The notes below the pieces were generated by a model. It had not been told where the DNA came from, made no database searches, and saw nothing but the letters and a program-made list of their open reading frames with translations. Source: Eubacteriales bacterium (lineage in GTDB: Bacteria; Bacillota; Clostridia; Oscillospirales; CAG-272). Taken from it: DNA of 53,126 nt. Below are positions 1-53,126 of the stretch, piece by piece; within the stretch, counting starts at the first letter, position 1; each line of letters starts with the position of its first letter. Both the position numbers and the translations under genes were made by a program. The DNA lies in the NCBI GenBank assembly GCA_051867915.1, contig JBJDZJ010000096.1, positions 1 to 53,126 of the forward strand, given 5' to 3'.

Positions 1-66
1 GTCGAACGGCTTTGGACAATTTTACCTCTGTTGAGAAGGTAATTAGACTTTTTCGTCAGCCTCATC

Positions 67-93
67 AAAACCACCCGCTTGACGGGTGGTTTT
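67..93. terminator. Bidirectional intrinsic-terminator hairpin
   Basis: AAAACCACCC (67-76) pairs with GGGTGGTTTT (84-93), loop GCTTGAC. A-run and T-run flank it symmetrically. It lies downstream of the araC-like gene (minus strand) and of whatever plus-strand gene ends at the window edge. Confidence 0.55.
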
Positions 94-160
94 GAAATAA
101 ACTGCCAAGGCGCAAAATCTTCGGTCTGAAAAAGCGAAACTTTTCAGACTTTCATCCGGA

Positions 161-1021
161 TTACTTTCCGCCGTTTGTCATGTCCCGATTGCCGGACCGC
201 CGTTTTGAAGCAAGGTATTCCTTTGGCGTTGTTCCGACCAGCGCGCGGAAGGTTCGGATGAAGTGGGAATCGTCACAGAATCCGCAGGTTTGGGCGATTT
301 CGGAGATGCTTCTGCCGGCGATCAGCATTTCTTTTGCAATGTTGATCCGGGTCAGGCGGACATATTGCTTGACCGTCATACCAGTGTATTCTTTGAAATC
401 CGAGGTCAACTTGCCCCGGCTGACATAGTAATTGCGGGCAAGTTCGTCGGTTTGCAGGCATTCCCCGAAATGGCGGCTGATAAAATCCATGACCTTTGCA
501 ATGTAGTCGTGTTCCTGCTCTGTGGTTTCGATGGAATCCTCCCGTACCCCCGAGCTGATCCGATTGAGCATCAGAACCAGACGAAGCTGGCTGACGGCTT
601 CGTCCGATGCCATATAGGATGTCCAAAGCTCGTCCATCGCCCGACAGAGATCGGCGATCAGCTCCACATCGGGATGGATGACCGTCATGGAACCTCTTTG
701 CAGACGGTGAAAGTCGGGAATCCAGGGGGCGAATCTCTCCAGAAGATCTTTCCCGAAATTGATGACATACCGCTCGTAGCACTCCTGCCCGACGGAGCAG
801 GCACGGTGGAGCATGTAGGGCTTGTGCAGGACAAGACAGGGCGCTGAAATCTCCGTGCTGTTGATATTGCTTTCCACAATCACCCGTCCGCTTGTCACAA
901 AAAGAAGCTCGTACTCCACATGGGTGTGCATATACGCCATCCGGAAGTTCACGCTTTTGGAATGTTCCATATGGATCCGAGACGGCAGTGCGGAAGTCTC
1001 GGTATCGTTTTGCTTGCTCAT
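161..1021 (-). CDS. AraC/XylS-family transcriptional regulator (cupin-like N-domain plus C-terminal HTH)
   Basis: ORF 161..1156. The C-terminus carries the AraC HTH signature '...CGFCDDSHFIRTFRALVGTTPKEYL'. Start trimmed to ATG 1021 (MSKQNDTE...) because GGAGG lies 5 nt upstream on the minus strand (1027-1031). Divergent from the GH43 gene. Confidence 0.85.
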   Translation of the reverse strand: MSKQNDTETSALPSRIHMEHSKSVNFRMAYMHTHVEYELLFVTSGRVIVESNINSTEISAPCLVLHKPYMLHRACSVGQECYERYVINFGKDLLERFAPWIPDFHRLQRGSMTVIHPDVELIADLCRAMDELWTSYMASDEAVSQLRLVLMLNRISSGVREDSIETTEQEHDYIAKVMDFISRHFGECLQTDELARNYYVSRGKLTSDFKEYTGMTVKQYVRLTRINIAKEMLIAGRSISEIAQTCGFCDDSHFIRTFRALVGTTPKEYLASKRRSGNRDMTNGGK

Positions 1022-1220
1022 ATCATCCTCCCGTGTCCATTGTCCCTGCTGCCTTCGCAATGAAGGAAAAGGACGCTTCCGTTGAACTTTCTGAATGATT
1101 CTATTATATCTTTTTTTTACGGAAAAGTCAATCTTTTTTTGTGAACGAATATGCAATTCTCAATTGCGGCAGATTTTTTGATTTTGTCCGTTTTTTACAC
1201 AAATTTGTCCGAAATTCATC

Positions 1221-1249
1221 TTGCAACTTTGGGGAATTTGTACTATAAT
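1221..1249 (+). promoter_or_regulatory. Sigma-A-type promoter (TTGCAA-17 nt-TATAAT) for the GH43 gene
   Basis: -35 TTGCAA at 1221-1226, 17-nt spacer, -10 TATAAT at 1244-1249; about 60 nt upstream of ATG 1312. Confidence 0.55.
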
Positions 1250-1311
1250 ATAAAAAATAACTGCCGATTGGAACGGGACACATGAAAATCGGCAAGGAAA
1301 GGTTGAATCCA

Positions 1312-3804
1312 ATGAAAAGAATCCTGTCCATCCTTGTTGCCCTTGCAACGCTCGCCGTCTTTGTATCCTGTAACCGCACTCCGCCTTCCCCCTCGTCATC
1401 GGTTGAATCCGATACAACAACAAGTACCGACTTGGTTCCGTCGGGAAATGCGCCGGTGATTACGCCCGTCGAGCAGACTGAGATCCAAAAGGAGTCCATT
1501 ATGAATGTATCGGGAAATTCCTTTACTCAAACCTATGAAAATCCGCTGATTTCTCTGAAGACCCCCAATGTATGGCCGGGATACGGAGTCGGAGATCCCT
1601 TCGTCATGCGCTGGAACGGAAGATATTATCTTTACTGTTCCACCAAGGACGGCAATCTCGGTATCCAGTGCTGGTCTTCGGACGATCTGATTACATGGAA
1701 ATATAAGGGACTTTGCGCAAGAGAAGTTGTGACCGTGACGGCATATGCCCCCGAGGTGGTCTATTATAACGGATACTTCTATATGTACACTTCTCCTGCC
1801 GGAAACGGACACTATGTGCTGAGAAGTTCGTCGCCCACCGGTCCCTTCAAGGCCATTACCGATAATTTCGGTCATTCCATCGACGGCAGTGTCTTCATCG
1901 ACGATGACGGAAAATGGTATTTTTACAGTGCAAGCGGCGGCGGAATCATGGTTTACCCCATGAGCGCCCCCGATAAGGTTTCGGATTCGGGTACCAATAC
2001 CGGTGCCAATATGAACGGCTGGACCGAAGGCCCCATGGTTATCAAGGTGAACGGCGTCTACTATCTGACCTACACCGGAAACCATGTCTGGTGCAACGGA
2101 TATCGGATCAACTACGCCACCTCCACCCGCTCGCCCTCTTATTTCACGGCGGCAGACAACAATCCCATTCTGGTGAACACCCTGAGCCTCCCTCAGGGCA
2201 TCGGACACAGCTCTACCGTCATGGGTCCGAATATGGACAGCTATTACATCGTCTATCACTCCTCCCTCGGCGCGCCCATGAGAGAAATGCGCATTGACAG
2301 ACTGGTCTTCAACGGCTCCACCATGGAGGTGCTGGGACCCACTATAAGCGATCAGCAGGCGCCCGAAATGCCCGATCTGTACTCCTATTTCACCGAAAGT
2401 ACCGATCTTGATAACTGGTACTCCGACGGAGCGTCCATTTCCGATAGCGTCATGACCCTCAGCGACGGCGGATGGGTTCTGGCGAAGTATTCCTACGGCG
2501 AGAACTATACCGCCGAGTGCAATGTCGCTTCCATCAGCGGCGGCAAGGCAGGAATGGTGTTCAGCTACACCAATGAGTACAATTACGGAACCGCCCTTTT
2601 CGATCCCGACGGACAGAATCTGATCGTCACCTTTATGGTCAACGGTGTTCCTACCGTCCATGAAAAGGCTCTCAAGAACTCCTTTAAGGAGAACACCGAC
2701 TTTTCGAAGCTCCAGCTTCTGACGGTTCGCAAGGATGGCGGAAGCTTCACCTTCCTTGTCAACAACCGTACCCTCTGTACCCTTGAGTCCGATCTCGGTA
2801 CCGGAGCCTTCGGCGCCACTTCCGAGGGCGGAACGGCGACCATCGGCTTTATGGGAATATCCGGAGAGGTCAACCAGTCCTCGATCAAGAGCTATTTCAA
2901 GCCGATTTCCGGCTCTGTTCAGGCAATCACCTGCGTTGAAGATGATGTAACGACCGTTGCATATCAGAAGATGAATCTGGTTTCGCTGTCGGCGGACGGC
3001 CATCTGAACTATCTGGTCAATGTGGCAAAGACTGCGGGATATGATTTGGGAATCAGCTACCGAAGCTCGACAGAGACAAAACTGAAGCTCTATCAGAATC
3101 AAACCGAAATCGGAGAACTGATCCTTCCTGCCACCGATTCGAAGATGACGACCGTGACCTTCCGGAATCTTCCCCTGACCAAGGGAATGTCTGCCATCAC
3201 CTTTGCGGCAGTCTCGGGATCCTGTGAGATCGGCTCCTATACCTTCCTTGAGTATACGGCTGTCACCGCCATTGATCTGAACTATTCCACTTCAACGGAC
3301 AAGAACCGGTATTCGGACGGTACATGGACCATTGCAAACGGCGTGCTCAGTCTGGGCGGCGACACCCCTCTCGGAAAGCGTCTGTATGGAAGTGAGAGCT
3401 GGGGCGACTACACCGCCGAAGCGGATATTACCCTGGACAGCAGTTCCATCAATTTCGGTATGCTGATCCGTGCCACCAATCCTTCGGTAGGCGGCGCAGG
3501 CAATGATGTTGTCGCCGGTACCGATTTCGTGCAGGGCTACTTCATCGGTCTGACCGGATCGACCGTTGTTCTGGGTAAGCAGAATTATTCATGGGAGGTT
3601 CTGACTACTGCGAACTTCCGGACTCAAAGCGGAGGCACCTACCATATGAAGGTTGAGGCCGTAGGGGCAACCCTGAAGATCTGGGTAGACGGCAATCTGC
3701 TGATTGAGTATACCGATCCGGATCCCTTCCTCCAGGGTATGGCAGGTTTCAGAGGCCATTACAGCGCCGCATCCGTGGATAACTTCACGGTTACTGCCAA
3801 CTGA
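1312..3804 (+). CDS. Secreted lipoprotein, glycoside hydrolase family 43 catalytic domain followed by ConA/LamG-like and CBM-like beta-sandwich domains
   Basis: ORF 1282..3804. Lipobox '...LAVFVSC' after MKRILSIL. GH43-type blocks 'GDPFVMRWNGRYYLYCS', 'YAPEVVYYNGYFYMYTS', 'DGSVFIDDDGKWYFY'. The C-terminal 'YSDGTWTIANGVLSL...FGMLIRA...HMKVEAVGATLKIWVDG' looks like a LamG/DUF1080-type domain. Start set at ATG 1312, with AAGGAAAGG 9 nt upstream. Confidence 0.8.
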   Translation: MKRILSILVALATLAVFVSCNRTPPSPSSSVESDTTTSTDLVPSGNAPVITPVEQTEIQKESIMNVSGNSFTQTYENPLISLKTPNVWPGYGVGDPFVMRWNGRYYLYCSTKDGNLGIQCWSSDDLITWKYKGLCAREVVTVTAYAPEVVYYNGYFYMYTSPAGNGHYVLRSSSPTGPFKAITDNFGHSIDGSVFIDDDGKWYFYSASGGGIMVYPMSAPDKVSDSGTNTGANMNGWTEGPMVIKVNGVYYLTYTGNHVWCNGYRINYATSTRSPSYFTAADNNPILVNTLSLPQGIGHSSTVMGPNMDSYYIVYHSSLGAPMREMRIDRLVFNGSTMEVLGPTISDQQAPEMPDLYSYFTESTDLDNWYSDGASISDSVMTLSDGGWVLAKYSYGENYTAECNVASISGGKAGMVFSYTNEYNYGTALFDPDGQNLIVTFMVNGVPTVHEKALKNSFKENTDFSKLQLLTVRKDGGSFTFLVNNRTLCTLESDLGTGAFGATSEGGTATIGFMGISGEVNQSSIKSYFKPISGSVQAITCVEDDVTTVAYQKMNLVSLSADGHLNYLVNVAKTAGYDLGISYRSSTETKLKLYQNQTEIGELILPATDSKMTTVTFRNLPLTKGMSAITFAAVSGSCEIGSYTFLEYTAVTAIDLNYSTSTDKNRYSDGTWTIANGVLSLGGDTPLGKRLYGSESWGDYTAEADITLDSSSINFGMLIRATNPSVGGAGNDVVAGTDFVQGYFIGLTGSTVVLGKQNYSWEVLTTANFRTQSGGTYHMKVEAVGATLKIWVDGNLLIEYTDPDPFLQGMAGFRGHYSAASVDNFTVTAN

Positions 3805-3821
3805 TTTCCCATCAAAAAAAC

Positions 3822-3856
3822 ACGGGAGCATCCCATTTGGGACGCTCCCGTTTATT
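3822..3856. terminator. Intrinsic terminator between the convergent GH43 and trmO genes
   Basis: ACGGGAGC (3822-3829) pairs with GCTCCCGT (3844-3851), followed by TTTATT. Located 18 nt after the GH43 stop codon. Confidence 0.6.
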
Positions 3857-3875
3857 GCTTTGAGTGCCGTACGGT

Positions 3876-4568
3876 TTATTCGCTTTTCAGGATTTGGCAG
3901 ACATGGAGGACGCCACCTTCAACACGGAATCGGACCTCGTACTCCCCGTAAACCATGCCGTAGATTCGTTCGGGATCGTTTTGATAGGACGGTCTGGGAT
4001 CGCCGGCAAGGACGCCGAACAGAGCGGATTGCCTGTCCTTTGGAATAAGGTTCTGCAATTCGGGTGGGAAGTCAACCTCCAGATGATAGTCCCGACAGGC
4101 ATCGGAAAAGCCGCCGACAGCGTCCGGAATGGCATCCACATGGGGAAGATAGGGTTTGATGTCTAGAATCGGCGTACCGTCCATGAGATCGGCGCCCGAT
4201 ACATGAATCAGAATTTCCTTTGTGTCCGAAAGCTCTACCGATTCCAGCTTTACCACCGACAGCCCGATGGGATTGGGACGGTAGGGCGATCGGGTGGCGA
4301 ATACGCCCATGCGGCGGTTTCCGCCCAGCCTCGGCGGACGGACGGTGGGCGACCAGTTCTCCCGAATGGATTCGGAAAACAGCCAGATCAGCCAGATATG
4401 GGAATAGTCTGACAGTCCCCGCAGGGCGTCTGGATTCTGATACTCCTTTTCCAAACGGATCGTCCCTCGAAGCTCGGGAACCAGCCCCGATTGGCGGGGA
4501 ATTCCGAACTTCGTCGGAAAATCGGTGGAAATATGCCCGATGATCTTCATCGGAATCTTGCTTTTCAT
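3876..4568 (-). CDS. trmO: tRNA (N6-threonylcarbamoyladenosine(37)-N6)-methyltransferase TrmO (YaeB/TsaA family)
   Basis: ORF 3876..4592. Family blocks 'FGIPRQSGLVPELRGTIRL', 'YSHIWLIWLFS', 'RMGVFATRSPYRPNPIGLSVVKLESV', 'GTPILDIKPY'. The start at ATG 4568 (MKSKIPMKIIGHI) is tentative. Confidence 0.85.
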   Translation of the reverse strand: MKSKIPMKIIGHISTDFPTKFGIPRQSGLVPELRGTIRLEKEYQNPDALRGLSDYSHIWLIWLFSESIRENWSPTVRPPRLGGNRRMGVFATRSPYRPNPIGLSVVKLESVELSDTKEILIHVSGADLMDGTPILDIKPYLPHVDAIPDAVGGFSDACRDYHLEVDFPPELQNLIPKDRQSALFGVLAGDPRPSYQNDPERIYGMVYGEYEVRFRVEGGVLHVCQILKSE

Positions 4569-4590
4569 ATGGAAAGACCCCCGGATTTTC

Positions 4591-4622
4591 AAAAAAACTG
4601 CCGCATCTGCGGCAGTTTTTTG
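4591..4622. terminator. Bidirectional terminator
   Basis: AAAAAAA-CTGCCGCA-TC-TGCGGCAG-TTTTTT. Sits between the trmO start region and the stop of the lipoprotein gene 4644..5498. Confidence 0.6.
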
Positions 4623-4643
4623 AAGTTGATTGTCAAGAGATTC

Positions 4644-5498
4644 TTAATCGTGGAAGATTGCGTCGGGAGTTGCGCCCAGCTCGAAGCAGCATTCGCGTCC
4701 GCCCCATGCGTCCTTCAGAATGATAACGACAGTGTTCTCGCCCTCAACCAGCAGCGAAAGCATATCCTGAGTTGCATCAGTCAAGTAACCCTCTTCATCC
4801 TCGGGCCAAACGTCCTTGAAGGTATCGCCATCGGTCCAGTCCTTAGGATCGCCGGTCAGATTGGTGTTCTTATAGAAAATCAAAGTGCCGTTGATGTAGA
4901 TGGAAGGCGTATTGTCATACCACATAACCATGTAGAGATCTTCGTAAGCGTTCTTGAATTCTTCCAGATTGTCAATGGTGAAGGTGGTGTAAAGCATCAG
5001 ACCGTGATTCTGATCGGTCCAGCCGATGTCGGCGTTGGTGTAACCGTAACCGGAAACATTGCAGTCACCGAAGGGTCCGTTTGCCTTGTCGGTCCAGCTC
5101 TTGATATCGTCCATAGCAGCATCGGGGATGGTGTCATCGCCCATGGTCCAGCCGAATCCGGACATATACTCTACCAGTTCATCCTGAGTCTCGTCGTAGG
5201 TGCCGTTAGGTCCGGATGCAGAGTAAGGGCAGTAGAAGACCTTGTAGGCGTACTCGCTGTCTGCCTCTACCAGAGGGGTATCTCCGGTGGGGAGAAGACC
5301 GCCGGAAGTGGGGGTCGAAGGGTCAGCAACAACATTTGAGGTGGTTGTTGCGGAAGAAGTGGTAGTAACGGAAGATGTTGTAGTAGTGGTGTCCGAACCG
5401 GTTGTGGTTTCGGGGGTGTCGCCGCCACAGGATGCAAGCGTAGCAGTCATGCTGACAATCATCAGAGCGGCAAGCATAAGTGAAGCTTTTCTTTTCAT
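4644..5498 (-). CDS. Secreted lipoprotein of unknown function (Thr/Ser-rich linker plus globular domain)
   Basis: ORF 4644..5588. Start moved to ATG 5498 (MKRKASLMLAALMIVSMTATLASCGG), which gives a signal peptide with lipobox LASC. An AAAGGA Shine-Dalgarno lies upstream. The linker is TTGSDTTTTTSSVTTTSSATTTS. Confidence 0.7.
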   Translation of the reverse strand: MKRKASLMLAALMIVSMTATLASCGGDTPETTTGSDTTTTTSSVTTTSSATTTSNVVADPSTPTSGGLLPTGDTPLVEADSEYAYKVFYCPYSASGPNGTYDETQDELVEYMSGFGWTMGDDTIPDAAMDDIKSWTDKANGPFGDCNVSGYGYTNADIGWTDQNHGLMLYTTFTIDNLEEFKNAYEDLYMVMWYDNTPSIYINGTLIFYKNTNLTGDPKDWTDGDTFKDVWPEDEEGYLTDATQDMLSLLVEGENTVVIILKDAWGGRECCFELGATPDAIFHD

Positions 5499-5737
5499 AT
5501 GATTATCCTTTCTTCGGGAAGCTGAATTTAGTGCTCTTCCCAATCTCGCTTCCATTATACACCATTCATCGAGAAAAATCAAGTACAATTCGTGAATTTT
5601 ATAAATTTTTTTGTATTTTTATTGAAGGCAAAGCCTAAAAAAACGAATTTGGTGAGATTTCACAAAACCGACTGCTCATTTTTGTGCGATTGGACGGTAT
5701 GCCGGAGAAGAAATTCAAGCAAAACCCGAAATATCTC

Positions 5738-5766
5738 TTGAAAAATGCCAAAAGGTATGATAAAAT
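5738..5766 (+). promoter_or_regulatory. Promoter TTGAAA-17 nt-TAAAAT
   Basis: -35 at 5738-5743, -10 at 5761-5766; about 40 nt upstream of GTG 5806. Confidence 0.5.
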
Positions 5767-5805
5767 AATCCGTAGAAAGTTTTTTTCGGAAGGCAGGCAA
5801 CGAAA

Positions 5806-6342
5806 GTGCATCTGATCGGGCATTTGAAGACGGTGACAAAGCACCGTCATAAAGTTTTTATTCACTGCGTCAAGGCGGGCATTCCGATCCGGGGACTGCT
5901 CCATGATCTGTCCAAATTTTCACCTGCGGAGCTGATCCCCGGGGTGAGGTTCTATCAGGGCAGTCGATCGCCCAATGAGCGGGAGCGGGAGGTTTACGGT
6001 TACAGCGCCGCCTGGATGCACCATAAGGGGCGGAACCGTCACCATTATGAATACTGGACCGATTACAATCCGGCGACCCGGAGAATCGAGGCAGTGAAGA
6101 TGCCCCGGAAATTCGTTGCGGAGATGTTTTGCGACAGAGTGGCGGCAAGCAAGATCTACCGCGGGAAGGATTATGCCGACGGGGACGCCCTTGCCTATTT
6201 TCTGAAGGGAAGAGCACCCGTCACCATGCACCCCGAAACGGCGGCAGAGCTTCGGGAGATGCTGACCGTTCTGGCAGAGCAGGGCGAGGATGCGGCGTTT
6301 GCCCATGTGAAGGCGTATTTGAAGGAAGAGAATAAAAAATAA
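5806..6342 (+). CDS. DUF5662-like protein (the family is often mis-annotated as 'catalase'); function unknown
   Basis: GTG start. 'HLIGHLKTVTKHRHKVFIHCVKAGIPIRGLLHDLSKFSPAE...YQGSRSPNEREREVYGYSAAWMHHKGRNRHHYEYW' matches my memory of this family. Not verified by search. Confidence 0.55.
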   Translation: MHLIGHLKTVTKHRHKVFIHCVKAGIPIRGLLHDLSKFSPAELIPGVRFYQGSRSPNEREREVYGYSAAWMHHKGRNRHHYEYWTDYNPATRRIEAVKMPRKFVAEMFCDRVAASKIYRGKDYADGDALAYFLKGRAPVTMHPETAAELREMLTVLAEQGEDAAFAHVKAYLKEENKK

Positions 6343-6485
6343 GATCAAGGGGCTTTTCGTGAAAAGCCCCTTGAACCCCAACAGCTTTTATAAAAGAAGG
6401 GGTAGAACCCCAATGGGTTTTGTCTGCCGATCAAAGATCGGCGATTGCAAACGGTATCTCTTGTTTTTTTAAAGATTTTGGAGGG

Positions 6486-6526
6486 GATCGGTGGACTTTT
6501 TCGAGAAAAAGTCCACCGATCTTTTT
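6486..6526. terminator. 16-bp hairpin plus T-run abutting the sigma-factor stop codon
   Basis: GATCGGTGGACTTTTT (6486-6501) pairs with AAAAAGTCCACCGATC (6506-6521), followed by TTTTT. Confidence 0.55.
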
Positions 6527-8129
6527 ACCCTACCACCAGATAGCAGGTCGCATTGGACTCGGACGGATGCTTGGGAACGGTCAGCCTGCCGGACTGAACC
6601 AGAGCCTGAAGGACTGCCCCATCGGTACGGTCCATCATGCCCGCCACATAATCCAACTGCTTGTGGAGGGTCGGACAGGTGATGGAACGCAGATAATCGC
6701 AGACCGCCTCAAAATGCCGGTCTTCCACTGCTTTGGCTTCGGCATAGCTCTTGCAGCTTAGAAAATCGGAAGACCACAGCCGTTTATAGACCTCCCGTTT
6801 GTAAACGGGCAGATCGAATACGACCCTTCCGTCCTCTTCGTGGACATAGCGGGGCGTGTATTCGTCCCAGATTTCCCGCTCATTTGCCGAAAAATCGGCG
6901 GGCGTGCGATTTCCCGTAATCACATCACGGATCAGAGGAAGGGCAATGCCGTTGTATGTCAGTTTATGCCCCATGCGCTCGTCGGGTCGGTCAAAGCCCT
7001 CCATATGGGGACCGTATACCCAGAACTGAATGTCAGAAAAGCAGTTTCCGTTTTGTCCCATGCAGGGAATCCGGGAAGGAAAGCCCTGCTCGTAGCCAAC
7101 CAGTCCCCAATTGCCGCCGTCGGGCCGTTGGAAGTCTCCCACACTCAGGTGCATAAGATTGCGGACGCATTCGATGGCGATCATCCAGCGGAAATCCTCC
7201 GGGGACAGGGAGGCAGGGCGGATACCCTCCGCTTCCAGTTTTTTCTCCATTTCAAGTGTCAACTCCCATACAAGGGGAGCGAGTTGAGCGCCGCATTTTT
7301 CGGTCAGATTTTCAACGACCGACTGGGTGTCCCTGTCGGCGATGAAAAAGTCGGTGACAACCTTTCCGTCTTCGGTTTTGACAAGCAGGGAGGCGTCGCA
7401 GAGGATCTGAATCTCCTCCTCCATGTAGGGCAGGGCAATGCCCAGCTCCATGGACAGCTCTTCGGGGGTGGAAGGGTTGTTGTGAGCCTCCAGGACAATG
7501 TTCTGGGGAATCTTCCGATTCAGTGCCGAGTTCGGAAGTTCCGACGGGTGAGATCCCGTTCCGCTATAGGAAATGCGCTCGGGTGTAATGCTTTTTCTGC
7601 CAAAGGTTCGTGCCATGTTCATTCCTTCTTTCAATCTGTTTCTTCCTCGGAACAGTCGGGTTTTGACCGTTCCTTCGGGGAGGGAGAGCACCTTTGCAAT
7701 TTCGGAAATCGGCGATTGTTCAAAGTAATAGGCGACCAGAATTTCCCGGTATTCCCTTGCCGTGAAGGCAAGCTCCCGACGGAGCAGTTCCGACTCCTCC
7801 CTGGCGACCAGCCTGTCTTCGGGATCCTCAAAGACCGGCTGCAGGGACTCGGGCAGGTCGGAAACATCCCATCCCGACTGACATTCCGACTGTCGGTGCT
7901 TTTTATCCGCCCATCCTGCATAGCGATTGCGGGCGATCTGCCAGACCCAGCCGTGAAAGTGATCGGGAAGGTGTCCCTTGGTAAGCTCCTCCAGAATGCA
8001 CAGGGAAATTTCGGAGGCAAGATCCTCAGCCTGATGGGCATTGCCGGTCTTTTTCAGGCAGAAGTAGAAGACCTTGTCCAGATATTCGGACGCATAGTAC
8101 TCGCAGAGTTCACCGATTCTGTTTTGCAT
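6525..8129 (-). CDS. Sigma-70 family (ECF-like) RNA polymerase sigma factor fused to a ~350-aa C-terminal domain of unknown function
   Basis: ORF 6525..8150. A region-2-like block is 'HGWVWQIARNRYAGWADKK'. A region-4 HTH is 'SPISEIAKVLSLPEGTVKTRLFRGRNRLKEGM', ending near residue 185. About 350 further residues have no motif I recognise. ATG 8129 is preferred because AGGAG lies 11 nt upstream. Confidence 0.8.
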   Translation of the reverse strand: MQNRIGELCEYYASEYLDKVFYFCLKKTGNAHQAEDLASEISLCILEELTKGHLPDHFHGWVWQIARNRYAGWADKKHRQSECQSGWDVSDLPESLQPVFEDPEDRLVAREESELLRRELAFTAREYREILVAYYFEQSPISEIAKVLSLPEGTVKTRLFRGRNRLKEGMNMARTFGRKSITPERISYSGTGSHPSELPNSALNRKIPQNIVLEAHNNPSTPEELSMELGIALPYMEEEIQILCDASLLVKTEDGKVVTDFFIADRDTQSVVENLTEKCGAQLAPLVWELTLEMEKKLEAEGIRPASLSPEDFRWMIAIECVRNLMHLSVGDFQRPDGGNWGLVGYEQGFPSRIPCMGQNGNCFSDIQFWVYGPHMEGFDRPDERMGHKLTYNGIALPLIRDVITGNRTPADFSANEREIWDEYTPRYVHEEDGRVVFDLPVYKREVYKRLWSSDFLSCKSYAEAKAVEDRHFEAVCDYLRSITCPTLHKQLDYVAGMMDRTDGAVLQALVQSGRLTVPKHPSESNATCYLVVG

Positions 8130-8327
8130 CGTTGACGCATCTCCTTTCATACAGATAGTGTCGGAAAACCGGATTCGGTTTCGGGAGAAATAAAACTTTT
8201 TTCATTTGACCATATGGCTTTGGGATGGTCGCTCATTTTTGCCACGGGCATCATTTTGCTTTGCGCGACTATTTTACCATATTCCGACGGATTTTTCAAC
8301 CATCTGTGAAAATTCACAAACTCCCTC

Positions 8328-8356
8328 TTGCAATATAGCAAAAAATATGCTACAAT
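8328..8356 (+). promoter_or_regulatory. Promoter TTGCAA-17 nt-TACAAT for the SPFH operon
   Basis: -35 at 8328-8333, -10 at 8351-8356; 36 nt upstream of ATG 8393. Confidence 0.55.
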
Positions 8357-8392
8357 GTCAAATACCAACATATATATTAAAGGGGTGTTCAT

Positions 8393-9733
8393 ATGGGACT
8401 GATTAAAGCGGGCATCGGCGCACTGGGCGGAACCCTCGCCGATCAATGGAAGGAATTCTTCTACTGCGAATCCATGGATCAAAGGGTGATGGTCACCAAG
8501 GGAAAGAAGCGGATGACTTCCCGCTCTTCCAATACCAAGGGGAACGACAACATCATCTCCAACGGATCGGGCATCGCTGTGGCTGACGGACAGTGTATGC
8601 TGATCGTGGAGCAAGGAAAAGTGGTGGAGGTCTGCGCCGAACCGGGCGAATATACCTACGATCGTTCCACCGAACCCTCCATCTTTGCGGGCAGTCTGGG
8701 AAAATCCATTCTGGATACCTTCAAGACCGTCGGAAAGCGGTTTTCCTACGGTGGGGACACCGGCAAGGATCAGCGGGTCTACTACATCAATACCAAGGAG
8801 CTGATGGACAACAAGTTCGGCACCCCGAATCCCATCCCCTTCCGGGTGGTGGATCGGAACATCGGACTGGATATTGATGTGTCGGTACGCTGTTCGGGGG
8901 TCTACTCCTACAAGATCAGTAATCCCATTCTGTTCTATACCAATGTCTGCGGCAATGTGACTGCCGACTATACAAGGGATCAGATCGAGAGTCAGCTCAA
9001 AACCGAGTTCATCAGCGCACTCCAGCCGGCATTCGCCAGAATCTCTGAGATGGAAGTGCGCCCCAGCGCCCTTCCTGCTCACGCAGCCGAGATTTCGGAT
9101 GCCATGAATGCCGCTCTGACCGGAAAATGGGGAGAGCTTCGGGGTCTTTCCGTCATTTCGGTTGCCCTGAATCCCATCACTCTGCCTGAGGAGGATGCCG
9201 AACTGATCAAACAGGCACAGCGTACCGCCATTCTCCGCGATCCCACCATGGCGGCGGCAACTCTCACCGGCGCACAGGCAGATGCCATGAAGGCGGCTGC
9301 TGCCAACAAGAACGGTGCCATGACCGGTTTTATGGGTATGGGTATGGCAATGAATGCGGGTGGCGGCATGAATGCCCAGGGACTTTACGAAATGGGCAGA
9401 AGTCAGACGCCTCCGTCCCCTGCCGCTCCGCCCAAGGCGAATCCTGCGGCGGGATCGGCATCCGACAGCTGGACCTGTTCCTGCGGAGCGGTGGTCAGCG
9501 GAAAATTCTGCACCGAGTGCGGAGCCAAGCGTCCCGAGTCCGGCTGGACTTGTCCCAAATGCAAGACGGTCAACAAGGGAAAATTCTGCTCTGAATGCGG
9601 GGAAAGAAAGCCGGCGGATGCACCCCTCTATCGCTGTGACAAGTGCGGATGGGAGCCGGAGGACCCCAAGAATCCTCCGAAATTCTGTCCCGAGTGCGGA
9701 GACCGTTTTGTCGACAACGATATCAAACGATAA
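8393..9733 (+). CDS. SPFH-like (COG4260 / B. subtilis YdjI-type) protein with three C-terminal zinc-ribbon modules
   Basis: 'RVYYINTKELMDNKFGTPNPIPFRV...' resembles the YdjI family block. An Ala/Gly/Met-rich linker follows. The tail then has three CxxC-N10-12-CxxC units: 'WTCSCGAVVSGKFCTECG', 'WTCPKCKTVNKGKFCSECG', 'YRCDKCGWEPEDPKNPPKFCPECG'. Confidence 0.75.
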   Translation: MGLIKAGIGALGGTLADQWKEFFYCESMDQRVMVTKGKKRMTSRSSNTKGNDNIISNGSGIAVADGQCMLIVEQGKVVEVCAEPGEYTYDRSTEPSIFAGSLGKSILDTFKTVGKRFSYGGDTGKDQRVYYINTKELMDNKFGTPNPIPFRVVDRNIGLDIDVSVRCSGVYSYKISNPILFYTNVCGNVTADYTRDQIESQLKTEFISALQPAFARISEMEVRPSALPAHAAEISDAMNAALTGKWGELRGLSVISVALNPITLPEEDAELIKQAQRTAILRDPTMAAATLTGAQADAMKAAAANKNGAMTGFMGMGMAMNAGGGMNAQGLYEMGRSQTPPSPAAPPKANPAAGSASDSWTCSCGAVVSGKFCTECGAKRPESGWTCPKCKTVNKGKFCSECGERKPADAPLYRCDKCGWEPEDPKNPPKFCPECGDRFVDNDIKR

Positions 9734-9745
9734 CAGGTAGAAGCC

Positions 9746-10831
9746 ATGTCCAATCAACTGACCTATAAATGTCCCTGTTGCGGAGGCGCCATTGAGTTTG
9801 ACGCCTCCCTCCAGAAGCTCAAATGCCCCTATTGCGATACCGAGTTCGACGCCGAGACGCTGAAGGAGTACGACGATGAACTTCAGCAGGATGATGAGGA
9901 CGAACTGAACTTTGATCTGAATTCGGGGGCCACATGGAGCGGACAGGATGCGGACGGGATGTCGGTGTATGTCTGTTCCTCCTGCGGCGGCGAGATCGTC
10001 GCCGACAGGACGACGGCGGCGACCGCCTGCCCTTTCTGCGGCAATCCGGTGGTGCTGACCGGCAATCTGGAAGGCGATCTGAAGCCCGATTGGGTGATCC
10101 CCTTTCAGGTGGACAAAAATGCGGCGATTGCGGCACTTAAGCGGCATTTCAAAGGGAAAAAGCTGCTTCCGAAAGTCTTTTCCGATGAAAATCATCTGGA
10201 GGAGATCAAGGGGGTCTATGTCCCCTTCTGGGTTTTCGATGCCGATACCGATGCCACCATCCGCTACCGTGCGACCAAATCCTTTACCTGGAGCGACCGA
10301 AATTACATTTACACCCGGGTCGCTCACCATATGGTGGTCCGATCGGGAGAGCTGGGGTTTGAGGGCGTTCCCGCCGACGGTTCCTCCAAAATGGACGACG
10401 CCCTGTCCGAATCCATCGAACCCTACGATTTTTCGAAGGCTGTGGACTTTTCCACGGCGTATCTGCCCGGCTATCTGGCGGAGCGCTACGATGTGAAGTC
10501 GGACGCCTGCAGTGAGCGGGTCCGGACACGGATGAAGACCTCCACCGAGCAGGTCTTTGCCTCCACGGTGACGGGATACGGTTCGGTGACTCCGGAAAAA
10601 TCCACCGTAAAGCTGAAGAACAGTCGGGTTCGTTATGCCCTTTGCCCGGTCTGGATTCTGAATACCAAGTGGAAGGATCGAAACTTCACCTTTGCCATGA
10701 ACGGGCAGACCGGGAAATTCGTCGGCGATCTCCCTCTGGACAAAGCCGCCTATTTCCGCTGGCTTTTCGGACTGACTGCCGCCATCGGAGCCGGAATTTT
10801 CCTGCTTTTGTGGCTGATTTTCACGCTGTAA
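9746..10831 (+). CDS. Double zinc-ribbon membrane protein (YdjG-like)
   Basis: 'YKCPCCGGAIEFDASLQKLKCPYCDTEF' and 'YVCSSCGGEIVADRTTAATACPFCGNPVV'. A single C-terminal TM helix 'LFGLTAAIGAGIFLLLWLIF'. Starts 13 nt after the upstream stop. Confidence 0.65.
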   Translation: MSNQLTYKCPCCGGAIEFDASLQKLKCPYCDTEFDAETLKEYDDELQQDDEDELNFDLNSGATWSGQDADGMSVYVCSSCGGEIVADRTTAATACPFCGNPVVLTGNLEGDLKPDWVIPFQVDKNAAIAALKRHFKGKKLLPKVFSDENHLEEIKGVYVPFWVFDADTDATIRYRATKSFTWSDRNYIYTRVAHHMVVRSGELGFEGVPADGSSKMDDALSESIEPYDFSKAVDFSTAYLPGYLAERYDVKSDACSERVRTRMKTSTEQVFASTVTGYGSVTPEKSTVKLKNSRVRYALCPVWILNTKWKDRNFTFAMNGQTGKFVGDLPLDKAAYFRWLFGLTAAIGAGIFLLLWLIFTL

Positions 10832-10843
10832 GGAGGACCGTGT

Positions 10844-11641
10844 ATGAAAAAAATCTTCCTTATGGTTACCGTTACTCTCACCGCTTTTCTGACTGCCTTT
10901 CCGGTGTCCGCCATCGGGCCGGATACCGTGTCCGATGCCGGAACCTCCTATGTCTTTGACGAAGCGGGCATTCTCACCGACAGACAGTCGGAAACCCTTG
11001 ATGAAAAGCTTGCTTCGGTCAGCAGTCTGCGGGACTGCGATGTGATGGTGCTGACGGTGAAATCCTTGGGATACCGATCCGCTCAGGCGTACGCTGATGA
11101 CTATTACGACGAAAACGGGCTGGGAAGGGGAGACGGCGATGACGGAATCCTTCTGCTGGTCAGTGTCTATGATCGGGAGTGGGCGATTTCCACCTACGGC
11201 TTTGGAATCGAGGCCATTACCGAGGATGCGCTGGATCGCATAGAGGATGACATTTTCACCGATCTGTCGGAGGATCGCTATTACGAAGCCTTCCTGTCCT
11301 ATGCGGATACCGCCGACTTCATGCTGGAAAGGGCAAGAGAGGGGAAGCCCTACCGTGTCTTCCCGTGGATCATCATCCCCATATCTCTGATTCTGGGTCT
11401 TGTCATTGCCCTTGTCTGCGTGAACAGCATGAAGAAAAAACTGAAATCGGTACGGCGGGCGACGGGCGCCTCCGATTATGTCCGAAAGAACAGCCTGAAT
11501 ATCCGCGACAGACGGGATGTCTATCTTTACAGCACCGTATCCAAGATCCCGATACCCAAAGATAACGGCGGAGGATCGGGTTCTTCCACCCATACATCTT
11601 CGTCAGGACGCTCCCACGGAGGCAGAAGCGGTCGTTTTTGA
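10844..11641 (+). CDS. TPM-domain (YdjH-like) membrane protein
   Basis: Signal peptide, then TPM-type blocks 'VFDEAGILTDRQSETLDEKL' and 'DDGILLLVSVYDREWAISTYG'. A TM helix 'IIIPISLILGLVIALVCV' and a Gly/Ser-rich tail follow. AAGGAGG Shine-Dalgarno. Confidence 0.75.
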   Translation: MKKIFLMVTVTLTAFLTAFPVSAIGPDTVSDAGTSYVFDEAGILTDRQSETLDEKLASVSSLRDCDVMVLTVKSLGYRSAQAYADDYYDENGLGRGDGDDGILLLVSVYDREWAISTYGFGIEAITEDALDRIEDDIFTDLSEDRYYEAFLSYADTADFMLERAREGKPYRVFPWIIIPISLILGLVIALVCVNSMKKKLKSVRRATGASDYVRKNSLNIRDRRDVYLYSTVSKIPIPKDNGGGSGSSTHTSSSGRSHGGRSGRF

Positions 11642-11690
11642 CGGGACTTGCATACTTTGCAACTGCGTATTGTGATTTTTAACATAAAAA

Positions 11691-11742
11691 CGGTGATCTG
11701 ATTGGTCAATTTGCAGATTTTTCAATCAGATCACCGATTTTT
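11691..11742 (+). terminator. Intrinsic terminator of the SPFH operon
   Basis: CGGTGATCTGATTG (11691-11704) pairs with CAATCAGATCACCG (11723-11736), followed by ATTTTT. Confidence 0.65.
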
Positions 11743-11753
11743 GGCTTTTTGTA

Positions 11754-11782
11754 TTGACAATTTTTGAAAAAAATGCTATACT
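11754..11782 (+). promoter_or_regulatory. Promoter TTGACA-17 nt-TATACT
   Basis: -35 at 11754-11759, -10 at 11777-11782; 50 nt upstream of ATG 11832. Confidence 0.6.
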
Positions 11783-11831
11783 TACCTAAGCAAAGCAGTG
11801 GAAAACCACTGTATGAATGGGAGGATGTATT

Positions 11832-13784
11832 ATGAAGAAAACATTAACCGCGATTCTTACGGCCGCAATGTTGATTTCACTTGTTCCTGCTACAACAGCA
11901 ACCGCAGATGAAGCGAAGACAGTCGAAGGTCTTACCATGACATCGTATACGATGGTAGCCAAAACCGCCGCATGGGACGATGCGTACAAGCGCGTCATGA
12001 TGCAGGATGACAAGGGCTATCAGTGCAGTTTCGATGACAACAAGATGTTCGATTCCACCATCGACGAACTGGTCTATTGGTCCTATAAGGCCGGAACCGA
12101 TTCGTCTGCCGATTTCGGCAAGTTCAACGGCGATTATTACAAATCCTTCGGCGCACCCTATCAGGGAGATAACAATTACCTGATCCACTGGACGGGCACC
12201 GTTTCCGTTGAGAAGGATACCACCTTTACCGTGGTTGCCAACAAGCTCGACAACGGCTTTGTTCTGGAGTTCGACGGCGTGAGAGCCTTCGAATACTGGG
12301 GAACCGCATACTTTGACTCGGATGAGGATAAGCTGCCCTCCGATATCGGCGAAATCACTCTGACCAAGGGAACGCACACCGTCAATGCATGGTTCCTGGA
12401 GCTGACCGGCGGCGAGGCCTGCGATGTCGGTGCCTATCTGCCCGATTCCACCGAATACAAATCCTTTGCCGATCTGGGTCTGACCTTCGACCTGGCTGCC
12501 GATGTCTATCACACCGACCTCGACCGTTGGGGCGATGTCAACCATGACGGTCATCCGTATACGAAGGCCTTCATTGATGCCGGACAAAAGAAGGGTACCG
12601 GAGACGGCGGTCAGTATAACGGCGGCAACGGCGCTCAGTGTATCGAGGACAACTGGATGTATGATGCCACCATCGACGCACTGCTTGCCGCATCCAAGAA
12701 GGCAGGCACCACCATCGTTCCCCGCGTGGACTATGTCCATCTGGGTATTGCCGATGAGTCCTACATCAACATGTATGAGGGCTTTATCACGGTTGACAAA
12801 ACCGGATACTATCTGTTCGGCGCAGAAAAGGTTGATAACGGCTTCGTCATCGACATCGTCGACGGCAATAAGACCTACCGTGCATTTGAAATGTGGGCAA
12901 ACGGAACCTGGAACGACAACGGTAGCGGATGCTTTATGCCCGAGGATCACAAGGTTTACCTGGAAGCAGGCAAGACCTACGGCTTCCGGGCGGCATTCCT
13001 GGAGCTGGACGGCGGACAGATTCTGTGGCCCAGAGTCAAGTATTCGGAAGACGGCAACGGCATTGCCAATGCGGAAGCTCAGGAAATGAACGGCGTTCTG
13101 AACTATACCACAACGGTCCCTGCCGATATTGACGCAGTGGATCCCTCCGTTCTGGATACCGAAGGAACCGTACTGCTCAACGGTCTTGTTGAGAATGTTG
13201 CCACAAGCCTTAGCGGACTGTGGGAAGCAGACGGCCCCATCTCCAATATTTTCGATAACAACAAAGAGACCAAGTTCGGATGCTCCGATAAGAGAAACGG
13301 TCAGATCACATGGACCACCAAGGAACCCACCACGATCACCAATTATAAGATTGTTGCCGCCAACGACAACAATGAGAACCCCAGAACTCCTCTCGGATGG
13401 ACGCTGGAAGGCTCCAACGACGGCGTCATTTATACGCTGATCGACCATGTAGACCGCGGTGCGGCAGGAATTGCCATGACGGACTTTGCCGAGGCAGTTT
13501 ACAGCGTTGACAATCCCGCAGAATATACCTATTACCGCCTGCGCTTCGTAGGCAACTGGGACGGAACCGGCGGCGGAAGAGACGGCAATGCGGCACTCTC
13601 CTTTGCAGATCTGAATCTCTACAATGTTCCCGAGTCCGTAACGCCTCCTCCCACCGACAATCCCGACACCCCCGATACTCCCGATGTACCTCAGACCGGC
13701 AGTGCCGTTGTTGCACTGGCTGCTGCAGGCGCAATTGCCCTTGCAGGCGCAATTGTAGTTTCCAAGAAGAGAAAGAACGGCTGA
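11832..13784 (+). CDS. Cell-wall-anchored surface protein: two PA14-like modules, an F5/8-type-C (discoidin) domain and a sortase-type sorting signal
   Basis: Signal peptide MKKTLTAILTAAMLISLVPATTATA. Internal duplication: 'IHWTGTVSVEKDTTFTVVANKLDNGFVLEFDGVRAFEYW' versus 'YEGFITVDKTGYYLFGAEKVDNGFVIDIVDGNKTYRAFEMW'. Discoidin-like 'PRTPLGWTLEGSNDGVIYTLID'. The C-terminus has 'VPQTGS', a hydrophobic stretch, then KKRKNG. GGGAGGA Shine-Dalgarno before ATG 11832. Confidence 0.75.
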   Translation: MKKTLTAILTAAMLISLVPATTATADEAKTVEGLTMTSYTMVAKTAAWDDAYKRVMMQDDKGYQCSFDDNKMFDSTIDELVYWSYKAGTDSSADFGKFNGDYYKSFGAPYQGDNNYLIHWTGTVSVEKDTTFTVVANKLDNGFVLEFDGVRAFEYWGTAYFDSDEDKLPSDIGEITLTKGTHTVNAWFLELTGGEACDVGAYLPDSTEYKSFADLGLTFDLAADVYHTDLDRWGDVNHDGHPYTKAFIDAGQKKGTGDGGQYNGGNGAQCIEDNWMYDATIDALLAASKKAGTTIVPRVDYVHLGIADESYINMYEGFITVDKTGYYLFGAEKVDNGFVIDIVDGNKTYRAFEMWANGTWNDNGSGCFMPEDHKVYLEAGKTYGFRAAFLELDGGQILWPRVKYSEDGNGIANAEAQEMNGVLNYTTTVPADIDAVDPSVLDTEGTVLLNGLVENVATSLSGLWEADGPISNIFDNNKETKFGCSDKRNGQITWTTKEPTTITNYKIVAANDNNENPRTPLGWTLEGSNDGVIYTLIDHVDRGAAGIAMTDFAEAVYSVDNPAEYTYYRLRFVGNWDGTGGGRDGNAALSFADLNLYNVPESVTPPPTDNPDTPDTPDVPQTGSAVVALAAAGAIALAGAIVVSKKRKNG

Positions 13785-13802
13785 TTCATCAAATATTGAT
13801 TT

Positions 13803-13830
13803 CATCTGCCGCAGTTATCTGCGGCAGATG
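13803..13830. terminator. 12-bp perfect hairpin (first of two)
   Basis: CATCTGCCGCAG-TTAT-CTGCGGCAGATG, located 19 nt after the surface-protein stop codon. Confidence 0.55.
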
Positions 13831-13837
13831 AAATCGG

Positions 13838-13890
13838 GAAGCCGGAACGCAGACTTGCAAAAGATTTGCAAGTCTGCGTTCCGGCTTTTC
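13838..13890. terminator. 22-23-bp hairpin plus T-run (second of two)
   Basis: GAAGCCGGAACGCAGACTTGCAA (13838-13860) pairs with TTGCAAGTCTGCGTTCCGGCTTT (13866-13888), followed by TC. Confidence 0.6.
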
Positions 13891-13907
13891 AGATATGCGG
13901 GGTAAGA

Positions 13908-14093
13908 TCAGACTACTCCGACAAATTTCAAAATGCAGAGGACAATACCGACAATGCTGTAAAGTTCGAGAAGACTTCCAACGATGCCGAACAGGATGCC
14001 GATAATCGGAATGGCTGCAAGAACTCCGATCAGAATTCCGATAACGGCGGTAACGACGATGAAGATAATCAGCTGTACTACAAACGATGTCAG
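13908..14093 (-). CDS. Possible small hydrophobic membrane protein with no canonical start codon
   Basis: The minus-strand open frame reads '...TPFKIEKGNLTSFVVQLIIFIVVTAVIGILIGVLAAIPIIGILFGIVGSLLELYSIVGIVLCILKFVGVV*', which is two TM-like helices. There is no in-frame ATG/GTG/TTG. A CTG at 14093 is preceded by AAAGGG. The frame is absent from the ORF track, and the listed plus-strand ORF 13866..14138 is its antisense. Confidence 0.3.
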   Translation of the reverse strand: MTSFVVQLIIFIVVTAVIGILIGVLAAIPIIGILFGIVGSLLELYSIVGIVLCILKFVGVV

Positions 14094-14188
14094 GTTACCC
14101 TTTTCGATTTTGAAAGGCGTAGGCCAAATTATAAATAAATATTATACCTTACTAAACGAAATCAGATTATGATATAAAACCAAAAGAA

Positions 14189-14222
14189 ACACTGCCGTAA
14201 GCTGAGCGGCAGTGTCTCTTTT
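14189..14222. terminator. Bidirectional hairpin downstream of the 79-aa membrane-protein gene
   Basis: ACACTGCCG (14189-14197) pairs with CGGCAGTGT (14207-14215), followed by CTCTTTT. Confidence 0.5.
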
Positions 14223-14234
14223 CAAGTGTGGGAA

Positions 14235-14474
14235 TCAGTCGATTGTCCAAATTTTTCCCTTGAGAATAATGCAGATCAAATCAATCAACCACATAAAAGG
14301 TGCGCAGAGAATCAGAATGGCACTGACAATGATGCCGACAAGGTTGTTGGCAACGACACTGCGGAGAAGACGGTATATAGACCAAATAATATCAACTGCA
14401 GGGATGCAGAGAATCAATTTGGCGATAGTGGGAAGTTTGTCGATTGCTTCGATTAACTTTTTTATGGAATCCAT
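14235..14474 (-). CDS. Small integral membrane protein (79 aa, two TM helices), function unknown
   Basis: ORF 14235..14474. GGAGG Shine-Dalgarno 9 nt upstream of ATG 14474. Hydrophobic 'IAKLILCIPAVDIIW' and 'LVGIIVSAILILCAPFMWLIDLICIIL'. Confidence 0.6.
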   Translation of the reverse strand: MDSIKKLIEAIDKLPTIAKLILCIPAVDIIWSIYRLLRSVVANNLVGIIVSAILILCAPFMWLIDLICIILKGKIWTID

Positions 14475-14595
14475 GTAAGAAAACCTCCTTTCAGGTGTAT
14501 CTGCAGGGATGAATGCTATACGATTTGATTATAGCACAAATCCCTTGAAATTGCAAGAGATTTATGAAATTATTTGAATAATTTCCAACGCCCCC

Positions 14596-14624
14596 TTGAA
14601 AAATGTCATCGGATGTGCTAGAAT
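14596..14624 (+). promoter_or_regulatory. Promoter TTGAAA-17 nt-TAGAAT
   Basis: -35 at 14596-14601, -10 at 14619-14624; 60 nt upstream of ATG 14684. Confidence 0.5.
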
Positions 14625-14683
14625 AGAAGTGCGGGAAAACTGCCGAAGGCAGACAAAGGAACCTGCAGAAAGAGGGAATATTC

Positions 14684-15412
14684 ATGAAATACGGATTGCA
14701 GCTTTTCAGTGTTCGGGATGTAACGCCCACCGACCTTCGGGGGACTTTGAAGAAGGTTTCCGAAATCGGCTATAAGGCCGTAGAATTTGCGGGATTTTTC
14801 GGTCATCCTGCCGAAGATGTCCGGTCGTGGCTGGACGAGTACGGACTGGAATGCAGCGGAACCCACACCGGCGTGGAAGAGATCGCCGATCATTTTGAGG
14901 AAACGGTACGCTACCATAAGATCATCGGAAATCGGAACATCATCATTCCGGGCGCAGATCTGTCCACACAGGAAAAATTGGATCATTTTATCGACACCGT
15001 GAACCGCCTGATTCCCGCTCTTGCGGCAGAGGGAATCGCTCTTGGCTATCACAATCATTCCCACGAGTTTATCCCTACTTCCTATGGGAAGATCATTCAC
15101 CATGAAATAGAAACCCGCACTTCTGTGGAGTTGGAAATTGACACATTCTGGGCGTACCATGCAGGCGAGGACCCCATTGCCATTCTTGACAGACTGAAGG
15201 ACCGTATCCGGGTGATTCACCTGAAGGACGGACTGGAAAACGGTACGGGAAAACCGCTGGGAATGGGCATTGCTCCTGTGAAGGAAGTTCATGCCAAAGC
15301 GAAGGAACTTGGCATTTTTCAGGTCGTTGAGTCCGAAACCCTGACTCCCGACGGACTGACCGAGGCCCGGATCTGCTTTGACTGCCTGAAAAAGCTGGAC
15401 GGTATTCAGTGA
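14684..15412 (+). CDS. Sugar phosphate isomerase/epimerase (xylose-isomerase-like TIM barrel)
   Basis: 'MKYGLQLFSVRD...VSEIGYKAVEFAGFFG...NIIIPGAD...LGYHNHSHEF...IRVIHLKDG' matches the typical AP-endonuclease-2/IolE-like TIM-barrel pattern. Confidence 0.8.
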   Translation: MKYGLQLFSVRDVTPTDLRGTLKKVSEIGYKAVEFAGFFGHPAEDVRSWLDEYGLECSGTHTGVEEIADHFEETVRYHKIIGNRNIIIPGADLSTQEKLDHFIDTVNRLIPALAAEGIALGYHNHSHEFIPTSYGKIIHHEIETRTSVELEIDTFWAYHAGEDPIAILDRLKDRIRVIHLKDGLENGTGKPLGMGIAPVKEVHAKAKELGIFQVVESETLTPDGLTEARICFDCLKKLDGIQ

Positions 15413-15879
15413 AAAATACCACGCTCTGCTATCTGGAGTGGGAGAACTGCTATCTTTTGCTCCATCGGGTCAAAAAGGAAAACGACGAGAATCACGATAA
15501 ATGGATCGGTGTAGGCGGCAAGTTCGAAGACGGGGAATCCCCCGAGGACTGCGTCTGTCGGGAGGTGCTGGAGGAAACCGGACTGACCCTGACAGACTAC
15601 CGCTATCGGGGCATCGTCACCTTTGTGTCCGATCTCTATCCCACCGAATATATGCACCTGTTCACGGCGACCGGATTTGACGGGGAACTGATCGAATGCC
15701 CGGAGGGCGTTCTGGAGTGGGTGCCCAAGGATCGGGTCGCCGATCTGCCCATCTGGGAGGGCGATCGGATTTTCCTTACCCTTCTGGCGTCGGATCATCC
15801 CTTCTTCTCTCTGAAGCTGTGCTACAAAGGGGAGCGTCTGACCCATGCCGTATTGAACGGCAAGCCCATTCTGCCCTGA
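15409..15879 (+). CDS. NUDIX hydrolase (MutT-like)
   Basis: Nudix box 'GVGGKFEDGESPEDCVCREVLEETGL'. The GTG start overlaps the upstream stop (GTGA at 15409-15412). Confidence 0.85.
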   Translation: MKNTTLCYLEWENCYLLLHRVKKENDENHDKWIGVGGKFEDGESPEDCVCREVLEETGLTLTDYRYRGIVTFVSDLYPTEYMHLFTATGFDGELIECPEGVLEWVPKDRVADLPIWEGDRIFLTLLASDHPFFSLKLCYKGERLTHAVLNGKPILP

Positions 15880-15914
15880 CAGAGTCGGATCATCAAGAAA
15901 GGAAATCATGAACT

Positions 15915-16904
15915 ATGGCAAAAATCATCGGAAATCCCCTTCCGAACATTCCCTGGGAGGACAAACCAGCAAATTGCAAGGAGCCGGTATGGAGATACAG
16001 CGGCAATCCCATTATCGAGCGGCATCAGAATTTCAAAATCAACAGCATCTTCAACAGTGCGGTGGTACCCTATAAGGACGGCTTTGCCGGCGTTTTCCGT
16101 TGCGACGATAAGGCAGTCCGGATGAATCTGTTTGCCGGATTTTCGTCCGACGGTATTCACTGGCAGATCGAAGAGGAACCGATTCATCTGATCGGCGACG
16201 ATCCCGAGGTCACCCGTTTCGAATATCGCTATGATCCCCGGGTCTGCTACCTGGAAGGGCATTACTATGTGACCTGGTGCAACGGCTATCACGGTCCCAC
16301 CATCGGAATTGCCTATACCGACGATTTCAAGACCTTCCGTCAGCTGGAGAATGCCTTCCTGCCCTACAACCGCAACGGAGTCCTCTTTCCGAGAAAAATC
16401 GGCGGGCTGTACACCATGCTCTCCCGCCCCTCCGATACCGGGCATACGCCTTTTGGGGATATTTATCTGTCCCAGTCTCCCGATCTGACCTTCTGGGGCA
16501 AGCACCGTCATGTGTTCGGCCCGGCGCCCTTTGATGTGTCGGCGTGGCAGTGTACCAAAACCGGTGCAGGACCCTGTCCCATCGAGACGGATGAGGGCTG
16601 GCTGCTGATCTATCACGGGGTCATTACCACCTGTAACGGCTATGTCTACCGCATGGGCTGTGCAATTCTGGATCTGAATAACCCCTCGGTTGTAAAGTAT
16701 CGGACGCAGTTCTACATTCTGGGTCCCGAAATGCCCTATGAGCAGTGCGGAGATGTTCCCAATGTGACCTTCCCCTGCGCCGCCCTTACCGACAGCGAAA
16801 CCGGCAGAATCGCCATCTATTACGGCTGTGCGGATACCGTCACCGGCCTGGCCTTCACCACGGTGGATGAGCTGGTGGACTATACGAAGAAGTATTCCAT
16901 GTAA
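15915..16904 (+). CDS. Glycoside hydrolase family 130 beta-mannoside phosphorylase-type enzyme
   Basis: '[40 protein letters not shown]', '[19 protein letters not shown]' and '[17 protein letters not shown]' match my recollection of GH130. At 329 aa it fits the short GH130 clade. The substrate is not assignable. Confidence 0.8.
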
Positions 16905-16918
16905 AGATTATATGTATT

Positions 16919-16955
16919 TTTCCCGAATCCGATAACGGATTCGGGAAGTTTTTTT
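16919..16955 (+). terminator. Intrinsic terminator of the isomerase-NUDIX-GH130 operon
   Basis: TTCCCGAATCCG-ATAA-CGGATTCGGGAA followed by GTTTTTTT. Confidence 0.7.
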
Positions 16956-17267
16956 GCCCGAAACCGAATAATGCGGAAAAATAAGGCAATCCTTTGTCCG
17001 ACGGCAGATGATTGTGCAGTTTGCCGGACGAAGATTCTGATTTCATATGGTTTTGCTATGGAGGACCGCCCATTCGGGATCCATATCCTGTGTTATTGTG
17101 CAATTTGTCAAATACAGGTCCGACCGAAAAATCGTTTAACAAGCTGATTTTTGGTTGATTCATACAAAAACGCTCCACTATAATTGTACAAACCGCACAA
17201 CGGAATGACAAATTTCCGAACAAAAGTCGAGCAATACAGAGAATCGGAAAAATTTGTAAAAAGCCTA

Positions 17268-17296
17268 TTGACTTTTCAAAAAGGAGGTGCTATACT
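17268..17296 (+). promoter_or_regulatory. Promoter TTGACT-17 nt-TATACT
   Basis: -35 at 17268-17273, -10 at 17291-17296; about 90 nt upstream of ATG 17388. Confidence 0.55.
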
Positions 17297-17387
17297 ATGG
17301 GCGCAAACGAAAAGAGTCGGTCGGGTACGGTCGGCAGAACATGAATATCATCGTTTGACATTATGAAGAAAAGGAGATTTGAACAGT

Positions 17388-17624
17388 ATGATTTGCAACG
17401 GTAAATATCTTTACAAGATCAATCTTGTAACGGGAAGCGATGTGGCTGAATTCGTCAAGATTGCTTCGCACATTGACGGAAAGGTGTGGCTGGTCAGCGG
17501 CGACAAGAGACTGTCTGCGAAGAGCATTCTGGGTGTACACCTGGCGCGCATGGCTTGGAACGAGATCTATGTAGAATCCGAAAACGACTGCTTCTTTGAA
17601 CTCCGCAAGTTCATTGAGGACTGA
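17388..17624 (+). CDS. HPr-fold protein lacking the His15 phosphorylation site (Crh-like)
   Basis: '...SAKSILGVHLARM' aligns with the HPr Ser46 region (KSIMGVMSLG). Where HPr has 'GIHARPA' this protein has 'VTGSDVAE'. AAGGAGA Shine-Dalgarno 10 nt before ATG 17388. Confidence 0.6.
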   Translation: MICNGKYLYKINLVTGSDVAEFVKIASHIDGKVWLVSGDKRLSAKSILGVHLARMAWNEIYVESENDCFFELRKFIED

Positions 17625-17673
17625 AACGGTTCTCAGGATCTGAAAATCACGGACATAGGTCCGAATGGAATAG

Positions 17674-17707
17674 GAACGCACCCATCACGAGAGTGGTGGG
17701 TGCGTTC
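17674..17707. terminator. Bidirectional 15-bp hairpin between the convergent HPr-like and pepC genes
   Basis: GAACGCACCCATCAC (17674-17688) pairs with GTGGTGGGTGCGTTC (17693-17707). Confidence 0.6.
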
Positions 17708-17734
17708 GTTGTCACCGTATCGGGGCGGCGATGA

Positions 17735-19072
17735 TCAGTCGGCAAGACTGCCCATAGGATCCCAGGGGAGAAGAACGGTAGGCTCCTCCTCCAGAATCTG
17801 AACCTTATCGCCGAGATATTTCTTGTGAACAACCGCCTGGAAGACATAGCGGTCAAACCAGGAGTCGGATGCCATGTGATAGCCGCCGTTGGCGCCGTCG
17901 GATCCCCAGCTGTTCTCGATCTTCCAGCGATTGGGCTTGCCGTCCTCCACATTGACGCCGGTCAGAACCATGGCGTGATTCATCTGGGAGACATGATAGT
18001 CCAGAGACTCCTCCTTGGTCATGGTGAAGTCAAAGCCGACGAGTGCGGTGTAGTCGTAGGACTTGTCGTCCCATGCCTTCTTCTCGCCGTCGCCGCACTT
18101 GCCGCAGTCGGAGCCGAACCAGACGATTTCGCCGTCCTCCAGCTGTTTCTGAACCGCCGCCTTGAACTCGTTCATCTCAAGATTCAGATAGCGGATTTCC
18201 TTCGCGCCGGAGATGTTTCCGAGATAAGCGACCGTGTAGACCTTGTCGAAGGGCTTGTCCTTGGTGGGGGCGTTGATGATGGATACATAATCCTCCAGCA
18301 TGTCGCCGATCATTTCCTTGCGGAAGGACTCGGGGGTGTACCCCTTTTCCAGATGGTAGTTTCCGTCCTTGTCCACATACTCAAAATCGAATTCTTTGGG
18401 GGGCAGTGTATAGCATTCGCACAGGAAGGAGAAGGCCTTGTCCAGAGCTTCCTTCCGCTTGCTCTCGATTTCGTCTTCGGAAGCGCACGATGCGATCATC
18501 CGGCGCAGATCGCAGGCGACACGCTTTAAGTAACAATTCAGGAACTGATTCAGCTTGCCGGTGTTGGAGGACTGATATGTCTCGGGCATGGCGTCCTTGG
18601 GAACGATACCGTATTTGCGGACGATGTTTACAAACATATCCCACTGACCGCCGTCATGAACGCCGGTCTGGAGGATGAAGTCCACCGTGCGGTCACCGTC
18701 CGGAAGGGAAGCAGTGTCGATGATGGAATCCAGAAAGTAGTTGACCCGTTCGAATTTGTCCCAGAATGCCAGATAGGACTGGGAAAGTTCGAATTTGTCC
18801 AGATTCTTTTTCTTTGCGACGATTTCCCGCAGAACATTGGTTGCGGCGAACAGCCAGCAGCGTCCCGAGGATTTCTGATTGGTGGCAGACATGGTCTTGT
18901 TGTCTACCGAGAAGCGAAACTGCATTTTCTTCGCCTCAACGGGATTGAATGCCAGCTCGGACAGATTGGTTTTGGCGAAGACATGAGTCATCGCCTGCTT
19001 GTGGGGGCAGGAAGTGTAAGACGCCTCGAATCCGCCGAGGGCGTCGGGCGTGATCGGTTTTTGATTTTTCAT
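17735..19072 (-). CDS. pepC: Aminopeptidase C (papain-family C1 cysteine peptidase, bleomycin-hydrolase type)
   Basis: Active-site block 'QKSSGRCWLFAATNVLRE' and C-terminal 'WKIENSWG...GYHMASDSWFDRYVFQAVV'. Start at ATG 19072 (MKNQKPITP), with AAGGAG 8 nt upstream. Confidence 0.9.
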   Translation of the reverse strand: MKNQKPITPDALGGFEASYTSCPHKQAMTHVFAKTNLSELAFNPVEAKKMQFRFSVDNKTMSATNQKSSGRCWLFAATNVLREIVAKKKNLDKFELSQSYLAFWDKFERVNYFLDSIIDTASLPDGDRTVDFILQTGVHDGGQWDMFVNIVRKYGIVPKDAMPETYQSSNTGKLNQFLNCYLKRVACDLRRMIASCASEDEIESKRKEALDKAFSFLCECYTLPPKEFDFEYVDKDGNYHLEKGYTPESFRKEMIGDMLEDYVSIINAPTKDKPFDKVYTVAYLGNISGAKEIRYLNLEMNEFKAAVQKQLEDGEIVWFGSDCGKCGDGEKKAWDDKSYDYTALVGFDFTMTKEESLDYHVSQMNHAMVLTGVNVEDGKPNRWKIENSWGSDGANGGYHMASDSWFDRYVFQAVVHKKYLGDKVQILEEEPTVLLPWDPMGSLAD

Positions 19073-19198
19073 GGTACAGACTCCTTTCAATTGGAAACGG
19101 ATGGCTATATTATAGATCATTTTTTTCCATCTGTAAAGCACTTTTTCCAAAATAATCGACAAATTTTTCAGAAAACTTCAAAACCGAAGAAATTTTGC

Positions 19199-19227
19199 TT
19201 GACAAACCGAAAAAACCGATATACAAT
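19199..19227 (+). promoter_or_regulatory. Promoter TTGACA-17 nt-TACAAT
   Basis: -35 at 19199-19204, -10 at 19222-19227; 50 nt upstream of ATG 19277. Confidence 0.6.
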
Positions 19228-19276
19228 AGATTTGCAATACCTGCCGCATCTGCGGCGGGAAAACAGGAGGAAATTT

Positions 19277-20245
19277 ATGATCCGTGTTGCATTGATCAGT
19301 GCATGGCATGTTCATGCCGGCGAATATTTCAACCGCATCAACCGTAATCCCGAAGCGAAAATCACCGCAGTCTGGGACGAGAACCCTCAGAGGGGAAAAG
19401 AATGGGCGGAAAAGGGAGACGCCGTCTTCTATGAGGACTACGATGCCCTGCTTGCCGATCCGTCCATCGACGCTGTGGTTATCACCTCTCCCACCAATCT
19501 TCACCCCGATCTGATGATAAAGGCGGCAAGGGCGGGCAAGCATATCTTTACCGAAAAGGTCCTGGCCATCCATCCCGAAGACGCCCGTGAGATTGCGAAA
19601 GCCGTAAAGGAATCGGGCGTACACTTTACCATCTGCTTCCCCCATGAAGCCGAACGGCAGTTTCTGGCAATCCGTCAGATCATCGACTCGGGAAAGCTGG
19701 GCAAGATCACCTATGCCAAGTTCCGTAAGGCGCATACCGGTTCCATTGATAACTGGCTGCCCCCTCATTTTTACGATAAAGAAATGTGCGGCGGCGGTGC
19801 CATGATGGATCTGGGCGCTCATCCCATGTACCTGTTGCCCTGGATTCTGGGCAAGCCCCTGAGCGTTTCCTCCGCTTTCACCGCCATGACCAATCGGGGA
19901 GTCGAGGACAACGCCGTGTCGGTCATCGAATTCGAGGGCGGCGCCATCGGCGTATCCGAAACCGGGTTTGTCTCCTGGGGCAATCCGCTTGTCTTCGAGA
20001 TCAGCGGAACCGACGGCTGGCTTTTGATGACCGACGGAGAGTTGAAATATCACACCCGGACTTCGGGCGGCTGGATTCTCCCCGATCTTCCGAATCCCGG
20101 AAAGCATCCCATCGACTACTTCGTGGACAGCGTGGTGAAGGACACCCCCAACACCCTGTATACCGTCGACGAGGCAGTGGCACTGACCGATCTCATGGCA
20201 GCGGCTTACCGTTCGGCTGAAAAGGGAACACGGGAAAGCGTTTGA
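19277..20245 (+). CDS. Gfo/Idh/MocA-family NAD(P)-dependent oxidoreductase
   Basis: Part of ORF 18656..20245. Start at 'MIRVALISAWHVHAGEY', with AGGAGG 7 nt upstream. 'DAVVITSPTNLHPDLMIKAARAGKHIFTEKV' is the typical Rossmann / EKP-like block. Confidence 0.85.
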   Translation: MIRVALISAWHVHAGEYFNRINRNPEAKITAVWDENPQRGKEWAEKGDAVFYEDYDALLADPSIDAVVITSPTNLHPDLMIKAARAGKHIFTEKVLAIHPEDAREIAKAVKESGVHFTICFPHEAERQFLAIRQIIDSGKLGKITYAKFRKAHTGSIDNWLPPHFYDKEMCGGGAMMDLGAHPMYLLPWILGKPLSVSSAFTAMTNRGVEDNAVSVIEFEGGAIGVSETGFVSWGNPLVFEISGTDGWLLMTDGELKYHTRTSGGWILPDLPNPGKHPIDYFVDSVVKDTPNTLYTVDEAVALTDLMAAAYRSAEKGTRESV

Positions 20246-20329
20246 TGCAGCTTTACCAATATTGTGCATAATGCACAAAAATAACCGTTGATTTTGTACG
20301 GTCGTCAGACAAAAAGTTGAAAAAAACTC

Positions 20330-20358
20330 TTGACTTTCGGAAAAAGATGAGTTATAAT
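20330..20358 (+). promoter_or_regulatory. Orphan near-consensus promoter TTGACT-17 nt-TATAAT
   Basis: -35 at 20330-20335, -10 at 20353-20358. No plus-strand CDS follows before the hairpins at 20447-20477 and 20531-20563. Confidence 0.45.
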
Positions 20359-20530
20359 AAGAGCGTAAGAAGGTTCAATCGAACCGACGGCGGGAGTTTT
20401 TTTCATTTTCCTCCCTCCGCTCCTTTCATTTTCTTTCCTTTCCGGACATCCCCCTGCGGCACACGCAGGGGGATGTTTGGAGTTGTTGGGGGGATTCTGT
20501 TCATCCATTATATTGTAGCTTTTATAGAAT

Positions 20531-20563
20531 ATCAGGGGGACTTTTTCGAAAAGTCCCCCTGAT
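20531..20563. terminator. Perfect 15-bp palindromic hairpin downstream of cotH-1
   Basis: ATCAGGGGGACTTTT-TCG-AAAAGTCCCCCTGAT, located 20 nt from the stop at 20583. Confidence 0.65.
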
Positions 20564-20582
20564 TTATCTTATCTTTACTTTG

Positions 20583-23189
20583 TTATTTTGCAGTCAGTGA
20601 CGGTCGATTGTTCACCACGACCCATTTGCAAAGATCGGATGCCGACAGGTATGCCTCTGATGCCACATTGGACAGACTGCTGTTCAGCCCGTCAACTGCC
20701 GTCTGTGCGCCGGCCTTCGTGTCGGCAACGGCGGTTTCCTCCCGGGACAGCGACACATTGGCGGTGCTGTTCGCGATCCCCTCGGCGTAAAAATTACTGA
20801 TGAAGATTCCGTCACGCCCGGAATACCAGACATTGATGGGACCGGTTTGATTGGGAGAGGACAGACTGCCTCCGAAGTAGCATCCCGAGATCACGGCTCC
20901 CACCTGATTGGATGCTGTGATTCCTCCGGCATTGCTGCCGGTGGAGGTGACATCCACGAAGGAGATGCAGTTGACCAGAGCTCCGCCCGAACGGACGCTC
21001 CGGCAGAGCCCGGCGGCGATTCCGCTGTTCACAACCGTTCCCTTGGCGATCACATTGTAGACCTTGCCCGTCAGATAGGGGAAGATGCTGTTGTCGCCGC
21101 TTTCAATCTGAACCGTGATGCTGTGACCGCCTCCGTCATAACTGCCCGCAAAGGTGCAGGAGGAACCCATACCGGAGTATCCCTTGACCCCGATCATGTT
21201 GATGTCGGCGGTCTGGACAAAATATTTGCCGATAAAGGTCTGACCGGATAGAACGCAGGCGGTGAAATTCAGGAAGTCGGCGGAAGAGGTAACCTTGTAA
21301 GGGTCTTTGGCCGTTCCGCTACCCGAAAGGGTCAGTTCGCCGGTAAAGGAGAAGGTCGGTGCATTCCAGTATTCGTCCAGCCATTCGATGCGGTTCGCCA
21401 TCCAGTTGGCGTAGTATTCGTAATGCTCTTTGTAGGATTTCAGTGCGCGGATGACGGCGGTTTCACGGTTGATCTTCTGACCGAAGATGGGCCAACGCTC
21501 GAAGTTGCGGCAGTAGGAGTTGTATCCGGCTTGTGCCTGGGTTCGGATCATGTCGGGGATCGTGTCGATCTGTCCCTTCAGCTCGTTCCAACGGGCGGTG
21601 AGCTTTGCTTTGAACCATCCGTACTGCAAAAAGGTCTTGAACCAGCTGTTGGTAATGCCGCCTCTGAGGTCGTAGTAGTTTTCACAGCCCTCGTCAGCAT
21701 TTCCACCCGACTGGTCAAAGTCCCATATGGGACCGAAGACCAACTTGCCGCCTATGTCCTTGTACATATAGAAGGAATCCCATCCGGCGTCCAGATTCTT
21801 GAACAGCTCTTCCACCAGATAGGTGTCGATGACCGAATCAATATCGATCAGCTGTTCAATCGTCGTCTGATCGCCGCCTTGGACGGCATACCAGCATTGC
21901 CACAGATACTCTTCTATGTATGCGTACTGTCGGTAGAACAAATCGGTGTTGGTGGAAAGATCGGAGATGATCTGGTACTTGGTTCCGCTGACTACGAAGT
22001 AGGGATCCTCCGCATAGCCCGAAAGTTCGATGAGATAGCCTCTTTGATCGGGTTCTGCCTCGATGTCGTCATTGATGTTGACACGGTACTTGTTGACCTG
22101 ATTCTGTTCGCAAAGCAGGAAGACACCCCGATATTCGCCGTTGAGGTAAACCTCCACGCTTCTTGCGGCGGAATTCCATGCGATGCCCGACAGACTTCTG
22201 GCAAAATTCAGTGTGGTGTAGTTGCGCAGCAGTGCCTGATCGCAGTGATCGGCAAGCAGCGTCCAGATTTTGCACTTTCCGTTGCCCTCGCCCAGCAGGT
22301 TCTGCTTTTCGGAAAGTTTAATCTTGTAGGGGACCTTGCCGTTCGGAGCCTGAGAGCTCCAGGTATAGTTGCCCCGTCCCCGGATCTCCATGGCGAGATT
22401 GTCGATCAGATACTGATCCTCGGTATTCAGAACCGAGATGGTGCCCTCGATGTAGACTTCCTTGGAGGTGATGGCGGCACCGTTTTTGGTGGTCAGATAG
22501 AGGATGGGCAGTTCCAGTGCGTCGATTTCAAAATTGGCGACCAGGTTCTGATTTTCGGCAAAAGACTCGCTGCTACGGGTGGCAGTCATCACGCCGTCGC
22601 TCCATCCTGTAAACTTGTAGCCCAGATTGGGGGTGGCGGTCACCGTGGTGGTCTTGGTCTGCCCGTATCGGATGGTCTGGTTGAGTGAGCCCGACAGCGA
22701 TCCCCAAAGGGAATTGTTGACGCTGTATTTGACCGTGATCGCCGTTCCGACGGCAGGCGTTGGATCGTTGGGCTTCTCGGTTGTAACGGCAGGCGTGGTG
22801 ACCGTTACTTTTGTCGTGGTCACTGTGGTTGTCGTTACCGTGGTGGTCGTTGCCGCGGGTGAGGTTGAAGACGGCGAAGTGGATGTCGGAGTTGTCACCG
22901 ATGGGTTCGTTGTCGTGGTTGGCGTGGGATCGGTCTGCGGAGTGGAGGCGGTGGTTGAAGGATTGGTTGGTTTTGCTGTTTGATCCGTGCTTTCGGATGT
23001 CTGAACGGCGGGATCCGTCGTCATTATGGGGACGGTGCCGCTAGTGGAGGGCTTTTGACTGTCCGTTTGGACGGCAGTCAGTGTGGTGTGATTCTCAGTG
23101 TCGGCAGGATCTTTCGGCGAACATCCGATAAGAGCGACCGACAGAAGAAGTCCCAGCCCCAGGGTAATCGGAAAATGAAGTCGTTTCAT
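20583..23189 (-). CDS. CotH-family (atypical kinase fold) lipoprotein with Listeria-Bacteroides-type repeat and C-terminal GLUG-like domain (paralog 1)
   Basis: Lipobox 'VALIGCS' and a Thr/Pro-rich linker. 'TATPNLGYKFTGWSDG' is a List-Bact repeat. CotH blocks: 'MEIRGRGNYTWS', 'KVPYKIKLSEKQNLLG', 'WTLLADHCDQALLRNY', 'VEVYLNGEYRGVFLLCEQ', 'FGPIWDFDQSGGN'. C-terminal 'GSGTAKDPYKVTSSADFLNF...FAGSYDGGGHSITV...NAGGITAS'. Confidence 0.8.
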   Translation of the reverse strand: MKRLHFPITLGLGLLLSVALIGCSPKDPADTENHTTLTAVQTDSQKPSTSGTVPIMTTDPAVQTSESTDQTAKPTNPSTTASTPQTDPTPTTTTNPSVTTPTSTSPSSTSPAATTTTVTTTTVTTTKVTVTTPAVTTEKPNDPTPAVGTAITVKYSVNNSLWGSLSGSLNQTIRYGQTKTTTVTATPNLGYKFTGWSDGVMTATRSSESFAENQNLVANFEIDALELPILYLTTKNGAAITSKEVYIEGTISVLNTEDQYLIDNLAMEIRGRGNYTWSSQAPNGKVPYKIKLSEKQNLLGEGNGKCKIWTLLADHCDQALLRNYTTLNFARSLSGIAWNSAARSVEVYLNGEYRGVFLLCEQNQVNKYRVNINDDIEAEPDQRGYLIELSGYAEDPYFVVSGTKYQIISDLSTNTDLFYRQYAYIEEYLWQCWYAVQGGDQTTIEQLIDIDSVIDTYLVEELFKNLDAGWDSFYMYKDIGGKLVFGPIWDFDQSGGNADEGCENYYDLRGGITNSWFKTFLQYGWFKAKLTARWNELKGQIDTIPDMIRTQAQAGYNSYCRNFERWPIFGQKINRETAVIRALKSYKEHYEYYANWMANRIEWLDEYWNAPTFSFTGELTLSGSGTAKDPYKVTSSADFLNFTACVLSGQTFIGKYFVQTADINMIGVKGYSGMGSSCTFAGSYDGGGHSITVQIESGDNSIFPYLTGKVYNVIAKGTVVNSGIAAGLCRSVRSGGALVNCISFVDVTSTGSNAGGITASNQVGAVISGCYFGGSLSSPNQTGPINVWYSGRDGIFISNFYAEGIANSTANVSLSREETAVADTKAGAQTAVDGLNSSLSNVASEAYLSASDLCKWVVVNNRPSLTAK

Positions 23190-23315
23190 CTTTTAACCGA
23201 GCCTTTCTGTGTACGGAAGTAAAGTTGATGTTTTCTTGTCTTCATTTTATCATGCTTATATGAACTTTTCATGAATGATCGAAAAGATTTGGATGAATCC
23301 GCTCGGATTTTCTCT

Positions 23316-23681
23316 TTATTTTGCCACAATCCCGGCTCCGAAGGGCATGATGGCAAGCTTGGCGAATTTCAGGAACTGGATGCCGAAGGGAATGCCCACT
23401 ATGGTGACGCACAAGGCGATTCCGATGAGGAAGGATGCGGCGGCAAGCTCCCATCCGAATATCAAAATCCACAAAATATTCAGAAGCAGACTGCCCGTTC
23501 TTCCGCCGTATATGACGGTGCGACCGAAGGGCCACAGAACAAAGCCTGCAAATTTCATGCACTGTACGCCTGCCGGGATTCCCACGACGGTGATACAGCA
23601 GAGAATTCCGGCAATAAACCAAAGAACGGCCAAAAGAAAGCCGCCGAAGATCAGCCAGAGGAGGTTCCCGATGGTTCTCAT
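23316..23681 (-). CDS. yccF: YccF-domain inner-membrane protein (DUF307)
   Basis: 'GNLLWLIFGGFLLAVLWFIAGILCCITVVGIPAGVQCMKFAGFVLWPFGR', repeated as '...LWILIFGWELAAASFLIGIALCVTIVGIPFGIQFLKFAKLAIMPFG'. Confidence 0.85.
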   Translation of the reverse strand: MRTIGNLLWLIFGGFLLAVLWFIAGILCCITVVGIPAGVQCMKFAGFVLWPFGRTVIYGGRTGSLLLNILWILIFGWELAAASFLIGIALCVTIVGIPFGIQFLKFAKLAIMPFGAGIVAK

Positions 23682-23716
23682 ATGTTTCCTGCCTTTCGTT
23701 TCATGTATTTGCCTTT

Positions 23717-25051
23717 TCAGGCCTGCTCGGGAGCATATTTTTTCAGATACCCGCTGACGGTGGAGTTTTTGGAAAAACGGACGGTGCGTAGGGACTCGCC
23801 CCAGTACTTCAGAATGTTCTCATAGGAGTCGTTTGCCAGATCGGGGGCTTTGATGTCGGCACTGTACAGTCCCCAGTTTCCGAGATTGCCCCGTCCGACC
23901 TTGTAGGTCCACATGGTCCGGGAGATTCCCGCTTCACTGTATGCCTTGTAGGCGTATTCCTGATTCTCGTCCCCGTTGTTGAACTCGCCCACATAAACGG
24001 CGACCCTGTACTTTTTCTGAACTTTTTTCAGCTCGGCAATCCGATAATCAATCATGAATTTCGAAGTATCGTAGAGGTGAAGCTGGTAGAGCATGTTTTC
24101 CCATCCGTAGTCGGCGGGATCGGGAAGGCAGTCGGTAGACCAGATTCCCTCCACCGAGATCACATGAGCGGAATCCACCTTTCGGATCGCCTGATAGAGC
24201 AGATCGTAGACTTCGTTCGTCAACCGAATCGCCTCGGCGGAGCCTGCCGACGGAGCATCCCCGTCGTTGTTCATGGGCTCGTTCAGAAGATCGTATGCGG
24301 CGACGGCACTGCGGTCTTTGTAGCGCTCGGCAATGGCGGTCCACAGACGGACCGTTGCATCTTTGGCATTTTGGTCGGTGTACAGATCGCATCTGCCGAC
24401 AGAGCCGCAACAGTGATTGGTGGACTGACCGCCGGGTGCACCGTGCAGATCGAGAATCACATAGACGCCGTACTGCTCGCACCAGTCAAGCAGACGGTCG
24501 ATGATCCGGAATCCCGGGATTTCATCGGGATTCTCCGATATGAAACTGCCGTCTTCCTTCATGAAATTGCGGTACCAGAAGGGAAGGCGGACGCAGTTGC
24601 AATCCAGTGCGGCGATTTTTTTGATGTCGTCCTCACGGATATAGTTGTCGGTATAGCTTTCAAAAAGTGCCGCCGCCTTTTCGCTTCCGAATCTCGATTC
24701 CAGAAGGGTCCAGGAGTCCAGATTGCAGTCCGATCCGTTTACCGGACACATCCAGCTTTCCTGGATCATCCATCCGCCCAGATTGACCCCGTGAAGGACG
24801 ACAACCCTGCCGTCTTCGTCGGTCAGCTCGCCGTTTTGAACCCGAAGGAAGGAAAGCAATGCGCCATCGGACTCGGGGGGAAGGGAATTGTTCTCCCCGT
24901 TATCGGCACTGCTGTCGCTGGTGCTGACGGCGCCGTCGCGGTCCGATTCCCGAGATTCGCTTTCGGCGTCCGGTCCCTCCGGTCTGCCCGTACAGCTTGT
25001 CAGAAGCATGGTCAGCGCCATAAGACAGGTGAAGACTCTTTTGGTTTTCAT
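23717..25051 (-). CDS. Glycoside hydrolase family 5 lipoprotein
   Basis: Lipobox 'LLTSCTG'. 'VNLGGWMIQESWM'. Acid/base motif 'AAYDLLNEPMN' and nucleophile motif 'VAVYVGEFNNG'. Confidence 0.85.
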   Translation of the reverse strand: MKTKRVFTCLMALTMLLTSCTGRPEGPDAESESRESDRDGAVSTSDSSADNGENNSLPPESDGALLSFLRVQNGELTDEDGRVVVLHGVNLGGWMIQESWMCPVNGSDCNLDSWTLLESRFGSEKAAALFESYTDNYIREDDIKKIAALDCNCVRLPFWYRNFMKEDGSFISENPDEIPGFRIIDRLLDWCEQYGVYVILDLHGAPGGQSTNHCCGSVGRCDLYTDQNAKDATVRLWTAIAERYKDRSAVAAYDLLNEPMNNDGDAPSAGSAEAIRLTNEVYDLLYQAIRKVDSAHVISVEGIWSTDCLPDPADYGWENMLYQLHLYDTSKFMIDYRIAELKKVQKKYRVAVYVGEFNNGDENQEYAYKAYSEAGISRTMWTYKVGRGNLGNWGLYSADIKAPDLANDSYENILKYWGESLRTVRFSKNSTVSGYLKKYAPEQA

Positions 25052-25413
25052 GTCAAAACCTCCCGTATATCAAAATGGAATACCGTCTGCATTTTCCCGT
25101 GTCCGGGCTATTGTCATTTTCTTCATGCGGCTATTTTACCACGAATCCTACCCTATGTCAAGTCCCAAACCTGTTTTTGGTGTATGTACACAAAATTCAT
25201 GTAAAAAAATTGTTAAATCTGCCATATCCGAATGATGGAAAAATTCATAAATATATGGTAAAATAGTTACATGAAATCATTCATACGCGGACATATCGAA
25301 GACTGTCAGAAAATCCGTTTCGACGGCTTGCGCCGACGCTTTGCAAAGCAAAGGCGTCGGATTTTCCGATGCTTCGGATATGGCAAATTTTTTGAATTAT
25401 TGGAGATTGAAAC

Positions 25414-27867
25414 ATGCGAATGATCGGAAAAAAACCTCTGATTCTCCTGATGGCAGTCTGTCTGATTCTGCCGACTCTGGCCTCCTGTCGGACGGCTGAA
25501 AAAAGTCCCGAAGATACCGAAGCGTCGGACATCAGCACCTCATTTACCCCAAATCCCGACAATGTGACCCCGGAAGTGACGGTGCCTCCCGTATCGGAGC
25601 AAACCTCCCCTGACGGAAAGGCAAAGGTGATTTATGCGGTCAGCGGCCCCGGCGGAACGCTGGACGGAAAGACCGAGCAGACGCCCGGCGCCTCCGGAAC
25701 CTCCGAGGTGAAGGCGGTCGCCGATGTGGGCTACTGCTTCAAAAGCTGGTCGGACGGTCTGACCGAGATCACCCGTAAGGGCGACACTTCCTCGGACGGC
25801 GTGGAAAAGACCATTTATGCCGTTTTCGAACCCGAATATCTGGAAATGCCGGTAATCAGCATTACCACCGAAACCGGAGAGGATGTAGACCCCTGGATCG
25901 GAAATCAGGTTTACATAGGTGCCACTCTGTCGATTACCAACTGCCCGGCGGTGAATGTCCTGACCGATATTACCATGCAGATGAGGGGACGGGGCAATTT
26001 TTCATGGCATGATGTAGATAAGAAGTCCTACAAGCTCAAGCTCACCGAATCGCAGAAACTGCTGGGACTCGGCGAGGGCAAATCCAAGAGCTGGTGCCTG
26101 ATCGCCAATCACTGCGATCAGTCCCTGATGCGCAACTATCTGACCTATCAGCTTTGCAGAGGTCTGTCTGGGCTTGACTGGGCGCCCGACTGCACCAATG
26201 TGGAGGTCTATCTCAACGGTCAGTACCGAGGGGTCTATCTGTTGGTGGAGTCCATTAAGGTGGATGAACACCGTGTGGCCGTCAGCGAAGATGTGGAGTC
26301 CGGAACCGACATCGGATACCTGCTTCAGATGACCAACAACAACGATGAGGCATACCATTTCAAATCCAACGGCTTCAATTTTGATGTCAAGAGCGACCTG
26401 TCGGCAAACCCCAATCAGGCGGAACAACAGCTGAACTATATCCGCACCTATGTGAACCAATGCTGGACTGCCGTCATGGGCGGCGATCAGGAAGAAATCG
26501 AGGCGCTGTTGGACCTTGATTCGGTGATTGACAGCTATCTGGTGGAGGAATTCAACAAGAACCTGGATGTGGGCTATGACAGCTTCTTTCTGTATAAGGA
26601 TACAGGCGGAAAACTGCATTTCGGACCGGTCTGGGACTTCGACCTTGCCTTCGGAAATTCCAACGAACACGGTTGCGAATACGCCGAAGGGCTGTATATC
26701 GGTGTCGATTATTGCAATCACTACCATTCCAACGAATGGTATACCTATCTCATGAGTTATGACTGGTTCCGTGAAAAGGTTGCACAGCGCTGGAAAAGCG
26801 AAGAAGTTCAGACGGTTTTCGGCGGAATTTCCGAACTGGCAACAAAGACCGCACAGGAAAACTACAATTCTTTCTGCCGCAATTTCAAACTGTGGGAAAT
26901 CTTCGGTCAGAAGATCAACCGGGAAACCTATCTGATTACCTCGCTGAAGAACTATACCGAGCATTATCAGTATCTTGCCAAATGGATCGGCGACCGTTTC
27001 GATTGGCTGAACGGCTTCATCGGTACGGATGAATACAATAAAGGGTATCTGACCGGATGGGAAATTGATATTCCCGATATCCCCGATGTCCCTGTAATCA
27101 TCATACCGGAGTTTTCGGGCGGAAACGGAACGCCTGACAGCCCCTATCTGATCTCCAACGAGCAGGATTTTGTGTCCTTCACGCAGATGCTGTATTCGAC
27201 CGATTTCAGCGGAATGTATTTCCGGCAGACTGCCGATCTGAATCTCTCGTCTATCAACGACTATAACGGCATCGGTTCCTCCGGATCCTTTGCCGGAGTC
27301 TATGACGGGGGAGGACATTCCATTACCGCACTTATCACATCGTTGGACGGCTGCATTTTTCCCTATGTCAGCGGACTGGTGATGAATCTCATCACCAAGG
27401 GGGCGGTGGTGAATAACAATCAGGCGGCGGGAATCTGCCGTTCGGTCCGTCAGGGAGGCGCACTGATCAACTGTGCGTCCTTCATGGATGTGACTTCCAC
27501 CGGCGGAAACGCAGGCGGTCTGTCCCCCTCGACTCAGGGAGGCGATGACAGCCCCGCTATTCTGAACTGCTTCTTTTTCGGAACGGTGAACGGCTTTGAG
27601 CAGTCCAGCCCCATCAATTGCTGGCTCTCGGGACGGTTTGGAAACTTTGCCTATATCTATCACTGTGAGACGCTTGACAACGAATTTCTGACTGTCAGCG
27701 ATGCTGACATTTCCCTGACGGCAGATCAGATGAAGAACGAGCTTGCCGATCTGCTCAACGCAAACATCAGCTCCCTTACCGATGTGCTTGCTCGCTACGG
27801 CGTGGGGACCGATGCGCTCTGCCGGTGGGTCGGAAGCGGCGACTGCCCCGTTATGCAGGCAAAATAA
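25414..27867 (+). CDS. CotH-family lipoprotein with List-Bact repeat and GLUG-like C-terminal domain (paralog 2)
   Basis: Lipobox 'PTLASC'. 'VADVGYCFKSWSDG'. CotH blocks: 'MQMRGRGNFSWH', 'KKSYKLKLTESQKLLG', 'WCLIANHCDQSLMRNY', 'VEVYLNGQYRGVYLLVES', 'FGPVWDFDLAFGN'. 'GGNGTPDSPYLISNEQDFVSF...FAGVYDGGGHSITA...NAGGLSPS'. Same domain order as 20583..23189. Confidence 0.8.
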   Translation: MRMIGKKPLILLMAVCLILPTLASCRTAEKSPEDTEASDISTSFTPNPDNVTPEVTVPPVSEQTSPDGKAKVIYAVSGPGGTLDGKTEQTPGASGTSEVKAVADVGYCFKSWSDGLTEITRKGDTSSDGVEKTIYAVFEPEYLEMPVISITTETGEDVDPWIGNQVYIGATLSITNCPAVNVLTDITMQMRGRGNFSWHDVDKKSYKLKLTESQKLLGLGEGKSKSWCLIANHCDQSLMRNYLTYQLCRGLSGLDWAPDCTNVEVYLNGQYRGVYLLVESIKVDEHRVAVSEDVESGTDIGYLLQMTNNNDEAYHFKSNGFNFDVKSDLSANPNQAEQQLNYIRTYVNQCWTAVMGGDQEEIEALLDLDSVIDSYLVEEFNKNLDVGYDSFFLYKDTGGKLHFGPVWDFDLAFGNSNEHGCEYAEGLYIGVDYCNHYHSNEWYTYLMSYDWFREKVAQRWKSEEVQTVFGGISELATKTAQENYNSFCRNFKLWEIFGQKINRETYLITSLKNYTEHYQYLAKWIGDRFDWLNGFIGTDEYNKGYLTGWEIDIPDIPDVPVIIIPEFSGGNGTPDSPYLISNEQDFVSFTQMLYSTDFSGMYFRQTADLNLSSINDYNGIGSSGSFAGVYDGGGHSITALITSLDGCIFPYVSGLVMNLITKGAVVNNNQAAGICRSVRQGGALINCASFMDVTSTGGNAGGLSPSTQGGDDSPAILNCFFFGTVNGFEQSSPINCWLSGRFGNFAYIYHCETLDNEFLTVSDADISLTADQMKNELADLLNANISSLTDVLARYGVGTDALCRWVGSGDCPVMQAK

Positions 27868-27954
27868 GGGACTGAGGATTTGCGTTTTGCATGAACCCGA
27901 TTCAATGAGAAAATCCCCGGATTGTCGGAAGTCCGACGAATACCGGAAAACCGA

Positions 27955-27991
27955 AAAACAGGGTGACTCTTTGAGTAGTCACCCTGTTTTT
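27955..27991. terminator. Bidirectional terminator
   Basis: AAAACAGGGTGACT (27955-27968) pairs with AGTCACCCTGTTTT (27977-27990), followed by T. Lies between convergent cotH-2 and the zinc-ribbon gene. Confidence 0.65.
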
Positions 27992-28001
27992 CGTTGGCTG
28001 A

Positions 28002-28547
28002 TCAGATTTTTACCTCAAAGAGGTTGTTGCATTTGGGACAGCGCACCCGATGCTCTCCCTTTTTCTTGGGCAGCCGGATGTTGGCAAGACACATCGGACA
28101 GGTGCGATAGACATGATCCTTGTCACGGGGAAGCTTGACCTTCTTCTGCTTGGGGGGCTTTTTGGGGGTTGTGTAGTCCTGATAATCGCCGGGGTTGTAG
28201 CTTTGACCGTATCCGGGATTGTATCCCCGGTTGTATCCGCCGTACGACTGAAAACGGGAGGACCCTTTTTTGCCGAAGGGGGTCTTACTCATGACTTTTC
28301 CCCACCAGATGTTTTCCCTTGATCTTGCGGGGATGTTCCTCGAAAACATCCGGAAGATCATATAAAAGAAGAGAATCCAGAGAAGAACCGACAGGATCAT
28401 TCCCGCTGTTCTTGAAAAAAAACCGACAATAATTTCTGCCAGAAACAGAATCAGGTAGATCCACCACAGGCAGTATCCGAAATAATCCATCCCGTTTCTG
28501 CCTGCCATAAAACGGGAGATTGCCATCATAATGCGTCTCATTGCCAA
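28002..28547 (-). CDS. Membrane protein with C-terminal zinc ribbon, function unknown
   Basis: Two TM helices ('CLWWIYLILFLAEIIVGFF', 'MILSVLLWILFFYMIF'), a Gly/Tyr/Asn-rich linker, then 'CPMCLANIRLPKKKGEHRVRCPKCNNLF'. Confidence 0.6.
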   Translation of the reverse strand: MAMRRIMMAISRFMAGRNGMDYFGYCLWWIYLILFLAEIIVGFFSRTAGMILSVLLWILFFYMIFRMFSRNIPARSRENIWWGKVMSKTPFGKKGSSRFQSYGGYNRGYNPGYGQSYNPGDYQDYTTPKKPPKQKKVKLPRDKDHVYRTCPMCLANIRLPKKKGEHRVRCPKCNNLFEVKI

Positions 28548-28598
28548 TACCTTGCCTTCATATATACTATACAGTTACTGCTTGCTTTGCTCATTTGT

Positions 28599-29288
28599 TT
28601 ACGGATGGGGGAGACCCGCCCGGTATCTCGCCATGATGTCCTTGAAGATTTCTCCGTTGGTGGGGGGAGTCCAGGTAATGGCGTTTGCACCCGCTTCGAT
28701 GGTGCGCATAATGGACTCGTCGTCGGGACCGCCGGTGGCGATAATCGAAATGTCGGGATAGCGTTCCCGAATGATACGGACGACCTCGGGAGTTCTGGAT
28801 GCGGCGGAGACATTGAAAATGGAGGTTCCTGCCGCAACTCTTCCTTCAAAATCGGTTTGCTCGCTGACGACGGTGACAATCACCGGGATGTCGATGACCG
28901 AAACCGTTTCAGCAATGGTCGCATTGTCCACCGGGGCATTGAGAACCACGCCCAATGCGCCGCTGGCCTCGGCGGACATGGCAAGATGAACCGACCGTTT
29001 GCCCCCGGTCAGACCGCCGCCCACGCCCGCAAAGACGGGGATGTCCGACACGGCGACCAACGACTGTGTAATCACAGGCTGAGGGGTGAAGGGATAGACC
29101 GCAATGACGGCGTCGGCGTTCACATTTTTGATGATGGCGACATCGGTGGAGAAAACCAGCGATTTGATCCTCTTGCCGAAAATACGGATGCCGGTACAGG
29201 CTCGGATGGCATCGGGGACGCGGAGTGAAAACTTCCGCAGGGTGCCGTCTATGGGCTCAGGATATTTTTTGGATGTCTCGTTTGACAT
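28599..29288 (-). CDS. Putative TIM-barrel-type enzyme of unknown function
   Basis: Alternating beta/alpha pattern with Gly-rich phosphate-binding-like loops 'IPVFAGVGGGLTGG' and 'ISIIATGGPDD'. I cannot name the family. Confidence 0.5.
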   Translation of the reverse strand: MSNETSKKYPEPIDGTLRKFSLRVPDAIRACTGIRIFGKRIKSLVFSTDVAIIKNVNADAVIAVYPFTPQPVITQSLVAVSDIPVFAGVGGGLTGGKRSVHLAMSAEASGALGVVLNAPVDNATIAETVSVIDIPVIVTVVSEQTDFEGRVAAGTSIFNVSAASRTPEVVRIIRERYPDISIIATGGPDDESIMRTIEAGANAITWTPPTNGEIFKDIMARYRAGLPHP

Positions 29289-29466
29289 GGCGAGCCGCTC
29301 CTTCGGACAAAATTCGTCGAAAATGGACAGATGTGGAGAATCGACATCCTGATTTTATCAGGAAAATATAGCCAATCTGTTTCGAAATCAAATCCGAATT
29401 GAAAATTCTTTTCCTCTTTTCACAGAGCGAAAAAATGCCGTGCATTCGACCCAAATGAAATGACAT

Positions 29467-29682
29467 TTACTTCTTTTGTTCGAACTCTTTGCCGTTGATC
29501 AGATAGTCAATGGAGACCCCGAAATAGGCAGACAGAAGCCGCAGCATCTGCAGATCCGGACTGCGCTTGCCGGTTTCGTAATAGGACAGCGCCTCACGGC
29601 TGATGGACAGGTCCATCGCCACCTTGAGCTGGCTGTACCCCCTCTTTTTCCGTATCTGCCTCAGTCCGATCATTCCGTCCAT
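29467..29682 (-). CDS. XRE-family helix-turn-helix transcriptional regulator (71 aa)
   Basis: 'LRQIRKKRGYSQLKVAMDLSISREALSYYETGKRSPDLQMLRLLSAYFGVSIDYLI'. AAGGAG 7 nt upstream of ATG 29682. Confidence 0.8.
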   Translation of the reverse strand: MDGMIGLRQIRKKRGYSQLKVAMDLSISREALSYYETGKRSPDLQMLRLLSAYFGVSIDYLINGKEFEQKK

Positions 29683-29750
29683 ACCGATGCTCCTTTCCCG
29701 GTCTTTGTAAAGATTTCCCGGTTGGTCTGCGATTTTTTCATCAAATCCTC

Positions 29751-29779
29751 TTGACTTTATTGTAACATTGTGTTACAAT
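29751..29779 (+). promoter_or_regulatory. Promoter TTGACT-17 nt-TACAAT (extended -10 TGTTACAAT) embedded in the operator palindrome
   Basis: -35 at 29751-29756, -10 at 29774-29779. The mirror-image TGTTACAAT on the minus strand (29759-29767) could drive the XRE gene. Confidence 0.5.
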
Positions 29780-29802
29780 AAAGTTGTAACACAATGTTAC
29801 AT
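29759..29802. promoter_or_regulatory. Twin palindromic operator (ATTGTAACA-TTG-TGTTACAAT and TTGTAACA-CAA-TGTTACAT)
   Basis: Site 1 (29759-29779) is a perfect 9+3+9 palindrome. The site 2 core (29785-29801) is the exact reverse complement of the site 1 core (29761-29777). The two are 7 nt apart and lie about 80 nt upstream of the XRE gene. Confidence 0.6.
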
Positions 29803-29895
29803 TCAGAAAGGATCGGAATATCCTGGCACGATTTGTAATGAGCGAATGCGATACAAAGGACGCTCTTCCCCGAACCATCCCTTTCTGAAAAATGC

Positions 29896-29942
29896 AAAGC
29901 AGGAATTGCCGCAATTCGTTTTGCGGCAGTTTCTGCTTTTTT
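29896..29942 (+). terminator. Strong intrinsic terminator inside the XRE / GH43-HAD intergenic region
   Basis: 16-bp stem (29899-29914 pairing with 29921-29936, including G-U pairs), followed by TTTTTT (29937-29942). Confidence 0.6.
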
Positions 29943-30030
29943 GCGGATAGAGAAATGTCCGATGTTTTCGGACAAAGACCGATTTGCAAGAAAAAATTTC
30001 GATTTGACCCCATCTATTTTTGAAAAAAAC

Positions 30031-30059
30031 TTGCTTTTTTCGCAGTTGTGTGCTATACT
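30031..30059 (+). promoter_or_regulatory. Promoter TTGCTT-17 nt-TATACT for the GH43-HAD gene
   Basis: -35 at 30031-30036, -10 at 30054-30059; 35 nt upstream of ATG 30094. Confidence 0.5.
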
Positions 30060-30093
30060 AATCCACGGTATGAAAAAAAGAGGAGAATGGTTC

Positions 30094-31773
30094 ATGAATA
30101 ACACTTTCACAAATCCGGTAAATCCCGGAGGGGACGATCCCTTCGTCACCAAATACAACGGAATCTACTATTATTGCTATGCTGTCCCCGGCGGGGTCAA
30201 TGTAACCTCGGCGTCTGCCCCCCATCTGATCCGCAAGAATCCCGGAGAGGCGGTCTACCGTGCGCCCGAGGGAACCGAGTGGTCCCATGAATACTGGGCG
30301 CCCGAGCTGCATCGGGTGGACGGTCGCTGGATCATCTATGTGGCAGCCGACAACGGGGATAATTTCCATCATCGGATGTATGCGCTGGGCGCTCTCACCG
30401 ACGATCCCTGCGGACCTTATGAGATGCTGGGAAAGGTCGCCGTGGCAGAGCCTTACGACAAATGGGCCATCGACGGAACGGTTCTGAATGTCGGAGGCAG
30501 ACATTACTTCATCTGGTCGGGCTGGGCAGGGGATGTGAATGTTCAGCAGAATCTCTACATTGCCCGCATGAAGGATGCCGTAACTCTGGACAGCCCCCGT
30601 TATCTGATTTCCTGCCCCGAATTTTCCTGGGAAACCGGTTCCTGCGGAGTGGACGGTCTGCCTGCCATCAATGAGGGTCCCGCAGCCCTGCAAAGAGGTG
30701 GACGAACCTTTGTCGTATACAGCGCATCGGGCAGCTGGTCGGACGACTACTGCCTGGGGCTTCTGGAGCTTGTGGGCGACGATCCTCTGGACCCCAGAGC
30801 ATGGGTCAAATATCCCGATCCGGTTCTGAAGGCGGCAAAAGGCTCCTACGGCCCCGGTCACTGCTCCTTTACCACTTCTCCCGACGGGGAAGAGGACTAT
30901 ATCGTCTACCATGCCAATTCCGAGCCCCATAAATCCTGGGGCGGTCGGTCCCTTCGTATGCAGAAATTCGGCTGGAAGGACGGTCTTCCCGTTTTCGGTG
31001 AGCCTGTGGCACCCGGAGTGGAGATGCCGATTCCTTCCGACGGAAAAAAGCGGATCGACACTGTCCTCTTTGATCTGGACGGAACCCTTCTGCCCATGGG
31101 ACAGGATATCTTCGTCAAGACCTACATGAAAGCCGTCTGCAAAAAGATGGCGGAGTACGGTAAGAAGCCCGAGGAAGTGGTGAATGCCCTCTGGAAGGGA
31201 ACCTACGCCATGGTGGGAAACGACGGCAGTCAGTCCAATCACGATCTGTTCTGGAAGGTCTTTGCGAACCTGCTGGGGCAGGATGTGATGAATGCGTACG
31301 ATCCCCTGCTGAAGTTTTACGAGAACGAGTTTGACGGGGTGAAAACCGTGGTGGATCCCTGCTTTGCCCGTGGGGAATATCCCGCAAGGGAGCTGATCGA
31401 CTCGCTGAAAGCCAAGGGATATCGCCTGATTCTTGCCACCAATCCCGTATTTCCTGCCACAGCAGTCCGTACCCGACTTGGATGGATCGGACTGAAGCCG
31501 GAGGATTTTGAACTTGTGACATCCTATGAAAACAGCCGCTTCTGCAAGCCCAATGTGTGCTATTTTGAGGACATCCTCTTCAAAGCAGGCGGAGATCCCG
31601 ATCATTGCCTGATGGTCGGCAACAGCGTCAGCGAAGATATGGCTGCCTCAAAATACGGCATGGATACCTTCCTCATCACCGACTTCATCGAAAATCCGGA
31701 GAATCTGGACTATTCGTCTTATAAAAACGGATCCTTCTCCGATTTTTTCCACTTTGCCGATGACAATCTGTAA
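30094..31773 (+). CDS. Fusion protein: cytoplasmic GH43 glycoside hydrolase (N-terminal ~330 aa) plus HAD-superfamily phosphatase (C-terminal ~220 aa)
   Basis: Part of ORF 29941..31773. Start at ATG 30094 (MNNTFTNPVNPGG), with GAGGAG 8 nt upstream and no signal peptide. GH43 blocks: 'GDDPFVTKYNGIYYYCYA', 'WAPELHRVDGRWIIYVAADNG', 'AIDGTVLNVGGRHYFIWSG', 'NEGPAALQRGGRTFVVYSAS'. HAD motif I 'VLFDLDGTLLP', motif II 'LILATNP', motif IV 'MVGNSVSEDMAAS'. Confidence 0.8.
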   Translation: MNNTFTNPVNPGGDDPFVTKYNGIYYYCYAVPGGVNVTSASAPHLIRKNPGEAVYRAPEGTEWSHEYWAPELHRVDGRWIIYVAADNGDNFHHRMYALGALTDDPCGPYEMLGKVAVAEPYDKWAIDGTVLNVGGRHYFIWSGWAGDVNVQQNLYIARMKDAVTLDSPRYLISCPEFSWETGSCGVDGLPAINEGPAALQRGGRTFVVYSASGSWSDDYCLGLLELVGDDPLDPRAWVKYPDPVLKAAKGSYGPGHCSFTTSPDGEEDYIVYHANSEPHKSWGGRSLRMQKFGWKDGLPVFGEPVAPGVEMPIPSDGKKRIDTVLFDLDGTLLPMGQDIFVKTYMKAVCKKMAEYGKKPEEVVNALWKGTYAMVGNDGSQSNHDLFWKVFANLLGQDVMNAYDPLLKFYENEFDGVKTVVDPCFARGEYPARELIDSLKAKGYRLILATNPVFPATAVRTRLGWIGLKPEDFELVTSYENSRFCKPNVCYFEDILFKAGGDPDHCLMVGNSVSEDMAASKYGMDTFLITDFIENPENLDYSSYKNGSFSDFFHFADDNL

Positions 31774-31803
31774 TCTCTTCCTGAAGAAAGGAATTTCAAT
31801 ATT

Positions 31804-33009
31804 ATGGTAACCATTGATAAAGTCTATCATGCGTCAAATGTCTTAAAACAGGTGGTTCGGCACACCGAACTGGTACCCTCTCCCGGTCTTCGGCCCGACT
31901 GCGAGGTCTATCTGAAGCCCGAGAACCTTCAGTTGACCGGCTCCTTCAAGGTCAGAGGAGCAGCGTATAAGATTTCCCAGATGACCGATGAGGAAAAATC
32001 CCACGGCGTTATCGCCTGCAGTGCAGGGAATCACGCTCAGGGCGTGGCTCTGTCGGCGACCCGATTCGGCATCAAATCGCTGATCTGTCTGCCTGAAGGC
32101 GCACCCATCCTGAAGGTCGAAGCTACCAAGGGCTACGGCGCCGACATCTGCATGGTCCCCGGCGTTTACGACGATGCCTACAATAAGGCGCTCGAACTGC
32201 GGGATCAGTTCGGCTATACCTTCGTTCACCCCTTTGACGATGAGAATGTCATCGCCGGACAGGGAACCATCGGTCTGGAGATTCTGACCGAGCTTTCGGA
32301 TGCCGACATCATTGTGGCGGCAATCGGAGGCGGCGGACTGTGTTCGGGCATTGCCGTTGCCGCCAAGGCCCTGAACCCCAAGGTTCAGGTCTGGGGCGTT
32401 CAGGCAGAGGGTGCGCCCTCCATGGTAGAGTCGATAAGGGCAGGAAAGATTCTCCGTCTTGACAGTGTCAAGACCATTGCCGACGGCATAGCCGTCAAGG
32501 AGCCGGGGGTCAATACTTTCGAATACTGCTCCAAATATCTGGACGGCATTGTGACCGTATCCGAGGATGAGATTTCGTCTGCCATTCTTGCGCTGATCGA
32601 GAAGCACAAGATGATCGCCGAGGGTGCCGGCGCCGCACCTGTCGCCGCCGTCATGTTCGGAAAAATCCCCGTGGCGGGCAAGAAGGTGGTCTGCGTGATC
32701 TCGGGCGGTAACATTGATGTGACCATTCTGTCCCGTGTGATCAAGAGAGGTCTGCTGAAGTCGGGACGCTCCTATTCGCTGGCAATCGAGCTGATGGATA
32801 AGCCCGGACAGCTGGTTGCGGTATCCAAAATCATCGCCGAAAACGGCGGCAATGTGATCTCGGTTCACCATGAAAGAGCGGGCGAGGCCATGGACATCAA
32901 CGGTTGCGTTCTGCGTCTGGTGCTGGAAACCAAGAATTTCGAGCATATTGCCACGATTCAAAGCGCTCTCCGCTCCGCCGGCTACCACATCTGGGACGGT
33001 ACATATTAA
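31804..33009 (+). CDS. ilvA: Threonine ammonia-lyase (threonine dehydratase) with C-terminal ACT-like domain
   Basis: PLP-lysine motif 'LQLTGSFKVRGA', 'ACSAGNHAQGVA', 'GGGGLCSGIA'. 401 aa. Confidence 0.9.
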   Translation: MVTIDKVYHASNVLKQVVRHTELVPSPGLRPDCEVYLKPENLQLTGSFKVRGAAYKISQMTDEEKSHGVIACSAGNHAQGVALSATRFGIKSLICLPEGAPILKVEATKGYGADICMVPGVYDDAYNKALELRDQFGYTFVHPFDDENVIAGQGTIGLEILTELSDADIIVAAIGGGGLCSGIAVAAKALNPKVQVWGVQAEGAPSMVESIRAGKILRLDSVKTIADGIAVKEPGVNTFEYCSKYLDGIVTVSEDEISSAILALIEKHKMIAEGAGAAPVAAVMFGKIPVAGKKVVCVISGGNIDVTILSRVIKRGLLKSGRSYSLAIELMDKPGQLVAVSKIIAENGGNVISVHHERAGEAMDINGCVLRLVLETKNFEHIATIQSALRSAGYHIWDGTY

Positions 33010-33074
33010 AAATTGCATCAAAGAACCCTTCCAACAACGAAAACGGAATTTATTTGAAAGGTTGGTATATAAAA

Positions 33075-33446
33075 ATGGAAAAAATCTACACGCCCGACGC
33101 CCCTGCGGCCATCGGACCCTATTCACAGGCAGTCAAGGTGGGCGGTCTGGTCTTCACCTCGGGACAGATTGCCATCAATCCCGCAACCGGTAATGTGGAG
33201 GCCACTACCATCGAGGGGCAGACCGAGCAGATCTGCAAGAATCTTGCCGCCGTCCTCAAAGAGGCGGGAAGCTCCCTTGAAAAAGTCATTAAGACCACCT
33301 GTTTCCTGGCGAATATGGGCGATTTTGCCGCATTCAACGCTGTTTACGGCAGCTATTTCACCGAAAAGCCCGCCCGTTCCTGCGTGGCAGTCAAGACCCT
33401 GCCCAAGAATGTGCTGGCAGAGGTCGAGGTTATCGCCGAACTGTAA
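33075..33446 (+). CDS. ridA: RidA (YjgF/TdcF) reactive enamine/imine deaminase
   Basis: Part of ORF 32904..33446. 'MEKIYTPDAPAAIGPYSQAVKVGGLVFTSGQIAINPATG...ARSCVAVKTLPKNVLAEVEVIAEL'. Confidence 0.9.
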   Translation: MEKIYTPDAPAAIGPYSQAVKVGGLVFTSGQIAINPATGNVEATTIEGQTEQICKNLAAVLKEAGSSLEKVIKTTCFLANMGDFAAFNAVYGSYFTEKPARSCVAVKTLPKNVLAEVEVIAEL

Positions 33447-33501
33447 TTTTGCCTTGTCTTTCGGCAATTTCGCCAAACCGAAGGATGTTTCAGATGAAAA
33501 C

Positions 33502-33537
33502 AATTGTCAACCTGTTTTTGAAAATAGGTTGACAATT
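33502..33537. promoter_or_regulatory. BirA-type operator (bioO-like inverted repeat); may double as the ridA terminator hairpin
   Basis: AATTGTCAACCT (33502-33513) pairs with AGGTTGACAATT (33526-33537). The core is TGTCAACC-N14-GGTTGACA. The right half-site contains the -35 TTGACA of the bioY promoter. A T-run follows at 33538-33545. Confidence 0.65.
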
Positions 33538-33557
33538 TCTTTTTTGTGTGCTATAAT
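33529..33557 (+). promoter_or_regulatory. Consensus promoter TTGACA-17 nt-TATAAT (extended TGCTATAAT) for bioY
   Basis: -35 at 33529-33534, -10 at 33552-33557. Confidence 0.7.
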
Positions 33558-33826
33558 AGTCGCATGAAGAACATCGAAGCCGAATAACACCGAGCGACTA
33601 TTAGGAAAATAGATCTTGCCGGCTTGCGCCGTCATTTTCCCTGAGAATTCAGGGAAAAACGATCCATTTTCCAAAGCTGGATGCTATGATAGTCGCATGA
33701 AGAACATCGAAGCCGAATAACACCGAGCGACTATTAGGAAAATAGATCTTGCCGGCTTGCGCCGTCATTTTCCCTGAGAATTCAGGGAAAAACGATCCAT
33801 TTTCCAAAGCCGGATGTTATAATAGG
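33549..33826 (+). repeat. Tandem direct repeat, 2 x 133 bp plus about 12 bp of a third unit, forming the bioY leader
   Basis: Copy 1 is 33549-33681 and copy 2 is 33682-33814. By eye they differ at only two positions: TATAAT versus TATGAT, and AAGCTGG versus AAGCCGG. Each unit starts with TGNTATRAT. Confidence 0.9.
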
Positions 33827-33864
33827 AGCGTAAAAACCTTATAGAAAAGAAAGAGGAAAAGAAA

Positions 33865-34407
33865 ATGAGTCTGAAAAAACACAAATCCGTTTTAAATCTG
33901 GTGTACATTGCCCTGTTCGCCGCACTGATTGCCGTATGCAGCTGGATCACCTTCCCCATCAATCTGGTTCCCATTACCCTGCAAACCATGGCGGTCTGTA
34001 TTGCCGCAGGAATGTTGGGCTGTTGGAGGGGAATCTGTTCGGTCGCCGTTTATCTGGCACTGGGCGCAGTGGGACTACCTGTATTCGCAGGCTTCAAAGG
34101 CGGCATCGGTAGTCTGACCGGCGCCACGGGAGGCTATCTGGTGGGCTTTTTGCTGACCGCCCTGATTGTGGGACTGGCAGTGGATCTGTTCGGACGGAAA
34201 TGGTTCGTTCTGGCAATTTCCATGGTTCTGGGTATTGCGGTCTGCTACCTTTTCGGAACGGCATGGTTCATGATTCTGATGGGAAGCAAATACACCCTGG
34301 GCGCTGCTCTCGGAATGTGTGTGATTCCCTTCATCATCCCCGATCTTTGCAAGATCGCCATCGCTACCGTTCTGTGCAACAGGGTATATAAGATTGTGAA
34401 GATTTGA
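33865..34407 (+). CDS. bioY: Biotin transporter S-component BioY
   Basis: 'LVYIALFAALIAVCSWITFPI..VPITLQTMAVCIAAGMLG...GPTGGYLVGFLL'-type pattern, seen here as 'LTGATGGYLVGFLLTAL'. 180 aa with 5-6 TM helices. Confidence 0.9.
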   Translation: MSLKKHKSVLNLVYIALFAALIAVCSWITFPINLVPITLQTMAVCIAAGMLGCWRGICSVAVYLALGAVGLPVFAGFKGGIGSLTGATGGYLVGFLLTALIVGLAVDLFGRKWFVLAISMVLGIAVCYLFGTAWFMILMGSKYTLGAALGMCVIPFIIPDLCKIAIATVLCNRVYKIVKI

Positions 34408-34449
34408 CGGGTTGTATCCGGACTGTTTCGGACTGAGTTCCGTAATCGG

Positions 34450-34489
34450 CGGGGCTGTCGCAAATGGTGATTTGCGACAGCCCCGTTTT
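34450..34489 (+). terminator. Intrinsic terminator of bioY
   Basis: CGGGGCTGTCGCAAAT-GGTG-ATTTGCGACAGCCCCG followed by TTTT. Confidence 0.75.
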
Positions 34490-34528
34490 GTAAAATATGA
34501 AAAAAAGGGAAATCTTTTTGCAAATTGC

Positions 34529-34557
34529 TTGACAATGAAGGTGAAATGTGCTATGAT
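34529..34557 (+). promoter_or_regulatory. Promoter TTGACA-17 nt-TATGAT
   Basis: -35 at 34529-34534, -10 at 34552-34557. Followed by a ~140-nt leader before ATG 34707. Confidence 0.55.
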
Positions 34558-34706
34558 GGGAATGCGATACAGAGGTCGGGATACATCCGTCATTGGAGAG
34601 GATGCCGACACATTCTGATCGGATTTTGTCAGGTCTGTCTCGGAATCTGCCGCATTCGTACAGCGGCATATTGCAAAGGCGACTGTAAGAAAGGCTTGGA
34701 TTTTCA

Positions 34707-34889
34707 ATGATGAATGGGAAAGAAAGACTTCTCTGTCTGCTGCTGTGCGCCCTGACGGCGCTGATCCTCGTCTCCTGTCAGCCCAAAAAGAGCGAGGAAG
34801 ACACGAGCGGCACCGATACAAAGGCGGCATCCATTTCGCTGGGTGAAGGTCCCGGCGGTCTTGACGAAATACCGTGGGAAGACGGTTGA
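34707..34889 (+). CDS. Small (60-aa) putative lipoprotein
   Basis: 'MMNGKERLLCLLLCALTALILVSCQPKK' is a signal peptide plus lipobox. It has its own promoter and a 17-bp hairpin at 34899-34936. The Shine-Dalgarno is weak. Confidence 0.45.
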   Translation: MMNGKERLLCLLLCALTALILVSCQPKKSEEDTSGTDTKAASISLGEGPGGLDEIPWEDG

Positions 34890-34975
34890 TCGACTTGATT
34901 TTTGCCGCATTTTCCGTAGGGAAAATGCGGCAAAAATGCAATATCCACACAAAATAAGAACAAGAAAGGATCATT

Positions 34976-36343
34976 ATGATGAAACAAACACTGAAAACAC
35001 TGCTGATTTGCGCATTGGCAACGGCTCTTCTGGTATCCTGCGGCAAAAAAACGAACGGAGAAGATGAAAGTAAGAATACTTCCGAATCGGCTTCTTCCGT
35101 AACGACATCATCCGAGACGACATCATCCGCAACGACTTCTTCGTCAACTACCGCTCCCAATCCCACATTGCCTGATATTGATACCGTAAAAACGCCCGAG
35201 CAGATCTATGCGGAAATTGAGGCGGCAAAGGGCAATATGAAGTTTGAAATGTCTGTCGAGATGAAGGGGGATATGTCCAGTACGGTCAGCTACACGACCT
35301 TGTTTGACGGTGGCAAGATCTATCTCAGCACTGCGGCAGATTTCTTCGGTATGACCTTTACCGATGAGAGCTACCTTGTCAAGGAGACCGCCGGATATAC
35401 CTATTATTATATCGGAGAGGACGAGAGCTGGTACCGTTACTCCTTTGAAGAGGATGAGGAGATTACAAGTGCCTTCACTTTCGATTTCGAAGATTTCTCC
35501 GCCTATTTGAAATCTGAAAATTACGGCGCGTTTGACAGCGCAACCAACCGTTACACAATGAATGAGGGTATTGTCATTGAAGAAGTAGCGCTGAAAGACG
35601 GCTATCTGGAAATGACCGACAACGGTTTCGTTCTCTCCTTTACGGAGCTGGATGAGGACTATGGAGATACGGTTGTCATGGCGGTATTCTCTGATTTCGG
35701 TAAGGTAACGATCACGCTGCCCGAGGCGAAAGAGGAAGATCCGACCGAAGGAGAAGATTCTTATCCTTTGCAATATCCCGAAACGGCTCCCACACCCGAA
35801 GAAATTTACAATCTGATTGAAACATCCGAGAATGTCTCCTGCGACAGCTATTCCGATCTCGGTGGGATCGGAAGCATCTCCATGCAAATGGAGCAGGACG
35901 GCAACAACATCTGGATGCTGATATCCACGACCGTTCTGGGCGAGACCGTTACAGAAGAAACCTATCTGGAAAAGGACGGCGATACCGTCTATGTCTATTG
36001 GGTAGATGAAAACGGAAACTGGATCAAGGAGATTGCCGACGACGAGGATGCCGTTGACGGAAATACTTTTGATTTCGCCGATCTGCTGAAAAGCGAAAAT
36101 TTTGAAGAATACGATCCCTCTACCGGTAGCTATCAATTCGTGGAGGGCAAAACGGTGACCGTCGAAGATCTCGGAACGGTAACGGATGCGACAATTGTAT
36201 GTTATTTCGACGATTATGACGATTATTATGATATATACATGACGGTCGGCGGCGAGGACGGAATCAGCCTGACCTTCCTCTTCTCCTTCTATAACTTCGG
36301 GTATACCGAAGTTGTGCTTCCCGACGCAAACTCCAAGGGCTAA
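34976..36343 (+). CDS. Lipoprotein with an internally duplicated domain, function unknown
   Basis: Lipobox 'LLVSCGKK' and a Ser/Thr linker. Two homologous halves: 'TPEQIYAEIEAAKGNMKFEMSV...FTFDFEDFSAYLKSENYGAFDSATNRYTMNEG' versus 'TPEEIYNLIETSENVSCDSYSD...NTFDFADLLKSENFEEYDPSTGSYQFVEG'. Confidence 0.7.
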   Translation: MMKQTLKTLLICALATALLVSCGKKTNGEDESKNTSESASSVTTSSETTSSATTSSSTTAPNPTLPDIDTVKTPEQIYAEIEAAKGNMKFEMSVEMKGDMSSTVSYTTLFDGGKIYLSTAADFFGMTFTDESYLVKETAGYTYYYIGEDESWYRYSFEEDEEITSAFTFDFEDFSAYLKSENYGAFDSATNRYTMNEGIVIEEVALKDGYLEMTDNGFVLSFTELDEDYGDTVVMAVFSDFGKVTITLPEAKEEDPTEGEDSYPLQYPETAPTPEEIYNLIETSENVSCDSYSDLGGIGSISMQMEQDGNNIWMLISTTVLGETVTEETYLEKDGDTVYVYWVDENGNWIKEIADDEDAVDGNTFDFADLLKSENFEEYDPSTGSYQFVEGKTVTVEDLGTVTDATIVCYFDDYDDYYDIYMTVGGEDGISLTFLFSFYNFGYTEVVLPDANSKG

Positions 36344-36384
36344 GCCGAACCCGAATCTGTCAAATCGAAGATGTCAAAAAATAC

Positions 36385-36425
36385 CCGTGGCTGTCTCAAA
36401 TAACTTGAGACAGCCACGGATTTTT
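36385..36425. terminator. Bidirectional terminator
   Basis: CCGTGGCTGTCTCAA-ATAAC-TTGAGACAGCCACGG followed by ATTTTT. Confidence 0.7.
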
Positions 36426-36429
36426 CCGT

Positions 36430-36810
36430 TTATTTCCGACCGTCGGACCGCCTTCTTCGGCGGTCGGGGACAGAAGGATTCTCTTCGATCTGCCTGGCGG
36501 TCAGGGCGATAATCAGTTTCCGATCGTCGGGAACATTCCCCTCCAGCGCCGCCTTGTTCCGGCGAAGCTCACCGCATTTCCGGCATCGGTGAAGGATGAT
36601 GTAGCCTTTTTTGGCGTCCGGCAAAGCCGAAATCGGCTCCAGAAGTCCTCCGCAGTCGTTGGCACGGTCGCCGGGGAGAATGTCCACATGGAGCGACCAA
36701 AGACAATAGGGGCAGTGATTTCTCGAGGTTTTCACCAGCGGAGGAACCTCTCTTTTGCAATGAAGGCAGATAAATCCATTGTCGTTTTTGGAAAAACGCT
36801 TGGTCTCCAT
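36430..36810 (-). CDS. RNHCP-domain protein
   Basis: 'FICLHCKREVPPLVKTSRNHCPYCLWSLHVD...HRCRKCGE' contains the literal RNHCP motif and Cys pairs. Confidence 0.75.
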   Translation of the reverse strand: METKRFSKNDNGFICLHCKREVPPLVKTSRNHCPYCLWSLHVDILPGDRANDCGGLLEPISALPDAKKGYIILHRCRKCGELRRNKAALEGNVPDDRKLIIALTARQIEENPSVPDRRRRRSDGRK

Positions 36811-36992
36811 AGATTGGCTCTCCTTTTCACAGACGGTTAAATTTGCCGATTTTGGACAAATTTCGGATGATTTTTTCGGTTTTTAATGGAAAAAGGTCTT
36901 GCATTGGATAAGACAATTTTCTTTCGTACAAACTATCGCCGAAGGCAGAAATTCTGTCTTTGAGATCAGAAGAAAGGAAATTGATCGAAGCA

Positions 36993-37703
36993 ATGCGAAA
37001 CAGAGTGGCTTGTAAACTGCCTGCTCTTTTGGTGACGGTGTTTATTCTGTCGGTCTTCTGCACAACCGCACTCAGCGTTTCAGCCGATGTACGGGATTTT
37101 GATGTTCAACCGGTTCGCTCGACCCTGAACGATCGGGACGGCGACGGCGTGCTGGAAGACGGATCCTTCAAAAACGGAATGCGGGACGGCGTCCGAGGCA
37201 ACACCGGATCGGAAGCAGGCGATGCGATAGACGGCGTTGGGGACGGAGTCGGCGATGCAATCGACGGAGTCGGCAACGGCGCAAACGATATTATCGACGG
37301 AGTCGGTGAAGGAGCAAACGATATCATCGACGGAATCGGCGACGGCGTAAACGACATCACCGGAAACGGCACCGGAAACGGCACCGGAAACGGAACGACA
37401 AACGGAACGACCCATGGGACGGCAAACGGTACCACCAATCATGTGACCACCCACGGAGGAACCAATGTGCCGAACGGCAATGTGACGACCCCTGCGGCGA
37501 CCGGCGCAATCACTTCCGGCACTGTGACCTCGGATCATGCGCCCAATGGGACGACGACCGACAACGGCACGGTGACCGATAAGGATAACGGCGGCTTTAA
37601 CTGGACCGGACTGATTATCGGTCTGATTGTGGTTGCGGCAGTGGTTCTGGTGATCATTCTGCTGATCCCCAAGAATACCGGAGCGGACGACAAGAAAAAG
37701 TAA
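36993..37703 (+). CDS. Secreted, C-terminally membrane-anchored low-complexity protein (GDxIDGVG and GNGT repeats)
   Basis: ORF 36960..37703 (TTG start). ATG 36993 gives the signal peptide MRNRVACKLPALLVTVFILSVFCTTALSVSA. Repeats are 'GDAIDGVGDGVGDAIDGVGNGANDIIDGVGEGANDIIDGIGDGVNDI' and 'TGNGTGNGTGNGTTNGTT'. C-terminal TM 'LIIGLIVVAAVVLVIILLI'. Confidence 0.55.
   Translation: MRNRVACKLPALLVTVFILSVFCTTALSVSADVRDFDVQPVRSTLNDRDGDGVLEDGSFKNGMRDGVRGNTGSEAGDAIDGVGDGVGDAIDGVGNGANDIIDGVGEGANDIIDGIGDGVNDITGNGTGNGTGNGTTNGTTHGTANGTTNHVTTHGGTNVPNGNVTTPAATGAITSGTVTSDHAPNGTTTDNGTVTDKDNGGFNWTGLIIGLIVVAAVVLVIILLIPKNTGADDKKK
37359..37406 (+). repeat. 12-nt tandem repeat (ACCGGAAACGGC x3, then degenerate copies) inside the repeat-protein gene
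   Basis: 37359-37370, 37371-37382, 37383-37394 (one mismatch) and 37395-37406 (degenerate). Encodes (TGNG)n. Confidence 0.8.
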
Positions 37704-37708
37704 AGCTC

Positions 37709-37747
37709 AAACCAACCAATCGCAGAAGATGCGGTTGGTTGGTTTTT
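37709..37747. terminator. Bidirectional terminator
   Basis: AAACCAACCAATCGC pairs with GCGGTTGGTTGGTTT (one G-U pair), followed by TT. Confidence 0.6.
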
Positions 37748-37762
37748 CGGTTCATTTTTGGG

Positions 37763-39187
37763 TTATTTCTTGAGATCCGTTGAAGTCAGCGTGATGGATG
37801 CGGCAAACTGATAGTTGGGGTCGCCACGCTCGGCAGTGGTACTGCGGAGCAGGTCGGTTGAAATCTCAGGGGTGAATTCCAGAACGGTTCCGCTGGTAAG
37901 TACAACCTTGACAGGGGAAAACAGATCCACCATGTCTTCGTTTAAGTAGATGGTGATTTCGCCGCTCCGAAGTCTGGAGGAGTTCATGGTGATGGTGTTG
38001 GTCGCCTTGTCATAGCTGATGTCGACGGCACTGCTTTCCGCCGTGGTGGAAATCCAGTAGAAAGAGCTGATCCCACGCTGATCCGCCTTGCTGACGGCGG
38101 TGTTCCAGACGATCCGGCTCGGAAGAGGATCCCTGGTGTGGGCGGTCATCAGAGTTGCGGCATCGGTGTTGGCGGTGGTGGTGTTACCGGAAGACGATGC
38201 CAGCGTTCCGCCTGCCTTGTAGGCGTCGTACCAGGCGGCAAGATCCTTGACAACCCTTTGATCGGTGGTGGCATTGTCCCCCACCACTCCGTGCTCCTTT
38301 CCCACATGAACGAAGCACCAATGCAAATAGCCGCCGTATTTGTCTGCCAGTGCGTCCAGCTTCTCGGAGTATTCCACCGTGACGGTGTTCCGGTTGTAGG
38401 CGCTGTCCAGCTCGCCGACATTGAGATAGAAGGGCAGATTGTACAGATTGGTCAGATCAATTCCCTCCGGATGGCCTGCGGTCATGGTCGCCGCCGCCAG
38501 CCGATCGGCAAGGACGGGCGCAATCTGATAGACGCCGTTTCCGCCCGCACTGTATCCCACAATGTAAACCTTGTTGGGATCGGCGTTCATATAGAGGATG
38601 CAGTCTTCGATGATCCGATCGTAAAAGGCCCAGCTGATGTCGGTGGAAAAGATCTGACCGCTGGATTCGTTGTCGGATACCGAACGGATGGAAATGTAGA
38701 TGGCGGGAACACGGGTCTGGGTGTAGCGATCCGCCATGCCCGACCACTGACTTTCGTTGGTGGTGCCGGAGGGATCGTATCCGCCGCCGTGATAGACCAG
38801 AAAGACGGGATAGCCGTCTGCGGGCGCTCTGCCCACCACCTTGGTCTGAACCTTCATGGTAGTGCGTCCGATTTTGATGTTCGTGACCTTGTTTTTTTGG
38901 ATTTCGTCGGCACGCCCGGGAGAATCTTTTGCAACCTGCTCGGCATATTCCTGCCAGATCAGCTGCCGCAGGGCGGTAACCGAGGCATTGTCGGTCAGAT
39001 TGGCGGCAAGGGCGTCGATCCGATCGGAGAGCGGCGCATCCCCGGGAAGACTGTTGTCGGCGGTGACGGAGGTGTCGGAGGCTTCATCGGTTCCGGCAGG
39101 CTCTTTTGTGCCGCAGGAAACGGTGGGGATCATCAGACAGACCGCCAGAAAAGAGCAAAGGAGCAGTTTTACCGTGTGAATTTTCAT
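37763..39187 (-). CDS. Secreted lipoprotein alpha/beta-hydrolase (esterase/depolymerase-like)
   Basis: Lipobox 'PTVSCG'. Nucleophile elbow 'VYIVGYSAGGNGVYQ' (G-x-S-x-G). 'YPVFLVYHGGGYD'. The ATG overlaps the thyX stop (ATGA at 39184-39187). Confidence 0.7.
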   Translation of the reverse strand: MKIHTVKLLLCSFLAVCLMIPTVSCGTKEPAGTDEASDTSVTADNSLPGDAPLSDRIDALAANLTDNASVTALRQLIWQEYAEQVAKDSPGRADEIQKNKVTNIKIGRTTMKVQTKVVGRAPADGYPVFLVYHGGGYDPSGTTNESQWSGMADRYTQTRVPAIYISIRSVSDNESSGQIFSTDISWAFYDRIIEDCILYMNADPNKVYIVGYSAGGNGVYQIAPVLADRLAAATMTAGHPEGIDLTNLYNLPFYLNVGELDSAYNRNTVTVEYSEKLDALADKYGGYLHWCFVHVGKEHGVVGDNATTDQRVVKDLAAWYDAYKAGGTLASSSGNTTTANTDAATLMTAHTRDPLPSRIVWNTAVSKADQRGISSFYWISTTAESSAVDISYDKATNTITMNSSRLRSGEITIYLNEDMVDLFSPVKVVLTSGTVLEFTPEISTDLLRSTTAERGDPNYQFAASITLTSTDLKK

Positions 39188-39972
39188 GAATGTCCTCTTT
39201 CTGCCGTTTTACGGGTAAGGTTTCTGTATTTTTCCCGAACTTCAGCCGCTTTTCCGCAGGTCATGGCGCCTTCCGAGCATCCGCCGCGGACGCAGGAGGG
39301 ACCCGCTCCAGAGAAGAGCAGGGGAGCGACCTCCAGACAAAGGGTCAGCATCCGGGTCGCCAGTTCCCGAATCTCCCATTGGGCACGGTTGCAGCAGCGG
39401 AGCTTGAAGAAGTTGTAGAGGGATCGGGTGTTCATGGTCATGATGATACGGGTATCGCAGGCGTTGGGCAGAACGAAACGGGCGTCCTCGTTCGCCATTT
39501 TTCCGGCATTCTTGGCGGCGGCGGAAGGCTCCTGACCTTCGGCGATCAGCGTCTTTTCGTGCTTCTCCATCAGGATTTGCCGCAGCCGATCGTAGGCTTC
39601 GGCGTCCTTTTTCATCATGTCGTCGTAGATTTCCTTCGCCTCGGGAATGGCGGCGATTTCGGGGGGCGTAATGTAGTCAAAGCCCGATTTTTCCACATAT
39701 CGCTGGCTTTGTACCGAGAAGGATGCAATTCTGTGTCGGGTCAGCTGGGCAAGCAGTGTGCGGGAAACGCCCTCGATGCCAAAGGTAAAGGAGGCGTGTT
39801 CGATGGGGGATTCGTGTCCCAGATCGCCCAGCAGTTTGAGAAAACTCTCCACCTTGTCGGGAGTCAGCTTGTCCATCAGAGAGTCAATGTCGCTTTTGGC
39901 ATAGCAGAGTTTTGCGGCGGCGGCAACCAGCTTGTCGGCGTCGGGAGTGTAGGTAATCAGTTCCACTTTCAT
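39184..39972 (-). CDS. thyX: FAD-dependent thymidylate synthase ThyX
   Basis: ThyX motif 'RHRIASFSVQSQRY'. Start at ATG 39972 (MKVELITYTPDAD), with AAAGGA 9 nt upstream. Confidence 0.9.
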   Translation of the reverse strand: MKVELITYTPDADKLVAAAAKLCYAKSDIDSLMDKLTPDKVESFLKLLGDLGHESPIEHASFTFGIEGVSRTLLAQLTRHRIASFSVQSQRYVEKSGFDYITPPEIAAIPEAKEIYDDMMKKDAEAYDRLRQILMEKHEKTLIAEGQEPSAAAKNAGKMANEDARFVLPNACDTRIIMTMNTRSLYNFFKLRCCNRAQWEIRELATRMLTLCLEVAPLLFSGAGPSCVRGGCSEGAMTCGKAAEVREKYRNLTRKTAERGHS

Positions 39973-40074
39973 GGGAATACATCCTTTCAATGAGTCAATG
40001 GGAATCCGTTCGAAACGGAAAGTGTATGTCTTATTCTAGCATAGAAAAACGATCTTGTCAAGAAAACCTGACCG

Positions 40075-40653
40075 TCAGCGTTGCATTTCATCCAGCGTCA
40101 GATTGAATGCGGGGAGGAATTCCTCCATAAAGACGGCAAGCTCGGGACAGTCCATCTTTTCGAGGGCGGCATAGGTGGTTTTGGCGGCGTCGGCGAACTC
40201 GCTGTTGCCGCATTTCAATTCTTCAATACATTTGATGTAGGCGCACAGTTTGTCCGCCGCCTTGACCAGCAGATGGATATCGGGGTCGGGGATTTCCAGA
40301 ATCGACCGGTAGGACTGTTCCATCTCCTCGGGCAGATGAGAGATCAGCGCATGTACGGCGTAATCCTCAATTTTCTGATAATTTTCCCGCATTTCGGGGG
40401 TGTAATACTTGATGGGGGTGGGCATATCGCCTGTGTAGACCTCGGTGGCGTCGTGATAGAGGGCGTGGACGCATACTTCGCCGGCATCGTATGCTTTGTT
40501 CAGGCGCTCGTTGCCGATCAAGGCAAGACAGTGGGCGATCATGGCGACCTGAGCCGAATGCTCTGCCAGATTTTCGTCGGCGGTGTTGCGCATAAGCCCC
40601 CAGCGTTTGATGTAACGCTGACGGAAAATCAGCGCAAAGAAGCTGTTGTTCAT
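40075..40653 (-). CDS. yfbR: HD-domain 5'-deoxynucleotidase (YfbR family)
   Basis: 'RWGLMRNTADENLAEHSAQVAMIAHCLA...YHDATEVYTGDMPTPIKY...KAADKLCAYIKCIEELKCGNSEF' aligns closely with my recollection of E. coli YfbR. Confidence 0.85.
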   Translation of the reverse strand: MNNSFFALIFRQRYIKRWGLMRNTADENLAEHSAQVAMIAHCLALIGNERLNKAYDAGEVCVHALYHDATEVYTGDMPTPIKYYTPEMRENYQKIEDYAVHALISHLPEEMEQSYRSILEIPDPDIHLLVKAADKLCAYIKCIEELKCGNSEFADAAKTTYAALEKMDCPELAVFMEEFLPAFNLTLDEMQR

Positions 40654-40813
40654 ATGAAATCCTCTTTGATTGATGAATAAATTCGTCGTTGTGTTTTTAC
40701 AAGGTTTTTGAAGGTTTTCGGGAATCTTTTTTCAAAAAGTTTCCTGAATGGGGGTGGGGCAAGCCCCAACTTACTCCCCGCAAGGGTTTGTGTAAAACCC
40801 CGGTTTTTCCTCG

Positions 40814-41035
40814 TCAATTCTGCTTCTGGACGCTCTTGTATTCGTCGTAGTAACGGAAATACGGGCAGTCGCTTCCGCTGATGTAGCCCGCAAGATCGTC
40901 CTCGTCCAGAGCGACGGTGCAGATTTTGTCGCCCGAATCGCCGTCCCAGTCGTAGAATTCGCAGATGTCACAGGAGGGCTTGATCTTTCCCCGCTTGACA
41001 GTTTTGGGCGGCTTGCTGTTGGGTTGATCGTTCAT
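40814..41035 (-). CDS. Small acidic four-Cys protein (73 aa), function unknown
   Basis: Part of ORF 40814..41101. ATG 41035 overlaps the birA stop (ATGA at 41032-41035). 'PSCDICEFYDWDGDSGDKICTVALDEDDLAGYISGSDCPYF'. Confidence 0.5.
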   Translation of the reverse strand: MNDQPNSKPPKTVKRGKIKPSCDICEFYDWDGDSGDKICTVALDEDDLAGYISGSDCPYFRYYDEYKSVQKQN

Positions 41036-41991
41036 AGGGATCCTCCTTTCAGTCGGATGCTGATCTCTCCGGTGGACAAGGCGACCGTTTCGCCGTCGCA
41101 TTCCACCAGAAGTCCGCCGTCATCGTCGATGCCCACGGCCTTGCCGGTGCGCTTTTCCTGTCCCGAATAGAAATCAATTTCTTTTCCGATGACCAGTGAC
41201 CGACGGCGATAGTCCTCCATCAGAGCAGGGTCGGACAGCCGCTTCCAAAGATCCAGCAGACGGTCGCAGACCGCCGCCGCCAGAAGGGGACGGGAAATCG
41301 CCATTCCGATGGAGCTGGCACGGTCGGAAATTTCAGCCGGAAAATCGGATGTGGTGATGTTGATTCCGATGCCCACCACCACCGACTGAACGGTTCCGCT
41401 TTCGATGTCGGTGACGGCTTCGGACAGAATACCGCAGATCTTCCGATCGCCAAGATAGATGTCGTTGACCCATTTGATCATCGGGCAAAGACCGGAACAT
41501 TCCTCAATCGCCGAACATACGGCAAGTGCGGCTGCCGCCGTGATTCTCATGACCTTCGAGATGCTGTCCTTGGGCTGAAGAATCAGCGACAGATAGATAC
41601 CTGTGTCGGCGGGGGAATAGAAGGAGCGCCCCAACCTGCCCCGTCCGCCGGTTTGTTCCCCCGCAATCACAAGAGCGCATCCGCTGTATCCGGAGGAGAC
41701 CATCCTCTTGGCTTCGTTGTTGGTGGAGTCAATGGTGTCAAAGACAAACAGGTCGATGGGATGGCGAAGATGAACCCGAACCGATTCGGCGGACAGACGG
41801 TCGCAGTCGGAAGCCAGCCGGTATCCCCGATTCGGTGCGGCTTCAATTTTGTATCCTTCCTGCTTTAGGGTGGAGATCGCCTTCCAGACGGCGTTTCGGG
41901 ATACGCCGAAATGTTCGGCAAGCGCCTGCCCCGACAGATCCGCTCCCCTGTTTTCCTCCAGCAATGCCAGAATGTCCTTTTTCAGTGTCAT
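41032..41991 (-). CDS. birA: Bifunctional biotin-[acetyl-CoA-carboxylase] ligase / biotin-operon repressor BirA (class II, with N-terminal wHTH)
   Basis: N-terminal 'LSGQALAEHFGVSRNAVWKAISTLKQEGYKIEAAPNRGYRL'. Ligase signature 'GEQTGGRGRLGRSFYSP'. The start is either ATG 41991 or GTG 42012. Confidence 0.9.
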   Translation of the reverse strand: MTLKKDILALLEENRGADLSGQALAEHFGVSRNAVWKAISTLKQEGYKIEAAPNRGYRLASDCDRLSAESVRVHLRHPIDLFVFDTIDSTNNEAKRMVSSGYSGCALVIAGEQTGGRGRLGRSFYSPADTGIYLSLILQPKDSISKVMRITAAAALAVCSAIEECSGLCPMIKWVNDIYLGDRKICGILSEAVTDIESGTVQSVVVGIGINITTSDFPAEISDRASSIGMAISRPLLAAAVCDRLLDLWKRLSDPALMEDYRRRSLVIGKEIDFYSGQEKRTGKAVGIDDDGGLLVECDGETVALSTGEISIRLKGGSL

Positions 41992-42147
41992 TTTCCGAAG
42001 TACCTTCCCCACGCATATCTGTTTTTTCTAAGTGTACCACATTTTACCGAATTTTTCAAGGTATTTCGGGAAAAATGCTTGCATTTCCAAAAAAATAATT
42101 GTATAATAAATATAAATATGGTCAAATGAAAGGCACTGCCCGGAAAT

Positions 42148-43068
42148 ATGAATATCCTGCATTTGAAATACGCCGTAGAAGTCGAGAAAACCCGCTCCAT
42201 CAGTAAGGCAGCGGAAAATCTTTTCATGGGTCAGCCCAATCTGTCCCGTGCCATCAGGGAACTGGAGTCGTCGCTTGGAATCACGATTTTCAAGCGAACC
42301 TCAAAGGGAATCACCGTCACCCCGCAGGGGGAGGATTTCCTCTCCCGTGCCAAAAACATCCTGTCCCAGATTGACGAGATGGAAAACTACTATAAAACGG
42401 GTCAGGGCGGCATTCGGAAGTTTTCCCTGTCTGCACCCCGTGCCAGTTTCGTATGCTCTGCCTTTGCCGAGTTTGCCTCGACGCTGGACCGTGAATCCCC
42501 TGCGGAGATCTATTATAAGGAAACCAACTCCATCCGAGCCATCGACAATCTGCTTCAGGCCGATTATAAGCTGGGAATTATCCGTTTCCAGACCCTTTTC
42601 GAATCCTATTATAAAGCCCTTTTCCATGAAAAGGGAATTGCCAGTCAGACCATTGTGGAGTATTCCTGCGTGGCGCTGATGTCGGTGAAGAATCCTCTGG
42701 CATGGAAGGAATCCATTTCGCAGAGCGATCTTGCCGGTTATGTGGAGATCGCAAATCCCGATCACTATGTGCCTTCGCTGCCCTTCGCAGACGCCATGAA
42801 GGCGGAAATGTCCGACTTCACCGATCAGCATATCTATGTCTACGAGCGGGCGTCCCAGTTTGAACTGCTGGATAAGGTGGACAATTCCTTTATGTGGGTG
42901 TCCGCCATTCCGCAGGATATTCTCGATAAATACGGTCTGGTTCAGAAAAAGTGTCCCGATAACGAAAAACGCTATAAGGATGTGCTGATCTACCGCAAAG
43001 GCTATCATTTCACCGATCTCGACCGTAAATTTTTGGATATTTTGGACAAATACAAAGCTCAGGTTTGA
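42148..43068 (+). CDS. LysR-family transcriptional regulator
   Basis: 'MNILHLKYAVEVEKTRSISKAAENLFMGQPNLSRAIRELESSLGITIFKRTSKGITVTPQGEDF'. Confidence 0.85.
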   Translation: MNILHLKYAVEVEKTRSISKAAENLFMGQPNLSRAIRELESSLGITIFKRTSKGITVTPQGEDFLSRAKNILSQIDEMENYYKTGQGGIRKFSLSAPRASFVCSAFAEFASTLDRESPAEIYYKETNSIRAIDNLLQADYKLGIIRFQTLFESYYKALFHEKGIASQTIVEYSCVALMSVKNPLAWKESISQSDLAGYVEIANPDHYVPSLPFADAMKAEMSDFTDQHIYVYERASQFELLDKVDNSFMWVSAIPQDILDKYGLVQKKCPDNEKRYKDVLIYRKGYHFTDLDRKFLDILDKYKAQV

Positions 43069-43125
43069 GCGGAATTACACAAAAAGTCATGTCATAAAAG
43101 GCATATTCGTATGCTTTTTTGGTAC

Positions 43126-43154
43126 TTTACAAACGCATAATTGTGTGTTAAAAT
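43126..43154 (+). promoter_or_regulatory. Promoter TTTACA-17 nt-TAAAAT for adhE
   Basis: -35 at 43126-43131, -10 at 43149-43154; about 80 nt upstream of ATG 43236. Confidence 0.5.
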
Positions 43155-43235
43155 ATTAACAGACAAGAGAACAGAAGCAAAAAGACGGGCATAAGAATGT
43201 CCGATCAACACAAATATACGGAGGAGAAGAGAGTT

Positions 43236-45851
43236 ATGGAGAACAAGTACACGATTGTCGATAGCGTTGAGTCCTTTGAGATTGCCCTTGCAAAGGTCAG
43301 AGAGGCTCAGAAAATCTATGCGACCTATACCCAGGAGCAGGTTGATAAGATTTTCTATGCGGCAAGCGTAGCGGCCAATCAGGCGAGAATTCCCCTTGCC
43401 AAGATGGCAGTTGCCGAGACCGGAATGGGCGTTGCAGAGGATAAGGTGATCAAGAATCATTTCGCATCCGAGTATATCTACAATTACTACAAGGATATGA
43501 AGACCTGCGGCATCATCGAAGAGGATAAGGCGTTCGGCATCACCAAGATTGCAGAGCCGATCGGTGTTGTTGCTGCCGTCATCCCCACCACCAATCCCAC
43601 CTCTACCGCCATCTTCAAGACCCTGATCTCCCTGAAGACCCGGAACGGCATCCTGATTTCCCCCCATCCCCGTGCCAAGAAGTGCACCATCGAGGCGGCG
43701 AAGATCGTTCTTGAGGCGGCAGTCAAGGCAGGCGCACCCGAGGGGCTGATCAGCTGGATTGATGTGCCCTCTCTTGAACTGACCAACCTGCTTATGAAGG
43801 AAGCCGACATTATTCTGGCAACCGGTGGCCCCGGAATGGTCAAGGCGGCTTATTCCTCCGGAACTCCCGCATTGGGCGTCGGCGCAGGCAATACCCCTGC
43901 CATCATCGACAGTACCGCCAATGTTAAGGTAGCCGTCAACTCGGTGATCCACTCCAAGACCTTCGATAACGGCATGATCTGTGCATCCGAGCAGTCGGTC
44001 ATCGTCCTTCCCGAAGTTTATGACGCTGTAAAAGCAGAATTTGCCGCAAGAGGCTGTTATTTCCTGAACCCCGAGGAGACCGAGAAGGTTCGCAAGACCA
44101 TCATTATCAACGGCTCCGTCAATGCAAAGATCGTCGGACAGACCGCCTATACCATTGCCAAGATCGCCGGCGTTGAGGTTCCCGAAAGAACCAAGATCCT
44201 CATCGGCGAGGTGGAATCGGTGGACATTTCCGAGGAGTTCGCTCACGAGAAGCTGTCTCCCGTTCTGGCCATGTATCATGCAGACGATTTTGCGGACGCT
44301 CTTGCCAAGGCAGAGCATCTGGTTCACGACGGCGGCATGGGTCACACCGCCTGCCTCTACTGCGATGCAGTCTCCGAGCGTGCCAAGATCGACGAGTTCG
44401 CTCTCCGTATGCCCAACTGCCGTATGCTGATCAACACCCCTGCATCTCAGGGTGCCATCGGCGACATTTACAACTTCAAGTTCGCTCCCTCCCTGACGCT
44501 GGGATGCGGATCTTACGGCAGAAACAGCGTTTCCGAAAATGTGGGCTGCAAGCATCTTCTGAACATCAAGACGCTTGCCGAGAGGAGAGAAAATATGCTT
44601 TGGTTCCGTGCGCCTGAAAAGGTTTATATCAAGAAGGGCTGCCTGCCCGTTGCACTCGACGAGCTGAAGGCCGTCATGGGCAAGAAGAGAGCCTTCATCG
44701 TCACCGACTCCTTCCTGTACAACAACGGTTACACCAAGCCCATCGAGTCCAAGCTGGATGATATGGGTATCATGCACACCACCTTCTCCAATGTTGCTCC
44801 CGACCCCTCCCTTGCCTGCGCTAAGGAAGGTGCGGCTCTTATGAGCGCATTCAAGCCCGATACCATCATCGCCATCGGCGGCGGTTCTGCAATGGATGCC
44901 GCAAAGATCATGTGGGTTCTCTATGAACATCCCGAAGTTGACTTCTTCGATATGGCAATGCGCTTCATGGACATCCGCAAGCGTGTCTATACCTTCCCCA
45001 AGATGGGCGAAAAGGCATATTTCATCGCCATCCCCACCTCCGCAGGTACCGGCTCCGAGGTAACTCCCTTTGCGGTTATCACCGATCAGGATACCGGCGT
45101 GAAGTATCCTCTTGCCGACTATGAGCTGATGCCCAACATGGCAATTGTGGATGCAGACATGATGATGTCCGCTCCCAAGGGTCTGACCAGTGCATCGGGT
45201 ATCGACGCTGTTTCCCACGACCTTGAGGCCATCGCATCGGTAATGGCAACCGATTATACCGACGGTCTGGCTAAGCAGTCGCTGAAGATGATCTTCGACT
45301 ACCTGCCCGCCGCATATGACAACGGTCCTCACGATCCCGTTGCCCGTGAGAAGATGGCAAATGCCGCAACCATGGCAGGTATGGCGTTCGCAAACGCATT
45401 CCTGGGTGTCTGCCACTCCATGGCGCACAAGCTGGGTGCCTTCCATCATCTGCCCCACGGTGTTGCCAATGCGCTGATGCTGGATGAGGTCATCCGCTTC
45501 AACTCGGCAGAAGTCCCCACCAAGATGGGTACCTTCCCCCAGTACGAATATCCTCACACCAAGGCGAAGTATGCGGAAGTTGCTACCTACCTGGGACTTT
45601 CCGGCAATACCGACGATGAGAAGGTGGAGAGCCTGATCGCCGCTCTCGACGAGCTGAAGGCAAAGATCGGCATCAAGCCCACCATCAAGGATTATGTTCC
45701 CGATGAGGCAGACTTCCTGGCGCGTCTGGACGCCATGGTCGAACAGGCATTTGACGATCAGTGCACAGGCGCCAACCCCCGTTACCCTCTCATGAGTGAG
45801 ATCAAGCAAATGTACCTGAACGCTTACTACGGAACTCACGAGGAAGTATAA
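43236..45851 (+). CDS. adhE: Bifunctional acetaldehyde-CoA / alcohol dehydrogenase AdhE
   Basis: ORF 43197..45851. The N-terminal ALDH half and C-terminal Fe-ADH half ('GGGSAMDAAK', 'HSMAHKLGAFHHLPHG', 'FDDQCTGANPRYPL') are unmistakable. ATG 43236 is preferred, with GGAGGAG 9 nt upstream. Confidence 0.95.
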   Translation: MENKYTIVDSVESFEIALAKVREAQKIYATYTQEQVDKIFYAASVAANQARIPLAKMAVAETGMGVAEDKVIKNHFASEYIYNYYKDMKTCGIIEEDKAFGITKIAEPIGVVAAVIPTTNPTSTAIFKTLISLKTRNGILISPHPRAKKCTIEAAKIVLEAAVKAGAPEGLISWIDVPSLELTNLLMKEADIILATGGPGMVKAAYSSGTPALGVGAGNTPAIIDSTANVKVAVNSVIHSKTFDNGMICASEQSVIVLPEVYDAVKAEFAARGCYFLNPEETEKVRKTIIINGSVNAKIVGQTAYTIAKIAGVEVPERTKILIGEVESVDISEEFAHEKLSPVLAMYHADDFADALAKAEHLVHDGGMGHTACLYCDAVSERAKIDEFALRMPNCRMLINTPASQGAIGDIYNFKFAPSLTLGCGSYGRNSVSENVGCKHLLNIKTLAERRENMLWFRAPEKVYIKKGCLPVALDELKAVMGKKRAFIVTDSFLYNNGYTKPIESKLDDMGIMHTTFSNVAPDPSLACAKEGAALMSAFKPDTIIAIGGGSAMDAAKIMWVLYEHPEVDFFDMAMRFMDIRKRVYTFPKMGEKAYFIAIPTSAGTGSEVTPFAVITDQDTGVKYPLADYELMPNMAIVDADMMMSAPKGLTSASGIDAVSHDLEAIASVMATDYTDGLAKQSLKMIFDYLPAAYDNGPHDPVAREKMANAATMAGMAFANAFLGVCHSMAHKLGAFHHLPHGVANALMLDEVIRFNSAEVPTKMGTFPQYEYPHTKAKYAEVATYLGLSGNTDDEKVESLIAALDELKAKIGIKPTIKDYVPDEADFLARLDAMVEQAFDDQCTGANPRYPLMSEIKQMYLNAYYGTHEEV

Positions 45852-46233
45852 CTGATTTTATGGCAAAAGGAAGGGGGGTGCGCCGCGCCAACCCCCGCTA
45901 CCCCTTGATGAGCGAAATCAAGTAAATGTACCTGAACGCATACTATGGCACTCACGAGGAAGTATAACTGATTTTATGGCAAAAGGAAGGGGGTTGCGCC
46001 GCGCCAACCCCCGCTACCCCCTGATGAGCGAAATCAAGCAGATGTACCTGAACGCTTACTACGGCAAGCATGAGGAAGTATAAAAATAACAAAAATCAGC
46101 GACCCGGTCAAGGGTCGCTGATTTTTGAAAATAAGGAAGGGGGTTGCGCCGCGCCAACCCCCGTTACCCTCTCATGAGCGAAATCAAGCAAATGTATCTG
46201 AACGCTTACTATGGCACTCACGAGAAAGTGTAA
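45852..46233 (+). repeat. Three tandem, diverged copies (A, B, C) of the last ~80 bp of adhE, each preceded by an AAGGAAGGGGG(T/G)TGCGCCGC hairpin arm
   Basis: Copy A is 45869-45967 with an in-frame TAA at 45923. Copy B is 45985-46083 and is intact; with ATG 45976 it gives a 35-codon ORF MAKGRGLRRANPRYPLMSEIKQMYLNAYYGKHEEV. Copy C is 46135-46233. The stop codons of the native end, A and B lie exactly 116 bp apart (45851, 45967, 46083). Confidence 0.9.
46091..46126 (+). terminator. Intrinsic terminator after adhE-tail copy B
   Basis: AAAAATCAGCGACCC-GGTCAA-GGGTCGCTGATTTTT. Confidence 0.7.
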
Positions 46234-46501
46234 TTGATAATCTCCAAAAACAGCGGGTGAAGACCGTTGTTTTTAGGGCAAGATGAAGGGGCAAAGGGAA
46301 GCCCTGTTGCCGCCGCAAGATGAGCCTCATGGTGCCGATAGTTATTGTTTTCAACTCGCAGTGAGCTTACACAACTGCGAGTTGCTTTTGTTGACAACAA
46401 AAAGTGGTTGCTTTTTTGGTAAAAATAGTAGATAATCAAGATGAAAACAATTATGTTATTGTGCAAATAAGAAAAATAAATGCAGATAAAGGAGAGAACA
46501 T

Positions 46502-48085
46502 ATGGAGCTTAAATTGCAGATTGCCAAACTTCGTTCGGGAGCGGGCATGTCGCAGGAAGAACTTGCGGCACTGTTGGGCGTTTCAAGGCAGGCTGTTCAG
46601 AAATGGGAAAGTGGAGGAGCGGTTCCGAGACTTGATCATCTTATAAAAATGGCAAAGCTTTTCAGGGTTACTCTTGATTCGCTTGTGCTTGAAGGAAACA
46701 ACAGAATAACCGAGGAAATGATGCACGGAAGCAATATAGCTCCCGATTATGAGCACATGTGCTACTGGGAATCATATCCTCAGAACCTTTTGAATGAGTA
46801 CAGACAGTCAATCGAAGAGGGTAAAAACATATCAATATATGAGAAGCTTTTCAAAGCCGTGTATGAAATGCCGGCAGGAGAGCATAAAGAGAAAATGGCA
46901 GATCAGCTGTTTGATATAGTCTGCTCGGCAGGTACGGTTGAAAATTATCAGTATACCGAACCGTCGGGATATGACGAGATAAGGAAACTGTCGTCCGGCA
47001 CAACTGCCGAGATGAAAATGCCGTCCGATCACGAACTCAAGAAGAAGATAAAGGGCGCATGGCTCGGCAGAATATGCGGATGCCTGCTCGGCAAGCCGAT
47101 CGAAGGCATCCATACACCCGAATTGAAGAAACTTTTGAAAAGCTCGGATAACTATCCGCTTCACAGGTATATAACCACCGATGATGTGACGCCCGAACTT
47201 CAGAATGAGATATCGTACAGGGTGAGAAGAGACAGCCTTGTGGGTGCAATAAGCTGTGCACCTGTCGATGACGATACAAACTATACGGTTCTTGCATCTG
47301 TGATAGTTGACCGCTTCGGCAGAGATTTCAAATCCTCTGATGTTGCCAATTCGTGGGTGTGGTATCAGGGAAAAGATGCATACTGTACGGCAGAACGTGT
47401 TGCATTCAAGAATTTCGTTATGGGATACCGTCCACCGATGTCGGCTGTATACAAAAATGTTTACAGGGAATGGATAGGAGCACAGATAAGAGGGGATTAT
47501 TTCGGATATATAAATCCATGTGATCCTGCATCGGCGGCTGAAATGGCATGGCGCGATGCGTCAATATCGCATGTGAAAAACGGAATATACGGCGAAATGT
47601 TCGCATCGGCGATGATTGCGGCGGCAGCAGGCTGTAATGATATGGTTTCGGTCGTGAATGAAGGTCTTGCACAGATTCCGGTATCGTCGAGACTGTATGA
47701 ATCGGTCGGTTCGATTTTAAGCGGTTATCAGAACCGAGTTTCCAAAAGTGAGGCGTTTGCCAAAATTCATGCCGAATATGATGAATTTACAGATCACGGA
47801 TGGTGTCATACAATACCGAATGCAATGATTGTTGCGGCATCTCTCCTTTACGGTGGCGGAGATTATACCAAATCAATATGTATGGCTGTCGAAACAGGGT
47901 TTGATACAGACTGTAACGGCGCAACTGTCGGATCGGTGCTTGGAATGATGAACGGTGCCGATTCCATAGGGGCACAATGGACTGCTCCGATAAACGGGAC
48001 GCTTGATACATCTATATTCGGAGTCGGAAAGGTTAAGGTCGACGATATGGTCGAACGAACAGTAAAGCATATAAAAGCCAAATAG
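46502..48085 (+). CDS. Fusion of an XRE-type HTH DNA-binding domain with an ADP-ribosylglycohydrolase (ARH/DraG-fold) domain
   Basis: N-terminus 'LRSGAGMSQEELAALLGVSRQAVQKWESGGAVPRLDHLIKMAKLFRVTLDSLV'. ARH-type motifs 'IKGAWLGRICGCLLGKPIEG', 'PVDDDTNYTVLA', 'GFDTDCNGATVGSVLGMMNG'. AAGGAGAG Shine-Dalgarno. Confidence 0.75.
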   Translation: MELKLQIAKLRSGAGMSQEELAALLGVSRQAVQKWESGGAVPRLDHLIKMAKLFRVTLDSLVLEGNNRITEEMMHGSNIAPDYEHMCYWESYPQNLLNEYRQSIEEGKNISIYEKLFKAVYEMPAGEHKEKMADQLFDIVCSAGTVENYQYTEPSGYDEIRKLSSGTTAEMKMPSDHELKKKIKGAWLGRICGCLLGKPIEGIHTPELKKLLKSSDNYPLHRYITTDDVTPELQNEISYRVRRDSLVGAISCAPVDDDTNYTVLASVIVDRFGRDFKSSDVANSWVWYQGKDAYCTAERVAFKNFVMGYRPPMSAVYKNVYREWIGAQIRGDYFGYINPCDPASAAEMAWRDASISHVKNGIYGEMFASAMIAAAAGCNDMVSVVNEGLAQIPVSSRLYESVGSILSGYQNRVSKSEAFAKIHAEYDEFTDHGWCHTIPNAMIVAASLLYGGGDYTKSICMAVETGFDTDCNGATVGSVLGMMNGADSIGAQWTAPINGTLDTSIFGVGKVKVDDMVERTVKHIKAK

Positions 48086-48086
48086 G

Positions 48087-48135
48087 CGATTGTAAAACTG
48101 CGTTTTACAATCGGAGTGCGCAACGCACGGTTTTT
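48087..48135 (+). terminator. Two consecutive hairpins, the second with a T-run, after the HTH-ARH gene
   Basis: CGATTGTAAAAC-TGC-GTTTTACAATCG (48087-48113), then GTGCG-CAA-CGCAC followed by GGTTTTT (48116-48135). Confidence 0.6.
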
Positions 48136-48359
48136 CACGCACTTATCGTCTTCGGGTTTGGCAGCTTCAATCGGTGCGTGGACTCGCTTTGCTCGTCTTT
48201 GCGGTGTTTTTACTTATATTCGTCATGTTTACAATCGCCTCTTATACAACAAAAACGGATAAAAATCAGTAGTATATATGTTAAAAAAGCATTCTGCCGA
48301 TTGGCTTTTTTGACTTTTTTCAATCGGCCATCTAAAAGCCAAATTAAAGGAGAACCGTA

Positions 48360-48485
48360 ATGGATAAAAAACAAATTTATGTTGCCCCCGAAATTGATAT
48401 CTGTCTTGTCGAAAGCTCTGATATTGTGCTGATTTCAACTGTAGACCGGGACGGAACCCTGGGAAAAATCGGATATGATGATTAA
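48360..48485 (+). CDS. Unannotated 41-codon sORF (MDKKQIYVAPEIDICLVESSDIVLISTVDRDGTLGKIGYDD)
   Basis: AAGGAG (48347-48352) lies 7 nt before ATG 48360. The TAA at 48483-48485 is 18 nt before the ATG of the secreted ARH gene. Too short for the ORF track. Paralogous to the sORF at 51699..51812. Confidence 0.5.
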   Translation: MDKKQIYVAPEIDICLVESSDIVLISTVDRDGTLGKIGYDD

Positions 48486-48503
48486 AAAAGAGAGGTGCTT
48501 AAA

Positions 48504-51320
48504 ATGATGAAAAGAATAATTTCCGCTGTTTCGGTTGCCCTTGCACTGCTGTTGTGCCTCTCTGTTTTTCCGCTGACATTTGTTTTAAATGCAGAGGAAA
48601 ATAGATCTGCCGAAGATGTCATGCTTGTTGCCCCTTCTGCCGATCAGACAGCAAAGGGTTTCTGCCGCACCGATGTTAATCCGGAAGACGGTTCTAAAAA
48701 AGATCTTTGCATAATAATGGAAGCAAAAAGGGAAGATCTGAAGAAATATGAAAGCTGTGAGTTTTCAATAAGCTTTTCAGCCGGAGACGAAACGGTAAAA
48801 AGCAAAAATTACAGAGCGAAAATCGCATATAAATCAATAGTTGACAACCAGAGAAAATATATTGCAGCCGACGGTTGCGGACTTATTGGATGTGTAATAA
48901 CCGGAATCCCGTCATCGGTTACATCGTTTGATGCAATCGCTTGCCTTAAGAGCAGTGATAATGTCGAAACAAAAATAAATCTCGGCTCCGCAATTCTTTC
49001 AAAAGGAACGGTAACACTCACACGGGATGAAATTTATGATAAACTTCTCGGCGGCTGGCTCGGACAGATGATAGGAGTTTCATGGGGGGCATCGACCGAA
49101 TTCGGATATTGCGGAGAAATTATTCCCGAAAACAGAATACCGAAGTGGAAGCCGTCAATGATAAACGATGCTTTTGCACAGGACGATCTTTATGTCGAAA
49201 TCCCGTTCATGGAAGTGATGAAGAAAAACGGTGTTGATTGCGATGTCAACCTTATTGCCGATAATTTTGCAAAATCGGAGTTCCCGCTTTGGCATGCAAA
49301 CTATCAGGCAAGACTGAATCTTCAGAACGGCATAAAGTATCCCGATTCGGGCAGTCCGAAATACAATATACATGCAGATGACATAGATTGGCAGATAGAA
49401 GCCGATTTCCTCGGAATGATTTATCCCGGACTTGTCAACAGAGCGGCGGAACGTTCATTTGAACTCGGTCACATCATGAATTACGGAGACGGAGTGTACG
49501 GAGGCGTTTTTGTAAGCGCACTTCATTCGGCAGCTTATACCGCAAGAACTCTTGATGAGGTCATTCAGGCAGGACTTGATGCCATTCCGGACGGGACTCT
49601 TTTCAAGGAAACGCTTCTTGATGTTGTAAACGGCTATAATAACGGCGAGAGTTGGGAGGATGTCTGGAAAACGCTCGAAAACAAGTGGGCGGATACCGAT
49701 AAATGCACAGAGTGTGCAGGTCCTATCAATATAGATGCAAAGCTGAACAGCGCATATGTGCTGATCGGACTTCTTTACGGTGCCGGAAACCTTGAAAAAA
49801 CAATAATCATATCAACAAGATGCGGTCAGGACAGTGACTGCAATCCGTCGACGGCGGCATCGGTTCTTTGTAATTTTCTCGGTGCGTCCGCAATTCCCGA
49901 TAAATATAAATCGGCTGTTGACATGGTCAATACAAAATTCCAGACTACCGATTATTCTCTCGGAGAGATAATTGACCTTTCAATGCAGCTTATAAGTGAA
50001 ACGGTGTCGGCATCCGGCGGAAGGGTAAAAGAAAATGATTATACTCTCGTTGTGTCGGATGAAATAAATGCAACTCCTTTTGAACAGTGGGAAGGCGGAA
50101 TCGGAGTACAGCTTTTGGTAAATGTTACAAGCGGGTGCGCAGTAAATATCAGATTCGAATCGGCAGGAGCCGAAAAGATCAAAAAAGTAACATATGATAT
50201 GGGTGACGGCTTCGTAACAAGCGAAAATCTTTGCATGTACGGTTATTCGAAACCCGGAACATACAGGATTACCTGTGAGGTAGAGGGAGAAGAAGGAACA
50301 AAACTCACGCTTGAAACTACCATAACGCTTGAATCGGAGCTTTCGGGAATAAAATATAATCCGATTTGTTCTGTCGATGCGCCTTTGGGAAGCGGAAATA
50401 AAGATATGCATGTTTTCTGCGACGGTGTAATTCCTTCAACAACAGATACATCTTCCGCATTGCAGTACGATACCTATTGCGGCGGAGGAGAGATGGACAG
50501 CCTTTATGTCGGAATGGAATTTGACAAAACAGTTTCGCTGACAGGAGTTAAGTTTACCGAGGGTCTGCATTTCTGGGACGGTGGATGGTTTGACGGAGTT
50601 CCGAATGTAGAGCTTCTCATAGACGGTAAATGGGTTGAAGTTGCAACATATAACGACGGAAAGGAATATCCTGATAAAAACAGCATGACTGCACACGGAT
50701 TGCCGTTTGAAAGCTATGTGTTCAGATTTGAAAAAACCACAGAGTGTGACGGGGTGCGCTTTAAGGGCAAACCCGGAGGAAGTGCACATTTTATAAGTGT
50801 TGCCGAAATAACACCGTTTACCAATGACAACAGTGTGACAGTAAAGCAAAAAACTGCAATAATCTGTTCGGTGTCGGCACCGTTGGGCGGAGGATCGAAA
50901 GATATAGGCGTTATTTGTGACGGAATTGTTCCGGATGCTTCATCTGCGAACGATTTGATGCAGTACGACACCTATATCGGAGAAACTGCTGATGCATTTG
51001 CATATGTCGGATATCTGTTTGTGGCAGAACGAAATCTTTCGGGAATTGTGTTTGCGGAAGGCAATCATTTCAATAACGGCGGATGGTTCAAAAACGGCGA
51101 CATAAAAGTACAGATTCTTACCGACGAAGGATGGGTGGATGTGCTGTGCGACGGCATTGACCGATATCCTGTCGGTGACAGCAGGGATGTTTTCGGATCC
51201 GGCTACCAGAGCTATACCTTCAGGTTGAAGGAACCGGTATCTTGCAGAGGAATACGCATTGCCGGAACAACCGGAGGATGCGGTTTCATAAGTGTAAGCG
51301 AGTTGACTGTTATCGACTGA
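48504..51320 (+). CDS. Secreted multidomain protein: unknown N-domain, ADP-ribosylglycohydrolase-fold domain, PKD-like domain and two discoidin/CBM-like repeats
   Basis: ORF 48495..51320. ATG 48504 has AGAGAGG 8 nt upstream. Signal peptide MMKRIISAVSVALALLLCLSVFPLTFVLNA. ARH motifs 'LLGGWLGQMIGVSWGASTEFG', 'AQDDLYVEIPFM', 'RCGQDSDCNPSTAASVLCNFLG'. PKD-like 'VTYDMGDGFVTSENLCMYGYSKPGTYRITCEV'. Duplicated 'ICSV(D/S)APLG(S/G)G(N/S)KD..V.CDG(V/I)(I/V)P...QYDTY.G' modules. Confidence 0.75.
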   Translation: MMKRIISAVSVALALLLCLSVFPLTFVLNAEENRSAEDVMLVAPSADQTAKGFCRTDVNPEDGSKKDLCIIMEAKREDLKKYESCEFSISFSAGDETVKSKNYRAKIAYKSIVDNQRKYIAADGCGLIGCVITGIPSSVTSFDAIACLKSSDNVETKINLGSAILSKGTVTLTRDEIYDKLLGGWLGQMIGVSWGASTEFGYCGEIIPENRIPKWKPSMINDAFAQDDLYVEIPFMEVMKKNGVDCDVNLIADNFAKSEFPLWHANYQARLNLQNGIKYPDSGSPKYNIHADDIDWQIEADFLGMIYPGLVNRAAERSFELGHIMNYGDGVYGGVFVSALHSAAYTARTLDEVIQAGLDAIPDGTLFKETLLDVVNGYNNGESWEDVWKTLENKWADTDKCTECAGPINIDAKLNSAYVLIGLLYGAGNLEKTIIISTRCGQDSDCNPSTAASVLCNFLGASAIPDKYKSAVDMVNTKFQTTDYSLGEIIDLSMQLISETVSASGGRVKENDYTLVVSDEINATPFEQWEGGIGVQLLVNVTSGCAVNIRFESAGAEKIKKVTYDMGDGFVTSENLCMYGYSKPGTYRITCEVEGEEGTKLTLETTITLESELSGIKYNPICSVDAPLGSGNKDMHVFCDGVIPSTTDTSSALQYDTYCGGGEMDSLYVGMEFDKTVSLTGVKFTEGLHFWDGGWFDGVPNVELLIDGKWVEVATYNDGKEYPDKNSMTAHGLPFESYVFRFEKTTECDGVRFKGKPGGSAHFISVAEITPFTNDNSVTVKQKTAIICSVSAPLGGGSKDIGVICDGIVPDASSANDLMQYDTYIGETADAFAYVGYLFVAERNLSGIVFAEGNHFNNGGWFKNGDIKVQILTDEGWVDVLCDGIDRYPVGDSRDVFGSGYQSYTFRLKEPVSCRGIRIAGTTGGCGFISVSELTVID

Positions 51321-51355
51321 ATACCGATTTGCGATATCCGTTTATACAGACAAAT

Positions 51356-51398
51356 ATACTCCGAATGACAAATCTGTGTCGTTCGGAGTATGGTTTTT
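51356..51398 (+). terminator. Intrinsic terminator of the secreted-ARH gene
   Basis: ATACTCCGAATGACA (51356-51370) pairs with TGTCGTTCGGAGTAT (51377-51391), followed by GGTTTTT. Confidence 0.7.
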
Positions 51399-51564
51399 AC
51401 TGTTTTGTTTTTAAAGGCAGAGGCTGTCCGCAATCTTCGCAAAGCCGAAGATGTCGAGTTTTTCTCCGCATATGTTCGGATCAAATCCGCAGGAATAAAC
51501 CGCCTGCAAGATATCTTGCTTGGAAAATGCCGGAAATGATGACGAGATGCTTTTACGAGAGTTG

Positions 51565-51648
51565 TTGCGCCGCGCCAACCCCCGTTACCCTCTCATGAGC
51601 GAAATCAAGCAGATGTACCTGAATGCTTACTACGGCAAGCATAGAAAG
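51565..51648 (+). repeat. Fourth displaced copy (D) of the adhE 3' end
   Basis: 'TTGCGCCGCGCCAACCCCCGTTACCCTCTCATGAGCGAAATCAAGCAGATGTACCTGAATGCTTACTACGGCAAGCAT'. After it there is an apparent 1-nt deletion relative to copies B and C. Copy D lacks the GGGGG hairpin arm and is followed directly by the terminator at 51652-51683. Confidence 0.9.
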
Positions 51649-51651
51649 CTT

Positions 51652-51683
51652 CAAATCCCCCACTTTTGACAGTGGGGGATTTG
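51652..51683. terminator. Bidirectional terminator
   Basis: CAAATCCCCCAC-TTTTGACA-GTGGGGGATTTG, then AGATATTTTT. Lies between adhE-tail copy D (plus strand) and sORF 51699..51812 (minus strand). Confidence 0.7.
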
Positions 51684-51698
51684 AGATATTTTTATCTA

Positions 51699-51812
51699 TT
51701 ACCAATTAGGGTTCCAGGGGATGTCCTCCACTTCGCCGGATGTAAGCAGAACATCGGCGCTGTCGGTCAGGAGGATCTCCGCCTTCGGAGATTCGTAGAG
51801 TTCCTTTTCCAT
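51699..51812 (-). CDS. Unannotated 37-codon sORF (MEKELYESPKAEILLTDSADVLLTSGEVEDIPWNPNW)
   Basis: GGAGG (51821-51825, minus strand) lies 8 nt before ATG 51812, which is 14 nt after the LRR-gene stop. TAA at 51699-51701. Shares M-(D/E)-K-x(1-2)-(I/L)-Y-x2-P-x6-7-(S)-x-D-(I/V)-(V/L)-L-x-S with the sORF at 48360..48485. Confidence 0.5.
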   Translation of the reverse strand: MEKELYESPKAEILLTDSADVLLTSGEVEDIPWNPNW

Positions 51813-51826
51813 CTTTCTTACCTCCT

Positions 51827-53126
51827 TTACTGCTGGGGTGCGACGGCGTCGTAGTCGAACTGCGTTGCGGCGATCACAGAACCGTCGGCGGAAGTGACGG
51901 TCAGGGTCGCTGTGTCAAATCCGTCCGCCGGAATGTCGGTAACGACAAAGCCGAACAGGGTGCAGGACTCGCCGGCAACATAGGTCTCTCCTGCCGCAAT
52001 CAGACTGGTATAGATCTTCATGGTTTTGCCTTCCACATAGTCGGTATCAACCGTACGGGTGATGGTGTAGGGCGTTGCATTCCCGTCCTTGTAGAAGTTC
52101 AGCGTGACCTTGTCGCCTGCCCTGACAGCGTCATTCTCGGCAAGGATGATGCGCAGATCAAAGGAACCGTCCTCGTGCGTGCGGTTGCTGGAATAGGCGG
52201 AGAGATCGCCTTCTGCAACGGAGATGGTGTTGTAGGTAGTACCGTTACCCGCTTCCTCTTCGGTGATTTCGGCACGGTCAAACCCGGGCAGTGCAACGAA
52301 GGGATTGCCGTTTACATTGGCATAGTCTTCGGCAGTCGATCCGGCGAAGCCGTAGATGGTGGTGGCAGAGGGAATGGAATAATTGCTAATAGAACAAATG
52401 GGGTTATAAACTGTAATGCTGTCTAAGTTGGTACAGCCATCGAATGCCCCATAGCCAATCTGGGTAACACTGTCGGGAATGGTGACACTTGTCAAACCGG
52501 AGCAGCCATAGAATGAACTAAAGCTAATAGAGGTGACGCTGTCGGGGATGGTGATACTCGTCAAACCGGAACAGTTATAGAATGCAGAACCGCCAATCAC
52601 GGTGATGCTGTTGGAGATAGTGATGCTCGTCAAACCTGTACAGTCTTCGAATGCCGCATAGCCAATCTCGGAGACGCTGTCGGGAATGGTGATGCTCGTC
52701 AAGCCGGAACAGCCATAGAATGCAGAGTCGCCAATAGATGTAACGCTACCGTCCGTCGGAATGATACTGTTTTGGCATCCGAGAATCAATTTCTTGTTTT
52801 CGGTATCAATGAGACAGTTTCCGCTACTGTGGTAGGTTGTGTTGCCTTCCGATACGGTGATACCCGTCAAGCTGGAGCAACCATGGAATGCGAAATCACC
52901 AATCACGGTAACGCTGCCCGGAATGGTGATACTCGCCAAGCCGGAACAGTTAGAGAATGCAGAATCGCCAATAGAGGTAACACTGTCGGGAATGGTGATA
53001 CTCGTCAGACCTGCACAGTCTGCGAATGCACCAAAGCCAATTTCGGTGACACTACCGTCCGTCGGAATGACACTGTTTTGGCATCCGAGAATCAATTTCT
53101 TGTTTTCGGTATCAATGAGACAGTTT
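51827..53126 (-). CDS. BspA-type leucine-rich-repeat surface protein (C-terminal part; the 5' end lies beyond the window)
   Basis: The frame is open to the window edge. ~23-aa LRRs of the type 'IPDSVTSIGDSAFSNCSGLTSITIP' are repeated. A 306-bp super-repeat is present: 52746-52820 is nearly identical to 53052-53126. The C-terminal ~150 aa are non-LRR. Confidence 0.8.
   Translation of the reverse strand, partial: NCLIDTENKKLILGCQNSVIPTDGSVTEIGFGAFADCAGLTSITIPDSVTSIGDSAFSNCSGLASITIPGSVTVIGDFAFHGCSSLTGITVSEGNTTYHSSGNCLIDTENKKLILGCQNSIIPTDGSVTSIGDSAFYGCSGLTSITIPDSVSEIGYAAFEDCTGLTSITISNSITVIGGSAFYNCSGLTSITIPDSVTSISFSSFYGCSGLTSVTIPDSVTQIGYGAFDGCTNLDSITVYNPICSISNYSIPSATTIYGFAGSTAEDYANVNGNPFVALPGFDRAEITEEEAGNGTTYNTISVAEGDLSAYSSNRTHEDGSFDLRIILAENDAVRAGDKVTLNFYKDGNATPYTITRTVDTDYVEGKTMKIYTSLIAAGETYVAGESCTLFGFVVTDIPADGFDTATLTVTSADGSVIAATQFDYDAVAPQQ

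Follow-up and report, generated by a model that had tools for sequence, protein, structure and literature searches.

How does a single bacterial gene come to be followed by a row of copies of its own 3′ end? The question is raised by a 53,126-nt stretch of DNA (the window) from an uncultured gut-type Clostridia bacterium, in which the 3′-terminal 81 nt of adhE, an alcohol/aldehyde dehydrogenase gene, are found again at four places downstream of the gene, termed A, B, C and D. We put at roughly one in two the probability that this array is an ordered series of retired adhE 3′ ends, standing on one ancestral partial duplication and grown by homologous exchange. Ordinary recombination, and not a dedicated mobile element, most likely displaced the former ends one after another.

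The long open reading frame that holds adhE opens at 43197; the ATG at 43236 corresponds to the protein start in relatives and gives a product of 871 aa. This product scores 1377 bits against the NCBIfam equivalog NF010378 (cut-off 951) and is 98% identical to P0001 (871 aa). The gene and its array comprise the following features, with L204 denoting the nearest related species.

43236..45851, + strand: adhE, bifunctional acetaldehyde-CoA/alcohol dehydrogenase, 871 aa (Pfam Aldedh, Fe-ADH and ADH_Fe_C)
45769..45851, + strand: working tail of the present gene, its final 27 codons and the stop (identity to the extra copies begins at GCGCC, 45769)
45852..45884, + strand: linker 1, in which the right half of a terminator linker of T2 type (CTGATTTT...) is followed by the junction block AAAAGGAAGGGGGGTGCGCC, from the linker alignment
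45885..45967, + strand: copy A, retired tail with a nonsense codon (TAA, 45923-45925)
45968..46000, + strand: linker 2, unlike linker 1 at 1 of 35 positions, with the palindrome GGGGGTTGCGCCGCGCCAACCCCC at 45989-46012
46001..46083, + strand: copy B, retired tail, intact, ending GKHEEV
46090..46127, no strand assigned: terminator T2, a bidirectional hairpin (-28.4 kcal/mol, z -10)
46128..46150, + strand: junction block GAAAATAAGGAAGGGGGTTGCGCC before C (palindrome 46139-46162)
46151..46233, + strand: copy C, retired tail, intact, ending GTHEKV
46246..46274, + strand: terminator T1 (-13.5 kcal/mol), the ortholog of L204's adhE terminator (84% identity over 125 nt)
46282..46291, + strand: left remnant of a junction block (GATGAAGGGG), split from its TTGCGCC by an insert, from the alignment with L204
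51565..51573, + strand: right remnant of that junction block (TTGCGCCGC), directly 5′ of D
51572..51661, + strand: copy D, 1 nt short after CAT and lacking a stop; its ortholog in L204 is the distal copy
51650..51685, no strand assigned: terminator after D (-25.2 kcal/mol)

A preliminary description had listed four extra copies of the last ~27 codons of adhE, and all are present. The native unit (45769-45884) is followed by copies at steps of +116, +116, +150 and +5421 nt, and Tandem Repeats Finder returns a period of 116 (2.7 copies, 90% matches), in line with the 116-bp spacing reported for the native end, A and B. Neighbours among the native end, A, B and C are 35-69 nt apart, while 5.3 kb lie between C (81 nt) and D (about 70 nt). 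The stop codon in A, the 1-nt loss in D, the intact 35-codon frame of B (45976-46083, 35 aa) and the terminators after B and D were all seen as described, and a further terminator follows C at about 46246-46274. Homology had been placed from GCC AAC CCC onwards; the boundary is sharp, but identity begins 2 nt earlier.

All linkers align as one unit, consisting of the tail, a terminator and then a junction block of ~25 nt, TGAAAA..GG.A.GGGGTTGCRCCGY, which is conserved in three species. Since the linkers are all homologous, the repeat is one ancestral unit, of which the 116-nt units lack 34 nt of the left terminator arm. Linker 1 contains no terminator and has an exact match of 44 nt to the next unit. 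The 17-nt linker noted earlier is indeed common to the native end and A but, taken together with the prefix discussed below, is the right half of a B-type terminator linker rather than a sequence without relation to it. T2 is the first terminator 3′ of the adhE stop, with A and B lying between the two.

As the window is a MAG contig and two 116-nt units share a 44-nt exact stretch, the array might consist of one real extra copy and metagenome strain variants unrolled by the assembler; contigs L207 and L208 of a related species end inside the array, which indicates that the repeat troubles assemblers. We regard such an artefact as highly improbable. Every unit contains unique k-mers, and unique sequence joins B, T2, C, T1, the insert and D. 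Exact repeats shared between units reach 44-48 nt at most, so that the array is resolvable at k >= 49 and an assembly loop is unlikely. Prefixed tails also occur in independent NCBI and JGI assemblies from three species, leaving at most the number of 116-nt units uncertain.

The differences between the tails bear directly on their origin. Among copies, pS is 0.31-0.58 and pN 0-0.07, whereas pS over the whole gene relative to L204 is 0.34. Of 18 variable columns, 14 are synonymous, and most are C/T, G/A or C/G changes at third positions. Because these differences are nearly all synonymous and of the size seen in adhE between species, the copies appear to have been working ends of diverged alleles, as had been proposed. 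Divergence of this kind is incompatible with decay in place; neutral copies would accumulate mostly non-synonymous change, and imported alleles are therefore required. The mosaic variation reported earlier is likewise visible as breakpoints within tails. The native end and A differ at 10 positions, all within the first 63 nt, and are then identical over 44 nt; copy B differs by 3 nt from L204's working tail and by 10 nt from that of the window itself.

In several respects the array resembles tandem arrays formed by unequal recombination, with head-to-tail units and one common junction, copy-number variation and chimeric units among conspecifics, and near-identical linkers beside diverged cores. 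It differs in that its units diverge synonymously at the between-species level. Duplication in situ cannot produce such divergence, which argues that diverged alleles were imported and the old ends kept in order. Amplification of a 116-bp unit followed by gene conversion, one of three explanations first offered, thus comes closest to the evidence but has to be supplemented by imported diverged alleles.

Extra tails occur in a clade of three known species, comprising the window species, L204 and the species sampled as L205-L208, and the evidence from this clade consists of short-read assemblies. The two related species (adhE DNA 86% and 75% identical) share the layout of tail, terminator, junction block and further tail, with linkers of 35-95 nt that carry no cargo in any of the three species. 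The next relative, L209 (86% protein identity), has a single tail, as have 80 other species. Copy C together with T1 aligns with the working end of L204, making C its positional equivalent as judged by the downstream terminator. D aligns with the distal copy of L204, stop loss included (12675-12775, 86% identity over 101 nt), and this alignment runs 19 nt past the match to the working tail of L204. New ends were therefore added adjoining the gene. The conspecific samples L208, L205 and L206 have one, two and three extra copies, respectively, in short-read assemblies, and copy 2 of L206 and a linker of L208 are chimeras of neighbouring units. The distal copies lack a full unit: that of L204 has neither a stop nor T1, and a plain head-to-tail duplication would thus need a later change.

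Every extra copy is preceded by a prefix foreign to adhE, TGCGCCGC, which the native end lacks. In the form (T/G)TGCGCCGC it precedes 4 of 4 extra copies, and TGCGCCGCGCCAACCCCCG has four exact matches, only at A, B, C and D, where 0.02 are expected by chance. The 8-bp hairpin described across the breakpoint exists but is longer, with the inverted repeat GGGGGTTGCGC-C-GCGCCAACCCCC comprising 8 bp, a bulged C and 3 bp (-15.9 kcal/mol). Its left arm, reported for A-C, is present there, though with one mismatch in A (GGGGGGTG); D lacks the arm because the 5.3-kb insert sits exactly at this point. The palindrome's inner part (TGCAC...GTGCC) belongs to adhE itself, and the final 9-11 nt of the junction DNA repeat the beginning of the tail in reverse complement. 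The native end reads TGCAC-AG-G(C/T)GCC and the prefixed sites TGC(G/A)C-C-G(C/T)GCC, placing the mismatch exactly at the palindrome centre.

We propose that the junction may be a footprint left when replication switched template or snapped back at the adhE quasi-palindrome GCAC-AG-GTGC. It would date from a single duplication in the ancestor shared by the window species, L204 and L205-L208, a small Clostridia clade; the duplicated segment would have begun at the Cys-Thr-Gly codons (TGCACAGG(C/T)GCC) and included both the stop and the terminator. A single template-switching event can produce perfect stems together with multibase 'compensatory' changes (PMC8794818), and models of duplication and triplication include inverted-repeat junctions that are trimmed afterwards (PMC4689423). 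Like known template-switch junctions (PMC8794818, PMC7202029, PMC4689423), that of the array carries a short reverse-complement copy at the duplication join, is centred on a quasi-palindrome already present in the gene, and shows one 'compensatory' pair between lineages. A clustered change also perfects another hairpin in a relative, where 5 nt of the L205 distal copy convert GTACCTGAACGCATAC into the better hairpin GTATTGCAGCGCATAC. Unlike those junctions, the inverted piece is just 9-11 nt long and is preceded by ~15 nt of conserved DNA, and no inverted middle copy survives, so that the origin is read from the footprint only. Kugelberg and co-workers reportedly described tandem inversion duplication in Salmonella in 2010.

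The sharp boundary and a non-adhE prefix identical in every displaced tail would also be left by serial site-specific integration, in which an integrase with its gene elsewhere in the genome uses the 24-bp palindrome plus the tail as its attachment site. Each element would bring a surrogate tail and terminator (attL) and leave the old tail behind its right-end arm (attR); the element bodies would since have been nearly all deleted, or the units would be cargo-less, cis-mobilisable mini-elements. We consider this reading unlikely, even though the 8-bp/8-bp inverted repeat with its 8-bp spacer has the layout of a recombinase core site, each unit has its own terminator, the newest units lie nearest the gene and accessory DNA separates C from D. 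The ssrA islands of Dehalococcoides are alike in that serial site-specific integration has yielded a conserved non-gene motif, of 15 bp, just 5′ of each displaced gene end (PMC3146451). They also share with the array repeated 3′ ends of one conserved gene downstream of that gene, newest copies adjoining it, accessory genes between some repeats and the lack of integration genes from some intervals. The adhE array differs from them in having no integrase in the available sequence, in the brevity of three of its four intervals (35-69 nt, made up of the junction block and a whole or half terminator), in its 81-nt, mosaic repeats diverged to the species level, and in that its sole island lies within the motif instead of being bounded by it. 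Tandem accretion with gene-end direct repeats is known from ICESt1/CIME elements at the 3′ end of fda in Streptococcus thermophilus.

Several observations weigh against such integration. No Phage_integrase, Resolvase, Recombinase or transposase domain occurs in any large open reading frame of the 53-kb contig, and no recombinase gene lies within ~10 kb on either side of adhE in L204 and L205. The units are free of cargo in all three species, and the tails are mosaic with internal breakpoints. The palindrome centre is AG at the native end and C at prefixed sites, whereas the overlap used by a tyrosine recombinase must be identical, and circles of 116 nt would be too small to be plausible substrates. 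An element carrying the GGGGGTTGCGCC|GCGCCAACCCCC arm with the tail was not found among phage, plasmid and IMG/VR collections; IMG/VR loci with the tail all have full adhE context, phage and plasmid matches are whole adhE genes, and a metagenome scan with an 18-mer gave chance matches only. What stands of the serial-insertion proposal is that D is the oldest end. The island itself is not supported as the inserting element, as L204 and L205-L208 lack it and nevertheless carry prefixed extra tails, in substance the observation named beforehand as refuting an integration scar.

A putative unlinked site-specific recombinase might instead swap cargo-less gene-end cassettes (tail, terminator and arm) at the palindrome, or, in a variant, 3′-UTR RNA or AdhE-tail peptides might be under selection; we judge this decidedly unlikely. 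The same grade applies to its extension, in which that recombinase would occasionally capture genes such as the ADP-ribosylglycohydrolase pair of the insert, creating an integron-like platform in a Clostridia housekeeping gene. If a recombinase does act on the palindrome, the array would represent a new kind of gene-end cassette system.

An integron or attC cluster was rejected on the absence of a tyrosine recombinase from the contig and on the adjacency of the GTT and AAC boxes, an architecture judged by eye. Shared with attC clusters are complementary unit ends (GCGCCAAC... and ...GTTGCGC), a bulged base, newest units closest to the fixed end and the right junction of the insert at G|TTGCGCC. 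The differences are that the contig has no IntI gene, the boxes do not lie at opposite ends of a folded site of 60-140 nt, the 'left box' belongs to adhE coding sequence that is universally conserved and the insert does not start with TT. To our knowledge, integrons are essentially unknown in Firmicutes. A diversity-generating retroelement was likewise rejected, the differences not being adenine-specific and no reverse transcriptase domain occurring in the 53-kb contig (nor in ~10 kb around adhE in L204 and L205).

Retention of the extra units for a function is, in our estimate, very unlikely. As RNA in the 3′ UTR, the hairpin and a long-range pairing of GGGGGUUGCGCC with upstream GGCGCCAACCCCC would affect mRNA stability or termination; as peptides, candidate small open reading frames (TTG-Arg-Arg-ANPRYP...) would mimic the C-terminal helix of AdhE and modulate its assembly. 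Consistent with a function, all three species have kept at least one extra copy, A and B precede the first terminator, and an in-frame TTG is conserved, with AAAGGA + 6 nt before it in the window and L204. However, L205 has no Shine-Dalgarno-like sequence before this TTG, and in L204 and L205 a terminator parts the extra units from adhE. The low pN/pS, which would fit a function, can be accounted for just as well if the copies once served as working ends. The copies also decay, by the stop in A, the frameshift in D, the stop loss in L204 and three amino-acid changes in the distal copy of L205, which weakens the earlier suggestion of functional mini-ORFs. In both lineages a hairpin persists at the junction, and one of its pairs has changed in a compensatory manner (CGC/GCG versus CAC/GTG), but a second stem position changed non-compensatorily (G to C opposite C to T). 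Although the array folds better than shuffled sequences (z = -3.8), this signal is trivial given the repeated complementary motifs. No Rfam covariance model matched at E up to 1 in 45500-52000, and nothing in the whole window reached a gathering score.

Returning to retired ends grown by homologous exchange, every genome of the clade had two homologous tails, which homologous recombination could pair out of register; this step is shown in part. Exchange between sister chromosomes would change copy number. With diverged incoming DNA, the second tail of the donor would pair with the first tail of the recipient, installing the donor tail, terminator and junction block beside adhE and shifting the old working end one place downstream. 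We infer that such out-of-register exchange involved foreign DNA; a donor of the B-T2 unit was not found. Orthology suggests that the array began as C-T1-D and then acquired B-T2, after which a unit with a broken terminator would have been gained and doubled, giving A and the current end. The final step would have been an allelic replacement of adhE that ended within the current tail. The retired tails need no present function, and A and B would merely ride in the adhE 3′ UTR. Several observations, the incomplete distal copies among them, sit less easily with this reading: across species the junction block is about as conserved as coding sequence and a hairpin persists there, which could mean selection or a recombinase site instead of a scar, and each of the three known clade species keeps at least one extra copy, although short tandem repeats should be easily lost.

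If the reading of retired ends is correct, the array is a legible fossil record, in order, of former 3′ ends of an essential fermentation gene, each archived with its own terminator and derived from a different diverged allele. One small partial duplication would then turn homologous exchange of a conserved gene into an allele-archiving ratchet. Structures that are generally interpreted as integration scars could in this way arise with no recombinase involved, which would call for caution in island prediction that treats gene-end repeats as att sites. The duplication would also create a soft spot for the landing of foreign genes, of which the window holds one case:

46292..51564, + strand: 5.3-kb insert with two genes (Pfam; alignment with relatives)
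46502-48085: XRE-HTH plus ADP-ribosylglycohydrolase gene (Pfam)
48495-51320: ADP-ribosylglycohydrolase plus PKD gene, truncated relative to homologues (Pfam)

The insert is absent from L204 and L205. It interrupts a junction block, within the left palindrome arm, rather than being bounded by one, and no significant att-like copy is present at its left end (p = 0.3). It was probably added later, by illegitimate recombination in the left arm of the C/D palindrome. The gene pair has counterparts in another chromosomal context in L210-L215, with DNA identities of 79% and 73%.

The region downstream of adhE reads exactly as the preliminary description had given it from sequence alone, with the last 27 codons of the gene (native end) recurring in four extra copies, A to D. 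A repeat search identified a family of 116-nt units, the native one spanning 45769–45884 and the others offset by +116, +116, +150 and +5421 nt, and Tandem Repeats Finder gave a period of 116 (2.7 copies, 90% matches). Each extra copy is preceded by a non-adhE prefix; the 19-mer TGCGCCGCGCCAACCCCCG, specific to the junction, has four occurrences, solely before A, B, C and D (0.02 expected by chance). Two details of the boundary required correction: identity with the resident gene starts at GCGCC (45769) rather than at GCC AAC CCC, and the inverted repeat, first described as an 8-bp hairpin, is GGGGGTTGCGC-C-GCGCCAACCCCC (−15.9 kcal/mol). Downstream of B, C and D come strong terminators (T2 after B, −28.4 kcal/mol; T1 after C, −13.5 kcal/mol; a third after D, −25.2 kcal/mol); the stretch from the adhE stop to T2 has none.

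The gene was identified as adhE by Pfam and the NCBIfam equivalog NF010378. Its relatives start at the equivalent of ATG 43236, yielding 871 aa, and an exact protein look-up with the 884-aa ORF found no match, as that ORF is longer than the called gene of 871 aa. Read-through extension of AdhE was rejected, since a unit length of 116 nt puts the copies in a different frame from adhE. Exact repeats shared between units reach at most 44–48 nt, so the array forms no obvious assembly loop; an assembly artefact, which could at most alter the number of 116-nt units, is highly improbable. DGR, integron and Rfam RNA identities for the array were likewise rejected. Antisense to adhE (43092–45839, minus strand) runs a 915-codon open frame, almost certainly a shadow ORF of this highly constrained gene.

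A single adhE tail, with no second one within 10 kb of the gene, was found in all 80 GTDB species-representative genomes surveyed (AdhE C-termini 79–86% identical). The plain state is seen in L209, an 86% relative, as tail, terminator and convergent gene. Prefixed extra tails are present in both closest relatives. In L204 (GCA_051868045.1; AdhE 98% identical to that of the window, DNA just 86%), the order is working tail, T1, AAAAAGGAAAGGGGTTGCGCCGC and one further tail without a stop. In a second related species (loci L205–L208; AdhE 89%, DNA 75%), units of ~175 nt read tail, terminator, ...AAAATGGT(A/G)CGGGTTGCACCGT, tail, with two extra copies in L205, three in L206 and at least one each in L207 and L208. 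The 5.3-kb, two-gene insert separating C from D is absent from L204 and L205–L208, and no recombinase was found within ~10 kb either side of adhE in these loci.

T1 after C is orthologous to T1 after the L204 working end (84% identity, 125 nt), and an alignment of all linkers shows T2 to be built like T1. After the native end and A, the linkers (35 nt) are what remains of a T2-type linker (CTGATTTT...), namely its right half, with 34 nt of terminator left arm and loop lost. All three species have a block, TGAAAA..GG.A.GGGGTTGCRCCGY, ahead of the tail. Given its homologous linkers and common block, the repeat is a single inherited unit of tail, terminator and junction block rather than a series of unrelated insertions. 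The alignment of D with the distal copy of L204 runs 19 nt past the working-tail match, and both lack the stop; the L204 working end is the counterpart of C and T1. These orthologies indicate that the common ancestor of the window species and L204 had C–T1–block–D, and the proposal that D is the ancestral end gains support from the same alignment. B–T2 and two 116-nt units would have been gained later, on the gene side, in the window lineage; the newest ends thus appear to adjoin adhE, with older ends displaced downstream.

Differences among the five window copies are mostly synonymous, as had been noted (14 of 18 variable columns), with pS of 0.31–0.58 and pN of 0–0.07. Whole-gene adhE pS is 0.34 against L204 and 0.74 against L205. 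Because in-place decay would gather mainly non-synonymous changes at such a distance, the tails probably derive from diverged working adhE alleles, and the pS and pN values agree with the earlier suggestion that each copy was once the working end of an allele. Decay-like changes are confined to a nonsense codon in A and a frameshift in D. Of its 81 positions, B differs at 3 from the L204 working tail and at 10 from the window's own tail. The reported mosaicism is also real, with breakpoints visible within tails: the native end and A differ at 10 positions, every one of them within the first 63 nt, and match fully over the 44 nt that follow, the pattern expected from an allelic replacement of adhE that ended within the tail. 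In the L205–L208 species the first extra copy matches the working tail exactly and the distal copy carries seven changes; the middle copy of L206 is a chimera of these two copies, and the L208 linker unites variants of two L205 linkers. Subject to the limits of short-read assemblies, this variation reflects unequal crossing-over.

Once two tails are present, any homologous exchange across the adhE 3′ end could align them out of register. If the donor is diverged, such an exchange would install its tail, terminator and block and retire the resident end; an exchange of this kind between sister chromosomes would duplicate or delete units. Stacking would require no special enzyme. We assign this mechanism a probability of roughly 0.5. 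Its observed basis is the unit shared by three species, polarity, species-level synonymous divergence, in-tail breakpoints, copy-number variation and the absence of local recombinases.

A site-specific recombinase could instead have accreted gene-end units, which would account for the sharp boundary common to all copies, a palindrome that resembles a core site, and the conserved arm, all as in the ssrA islands of Dehalococcoides. We consider this rather unlikely: no recombinase was found in the contig or within ~10 kb of adhE in the relatives, the units have no cargo, the palindrome centre differs between native and prefixed sites, the tails are mosaic, and no carrier element was found in phage, plasmid and IMG/VR collections. 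Phage or plasmid carriage of the tail was rejected, the IMG/VR matches being host flanks. A metagenome scan with the 18-mer TGCGCCGCGCCAACCCCC, a pattern too short for this use, gave at least 120 chance matches, all lacking a tail, in GC-rich contigs, and a viral-contig scan with the same 18-mer gave three chance matches. MT835503.1 (49 kb, 'Bacteriophage sp.') was dismissed as a phage carrier; it contains a complete bacterial LysR–adhE–kinase–hydrogenase locus with the whole adhE and is probably a misclassified bacterial contig. A prophage on L216, a low-GC Clostridium-like provirus contig, was dismissed as an adhE-targeting element, its large serine recombinase sitting in a Mn-catalase gene and not in adhE. 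There (655–2647), ~400 nt downstream of adhE, the recombinase gene abuts the truncated catalase gene into which the prophage integrated.

A protein-database search with prefix plus tail gave mostly artefactual matches, the exception being a 63-aa ORF of L204 (P0243). Short 'AdhE tail' proteins at four loci (L227, L228, L233 and L234) were rejected as extra tails, reflecting frameshifts, N-gaps and error-prone assemblies. The public collection holds more than 200 short 'AdhE C-terminal' proteins (P0244–P0362); those checked are fragments of ordinary adhE genes, and many begin at the internal Met of ...DAMVEQAFDDQ.

The inner part of the junction palindrome is adhE's own sequence, TGCAC-AG-G(T/C)GCC(A) at the native site versus TGC(A/G)C-C-G(T/C)GCC(A) in the copies. 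The sole new left part, GGG(GG)T, is ACCC(CC) in reverse complement. The lineages differ by one compensatory pair (CGC/GCG versus CAC/GTG) and by a double change that is not compensatory, and L205 permits an alternative-register hairpin (−14.2 kcal/mol). Distal tail copies show a five-base cluster change, from GTACCTGAACGCATAC to the better hairpin GTATTGCAGCGCATAC in L205, which looks like a template-switch (quasi-palindrome) mutation:

Clustered change in distal tail copies
L205 12925–12945; L206 8875–8895 and 9050–9070: TACCTGAAC to TATTGCAGC, giving the better local hairpin GTATTGC-AGC-GCATAC

Template switching yields patches of reverse-complement sequence and 'compensatory' changes made in a single step (PMC8794818, PMC7202029), and duplications or triplications with inverted-repeat junctions, trimmed later, are documented (PMC4689423, citing Salmonella tandem inversion duplication). 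Given these precedents and the reverse-complement patch at the join, we read the prefix as a probable mutational scar of the original duplication join. No adhE homology was seen by eye upstream of the prefix. A tandem-inversion-duplication remnant was rejected, no inverted copy of greater length being seen by eye, as was a remnant of a full tandem adhE paralogue with N-terminus fused to C-terminus, the adhE 5′ UTR and Shine–Dalgarno sequence being unlike the prefix.

A functional RNA or mini-ORF might also explain why units are retained. Such a function, including the idea of mini-ORFs mimicking the AdhE tail, is suggested by units being kept in all three species and by a TTG with a Shine–Dalgarno-like motif; it is weakened by the decay of several copies and by the missing motif in L205, and we regard a function of either kind as quite improbable.

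Homology with L204 stops after GAAGGGG (46291) and starts again with TTGCGCC (51565), so the 5.3 kb interrupts the left arm of the palindrome at the C/D junction. That position appears to contradict an element bounded by C and D; the insert looks like a fragment put in by illegitimate insertion at a fragile palindrome.

Genes of the 5.3-kb insert (Pfam)
46502–48085: XRE-HTH and ADP-ribosylglycohydrolase gene
48495–51320: ADP-ribosylglycohydrolase and PKD gene

The homologous pair at loci L210–L215 (79% and 73% DNA identity) lies between unrelated genes, and the second insert gene is truncated (941 aa versus 1387 aa). The large partner protein of such pairs combines ADP-ribosylglycohydrolase and PKD (plus LamG and esterase); the regulator-like XRE-HTH–ADP-ribosylglycohydrolase fusion belongs to a very large family (>8000 matches at E <1e-20). 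The sole PADLOC match was to the HTH domain of the island regulator. At the left end of the insert, a degenerate att copy was not significant (p = 0.3). This end has a second terminator-like hairpin (46352–46384, −17.3 kcal/mol), followed at 46391–46425, within the L210-homologous stretch, by a good TTGACA...TGgTAAAAT promoter for the HTH-ADP-ribosylglycohydrolase gene.

The adhE array resembles att-repeat arrays but differs from them in recombinase, overlap identity and attP carrier; it also resembles ordinary tandem arrays, from which it departs as regards divergence in situ. As far as can be seen, it is a recombinase-free stack of retired gene ends, and that it hides a real gene-end cassette system is unlikely. 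It is a clear example for teaching and a caution to island callers.

The window is an entire contig (53,126 bp) whose remaining gene content is ordinary and chromosomal (LysR, BirA, ThyX, BioY, glycoside hydrolases and CotH proteins); it contains no integrase, resolvase, transposase or reverse transcriptase, no tRNA genes and no Rfam matches. Immediately upstream of bioY (33865–34407), a near-perfect tandem duplication at 33549–33825 (133 nt × 2.1, 97–98% identical) is the second recent small one in the contig; a small hairpin and a box like that of a promoter (TGCTATAAT/TGCTATGAT) are present in each copy, and the matching intergenic space of L204 spans only ~150 nt. A BspA-type leucine-rich-repeat protein gene (51827–53126, minus strand) reaches the contig end, and its 69-nt DNA repeats probably caused the break. 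A GH5 cellulase gene is flanked by two large CotH-kinase-domain proteins (20583–23189 and 25414–27867).

Follow-up and report, generated by a model that had tools for sequence, protein, structure and literature searches.

The described systems closest to the locus analysed here are the CIMEs, whose definition and tandem accretion have been set out previously (PMC5704250), in particular the ICESt1/ICESt3-related elements that accrete at the 3' end of fda in Streptococcus thermophilus (PMC5704250), and the ssrA islands of Dehalococcoides, where many tandem direct repeats are each preceded upstream by a conserved non-target motif and 15 islands are without integration modules (PMC3146451). The window analysed here, a stretch of 53,126 nt from an Eubacteriales bacterium (contig JBJDZJ010000096.1), contains an island that resembles CIMEs in that its direct repeats derive from the 3'-terminal part of a conserved protein-coding gene, several att-like sites follow one another in tandem, integration and transfer genes are absent, and the target gene is intact, as would be expected if it receives a new end from the incoming DNA. 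It departs from the fda CIMEs in its target, adhE, in the size of three of its units (merely 116–150 nt), and in a right arm that is largely lost and adjoins an apparent gene remnant. No related integrase-bearing element is known for the island, which leaves no partner element on which to base an argument for cis-mobilisation. With the Dehalococcoides islands it has in common the tandem repeats of a target 3' end downstream of an intact gene, the non-target motif before each repeat, a low GC content, maladapted codon usage and, as in some ssrA islands, the lack of an integration module. Most Dehalococcoides islands, however, carry the serine recombinase DsiB, and their repeat comprises 20 bp of the tmRNA gene, whereas the adhE array is made of protein-coding repeats of ~83–91 nt in synonymously diverged copies and no recombinase was found in the window. 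The island thus looks like a familiar kind of object, a decayed integrative island, at a previously unreported target gene; literature searches turned up no publication that describes integration at adhE. We consider it about an even chance that this ~5.4-kb foreign segment is a decayed, integrase-less, CIME-like island lying within an array of tandem adhE tails that resemble att sites (Table 1).

Table 1. Features of the adhE tail array and of the adjoining island, by position in the window.
Feature	Position	Strand	Evidence or content
adhE, putative target gene	43236-45851	+	Pfam Aldedh, Fe-ADH and ADH_Fe_C
Unit A	45852-45967	+	33-nt non-adhE arm (CTGATTTTATGGCAAAAGGAAGGGGGGTGCGCC), then tail copy A (45885-45967)
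Unit B	45968-46127	+	33-nt arm as in A, tail copy B (46001-46083), hairpin
Unit C, left boundary of the island	46118-46233	+	Arm CTGATTTTTGAAAATAAGGAAGGGGGTTGCGCC, then tail copy C (46151-46233)
Left non-coding edge	46234-46501	+	Hairpins 46246-46274 and 46352-46384
XRE-type HTH and ADP-ribosylhydrolase-fold (ARH) fusion, 527 aa, cytoplasmic	46502-48085	+	Pfam
Lineage-specific 274-nt spacer	48086-48359	+	Terminator hairpin 48087-48113; small hairpin and T-run 48116-48128
Conserved 41-aa sORF (MDKKQIYVAPEIDICLVESSDIVLISTVDRDGTLGKIGYDD)	48360-48485	+	Same-position 41-aa ORFs in L134-137
Secreted ARH-like protein, 938 aa	48504-51320	+	Signal peptide, ARH, PKD, two C-terminal discoidin-like repeats; internal repeat D7
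Terminator hairpin	51355-51392		Separates the secreted ARH gene from the convergent rsmA-like ORF
55-codon ORF like the RsmA/KsgA C-terminal domain	51411-51578	-	Similarity
Right boundary	51564-51685	+	Core GTTGCGCC, tail copy D (51572-~51648), strong terminator 51650-51685

The tail of adhE is present five times, once as the final 83 nt of the gene (45769–45851) and again from 45885 (A), 46001 (B), 46151 (C) and 51572 (D). The gene itself, as judged from start context, likely begins at 43236, after GGAGGAG, rather than at the mechanical ORF start at 43197, and the best orthologues of its product are 81–82% identical in amino acid sequence. In all four extra tails the adhE sequence sets in at an identical position, after a common non-adhE motif, TTGCGCCGC, and their core has a common 1-nt deletion relative to adhE. 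The adhE-derived homology at the junction begins with TGCGCCGC, matching TGCAC(A/C)GGC of adhE; the att-like junction site reads GGGGGTTGCGCCGCGCCAACCCCC, and a junction 25-mer occurs four times against zero occurrences expected by chance. A non-adhE arm of 33 nt (taken alone, CTGATTTTNNNNNAANAAGGAAGGGGG) is common to copies A, B and C, the tandem 116-nt units A and B having nearly identical spacers (1 mismatch in 33), and the 116-nt unit corresponds to the 150-nt unit less 34 nt. In each of the units A, B and C, arm and tail start together form a dyad, GGGGGTTG-N8-CAACCCCC; it is absent at the native junction, and shuffled G+C-rich sequence is not clearly less stable than the dyad (z -0.3 to -2.2). 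The preliminary description of this DNA had claimed that adhE-derived direct repeats flank the island, and they do: C and D share a perfect repeat of 48 nt (46143–46190 and 51564–51611) within a 91-bp direct repeat of 85% identity (77/91). The boundary that it gave for these repeats was displaced, the homology beginning ~9 nt further left.

The tails end in different ways. Copy A has an in-frame TAA (45923–45925), copy B ends in ...GKHEEV and a stop codon, with a bidirectional terminator hairpin downstream (46090–46127), copy C ends in ...GTHEKV and a stop codon, and copy D reads ...GKH before a frameshift; GTHEEV and GKHEEV C-termini both occur in the AdhE of other species. Over 23 codons, the copies differ at 4–12 of 69 positions, mostly by third-position C/T and G/A changes, with 13 synonymous events against three nominally non-synonymous ones where a synonymous fraction of 0.20 would be expected (P 2e-7). 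This almost exclusively synonymous divergence indicates that the displaced tails come from different functional adhE alleles, rather than from copies that were duplicated locally and then drifted. On the site-specific reading it would be an unusually clean means of showing that element-borne replacement gene ends evolve under the coding constraint of the host gene.

Several other classes of repeat-associated system were considered and rejected. The attC sites of integron cassettes are imperfect palindromes of ~60–140 nt with R/L boxes, and IntI is usually encoded near them; an integron cassette array or CALIN was discarded here because the repeats are co-linear coding 3' ends, the junction dyad spans only 8 bp and there is no integrase. 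Diversity-generating retroelements are marked by adenine-specific differences between template and variable repeats and by a reverse transcriptase nearby; here the changes are C/T and G/A third-position synonymous substitutions, and none of the ~40 ORFs has an RT domain. Shufflon or silent-cassette variation was rejected on the direct orientation of the repeats and the synonymous nature of the changes, a Xer/dif-exploiting element on the absence of a dif-like 28-mer by inspection, and IS200/IS605-type hairpin ends on the lack of a transposase and of a matching target logic. Mini-ORFs that would translate the tail peptide from AAGGAAGGGGG-TTG, a motif that copy D lacks, were likewise set aside in view of their poor spacing, a start within the hairpin and the stop codon in copy A.

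The composition and codon usage of the island are foreign to the rest of the window. Its GC content (0.442 over 46234–51564) compares with 0.520 for positions 1–45851 and 0.513 for positions 51649–53126, and GC3 falls to 0.458 in the HTH-ARH gene (z = -3.2) and 0.418 in the secreted ARH gene (z = -3.9), against a mean of 0.618 (sd 0.051) for the 33 other ORFs of the window. In the island genes ATA accounts for 55% of isoleucine codons (3% in the background), AAA for 68% of lysine codons (37%), GAA for 71% of glutamate codons (48%) and CTG for only 16% of leucine codons (58%). The overall contrast in codon choice between island and background is extreme (summed chi2 730, 41 df, p 4e-127), with chi2 per codon of 0.56–0.88 in the island genes and 0.05–0.17 in seven long background genes. 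The AT-richness, evident also in the GC profile, and the shift toward ATA, AAA and GAA had both been pointed out from the letters alone, and both are upheld. Furthermore, the two ARH genes occur next to each other, whether or not the sORF is present, in a minimum of four further genomic contexts with differing neighbourhoods (L134-137, L138-140, L145-146 and L151-152), and the adhE loci of 80 other species have a single tail and no island downstream. Together, the foreign composition, the recurrence of the same genes in unrelated contexts and the 80 single-tail loci strongly support the earlier proposal that the module was acquired horizontally and inserted at the adhE 3' end.

These observations also bear on the possibility that the tails arose in situ, by tandem duplication or replication slippage, beside ARH genes that are native and merely of unusual composition. 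The tandem arrangement of the 116-nt units, the single mismatch between their spacers and the simple length relation of the two unit types would suit such a process; the tail differences, however, are almost all synonymous, a pattern that neutral drift of duplicates cannot produce, the GC3 of the island lies 3–4 sd off the window with a correspondingly aberrant use of ATA, and the module sits at other loci in other genomes. Local duplication is hence disfavoured, and we regard it as highly improbable.

In the CIME-like model, circular elements would have carried an attP-like site in which a non-adhE arm (...AAGGAAGGGGGTTGCGCCGC) was joined to an adhE 3' end, and would have recombined at the identical position of adhE. 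Each integration would have given adhE a new functional tail, so that the old one came to lie further downstream, after the arm that had just arrived. Through a series of such events, and through decay, three units without cargo (of 116, 116 and 150 nt) and a single cargo-bearing unit would remain, the latter with no recombinase and deprived of most of its right arm. It is reasonable to suppose that the island would now be fixed, or movable only with a recombinase supplied in trans. Counting against this site-specific reading, cargo-less units of 116–150 nt are not simple products of site-specific recombination, so that additional deletions or duplications are needed.

At the left edge of the island, the region 46372–46448 is 79% conserved with the upstream region of HTH-ARH genes in relatives. 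On the right, the D arm retains just 8–9 nt of the arm found at A–C, and it is met by the minus-strand 55-codon ORF of Table 1, which is absent from the preliminary description. A library-wide search with this ORF gave an E-value of 7e-4 against a protein that matches PF00398, and a Pfam scan of the fragment itself was negative. Its homology begins at two Arg codons encoded within the repeat core, so that the ORF reaches up to the right junction or extends across it, and it is probably a truncated RsmA/KsgA gene remnant fused directly to the core. The closest matches to the fragment are short ORFs in unrelated genomes (P0242, P0247) that lie upstream of pckA-like genes, with no adhE tail near either. 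The presence of such an apparently truncated ORF at this junction points to decay, or indeed to an origin by illegitimate recombination. A short D arm abutting an rsmA-like ORF fits illegitimate recombination at least equally well.

Homology-facilitated illegitimate recombination, as known from natural transformation, relies on a one-sided homologous anchor and a microhomology junction, and it normally replaces the anchor instead of duplicating it. The locus resembles its products in the conserved adhE tail that could serve as anchor, in a few-base microhomology junction and in the apparent truncated donor gene. A possible but doubtful alternative is that a linear fragment of a donor chromosome, carrying adhE, the ARH module and a convergent rsmA side by side, was taken up and gave rise to the island; on the same tentative footing, the fragment would have paired with one adhE-tail copy via the conserved tail while its other end was joined by the microhomology GCGCCGC to the next arm-plus-tail copy, and an element-encoded recombinase would perhaps never have been involved for this island. 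The near-invariance of the adhE tail peptide across Clostridia makes it a good homology anchor, and this scenario would account for a housekeeping-type remnant whose homology starts exactly in the repeat core, for the abbreviated D arm, for the succession of secreted ARH gene, terminator and rsmA-like ORF, which resembles an intact convergent donor arrangement, and for the failure to find either a mobility gene or a cognate element anywhere searched. It leaves unexplained, however, the origin of the array, with its four copies, identical left boundary and common arm, given that illegitimate recombination alone, replacing its anchor, yields no tail array of this kind. Furthermore, neither adhE nor rsmA adjoins the module in any of the four other contexts, and the assignment of the rsmA-like ORF depends on the weak similarity noted above and has short ORFs of unrelated genomes as its top matches.

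A different concern is whether the island is joined to its flanks at all. It could be a separate circle of 5,421 bp, or belong to another genome, and have been threaded by the assembly through a two-in, two-out repeat node; the circle would then be an excised element or a small replicon, and the island would be unintegrated in most or all cells. The perfect 48-bp flanking repeat and the extreme contrast in codon usage are compatible with such an ambiguity, as is an independent Logan contig (L001, 5,433 nt) that ends exactly within the two repeats, as it would at a graph branch. The same contig, however, physically joins the island to the unique 3' part of tail C and to unique D-side sequence, which implies a molecule carrying an adhE tail at both ends; island and flanks were found together in the same two samples; and the flanks on both sides of the island in the window are host-like, so that two coordinated mis-joins would be required. 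We therefore judge both the mis-threading and an unintegrated state of the island to be quite improbable, and a circle would in any case represent that element after excision, compatible with the CIME-like reading.

The search for a mobility apparatus was extended well beyond the island. A Pfam scan of ~40 main ORFs of the window, including those of the island, revealed no integrase, transposase or relaxase domain (eight of the ORFs were without any Pfam match), as had been claimed previously, and an NCBIfam scan added nothing further on mobility genes. The junction pattern had no match in GTDB representative genomes, and its 51 metagenome matches and one IMG/VR match were all chance 19-mers without extended similarity. 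Neither the GTDB representatives nor JGI metagenomes, IMG/VR, INPHARED phages or PLSDB plasmids yielded a recombinase-bearing element that has this arm or uses this target. Two 'Bacteriophage sp.' records, one Enterococcus phage and many plasmid records were discarded, their tail matches coming from whole adhE genes; Listeria phage records gave weaker tail matches. A scan for tyrosine and serine recombinase motifs near adhE in 80 species gave nothing convincing. The source organism is not among the genomes searched, where the best AdhE match is 82% identical, and the search for a relative with an empty site gave no match in exact AdhE look-ups (with two start choices) and only short contigs from the same study when conducted via the LysR neighbour.

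Should the site-specific reading hold, adhE, a highly conserved and highly expressed fermentation gene, would join tRNA genes, tmRNA, fda, rplL and similar integration hot-spots. In a broader reading, which we hold to be unlikely, the adhE 3' end would be the attachment site of undescribed integrative elements, the tails would record their serial integrations, and the island would be trans-mobilisable and carry a new kind of two-compartment ARH cargo. Under that reading the element family would belong to an uncultured Oscillospirales lineage and its members would have lived in different host species, an exported glycan-binding ARH would work together with a catalytically intact ARH domain that also serves an XRE regulator as ligand sensor, and the conserved 41-aa peptide would be the third component of a system processing ADP-ribosyl or ribosyl groups.

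ADP-ribosylglycohydrolases have been found in Bacteroidetes loci for ribose utilisation and scavenging, and the surface or secreted ARH-type enzymes of these loci have been proposed to free ribose from ribosylated nutrients (bioRxiv 10.1101/574913). Unlike those loci, the island has no ribokinase or ribose transporter. Its two large proteins resemble the ARH/DraG family in matching PF03747 (151 and 100 bits, gathering cut-off 26.2) and in their Asp-rich di-metal motifs (DDDT/DTD and QDD/DSD), which are invariant. The HTH-ARH protein combines HTH_3 (1e-15) and ADP_ribosyl_GH (6e-44), its metal-site motifs DDDTNY and GFDTDCNG are invariant across 37 homologues, and its AF2 model (pLDDT 87) superposes on DraG, MJ1187 and ARH3 with Foldseek TM of 0.65–0.79 (0.74–0.79 against DraG and MJ1187, for this model only). 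The secreted protein has an N-terminal signal-like sequence, ADP_ribosyl_GH (2e-28) and a PKD_4 match slightly under cut-off (1e-5). It had been described as an ARH-PKD-discoidin protein, of which the ARH call stands, while the C-terminal discoidin (F5_F8_type_C) match lies below threshold (9e-5; 23 bits against a cut-off of 28.2). Searches of PDB sequences returned only remote matches, to DraG/MJ1187 and PKD, and no close solved structure; from the solved ARHs, to which they are 12–17% identical, the two proteins differ in that one is fused to an XRE HTH and the other is exported with PKD and discoidin-like domains. The two ARH domains, 25% identical to each other (E 2e-20), are by sequence paralogues, and both proteins are plausible enzymes of the ADP-ribosylhydrolase family.

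The sORF upstream of the secreted ARH gene proved real, being 54% identical in amino acid sequence to its counterparts in L134-137, with a similar 41-aa ORF in L151, and neither it nor a second small ORF has a Pfam or NCBIfam match; a homology search with the sORF, bounded by its word index, retrieved just the query. The terminators reported for the two ARH genes were recovered as hairpins (48087–48113, 48116–48128 and 51355–51392). The spacer between HTH-ARH gene and sORF, on the other hand, is not the structured element it had been taken for: it is no more stable than shuffled sequence (z -1.07), an Rfam scan of 45500–52000 gave no match, the closest relative lacks it, and in L134 the gap is just 14 nt.

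The suggestion that the ARH pair forms one sensing and effector unit draws on linkage and paralogy, the two observations that speak for it. We infer that the secreted enzyme may act on a substrate outside the cell, removing or releasing a group of ribosyl or ADP-ribosyl type, and that the cytoplasmic ARH, mounted on a DNA-binding domain, may sense or process a related ligand and so control the operon. A portable operon linking the two provides a concrete handle on that substrate, for which ADP-ribosylated proteins or peptides outside the cell, NAD-derived compounds and ribosylated glycans are candidates. We found no characterised HTH-ARH or secreted ARH-PKD protein in the literature, and no close relative of HTH-ARH in IMG/VR. 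The cargo is a self-contained portable module: the gene set does travel together, in none of its other contexts beside adhE, and its GC content equals that of the host in some contexts and departs from it in others. The wider HTH-ARH family (~57% identity) stands alone, whereas in the subclade at least 70% identical to the window protein a secreted ARH-PKD gene always follows. Searches with the HTH-ARH and the secreted ARH-PKD proteins gave more than 6,000 matches each, which, where named, belong to gut and rumen Clostridia.

The island (46234-51564), which lies between the third and fourth extra copies (C and D) of the 3' end of adhE, is foreign to its surroundings in base composition and codon usage. 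Its G+C fraction is 0.442, lower than in positions 1-45851 (0.520) or in the 1.5 kb on its right (0.513), and the sliding profile falls at ~45.9 kb and returns at ~51.5 kb. Third-position G+C (GC3) is 0.458 in the HTH-ARH fusion gene and 0.418 in the secreted ARH (ADP-ribosylhydrolase-like) gene, against 0.618 ± 0.051 in 33 other window ORFs (z -3.2 and -3.9). Relative to 22 Pfam-supported window genes, the island genes favor ATA for Ile (55% vs 3%), AGA+AGG for Arg (70% vs 23%), AAA for Lys (68% vs 37%) and GAA for Glu (71% vs 48%), and use CTG for Leu less (16% vs 58%), a difference in codon choice that sums to a chi2 of 730 (41 df, p 4e-127); per codon, chi2 is 0.56-0.88 in island genes and 0.05-0.17 in long background genes, or ~3-16x higher. 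The lower G+C and the shift toward ATA, AAA and GAA noted in the preliminary description are thus upheld, with the island deviating in both the sliding-G+C and the codon analysis.

Features of the island, its flanks and other parts of the window
Feature	Position	Strand	Description
sigma-70-like gene and adjoining ORF	6525-11593	-	
CotH/GH5 cluster	20583-27867		
adhE tail A	45885 (start)		
adhE tail B	46001 (start)		
adhE tail C	46151 (start)		
HTH-ARH fusion gene	46502-48085		XRE-type HTH (HTH_3, 1e-15); ADP-ribosylhydrolase domain (6e-44)
GGCGATTGTAAAAC-like copies	48085-48239		
terminator-like hairpins	48087-48113, 48116-48128		after first island gene
sORF	48360-48485		41 aa; between the two ARH genes
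secreted ARH gene	48504-51320		938 aa; ARH domain (2e-28); PKD (1e-5, just under cut-off)
terminator-like hairpin	51355-51392		after last island gene
rsmA-like ORF	51411-51578	-	55 codons; adjoins D core on its left
adhE tail D	51572 (start)		
small ORF outside island	51699-51812	-	37 aa
BspA-type LRR gene	52464-53126	-	LRR_5, 2.7e-59

The adhE gene, which probably starts at the ATG at 43236 behind a GGAGGAG site (the mechanical ORF start is 43197), ends at 45851, and its last ~83 nt are repeated four times downstream. These tails (A-D) all begin at one identical nucleotide, directly after the core TTGCGCCGC. The core is itself adhE-derived and differs from the TGCAC[A/C/G]GGC of this and other species by a 1-nt deletion plus an A>G substitution common to all four copies, which argues for a single origin at the left edge. 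A 33-nt non-adhE arm is kept upstream of A, B and C (CTGATTTT..AAGGAAGGGGG(T/G)TGCGCC) and is reduced to GTTGCGCC at D; the 25-mer spanning the arm-tail junction occurs four times, with 0 expected. At A, B and C, arm and tail start form a dyad (GGGGGTTG-N8-CAACCCCC) that is not present at the native adhE junction and that folds as ssDNA at -9 to -10 kcal/mol, a stability not clearly above that of shuffled G+C-rich sequence. The 150-nt unit of B becomes equal to the 116-nt units of the native tail and of A once 34 nt of its terminator (46090-46127) are left out. The flanking copies C and D have a 48-bp perfect stretch in common (77/91 identity overall), confirming the adhE-derived direct repeats reported earlier. 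Such a repeat is a two-in, two-out node in an assembly, and an independent 5,433-nt Logan contig of the island stops exactly within both repeats; an ambiguity of assembly or population, which might include an excised circle together with an empty site, is improbable in our estimate, and the latter situation would represent the same element caught in motion.

The divergence of the tails is constrained by coding. Over 69 positions (23 codons, five copies), pairs differ at 4-12 sites, and 13 of the at least 16 inferred changes are synonymous, where the expected synonymous fraction is 0.20 (binomial P 2e-7). The three nominally non-synonymous changes are a two-step Leu-to-Leu substitution, a nonsense codon in A, and a T/K exchange, both residues occurring at that position in natural AdhE proteins. 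This synonymous excess argues that the tails diverged while each was a working adhE end. The copies hence stem from different adhE alleles, displaced only recently, and such divergence is to be expected if incoming DNA carries its own copy of the target 3' end. Local duplication of the tails beside native ARH genes is contradicted by this excess, as well as by the GC3 and codon contrasts of the island, and we regard it as highly improbable. A single tail, with no repeat and no island beside adhE, is what each of 80 adhE loci of other species shows; they come from MAGs of Acutalibacteraceae and other Oscillospirales, the best match having 82% amino acid identity. Three records with adhE matches (MT835503.1, MT838349.1 and OR846599.1) are deposited as unverified phage sequences; they do not support the idea of phage-borne tails, since they carry a whole bacterial adhE, confirmed with other ORFs in MT835503.1 and OR846599.1, and probably include host DNA.

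No recombinase, transposase or relaxase came up when the island ORFs and ~40 main window ORFs, eight of the latter Pfam-negative, were scanned against Pfam, in agreement with the preliminary description; the matches were to regulators, GH43, GH130, GH5, CotH kinases, BirA, ThyX and others. The horizontal acquisition at the adhE 3' end proposed there is likewise supported by foreign G+C and codons, portable cargo and the 80 adhE loci lacking the island. The best explanation, in which we place about even confidence, is a decayed integrative island lying within an array of att sites at adhE, because its traits match the traces of site-specific elements and have precedents. The common left boundary, arm, dyad, replacement tails and tandem order resemble those of site-specific integrative elements at gene 3' ends. 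Integrase-less islands that retain attL and attR are known as cis-mobilizable elements (CIMEs) and build up by accretion (PMC5704250). The ssrA islands of Dehalococcoides feature many tandem repeats, each with a conserved non-target motif upstream, low-GC maladapted cargo and, in 15 islands, no integration module (PMC3146451); the adhE array resembles them in this. An integrase-less genomic island at a gene 3' end, in tandem with att remnants, is a known type; new in detail are adhE as its target, the linkage of the two ARH genes and, in the displaced tails, a clean record of synonymous-only change. What the data show directly is the foreign origin, the architecture of the repeats, the coding constraint on tail divergence, the lack of mobility genes in the scanned ORFs and the portability of the cargo; beyond this, a recombinase would have acted once, or may act still in trans, and the cargo-less units would be decayed elements.

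The right edge contains a short rsmA-like ORF that the preliminary description had overlooked. Its product can be aligned with short proteins and with one protein matching PF00398 (rRNA adenine dimethylase, RsmA/KsgA; profile positions 150-259 of 263), in each case over their C-terminal ~50 residues, with E-values of 8e-6 to 7e-4 library-wide and 4e-10 pairwise to the PF00398-matching protein; the fragment itself is negative in a Pfam scan. With moderate rather than firm confidence, it can be read from these alignments as a RsmA/KsgA C-terminal remnant. The homology begins within the repeat core GCGCCG, with two Arg codons that correspond to the QRRK region of KsgA, and the first two codons of the ORF lie inside tail D, so the ORF looks junction-truncated. 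The ORF and the secreted ARH gene converge on an intact terminator that lies between them. Illegitimate recombination of a fragment of donor chromosome, anchored by homology, would account well for this truncated gene and for the 8-9-nt residual D arm but leaves the tail array unexplained, and we consider it rather unlikely; under the decayed-island explanation, one deletion would have both shortened the D arm and truncated the rsmA-like gene. The fragment is matched best by short ORFs that unrelated organisms carry upstream of pckA-like genes; those on the unrelated metagenomic contigs L153 (482-652) and L154 (76-318), of 56-80 aa, resemble the RsmA/KsgA C-terminal domain only, and represent either remnants of ksgA that recur or a small family in its own right.

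Of the secreted ARH-PKD-discoidin gene described earlier, the ARH domain stands, while the PKD and discoidin-type matches fall under cut-off (F5_F8_type_C, E 9e-5; the C-terminus comprises two repeats); a Sec-type signal sequence is recognizable by inspection, and terminator-like hairpins do follow both ARH genes, as had been noted. The two ARH domains are paralogues (25% identity, 359 aa, E 2e-20), and both keep acidic metal-site motifs (DDDTNY/GFDTDCNG and QDD/GQDSDCN) that are invariant among 36-37 homologues. Sequence searches of the PDB returned remote matches only; an AlphaFold2 model of HTH-ARH (pLDDT 87) superposes on DraG, MJ1187 and ARH3 (TM 0.65-0.79, 12-17% identity).

Both families are large, with all 8,000 scored HTH-ARH candidates (hence at least 8,000) and 6,277 secreted ARH candidates above thresholds; most matches are unnamed or generically annotated, and the named ones are Clostridia and Oscillospiraceae. 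A typical HTH-ARH (~57% identity) stands alone, in the neighborhood of lon and a GTPase gene. In relatives at 70-87% identity, the secreted ARH-PKD gene is always directly next, in four different neighborhoods: between CBM9 and NAT/rsmB genes (L134-137), between DUF4186 and polysaccharide deacetylase genes (L138-140), downstream of ricin-lectin genes on a contig ending just past the secreted ARH gene (L145-146), and before CHAP/thioredoxin/pheST genes (L151-152). As to whether the gene trio travels together, the ARH pair does so in all four, and the 41-aa sORF (54% identity to same-position ORFs in relatives) goes with it in L134-137 and L151-152; adhE adjoins the module in none of them. Module G+C equals that of the host in L138 and L151, is higher in L134 and is lower in the window; the cargo is therefore a portable unit, whose window copy came in recently from a donor of lower G+C. 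In the closest relative (L134 11746-15909; 87% HTH-ARH identity), the secreted protein reaches 1,387 aa through an additional C-terminal extension (Laminin_G_3 and esterase, PF00756), which in L136 is found as its own 351-aa gene.

The module joins an exported ARH-fold protein with putative glycan- or protein-binding domains to a paralogous ARH domain, predicted to be catalytically intact, fused to a DNA-binding domain, a combination which suggests that hydrolysis outside the cell is coupled to the sensing of a related ligand inside it. Bacteroidetes ribose-scavenging loci contain ADP-ribosylglycohydrolases, for which ribose release from ribosylated nutrients has been proposed (bioRxiv 10.1101/574913); unlike them, the island has no ribokinase or transporter gene. 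The window codes for many plant-glycan enzymes; it is rich in GH43 and GH130 genes, and a GH5 cellulase is flanked by two large proteins with a CotH kinase domain (868 and 817 aa).

The 274-nt spacer behind the fusion gene, previously described as structured, has no excess folding stability as a whole over shuffled sequence (z -1.07) and no Rfam match; it is a terminator-bearing insertion specific to this lineage rather than a demonstrable structured RNA; L134 has a 14-nt gap in its place. Three GGCGATTGTAAAAC-like copies, one direct and two inverted, lie around ~155 nt of it. Given its absence from the closest relatives, it could be a small MITE-like insertion that brought a terminator between regulator and sORF.

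Just beyond the island, the gene for the BspA-type LRR surface protein is followed directly by a small ORF (MEKELYESPKAEILLTDSADVLLTSGEVEDIPWNPNW) that has in common with the island sORF the pattern Y-x-x-P...E-I...D-[IV]-[IVL]-L-x-S, which we take to be like RiPP leader peptides; no maturase gene is nearby, and both sORFs adjoin genes of large proteins, exported or likely exported. The LRR gene has 288-nt internal direct repeats and extends to the window end, and such repeats probably ended the contig. Elsewhere, a 541-aa protein with N-terminal sigma-70 regions 2 and 4, followed by a 1,148-aa Pfam-negative ORF, may represent an extended sigma or anti-sigma system with a large partner.

Follow-up and report, generated by a model that had tools for sequence, protein, structure and literature searches.

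Two small open reading frames (sORF1 and sORF2) in a 53,126-nucleotide stretch of Eubacteriales bacterium DNA (contig JBJDZJ010000096.1, referred to here as the window) belong to a large, so far unnamed family of peptides from gut Clostridia. In 16 of 52 species-level loci from other genomes, a peptide gene of this family heads a complete cluster encoding an HprK-like kinase, a PqqD-type RRE, a SipW-like signal peptidase, an ABC exporter, and an NTP_transf_5 protein, very like the recently described "linear polyphosphorylated peptide" (LPP) pathway (Popov et al. 2026, PMC13381572). In the window, in contrast, both genes stand alone, each next to a gene for a large secreted protein that carries the same uncharacterized domain of about 125 residues with a predicted β-rich fold. 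The coordinates of these features are given in Table 1.

Table 1. Positions of the two peptide genes and associated features in the 53,126-nucleotide window
Feature	Position	Strand	Description
HTH-ARH gene	46502..48085	+	HTH_3 (XRE) plus ADP-ribosylglycohydrolase protein, 527 aa; upstream of sORF1; first gene of the low-GC three-gene module
Shine-Dalgarno site of sORF1	48347..48352	+	AAGGAG, 7 nt before the ATG
sORF1	48360..48485	+	41 codons, ATG to TAA; encodes MDKKQIYVAPEIDICLVESSDIVLISTVDRDGTLGKIGYDD; proposed leader about residues 1-19; Y7-x-x-P10-x-I12 as the RRE-binding-type motif; V17-E18-S19 at the position of the family's F-E-T; D21 and S26 at the family's conserved D and S positions; tail TVDRDGTLGKIGYDD
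ARH-PKD gene	48504..51320	+	Secreted 938-aa protein with signal peptide, companion domain, ADP-ribosylglycohydrolase, and PKD domains; ATG 18 nt after the sORF1 stop
Companion domain, N-terminal copy	48660..49001	+	aa 53-166 of the ARH-PKD protein
Predicted intrinsic terminator-like hairpin	51650..51685	-	14-15 pairs followed by a T tract; closes the LRR-sORF2 operon
sORF2	51699..51812	-	37 codons; encodes MEKELYESPKAEILLTDSADVLLTSGEVEDIPWNPNW; Y6-x-x-P9-x-A11; T16-D17-S18 at the F-E-T position; D20 and S25 at the family's conserved D and S positions; tail GEVEDIPWNPNW
Shine-Dalgarno site of sORF2	51821..51827	-	AAGGAGG, with AGGAGG 8 nt upstream of the ORF; overlaps the stop codon of the LRR gene
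LRR gene	51827..53126	-	3' part of a BspA-type LRR protein gene that runs off the window; sORF2 starts 14 nt after its stop
Companion domain, C-terminal copy	51830..52231	-	Last ~134 aa of the LRR protein; aa 298-432

We first examined whether the two sORFs are genuine and related. The first-pass annotation had described a Shine-Dalgarno-led sORF and a second sORF with a shared N-terminal pattern and diverging C termini, each attached to a gene for a large exported protein, and this observation was confirmed, with a strong Shine-Dalgarno site for each. Pairwise BLASTP gave an E value of 1e-6 over 24 residues. A motif scan of all six frames found only these two sORFs as small ORFs, and the one other match lies inside the 527-aa HTH-ARH protein. 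A six-frame profile scan had been suggested beforehand as a check, and an HMM built only from peptides that sit next to maturation clusters in other genomes picked exactly these two out of 1385 six-frame segments of the window (E = 4e-7 for sORF2 and 1.3e-4 for sORF1; next best, 0.9). The claim that the two genes lie in compositionally different DNA also holds, as sORF1 has a GC of 0.39 and a GC3 of 0.33 and sORF2 has a GC of 0.54 and a GC3 of 0.68, each matching its large neighbor gene. However, the description of the tails requires correction. Although the C-terminal tails differ between the two sORFs, each is conserved within its own subfamily, as IPW...W for sORF2 and GK(I/V)x(Y/W)(D/E)D for sORF1. 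The sORF2 subfamily relatives P0004, P0006, P0008, and P0049 (P numbers denote peptides of the family, and L numbers denote loci from other genomes) keep I-P-W and a C-terminal W.

The sORF1 gene is conserved in the syntenic locus L069, where its orthologue is intact at 41 codons with 15 synonymous and 17 nonsynonymous codon differences, plus a synonymous change of the stop codon. Y, P, DIVLIS, and GKIxYDD are kept. In L069 the orthologue starts 15 nt after the stop of the HTH-ARH gene, the C terminus of whose product is 88% identical. Identical copies of sORF1 occur in two further assemblies (L001 and L002), with the same call for the ARH-PKD gene in L001, and two public runs, one labeled pig gut metagenome, hold the locus. 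Pfam assigned ADP_ribosyl_GH to the ARH-PKD protein (2e-28), with a weak PKD_4 match below Pfam's cutoff, and LRR_5 to the LRR protein (2e-59). An Rfam scan of 45-53 kb found nothing.

Scans of both peptides against Pfam and NCBIfam gave no family, and a literature search for the sequence motifs returned nothing relevant. Word-indexed protein searches with sORF1 alone and with the two-sequence alignment returned only the window's own protein. In contrast, a full HMMER scan of 1.84e9 proteins gave 17 small-peptide hits, and a profile search gave 81. Two hits of the full scan, P0003 and P0005, are translated tandem repeats and were discarded. A scan of GTDB genomes gave 52 loci in Lachnospiraceae, Ruminococcus, Oscillospiraceae, and others, whereas a metagenome scan with the sORF2 subfamily found no relative. 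In total, the family comprises more than 140 distinct peptides of 33 to 53 aa from Lachnospiraceae, Ruminococcus, Oscillospiraceae, and Dysosmobacter, with the pattern Y-x2-P-x10-D-x4-S followed by a short acidic Gly/Pro-rich tail. We define the family by M-x-K-x-Y-E-x-P-E-x-E-[IV], D at Y+14, S at Y+19, this tail, and the lack of Cys and of a signal peptide. In 140 distinct sequences the spacing Y-x2-P-x15-S is exact, with D at +14 in 136 of 140, and Y and P are invariant in all 50 sequences of a curated alignment. Both window peptides keep Y, P, D, and S in register and match the family profile with E values of 3e-19 and 3.5e-17.

We next examined the gene neighborhoods. All five cluster genes lie downstream of the peptide gene in 16 of the 52 loci, and 27 of 52 carry at least one cluster-specific gene (kinase, RRE, signal peptidase, or NTP_transf_5), with many of the rest cut by contig ends. 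Tandem precursor arrays also occur, with six genes in L053 and three in L036. [quoted passage not shown] A profile of the peptidase family gave weak but consistent matches to SEC11 and SPase I structures. However, the kinase assignment rests on weak P-loop-level similarity to HprK, as only weak matches were obtained with its profile and single-sequence PDB searches with the kinase and the RRE found nothing. The gene order A-K-B-S-D-N is that of lppAKBSDN, but the clusters come from a divergent branch that the published work did not study. The L028 peptidase is 35% identical (1e-29) to SCH01704.1 from Ruminococcus, which falls in SSN cluster 9 of the published dataset, with its RRE classed as "other" and its precursor not determined. 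In contrast, the clostridial peptidase is only 21% identical (6e-4) to a cluster-1 LppS, and the RRE shows no pairwise similarity to an LppB.

No kinase, RRE, peptidase, exporter, or NTP-transferase homologue lies in the 53-kb window, in agreement with the first-pass annotation, and both sORFs are therefore orphan copies. The nearest relatives of both sORFs (P0002, P0004, P0049, P0025, and the Dysosmobacter set) are also orphans in the DNA available. Cluster linkage is therefore shown for the ...EDIITTS branch and not for the window's own subfamilies.

Both sORFs abut the coding region for the same domain, which lies at the C terminus of the LRR protein and at the N terminus of the ARH-PKD protein. 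The LRR copy is 49% identical (E about 1e-29) to the C terminus of the protein upstream of P0004 and matches that upstream of P0049 with an E value of about 1e-8. The ARH-PKD copy is 33% identical by BLASTP (E = 2.7e-11) to the C-terminal domain of the protein upstream of P0025 (L077), with a domain HMM E value of 1.5e-9. The domain has no Pfam or PDB sequence match. A single-sequence AF2 model predicted an all-β sandwich with a pLDDT of 62 and gave only generic Ig-like fold matches with TM below 0.5, and no fold assignment is claimed. In 36 of the fetched loci, a large secreted protein with one of two other conserved C-terminal modules immediately precedes the peptide gene, and the three kinds of terminal domain are not detectably homologous to one another. 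Tail type tracks the domain type of the neighbor, including within the single genome of L019.

The best explanation, held with moderate confidence, is that sORF1 and sORF2 are translated genes for precursor peptides of an LPP-like RiPP pathway specific to gut Clostridia. By analogy with lppAKBSDN, a discrete PqqD-type RRE would bind the N-terminal Y-x-x-P-x-hydrophobic segment as a β-strand, and the HprK-like kinase would phosphorylate a hydroxyl residue. The best candidate is the family-invariant Ser (S26 in sORF1 and S25 in sORF2). As 42 of 140 tails have no Ser or Thr, a kinase target common to the family has to lie in the conserved block. A SipW/SEC11-like signal peptidase would then remove the leader, probably after the [F/V/T]-[E/D]-[T/S] triplet (VES19 in sORF1 and TDS18 in sORF2), an MsbA-like ABC pump would export the product, and an NTP_transf_5 enzyme may decorate it further. 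For the window copies, the machinery would have to be encoded elsewhere in the genome and act in trans. Each orphan is genetically tied to a large secreted protein with the companion domain, and the short tail therefore probably works together with that protein. Our analysis establishes that the genes are real and conserved, that they belong to the family, that the family is linked to the cluster, and that the domain is shared, whereas translation, the modification chemistry, the cleavage site, RRE binding, export, maturation in trans, and any peptide-domain interaction are inferred from sequence and by analogy. The first-pass annotation had proposed leader-plus-core precursors (RiPPs or signaling propeptides) with a Y-x-x-P leader element, and the RiPP-precursor interpretation is supported at the family level. 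However, the tails are not freely variable, and the signaling alternative gets no support.

A less likely but possible alternative is that the peptides are unmodified small partners of the neighboring secreted proteins, which would bind or complete the companion domain, for example by β-strand addition, or act as an escort before export. In this view no RiPP enzymes would be needed and the cluster-linked relatives would be a specialized offshoot. The orphan status of both sORFs and their closest relatives beside the same domain, the 36 loci with a preceding large secreted protein, the correlation of tail and domain types, and the predicted β-strand preference of the conserved block, from its alternating hydrophobic/acidic pattern, are consistent with this alternative. 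However, the most conserved residues (Y, P, and a hydrophobic residue two positions on) are exactly the RRE-binding motif (PMC13381572), and large secreted proteins also precede the peptide gene in loci with the full enzyme cluster (L017, L023, L028, and L034), so the two associations are not alternatives. In addition, the peptides have no signal peptide and could not follow a Sec-exported partner without an exporter. It is unlikely that the sORFs are decaying relics left after loss of the maturation cluster, with no present function. Although there are no enzymes in the window and a leader-only truncated copy beside an intact gene in L077 indicates that decay does happen in this family, both sORFs have intact frames and strong Shine-Dalgarno sites, the sORF1 orthologue is conserved with many synonymous changes, subfamily-wide conservation extends into the tails, and the Dysosmobacter orphan is found on more than 120 contigs, always intact.

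The tight spacing to the neighbor genes might suggest that sORF1 is a cis-acting upstream ORF or translational-coupling device for the ARH gene, with sORF2 a coupling remnant and the peptide sequence irrelevant. This is improbable, as the amino acid sequence, not just the ORF, is conserved across families of bacteria, sORF2 lies downstream of its neighbor, and no Rfam element or attenuator-like structure was found. Similarly, secreted propeptides of the RRNPP or quorum-sensing type could be sensed by the XRE-type HTH-ARH protein encoded immediately upstream of sORF1 and directly adjacent in L069. This reading is also improbable, as the peptides have no hydrophobic signal segment, the regulator has no TPR receptor domain, sORF2 and most family members have no adjacent regulator, and the family is linked to RiPP enzymes instead. 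Least likely are lasso peptide precursors, despite the Y-x-x-P motif and the PqqD RRE of relatives. No macrolactam synthetase or B2 cysteine protease was seen in the window or in the cluster loci inspected, in which the extra genes are toxin-antitoxin or ATPase insertions, one radical-SAM gene, and a cohesin protein, and many tails are too short (6-13 aa) and lack a ring-forming Asp or Glu at positions 7-9.

A more speculative possibility, considered doubtful, is that gut Clostridia use a dispersed set of RiPP-type peptides as cognate partners of their giant secreted or surface proteins, with each large gene carrying its own small precursor gene. The short, modified (phospho- or nucleotidyl-) tail would be recognized by a dedicated terminal domain, namely, the companion domain in the window and two other unnamed C-terminal modules in Lachnospiraceae and Dysosmobacter. 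Small membrane-anchored PT-rich proteins end in the same tail motif (ELPFVPA; compare the DEIPWEDG lipoprotein ORF in the window) and would present the same ligand on the cell surface. This would amount to a peptide-tag/receptor-domain system for tethering or regulating surface proteins, a role not known for any RiPP.

LPP-type RiPPs were described only in 2026, in Bacilli. The present results show a large, unannotated sister family in the dominant gut Firmicutes (Lachnospiraceae, Ruminococcus, and Oscillospiraceae), give the precursor signature that the published survey left undetermined for those clusters, and show that many precursor genes are scattered orphans that gene callers mostly miss. 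The consistent pairing of each peptide gene with a large secreted protein, supported by the covariation of tail type with the neighbor's terminal domain and by the shared domain abutting both window copies, gives a concrete, testable lead to the function of this RiPP class. For annotation, two anonymous sORFs and one anonymous ~125-aa domain become named, searchable features.

The closest system is the lppAKBSDN cluster of Paenibacillus alginolyticus and other Bacilli (PMC13381572). Both have short precursors with an N-terminal M-K-K-x-Y-x-x-P-x-hydrophobic leader and a possibly corresponding [F]-E-T-like triplet and conserved Ser about 18 to 19 residues after the Tyr, one to several precursor genes per cluster, and the same enzyme set in the same order, with a discrete PqqD RRE, an archaeal/SipW-type signal peptidase, and an MsbA-like exporter. 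Discrete lasso/LPP RREs bind Y-x-x-P-x-[I/M/V/L/A], and the [Y/W]-x-x-P-x-[L/V/I/A/F] leader motif expected of an LPP precursor is present in sORF1 (Y7-V-A-P10-E-I12) and sORF2 (Y6-E-S-P9-K-A11), whereas the co-located RRE, peptidase, kinase, NTP_transf_5, and exporter are present only in relatives. The LPP cleavage triplet F-E-T is followed by x-x-S, with the phosphoacceptor at core position 3, and lies at Y+13 to Y+15 with the Ser at Y+18, whereas the clostridial family has [F/T/L/V]-[E/D/T]-[T/S/G/A] at Y+10 to Y+12 and the Ser at Y+19. A profile-profile comparison (hhalign) with published LPP precursors aligned only K-x-Y-x-x-P-x-[VIM] and was not significant. The clostridial branch also differs in that its peptidase belongs to a different sequence cluster, its RRE is not classed as an LPP RRE, its conserved block is E-D-I-I-T-T-S rather than H-Q-x-I-x-F-E-T-x-x-S, its tails are much shorter (median, 13 aa) and acidic, many copies are orphans attached to genes for large secreted proteins rather than lying in capsule loci, and its chemistry is so far inferred. 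Paeninodin-type phosphorylated lasso peptides (PMC13381572) share RRE-dependent recognition of a [Y/W]-x-x-P leader, an HprK-like kinase and a nucleotidyltransferase as tailoring enzymes, and an ABC exporter. However, no lasso cyclase or B2 protease is linked to the present family in the cluster loci inspected, its leader uses Tyr and not Trp, and its products would be linear. The prochlorosin ProcA genes served by ProcM differ in their chemistry (lanthionine), lack an RRE or signal-peptidase system, and show no systematic pairing of each precursor gene with a large secreted protein, but they likewise comprise many precursor genes with a conserved leader and divergent cores, some of which sit far from the maturation genes and are processed in trans.

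Both small ORFs named by the first-pass annotation are present exactly as it described them. sORF1 has AAGGAG 7 nt before its ATG and stops 18 nt before the start codon of the gene for a secreted ADP-ribosylglycohydrolase (ARH)-PKD protein. sORF2 has AGGAGG 8 nt before its ATG, begins 14 nt after the stop of a BspA-type LRR protein gene that runs off the window, and is followed by a 14- to 15-bp hairpin with a T-tract. The two peptides align over 24 residues with a BLASTP E value of 1e-6, and a motif scan of all six frames found no third small ORF. The claim that the two genes lie in compositionally different DNA also held. GC3 is 0.33 for sORF1 and 0.68 for sORF2, and each value matches that of the large neighbour, so the pair is not a recent local duplication. 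The low-GC module formed by the HTH_3-ARH regulator gene, sORF1 and the secreted ARH-PKD gene has a GC content of 0.44, compared to 0.52 for the rest of the window. The coordinates of these and other features are collected in the table.

Coordinates of the small ORFs and other features of the window and of related loci (L numbers denote loci carrying or related to the peptide family)
Feature	Sequence	Positions	Strand
sORF1	window	48360-48485	+
Start codon (ATG) of the secreted ARH-PKD gene	window	48504	
sORF2	window	51699-51812	-
Low-GC three-gene module	window	46200-51330	
60-codon lipoprotein-like ORF	window	34707-34889	+
Repeats of the adhE 3' end	window	45801-46238	
G+C-rich hairpins between the adhE repeats	window	45989-46012 and 46139-46162	
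Tandem duplication upstream of bioY	window	33549-33814	
Two secreted CotH-kinase-domain proteins; GH43-HAD / BioY / RNHCP gene run	window	20583-23189 (-), 25414-27867 (+), 29941-36810	
Truncated, leader-only family copy	L077	3357-3437	
Small anchored Pro/Thr/Glu-rich protein	L017	8227-8733	
Small anchored Pro/Thr/Glu-rich protein	L028	8173-8658	
Additional radical-SAM gene	L051	10076-11425	

The small ORFs are real genes under selection. The exact sORF1 peptide is also called on two contigs from other assemblies (L001 and L002), and two public runs hold the locus, one of them labelled pig gut metagenome. A diverged syntenic locus from another organism, L069, keeps the same three-gene module, with the HTH-ARH protein at 88%, a 41-codon sORF at 59%, and the secreted protein at 55% amino acid identity. 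There, the sORF starts 15 nt after the regulator gene, whereas the spacer in the window is 274 nt. The frame and length of the sORF are intact in L069, with 15 synonymous and 17 nonsynonymous codon differences, and Y, P, D-I-V-L-I-S and G-K-I-x-Y-D-D are preserved. Disruption of the frame in relatives had been set beforehand as a result that would count against the proposal, and the frame is not disrupted.

The peptides belong to a large, unnamed family for which neither Pfam nor NCBIfam has a model. A full HMMER scan of 1.84 billion representative proteins returned 17 genuine hits, all of 33 to 61 aa, and two further hits that were discarded as translated repeats. A profile search of a 5.8-billion-protein set gave 81 members, whose only source name is "hypothetical protein [Dysosmobacter sp.]". 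A scan of one genome per GTDB species gave 52 loci in Lachnospiraceae, Ruminococcus, Roseburia, Agathobacter, Oscillospiraceae, Acutalibacteraceae and others. Over 140 distinct sequences, the spacing Y-x2-P-x15-S is exact, and D at Y+14 is present in 136 of 140. The consensus is M-K-E-x-Y-E-(T/A)-P-E-M-E-(I/V)-(V/I)-x-F-E-T-E-D-I-I-T-T-S-G, followed by tails with a median length of 13 aa that are rich in G, D, E and P, with almost no Cys or basic residues. Text searches for these motifs found no paper that describes the family. Many family members (in L018, L027, L031, L032, L038, L040, L043, L048, L056 and L070 to L076) lie within a few hundred bases of a contig end, with the break inside the preceding large gene. 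These loci assemble poorly, and short-read surveys probably undercount the family.

We next examined the gene neighborhoods of the family in other genomes. Tandem arrays of precursor genes occur, with six in L053, three each in L036 and L019, and two in several other loci. In L077, a truncated, leader-only copy (MDNKKTYEAPSVEIVIVDTNDIIMIS, then a stop codon) lies directly upstream of the intact gene for the family peptide P0025, which shows local duplication and decay of precursor genes. A gene map of all loci showed a recurring downstream block encoding a ~250-aa P-loop protein, followed by proteins of ~92, ~150, ~570 and ~390 aa. In L028, these are, in order, weakly HprK-related/ScmC-like (K; 1.5e-5), PqqD (B; 2e-11), archaeal-type signal peptidase I (S; 2.5e-7), an ABC half-transporter (D), and NTP_transf_5 (N; 2e-43). 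A profile of the ~150-aa family hits SEC11 and SPase I structures. By homology counting, 16 of 52 species-level loci carry all five genes, and a further 11 carry at least one of K, B, S or N, many of them truncated by contig ends. One cluster locus, L051, carries an additional radical-SAM gene next to the NTP_transf_5 gene, which hints at extra tailoring in some lineages.

To link the window to these clusters, an HMM was built only from the 28 peptides that lie in cluster-bearing loci. Among 1385 six-frame segments of the window, it found sORF2 (E = 4e-7) and sORF1 (E = 1.3e-4), with the next hit at E = 0.9. However, the window contains no homologue of any of the five enzymes. Pfam annotation of its other genes showed glycoside hydrolases, two CotH proteins, BioY, BirA, ThyX, AdhE and similar, but no RiPP enzyme. 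The two CotH-kinase-domain proteins are secreted and carry InlB-type B-repeats, and the GH43-HAD / BioY / RNHCP gene run is syntenic with contig CAVEQV010000002.1 of GCA_963618185.1 (L008). That assembly also carries the family peptides P0025 and P0026, so it is probably from a related organism. The noncoding stretch upstream of bioY holds a perfect-register tandem duplication of a 133-nt unit (98% identical). The last 56 nt of the adhE coding sequence (IKQMYLNAYYGTHEEV, then a stop codon) is repeated four times head to tail just past the gene, at spacings of 116, 116 and 150 nt, with identical G+C-rich hairpins between copies.

Both sORFs are thus orphan precursor-type genes, and orphans are common in this family. 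The Dysosmobacter peptide P0059 is seen on more than 120 contigs, and in all loci fetched for it, it lies 13 nt after a secreted protein of 2250 to 2580 aa, with no enzymes within 8 kb. Its near relatives P0046 and P0048 show the same arrangement after proteins of up to about 3100 aa. The closest relatives of sORF2 (P0004 and P0049) and the sORF1-like P0025 likewise follow a larger gene by 1 to 124 nt.

Comparison of the neighbouring proteins revealed a feature that the first-pass annotation could not have seen. The last ~134 residues of the window's LRR protein are 49% identical (E about 1e-29) to the C-terminus of the protein upstream of P0004 and 27% identical (E about 1e-8) to that upstream of P0049. 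The same domain occurs at residues 53 to 166 of the ARH-PKD protein, just after its signal peptide, with 33% identity (E = 2.7e-11) to the C-terminal domain of the protein upstream of P0025 and an HMM E value of 1.5e-9. So sORF2 lies immediately after, and sORF1 immediately before, the coding region of one and the same ~125-aa domain. The domain has no Pfam or PDB sequence match. A single-sequence AF2 model is an all-β sandwich of only moderate confidence (pLDDT 62) and yielded generic Ig-like matches.

In Lachnospiraceae and Dysosmobacter, the preceding big proteins instead end in one of two other conserved, Pfam-less modules, and tail type follows neighbour type. Of 20 distinct tails next to module 1, 16 contain [L/T]-P-x-[V/I/M/F], whereas none of 7 tails next to module 2 do, and those are Gly/Asp-rich. 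Tails next to the window-type domain end in aromatic residues (I-P-W...W or G-K-(I/V)-x-(Y/W)). Locus L019 shows this pairing for three peptides within a single genome. In many cluster loci (L017, L028 and equivalents in about 15 loci), small signal-peptide- or lipoprotein-anchored proteins rich in Pro/Thr/Glu are encoded right after the peptide, between the precursor gene and the kinase gene. They end in (I/V)ELPF(V/I)PA(D/E/F), the same motif as many precursor tails. The motif is ELPFVPA in most of these, but in L059 both the protein and the tail carry DLLPxD instead. The window's lipoprotein-like ORF (beginning MMNGKERLLCLLLCALTALILVSC) resembles the small anchored proteins in Lachnospiraceae loci whose C-termini copy the peptide tail (ELPFVPA). 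It ends in GGLDEIPWEDG, which echoes the sORF2 tail EVEDIPWNPNW, although its Shine-Dalgarno site is weak, and a hairpin follows it.

The first-pass annotation had put forward, as a hypothesis, that the two peptides are leader-plus-core precursors (RiPPs or signalling pro-peptides), and the RiPP-precursor interpretation is supported at the level of the family. For the two orphan copies, it remains an inference in which we have moderate confidence. Our analysis establishes that the genes are real, that they belong to the family, that the family is linked to an LPP-like enzyme set which the window lacks, and that both sORFs share the same neighbour domain. The mechanism is inferred by analogy with the system described in PMC13381572. 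In this view, the RRE would bind Y-x-x-P-x-Φ, a conserved hydroxyl would be phosphorylated, the signal-peptidase-like enzyme would cut after the [F/V/T]-[E/D]-[T/S] triplet, and an ABC pump would export the product. The invariant Ser is the best candidate for phosphorylation, because 42 of 140 tails contain no Ser or Thr. It is more speculative that the tail acts together with the terminal domain of the neighbouring protein. The genetic pairing with large secreted proteins is unexpected and consistent, and it is the most interesting lead.

Among other explanations, the main rival is that the peptides are unmodified partner proteins of the secreted neighbour, which we consider possible but unlikely. 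A decaying relic is unlikely given the pattern of conservation. A purely cis-acting uORF does not explain the family-wide amino acid conservation or the downstream position of sORF2. A quorum-type pro-peptide lacks a signal sequence and a TPR receptor, and a lasso precursor lacks the cyclase and the B2 protease, neither of which was seen in the window or in the cluster loci inspected.

The gene set and the A-K-B-S-D-N order (A being the precursor gene) are those of the lpp cluster reported in May 2026 for "linear polyphosphorylated peptides" (LPP) (PMC13381572). In that system, the RRE LppB binds a Y-x-x-P leader, LppK polyphosphorylates Ser3 of the core, the SipW-like LppS cleaves after F-E-T only when LppB presents the substrate, and LppD exports the product, while the role of LppN is unknown. 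The L028 peptidase is 35% identical (1e-29) to SCH01704.1 from Ruminococcus, which appears in Supplementary Data 1 of that paper in SSN cluster 9, with its RRE classed as "other" and the LPP precursor "ND". In contrast, the L028 peptidase is only 21% identical (6e-4) to a cluster-1 LppS, and the RRE shows no pairwise similarity to an LppB. The published LPP precursors resemble this family in the start M-K-K-x-Y-x-x-P, an F-E-T-like triplet, and a Ser 18 to 19 residues after the Tyr. The triplet position is Y+10 to Y+12 in this family, where the window peptides have V-E-S and T-D-S, but Y+13 to Y+15 in the LPP precursors, and the Ser lies at Y+19 and Y+18, respectively. However, hhalign aligned only the YxxP segment, and not significantly. 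The main text of the paper does not mention Clostridia. The family is therefore best described as the previously undetermined precursor of a divergent Clostridial sister of the LPP system.
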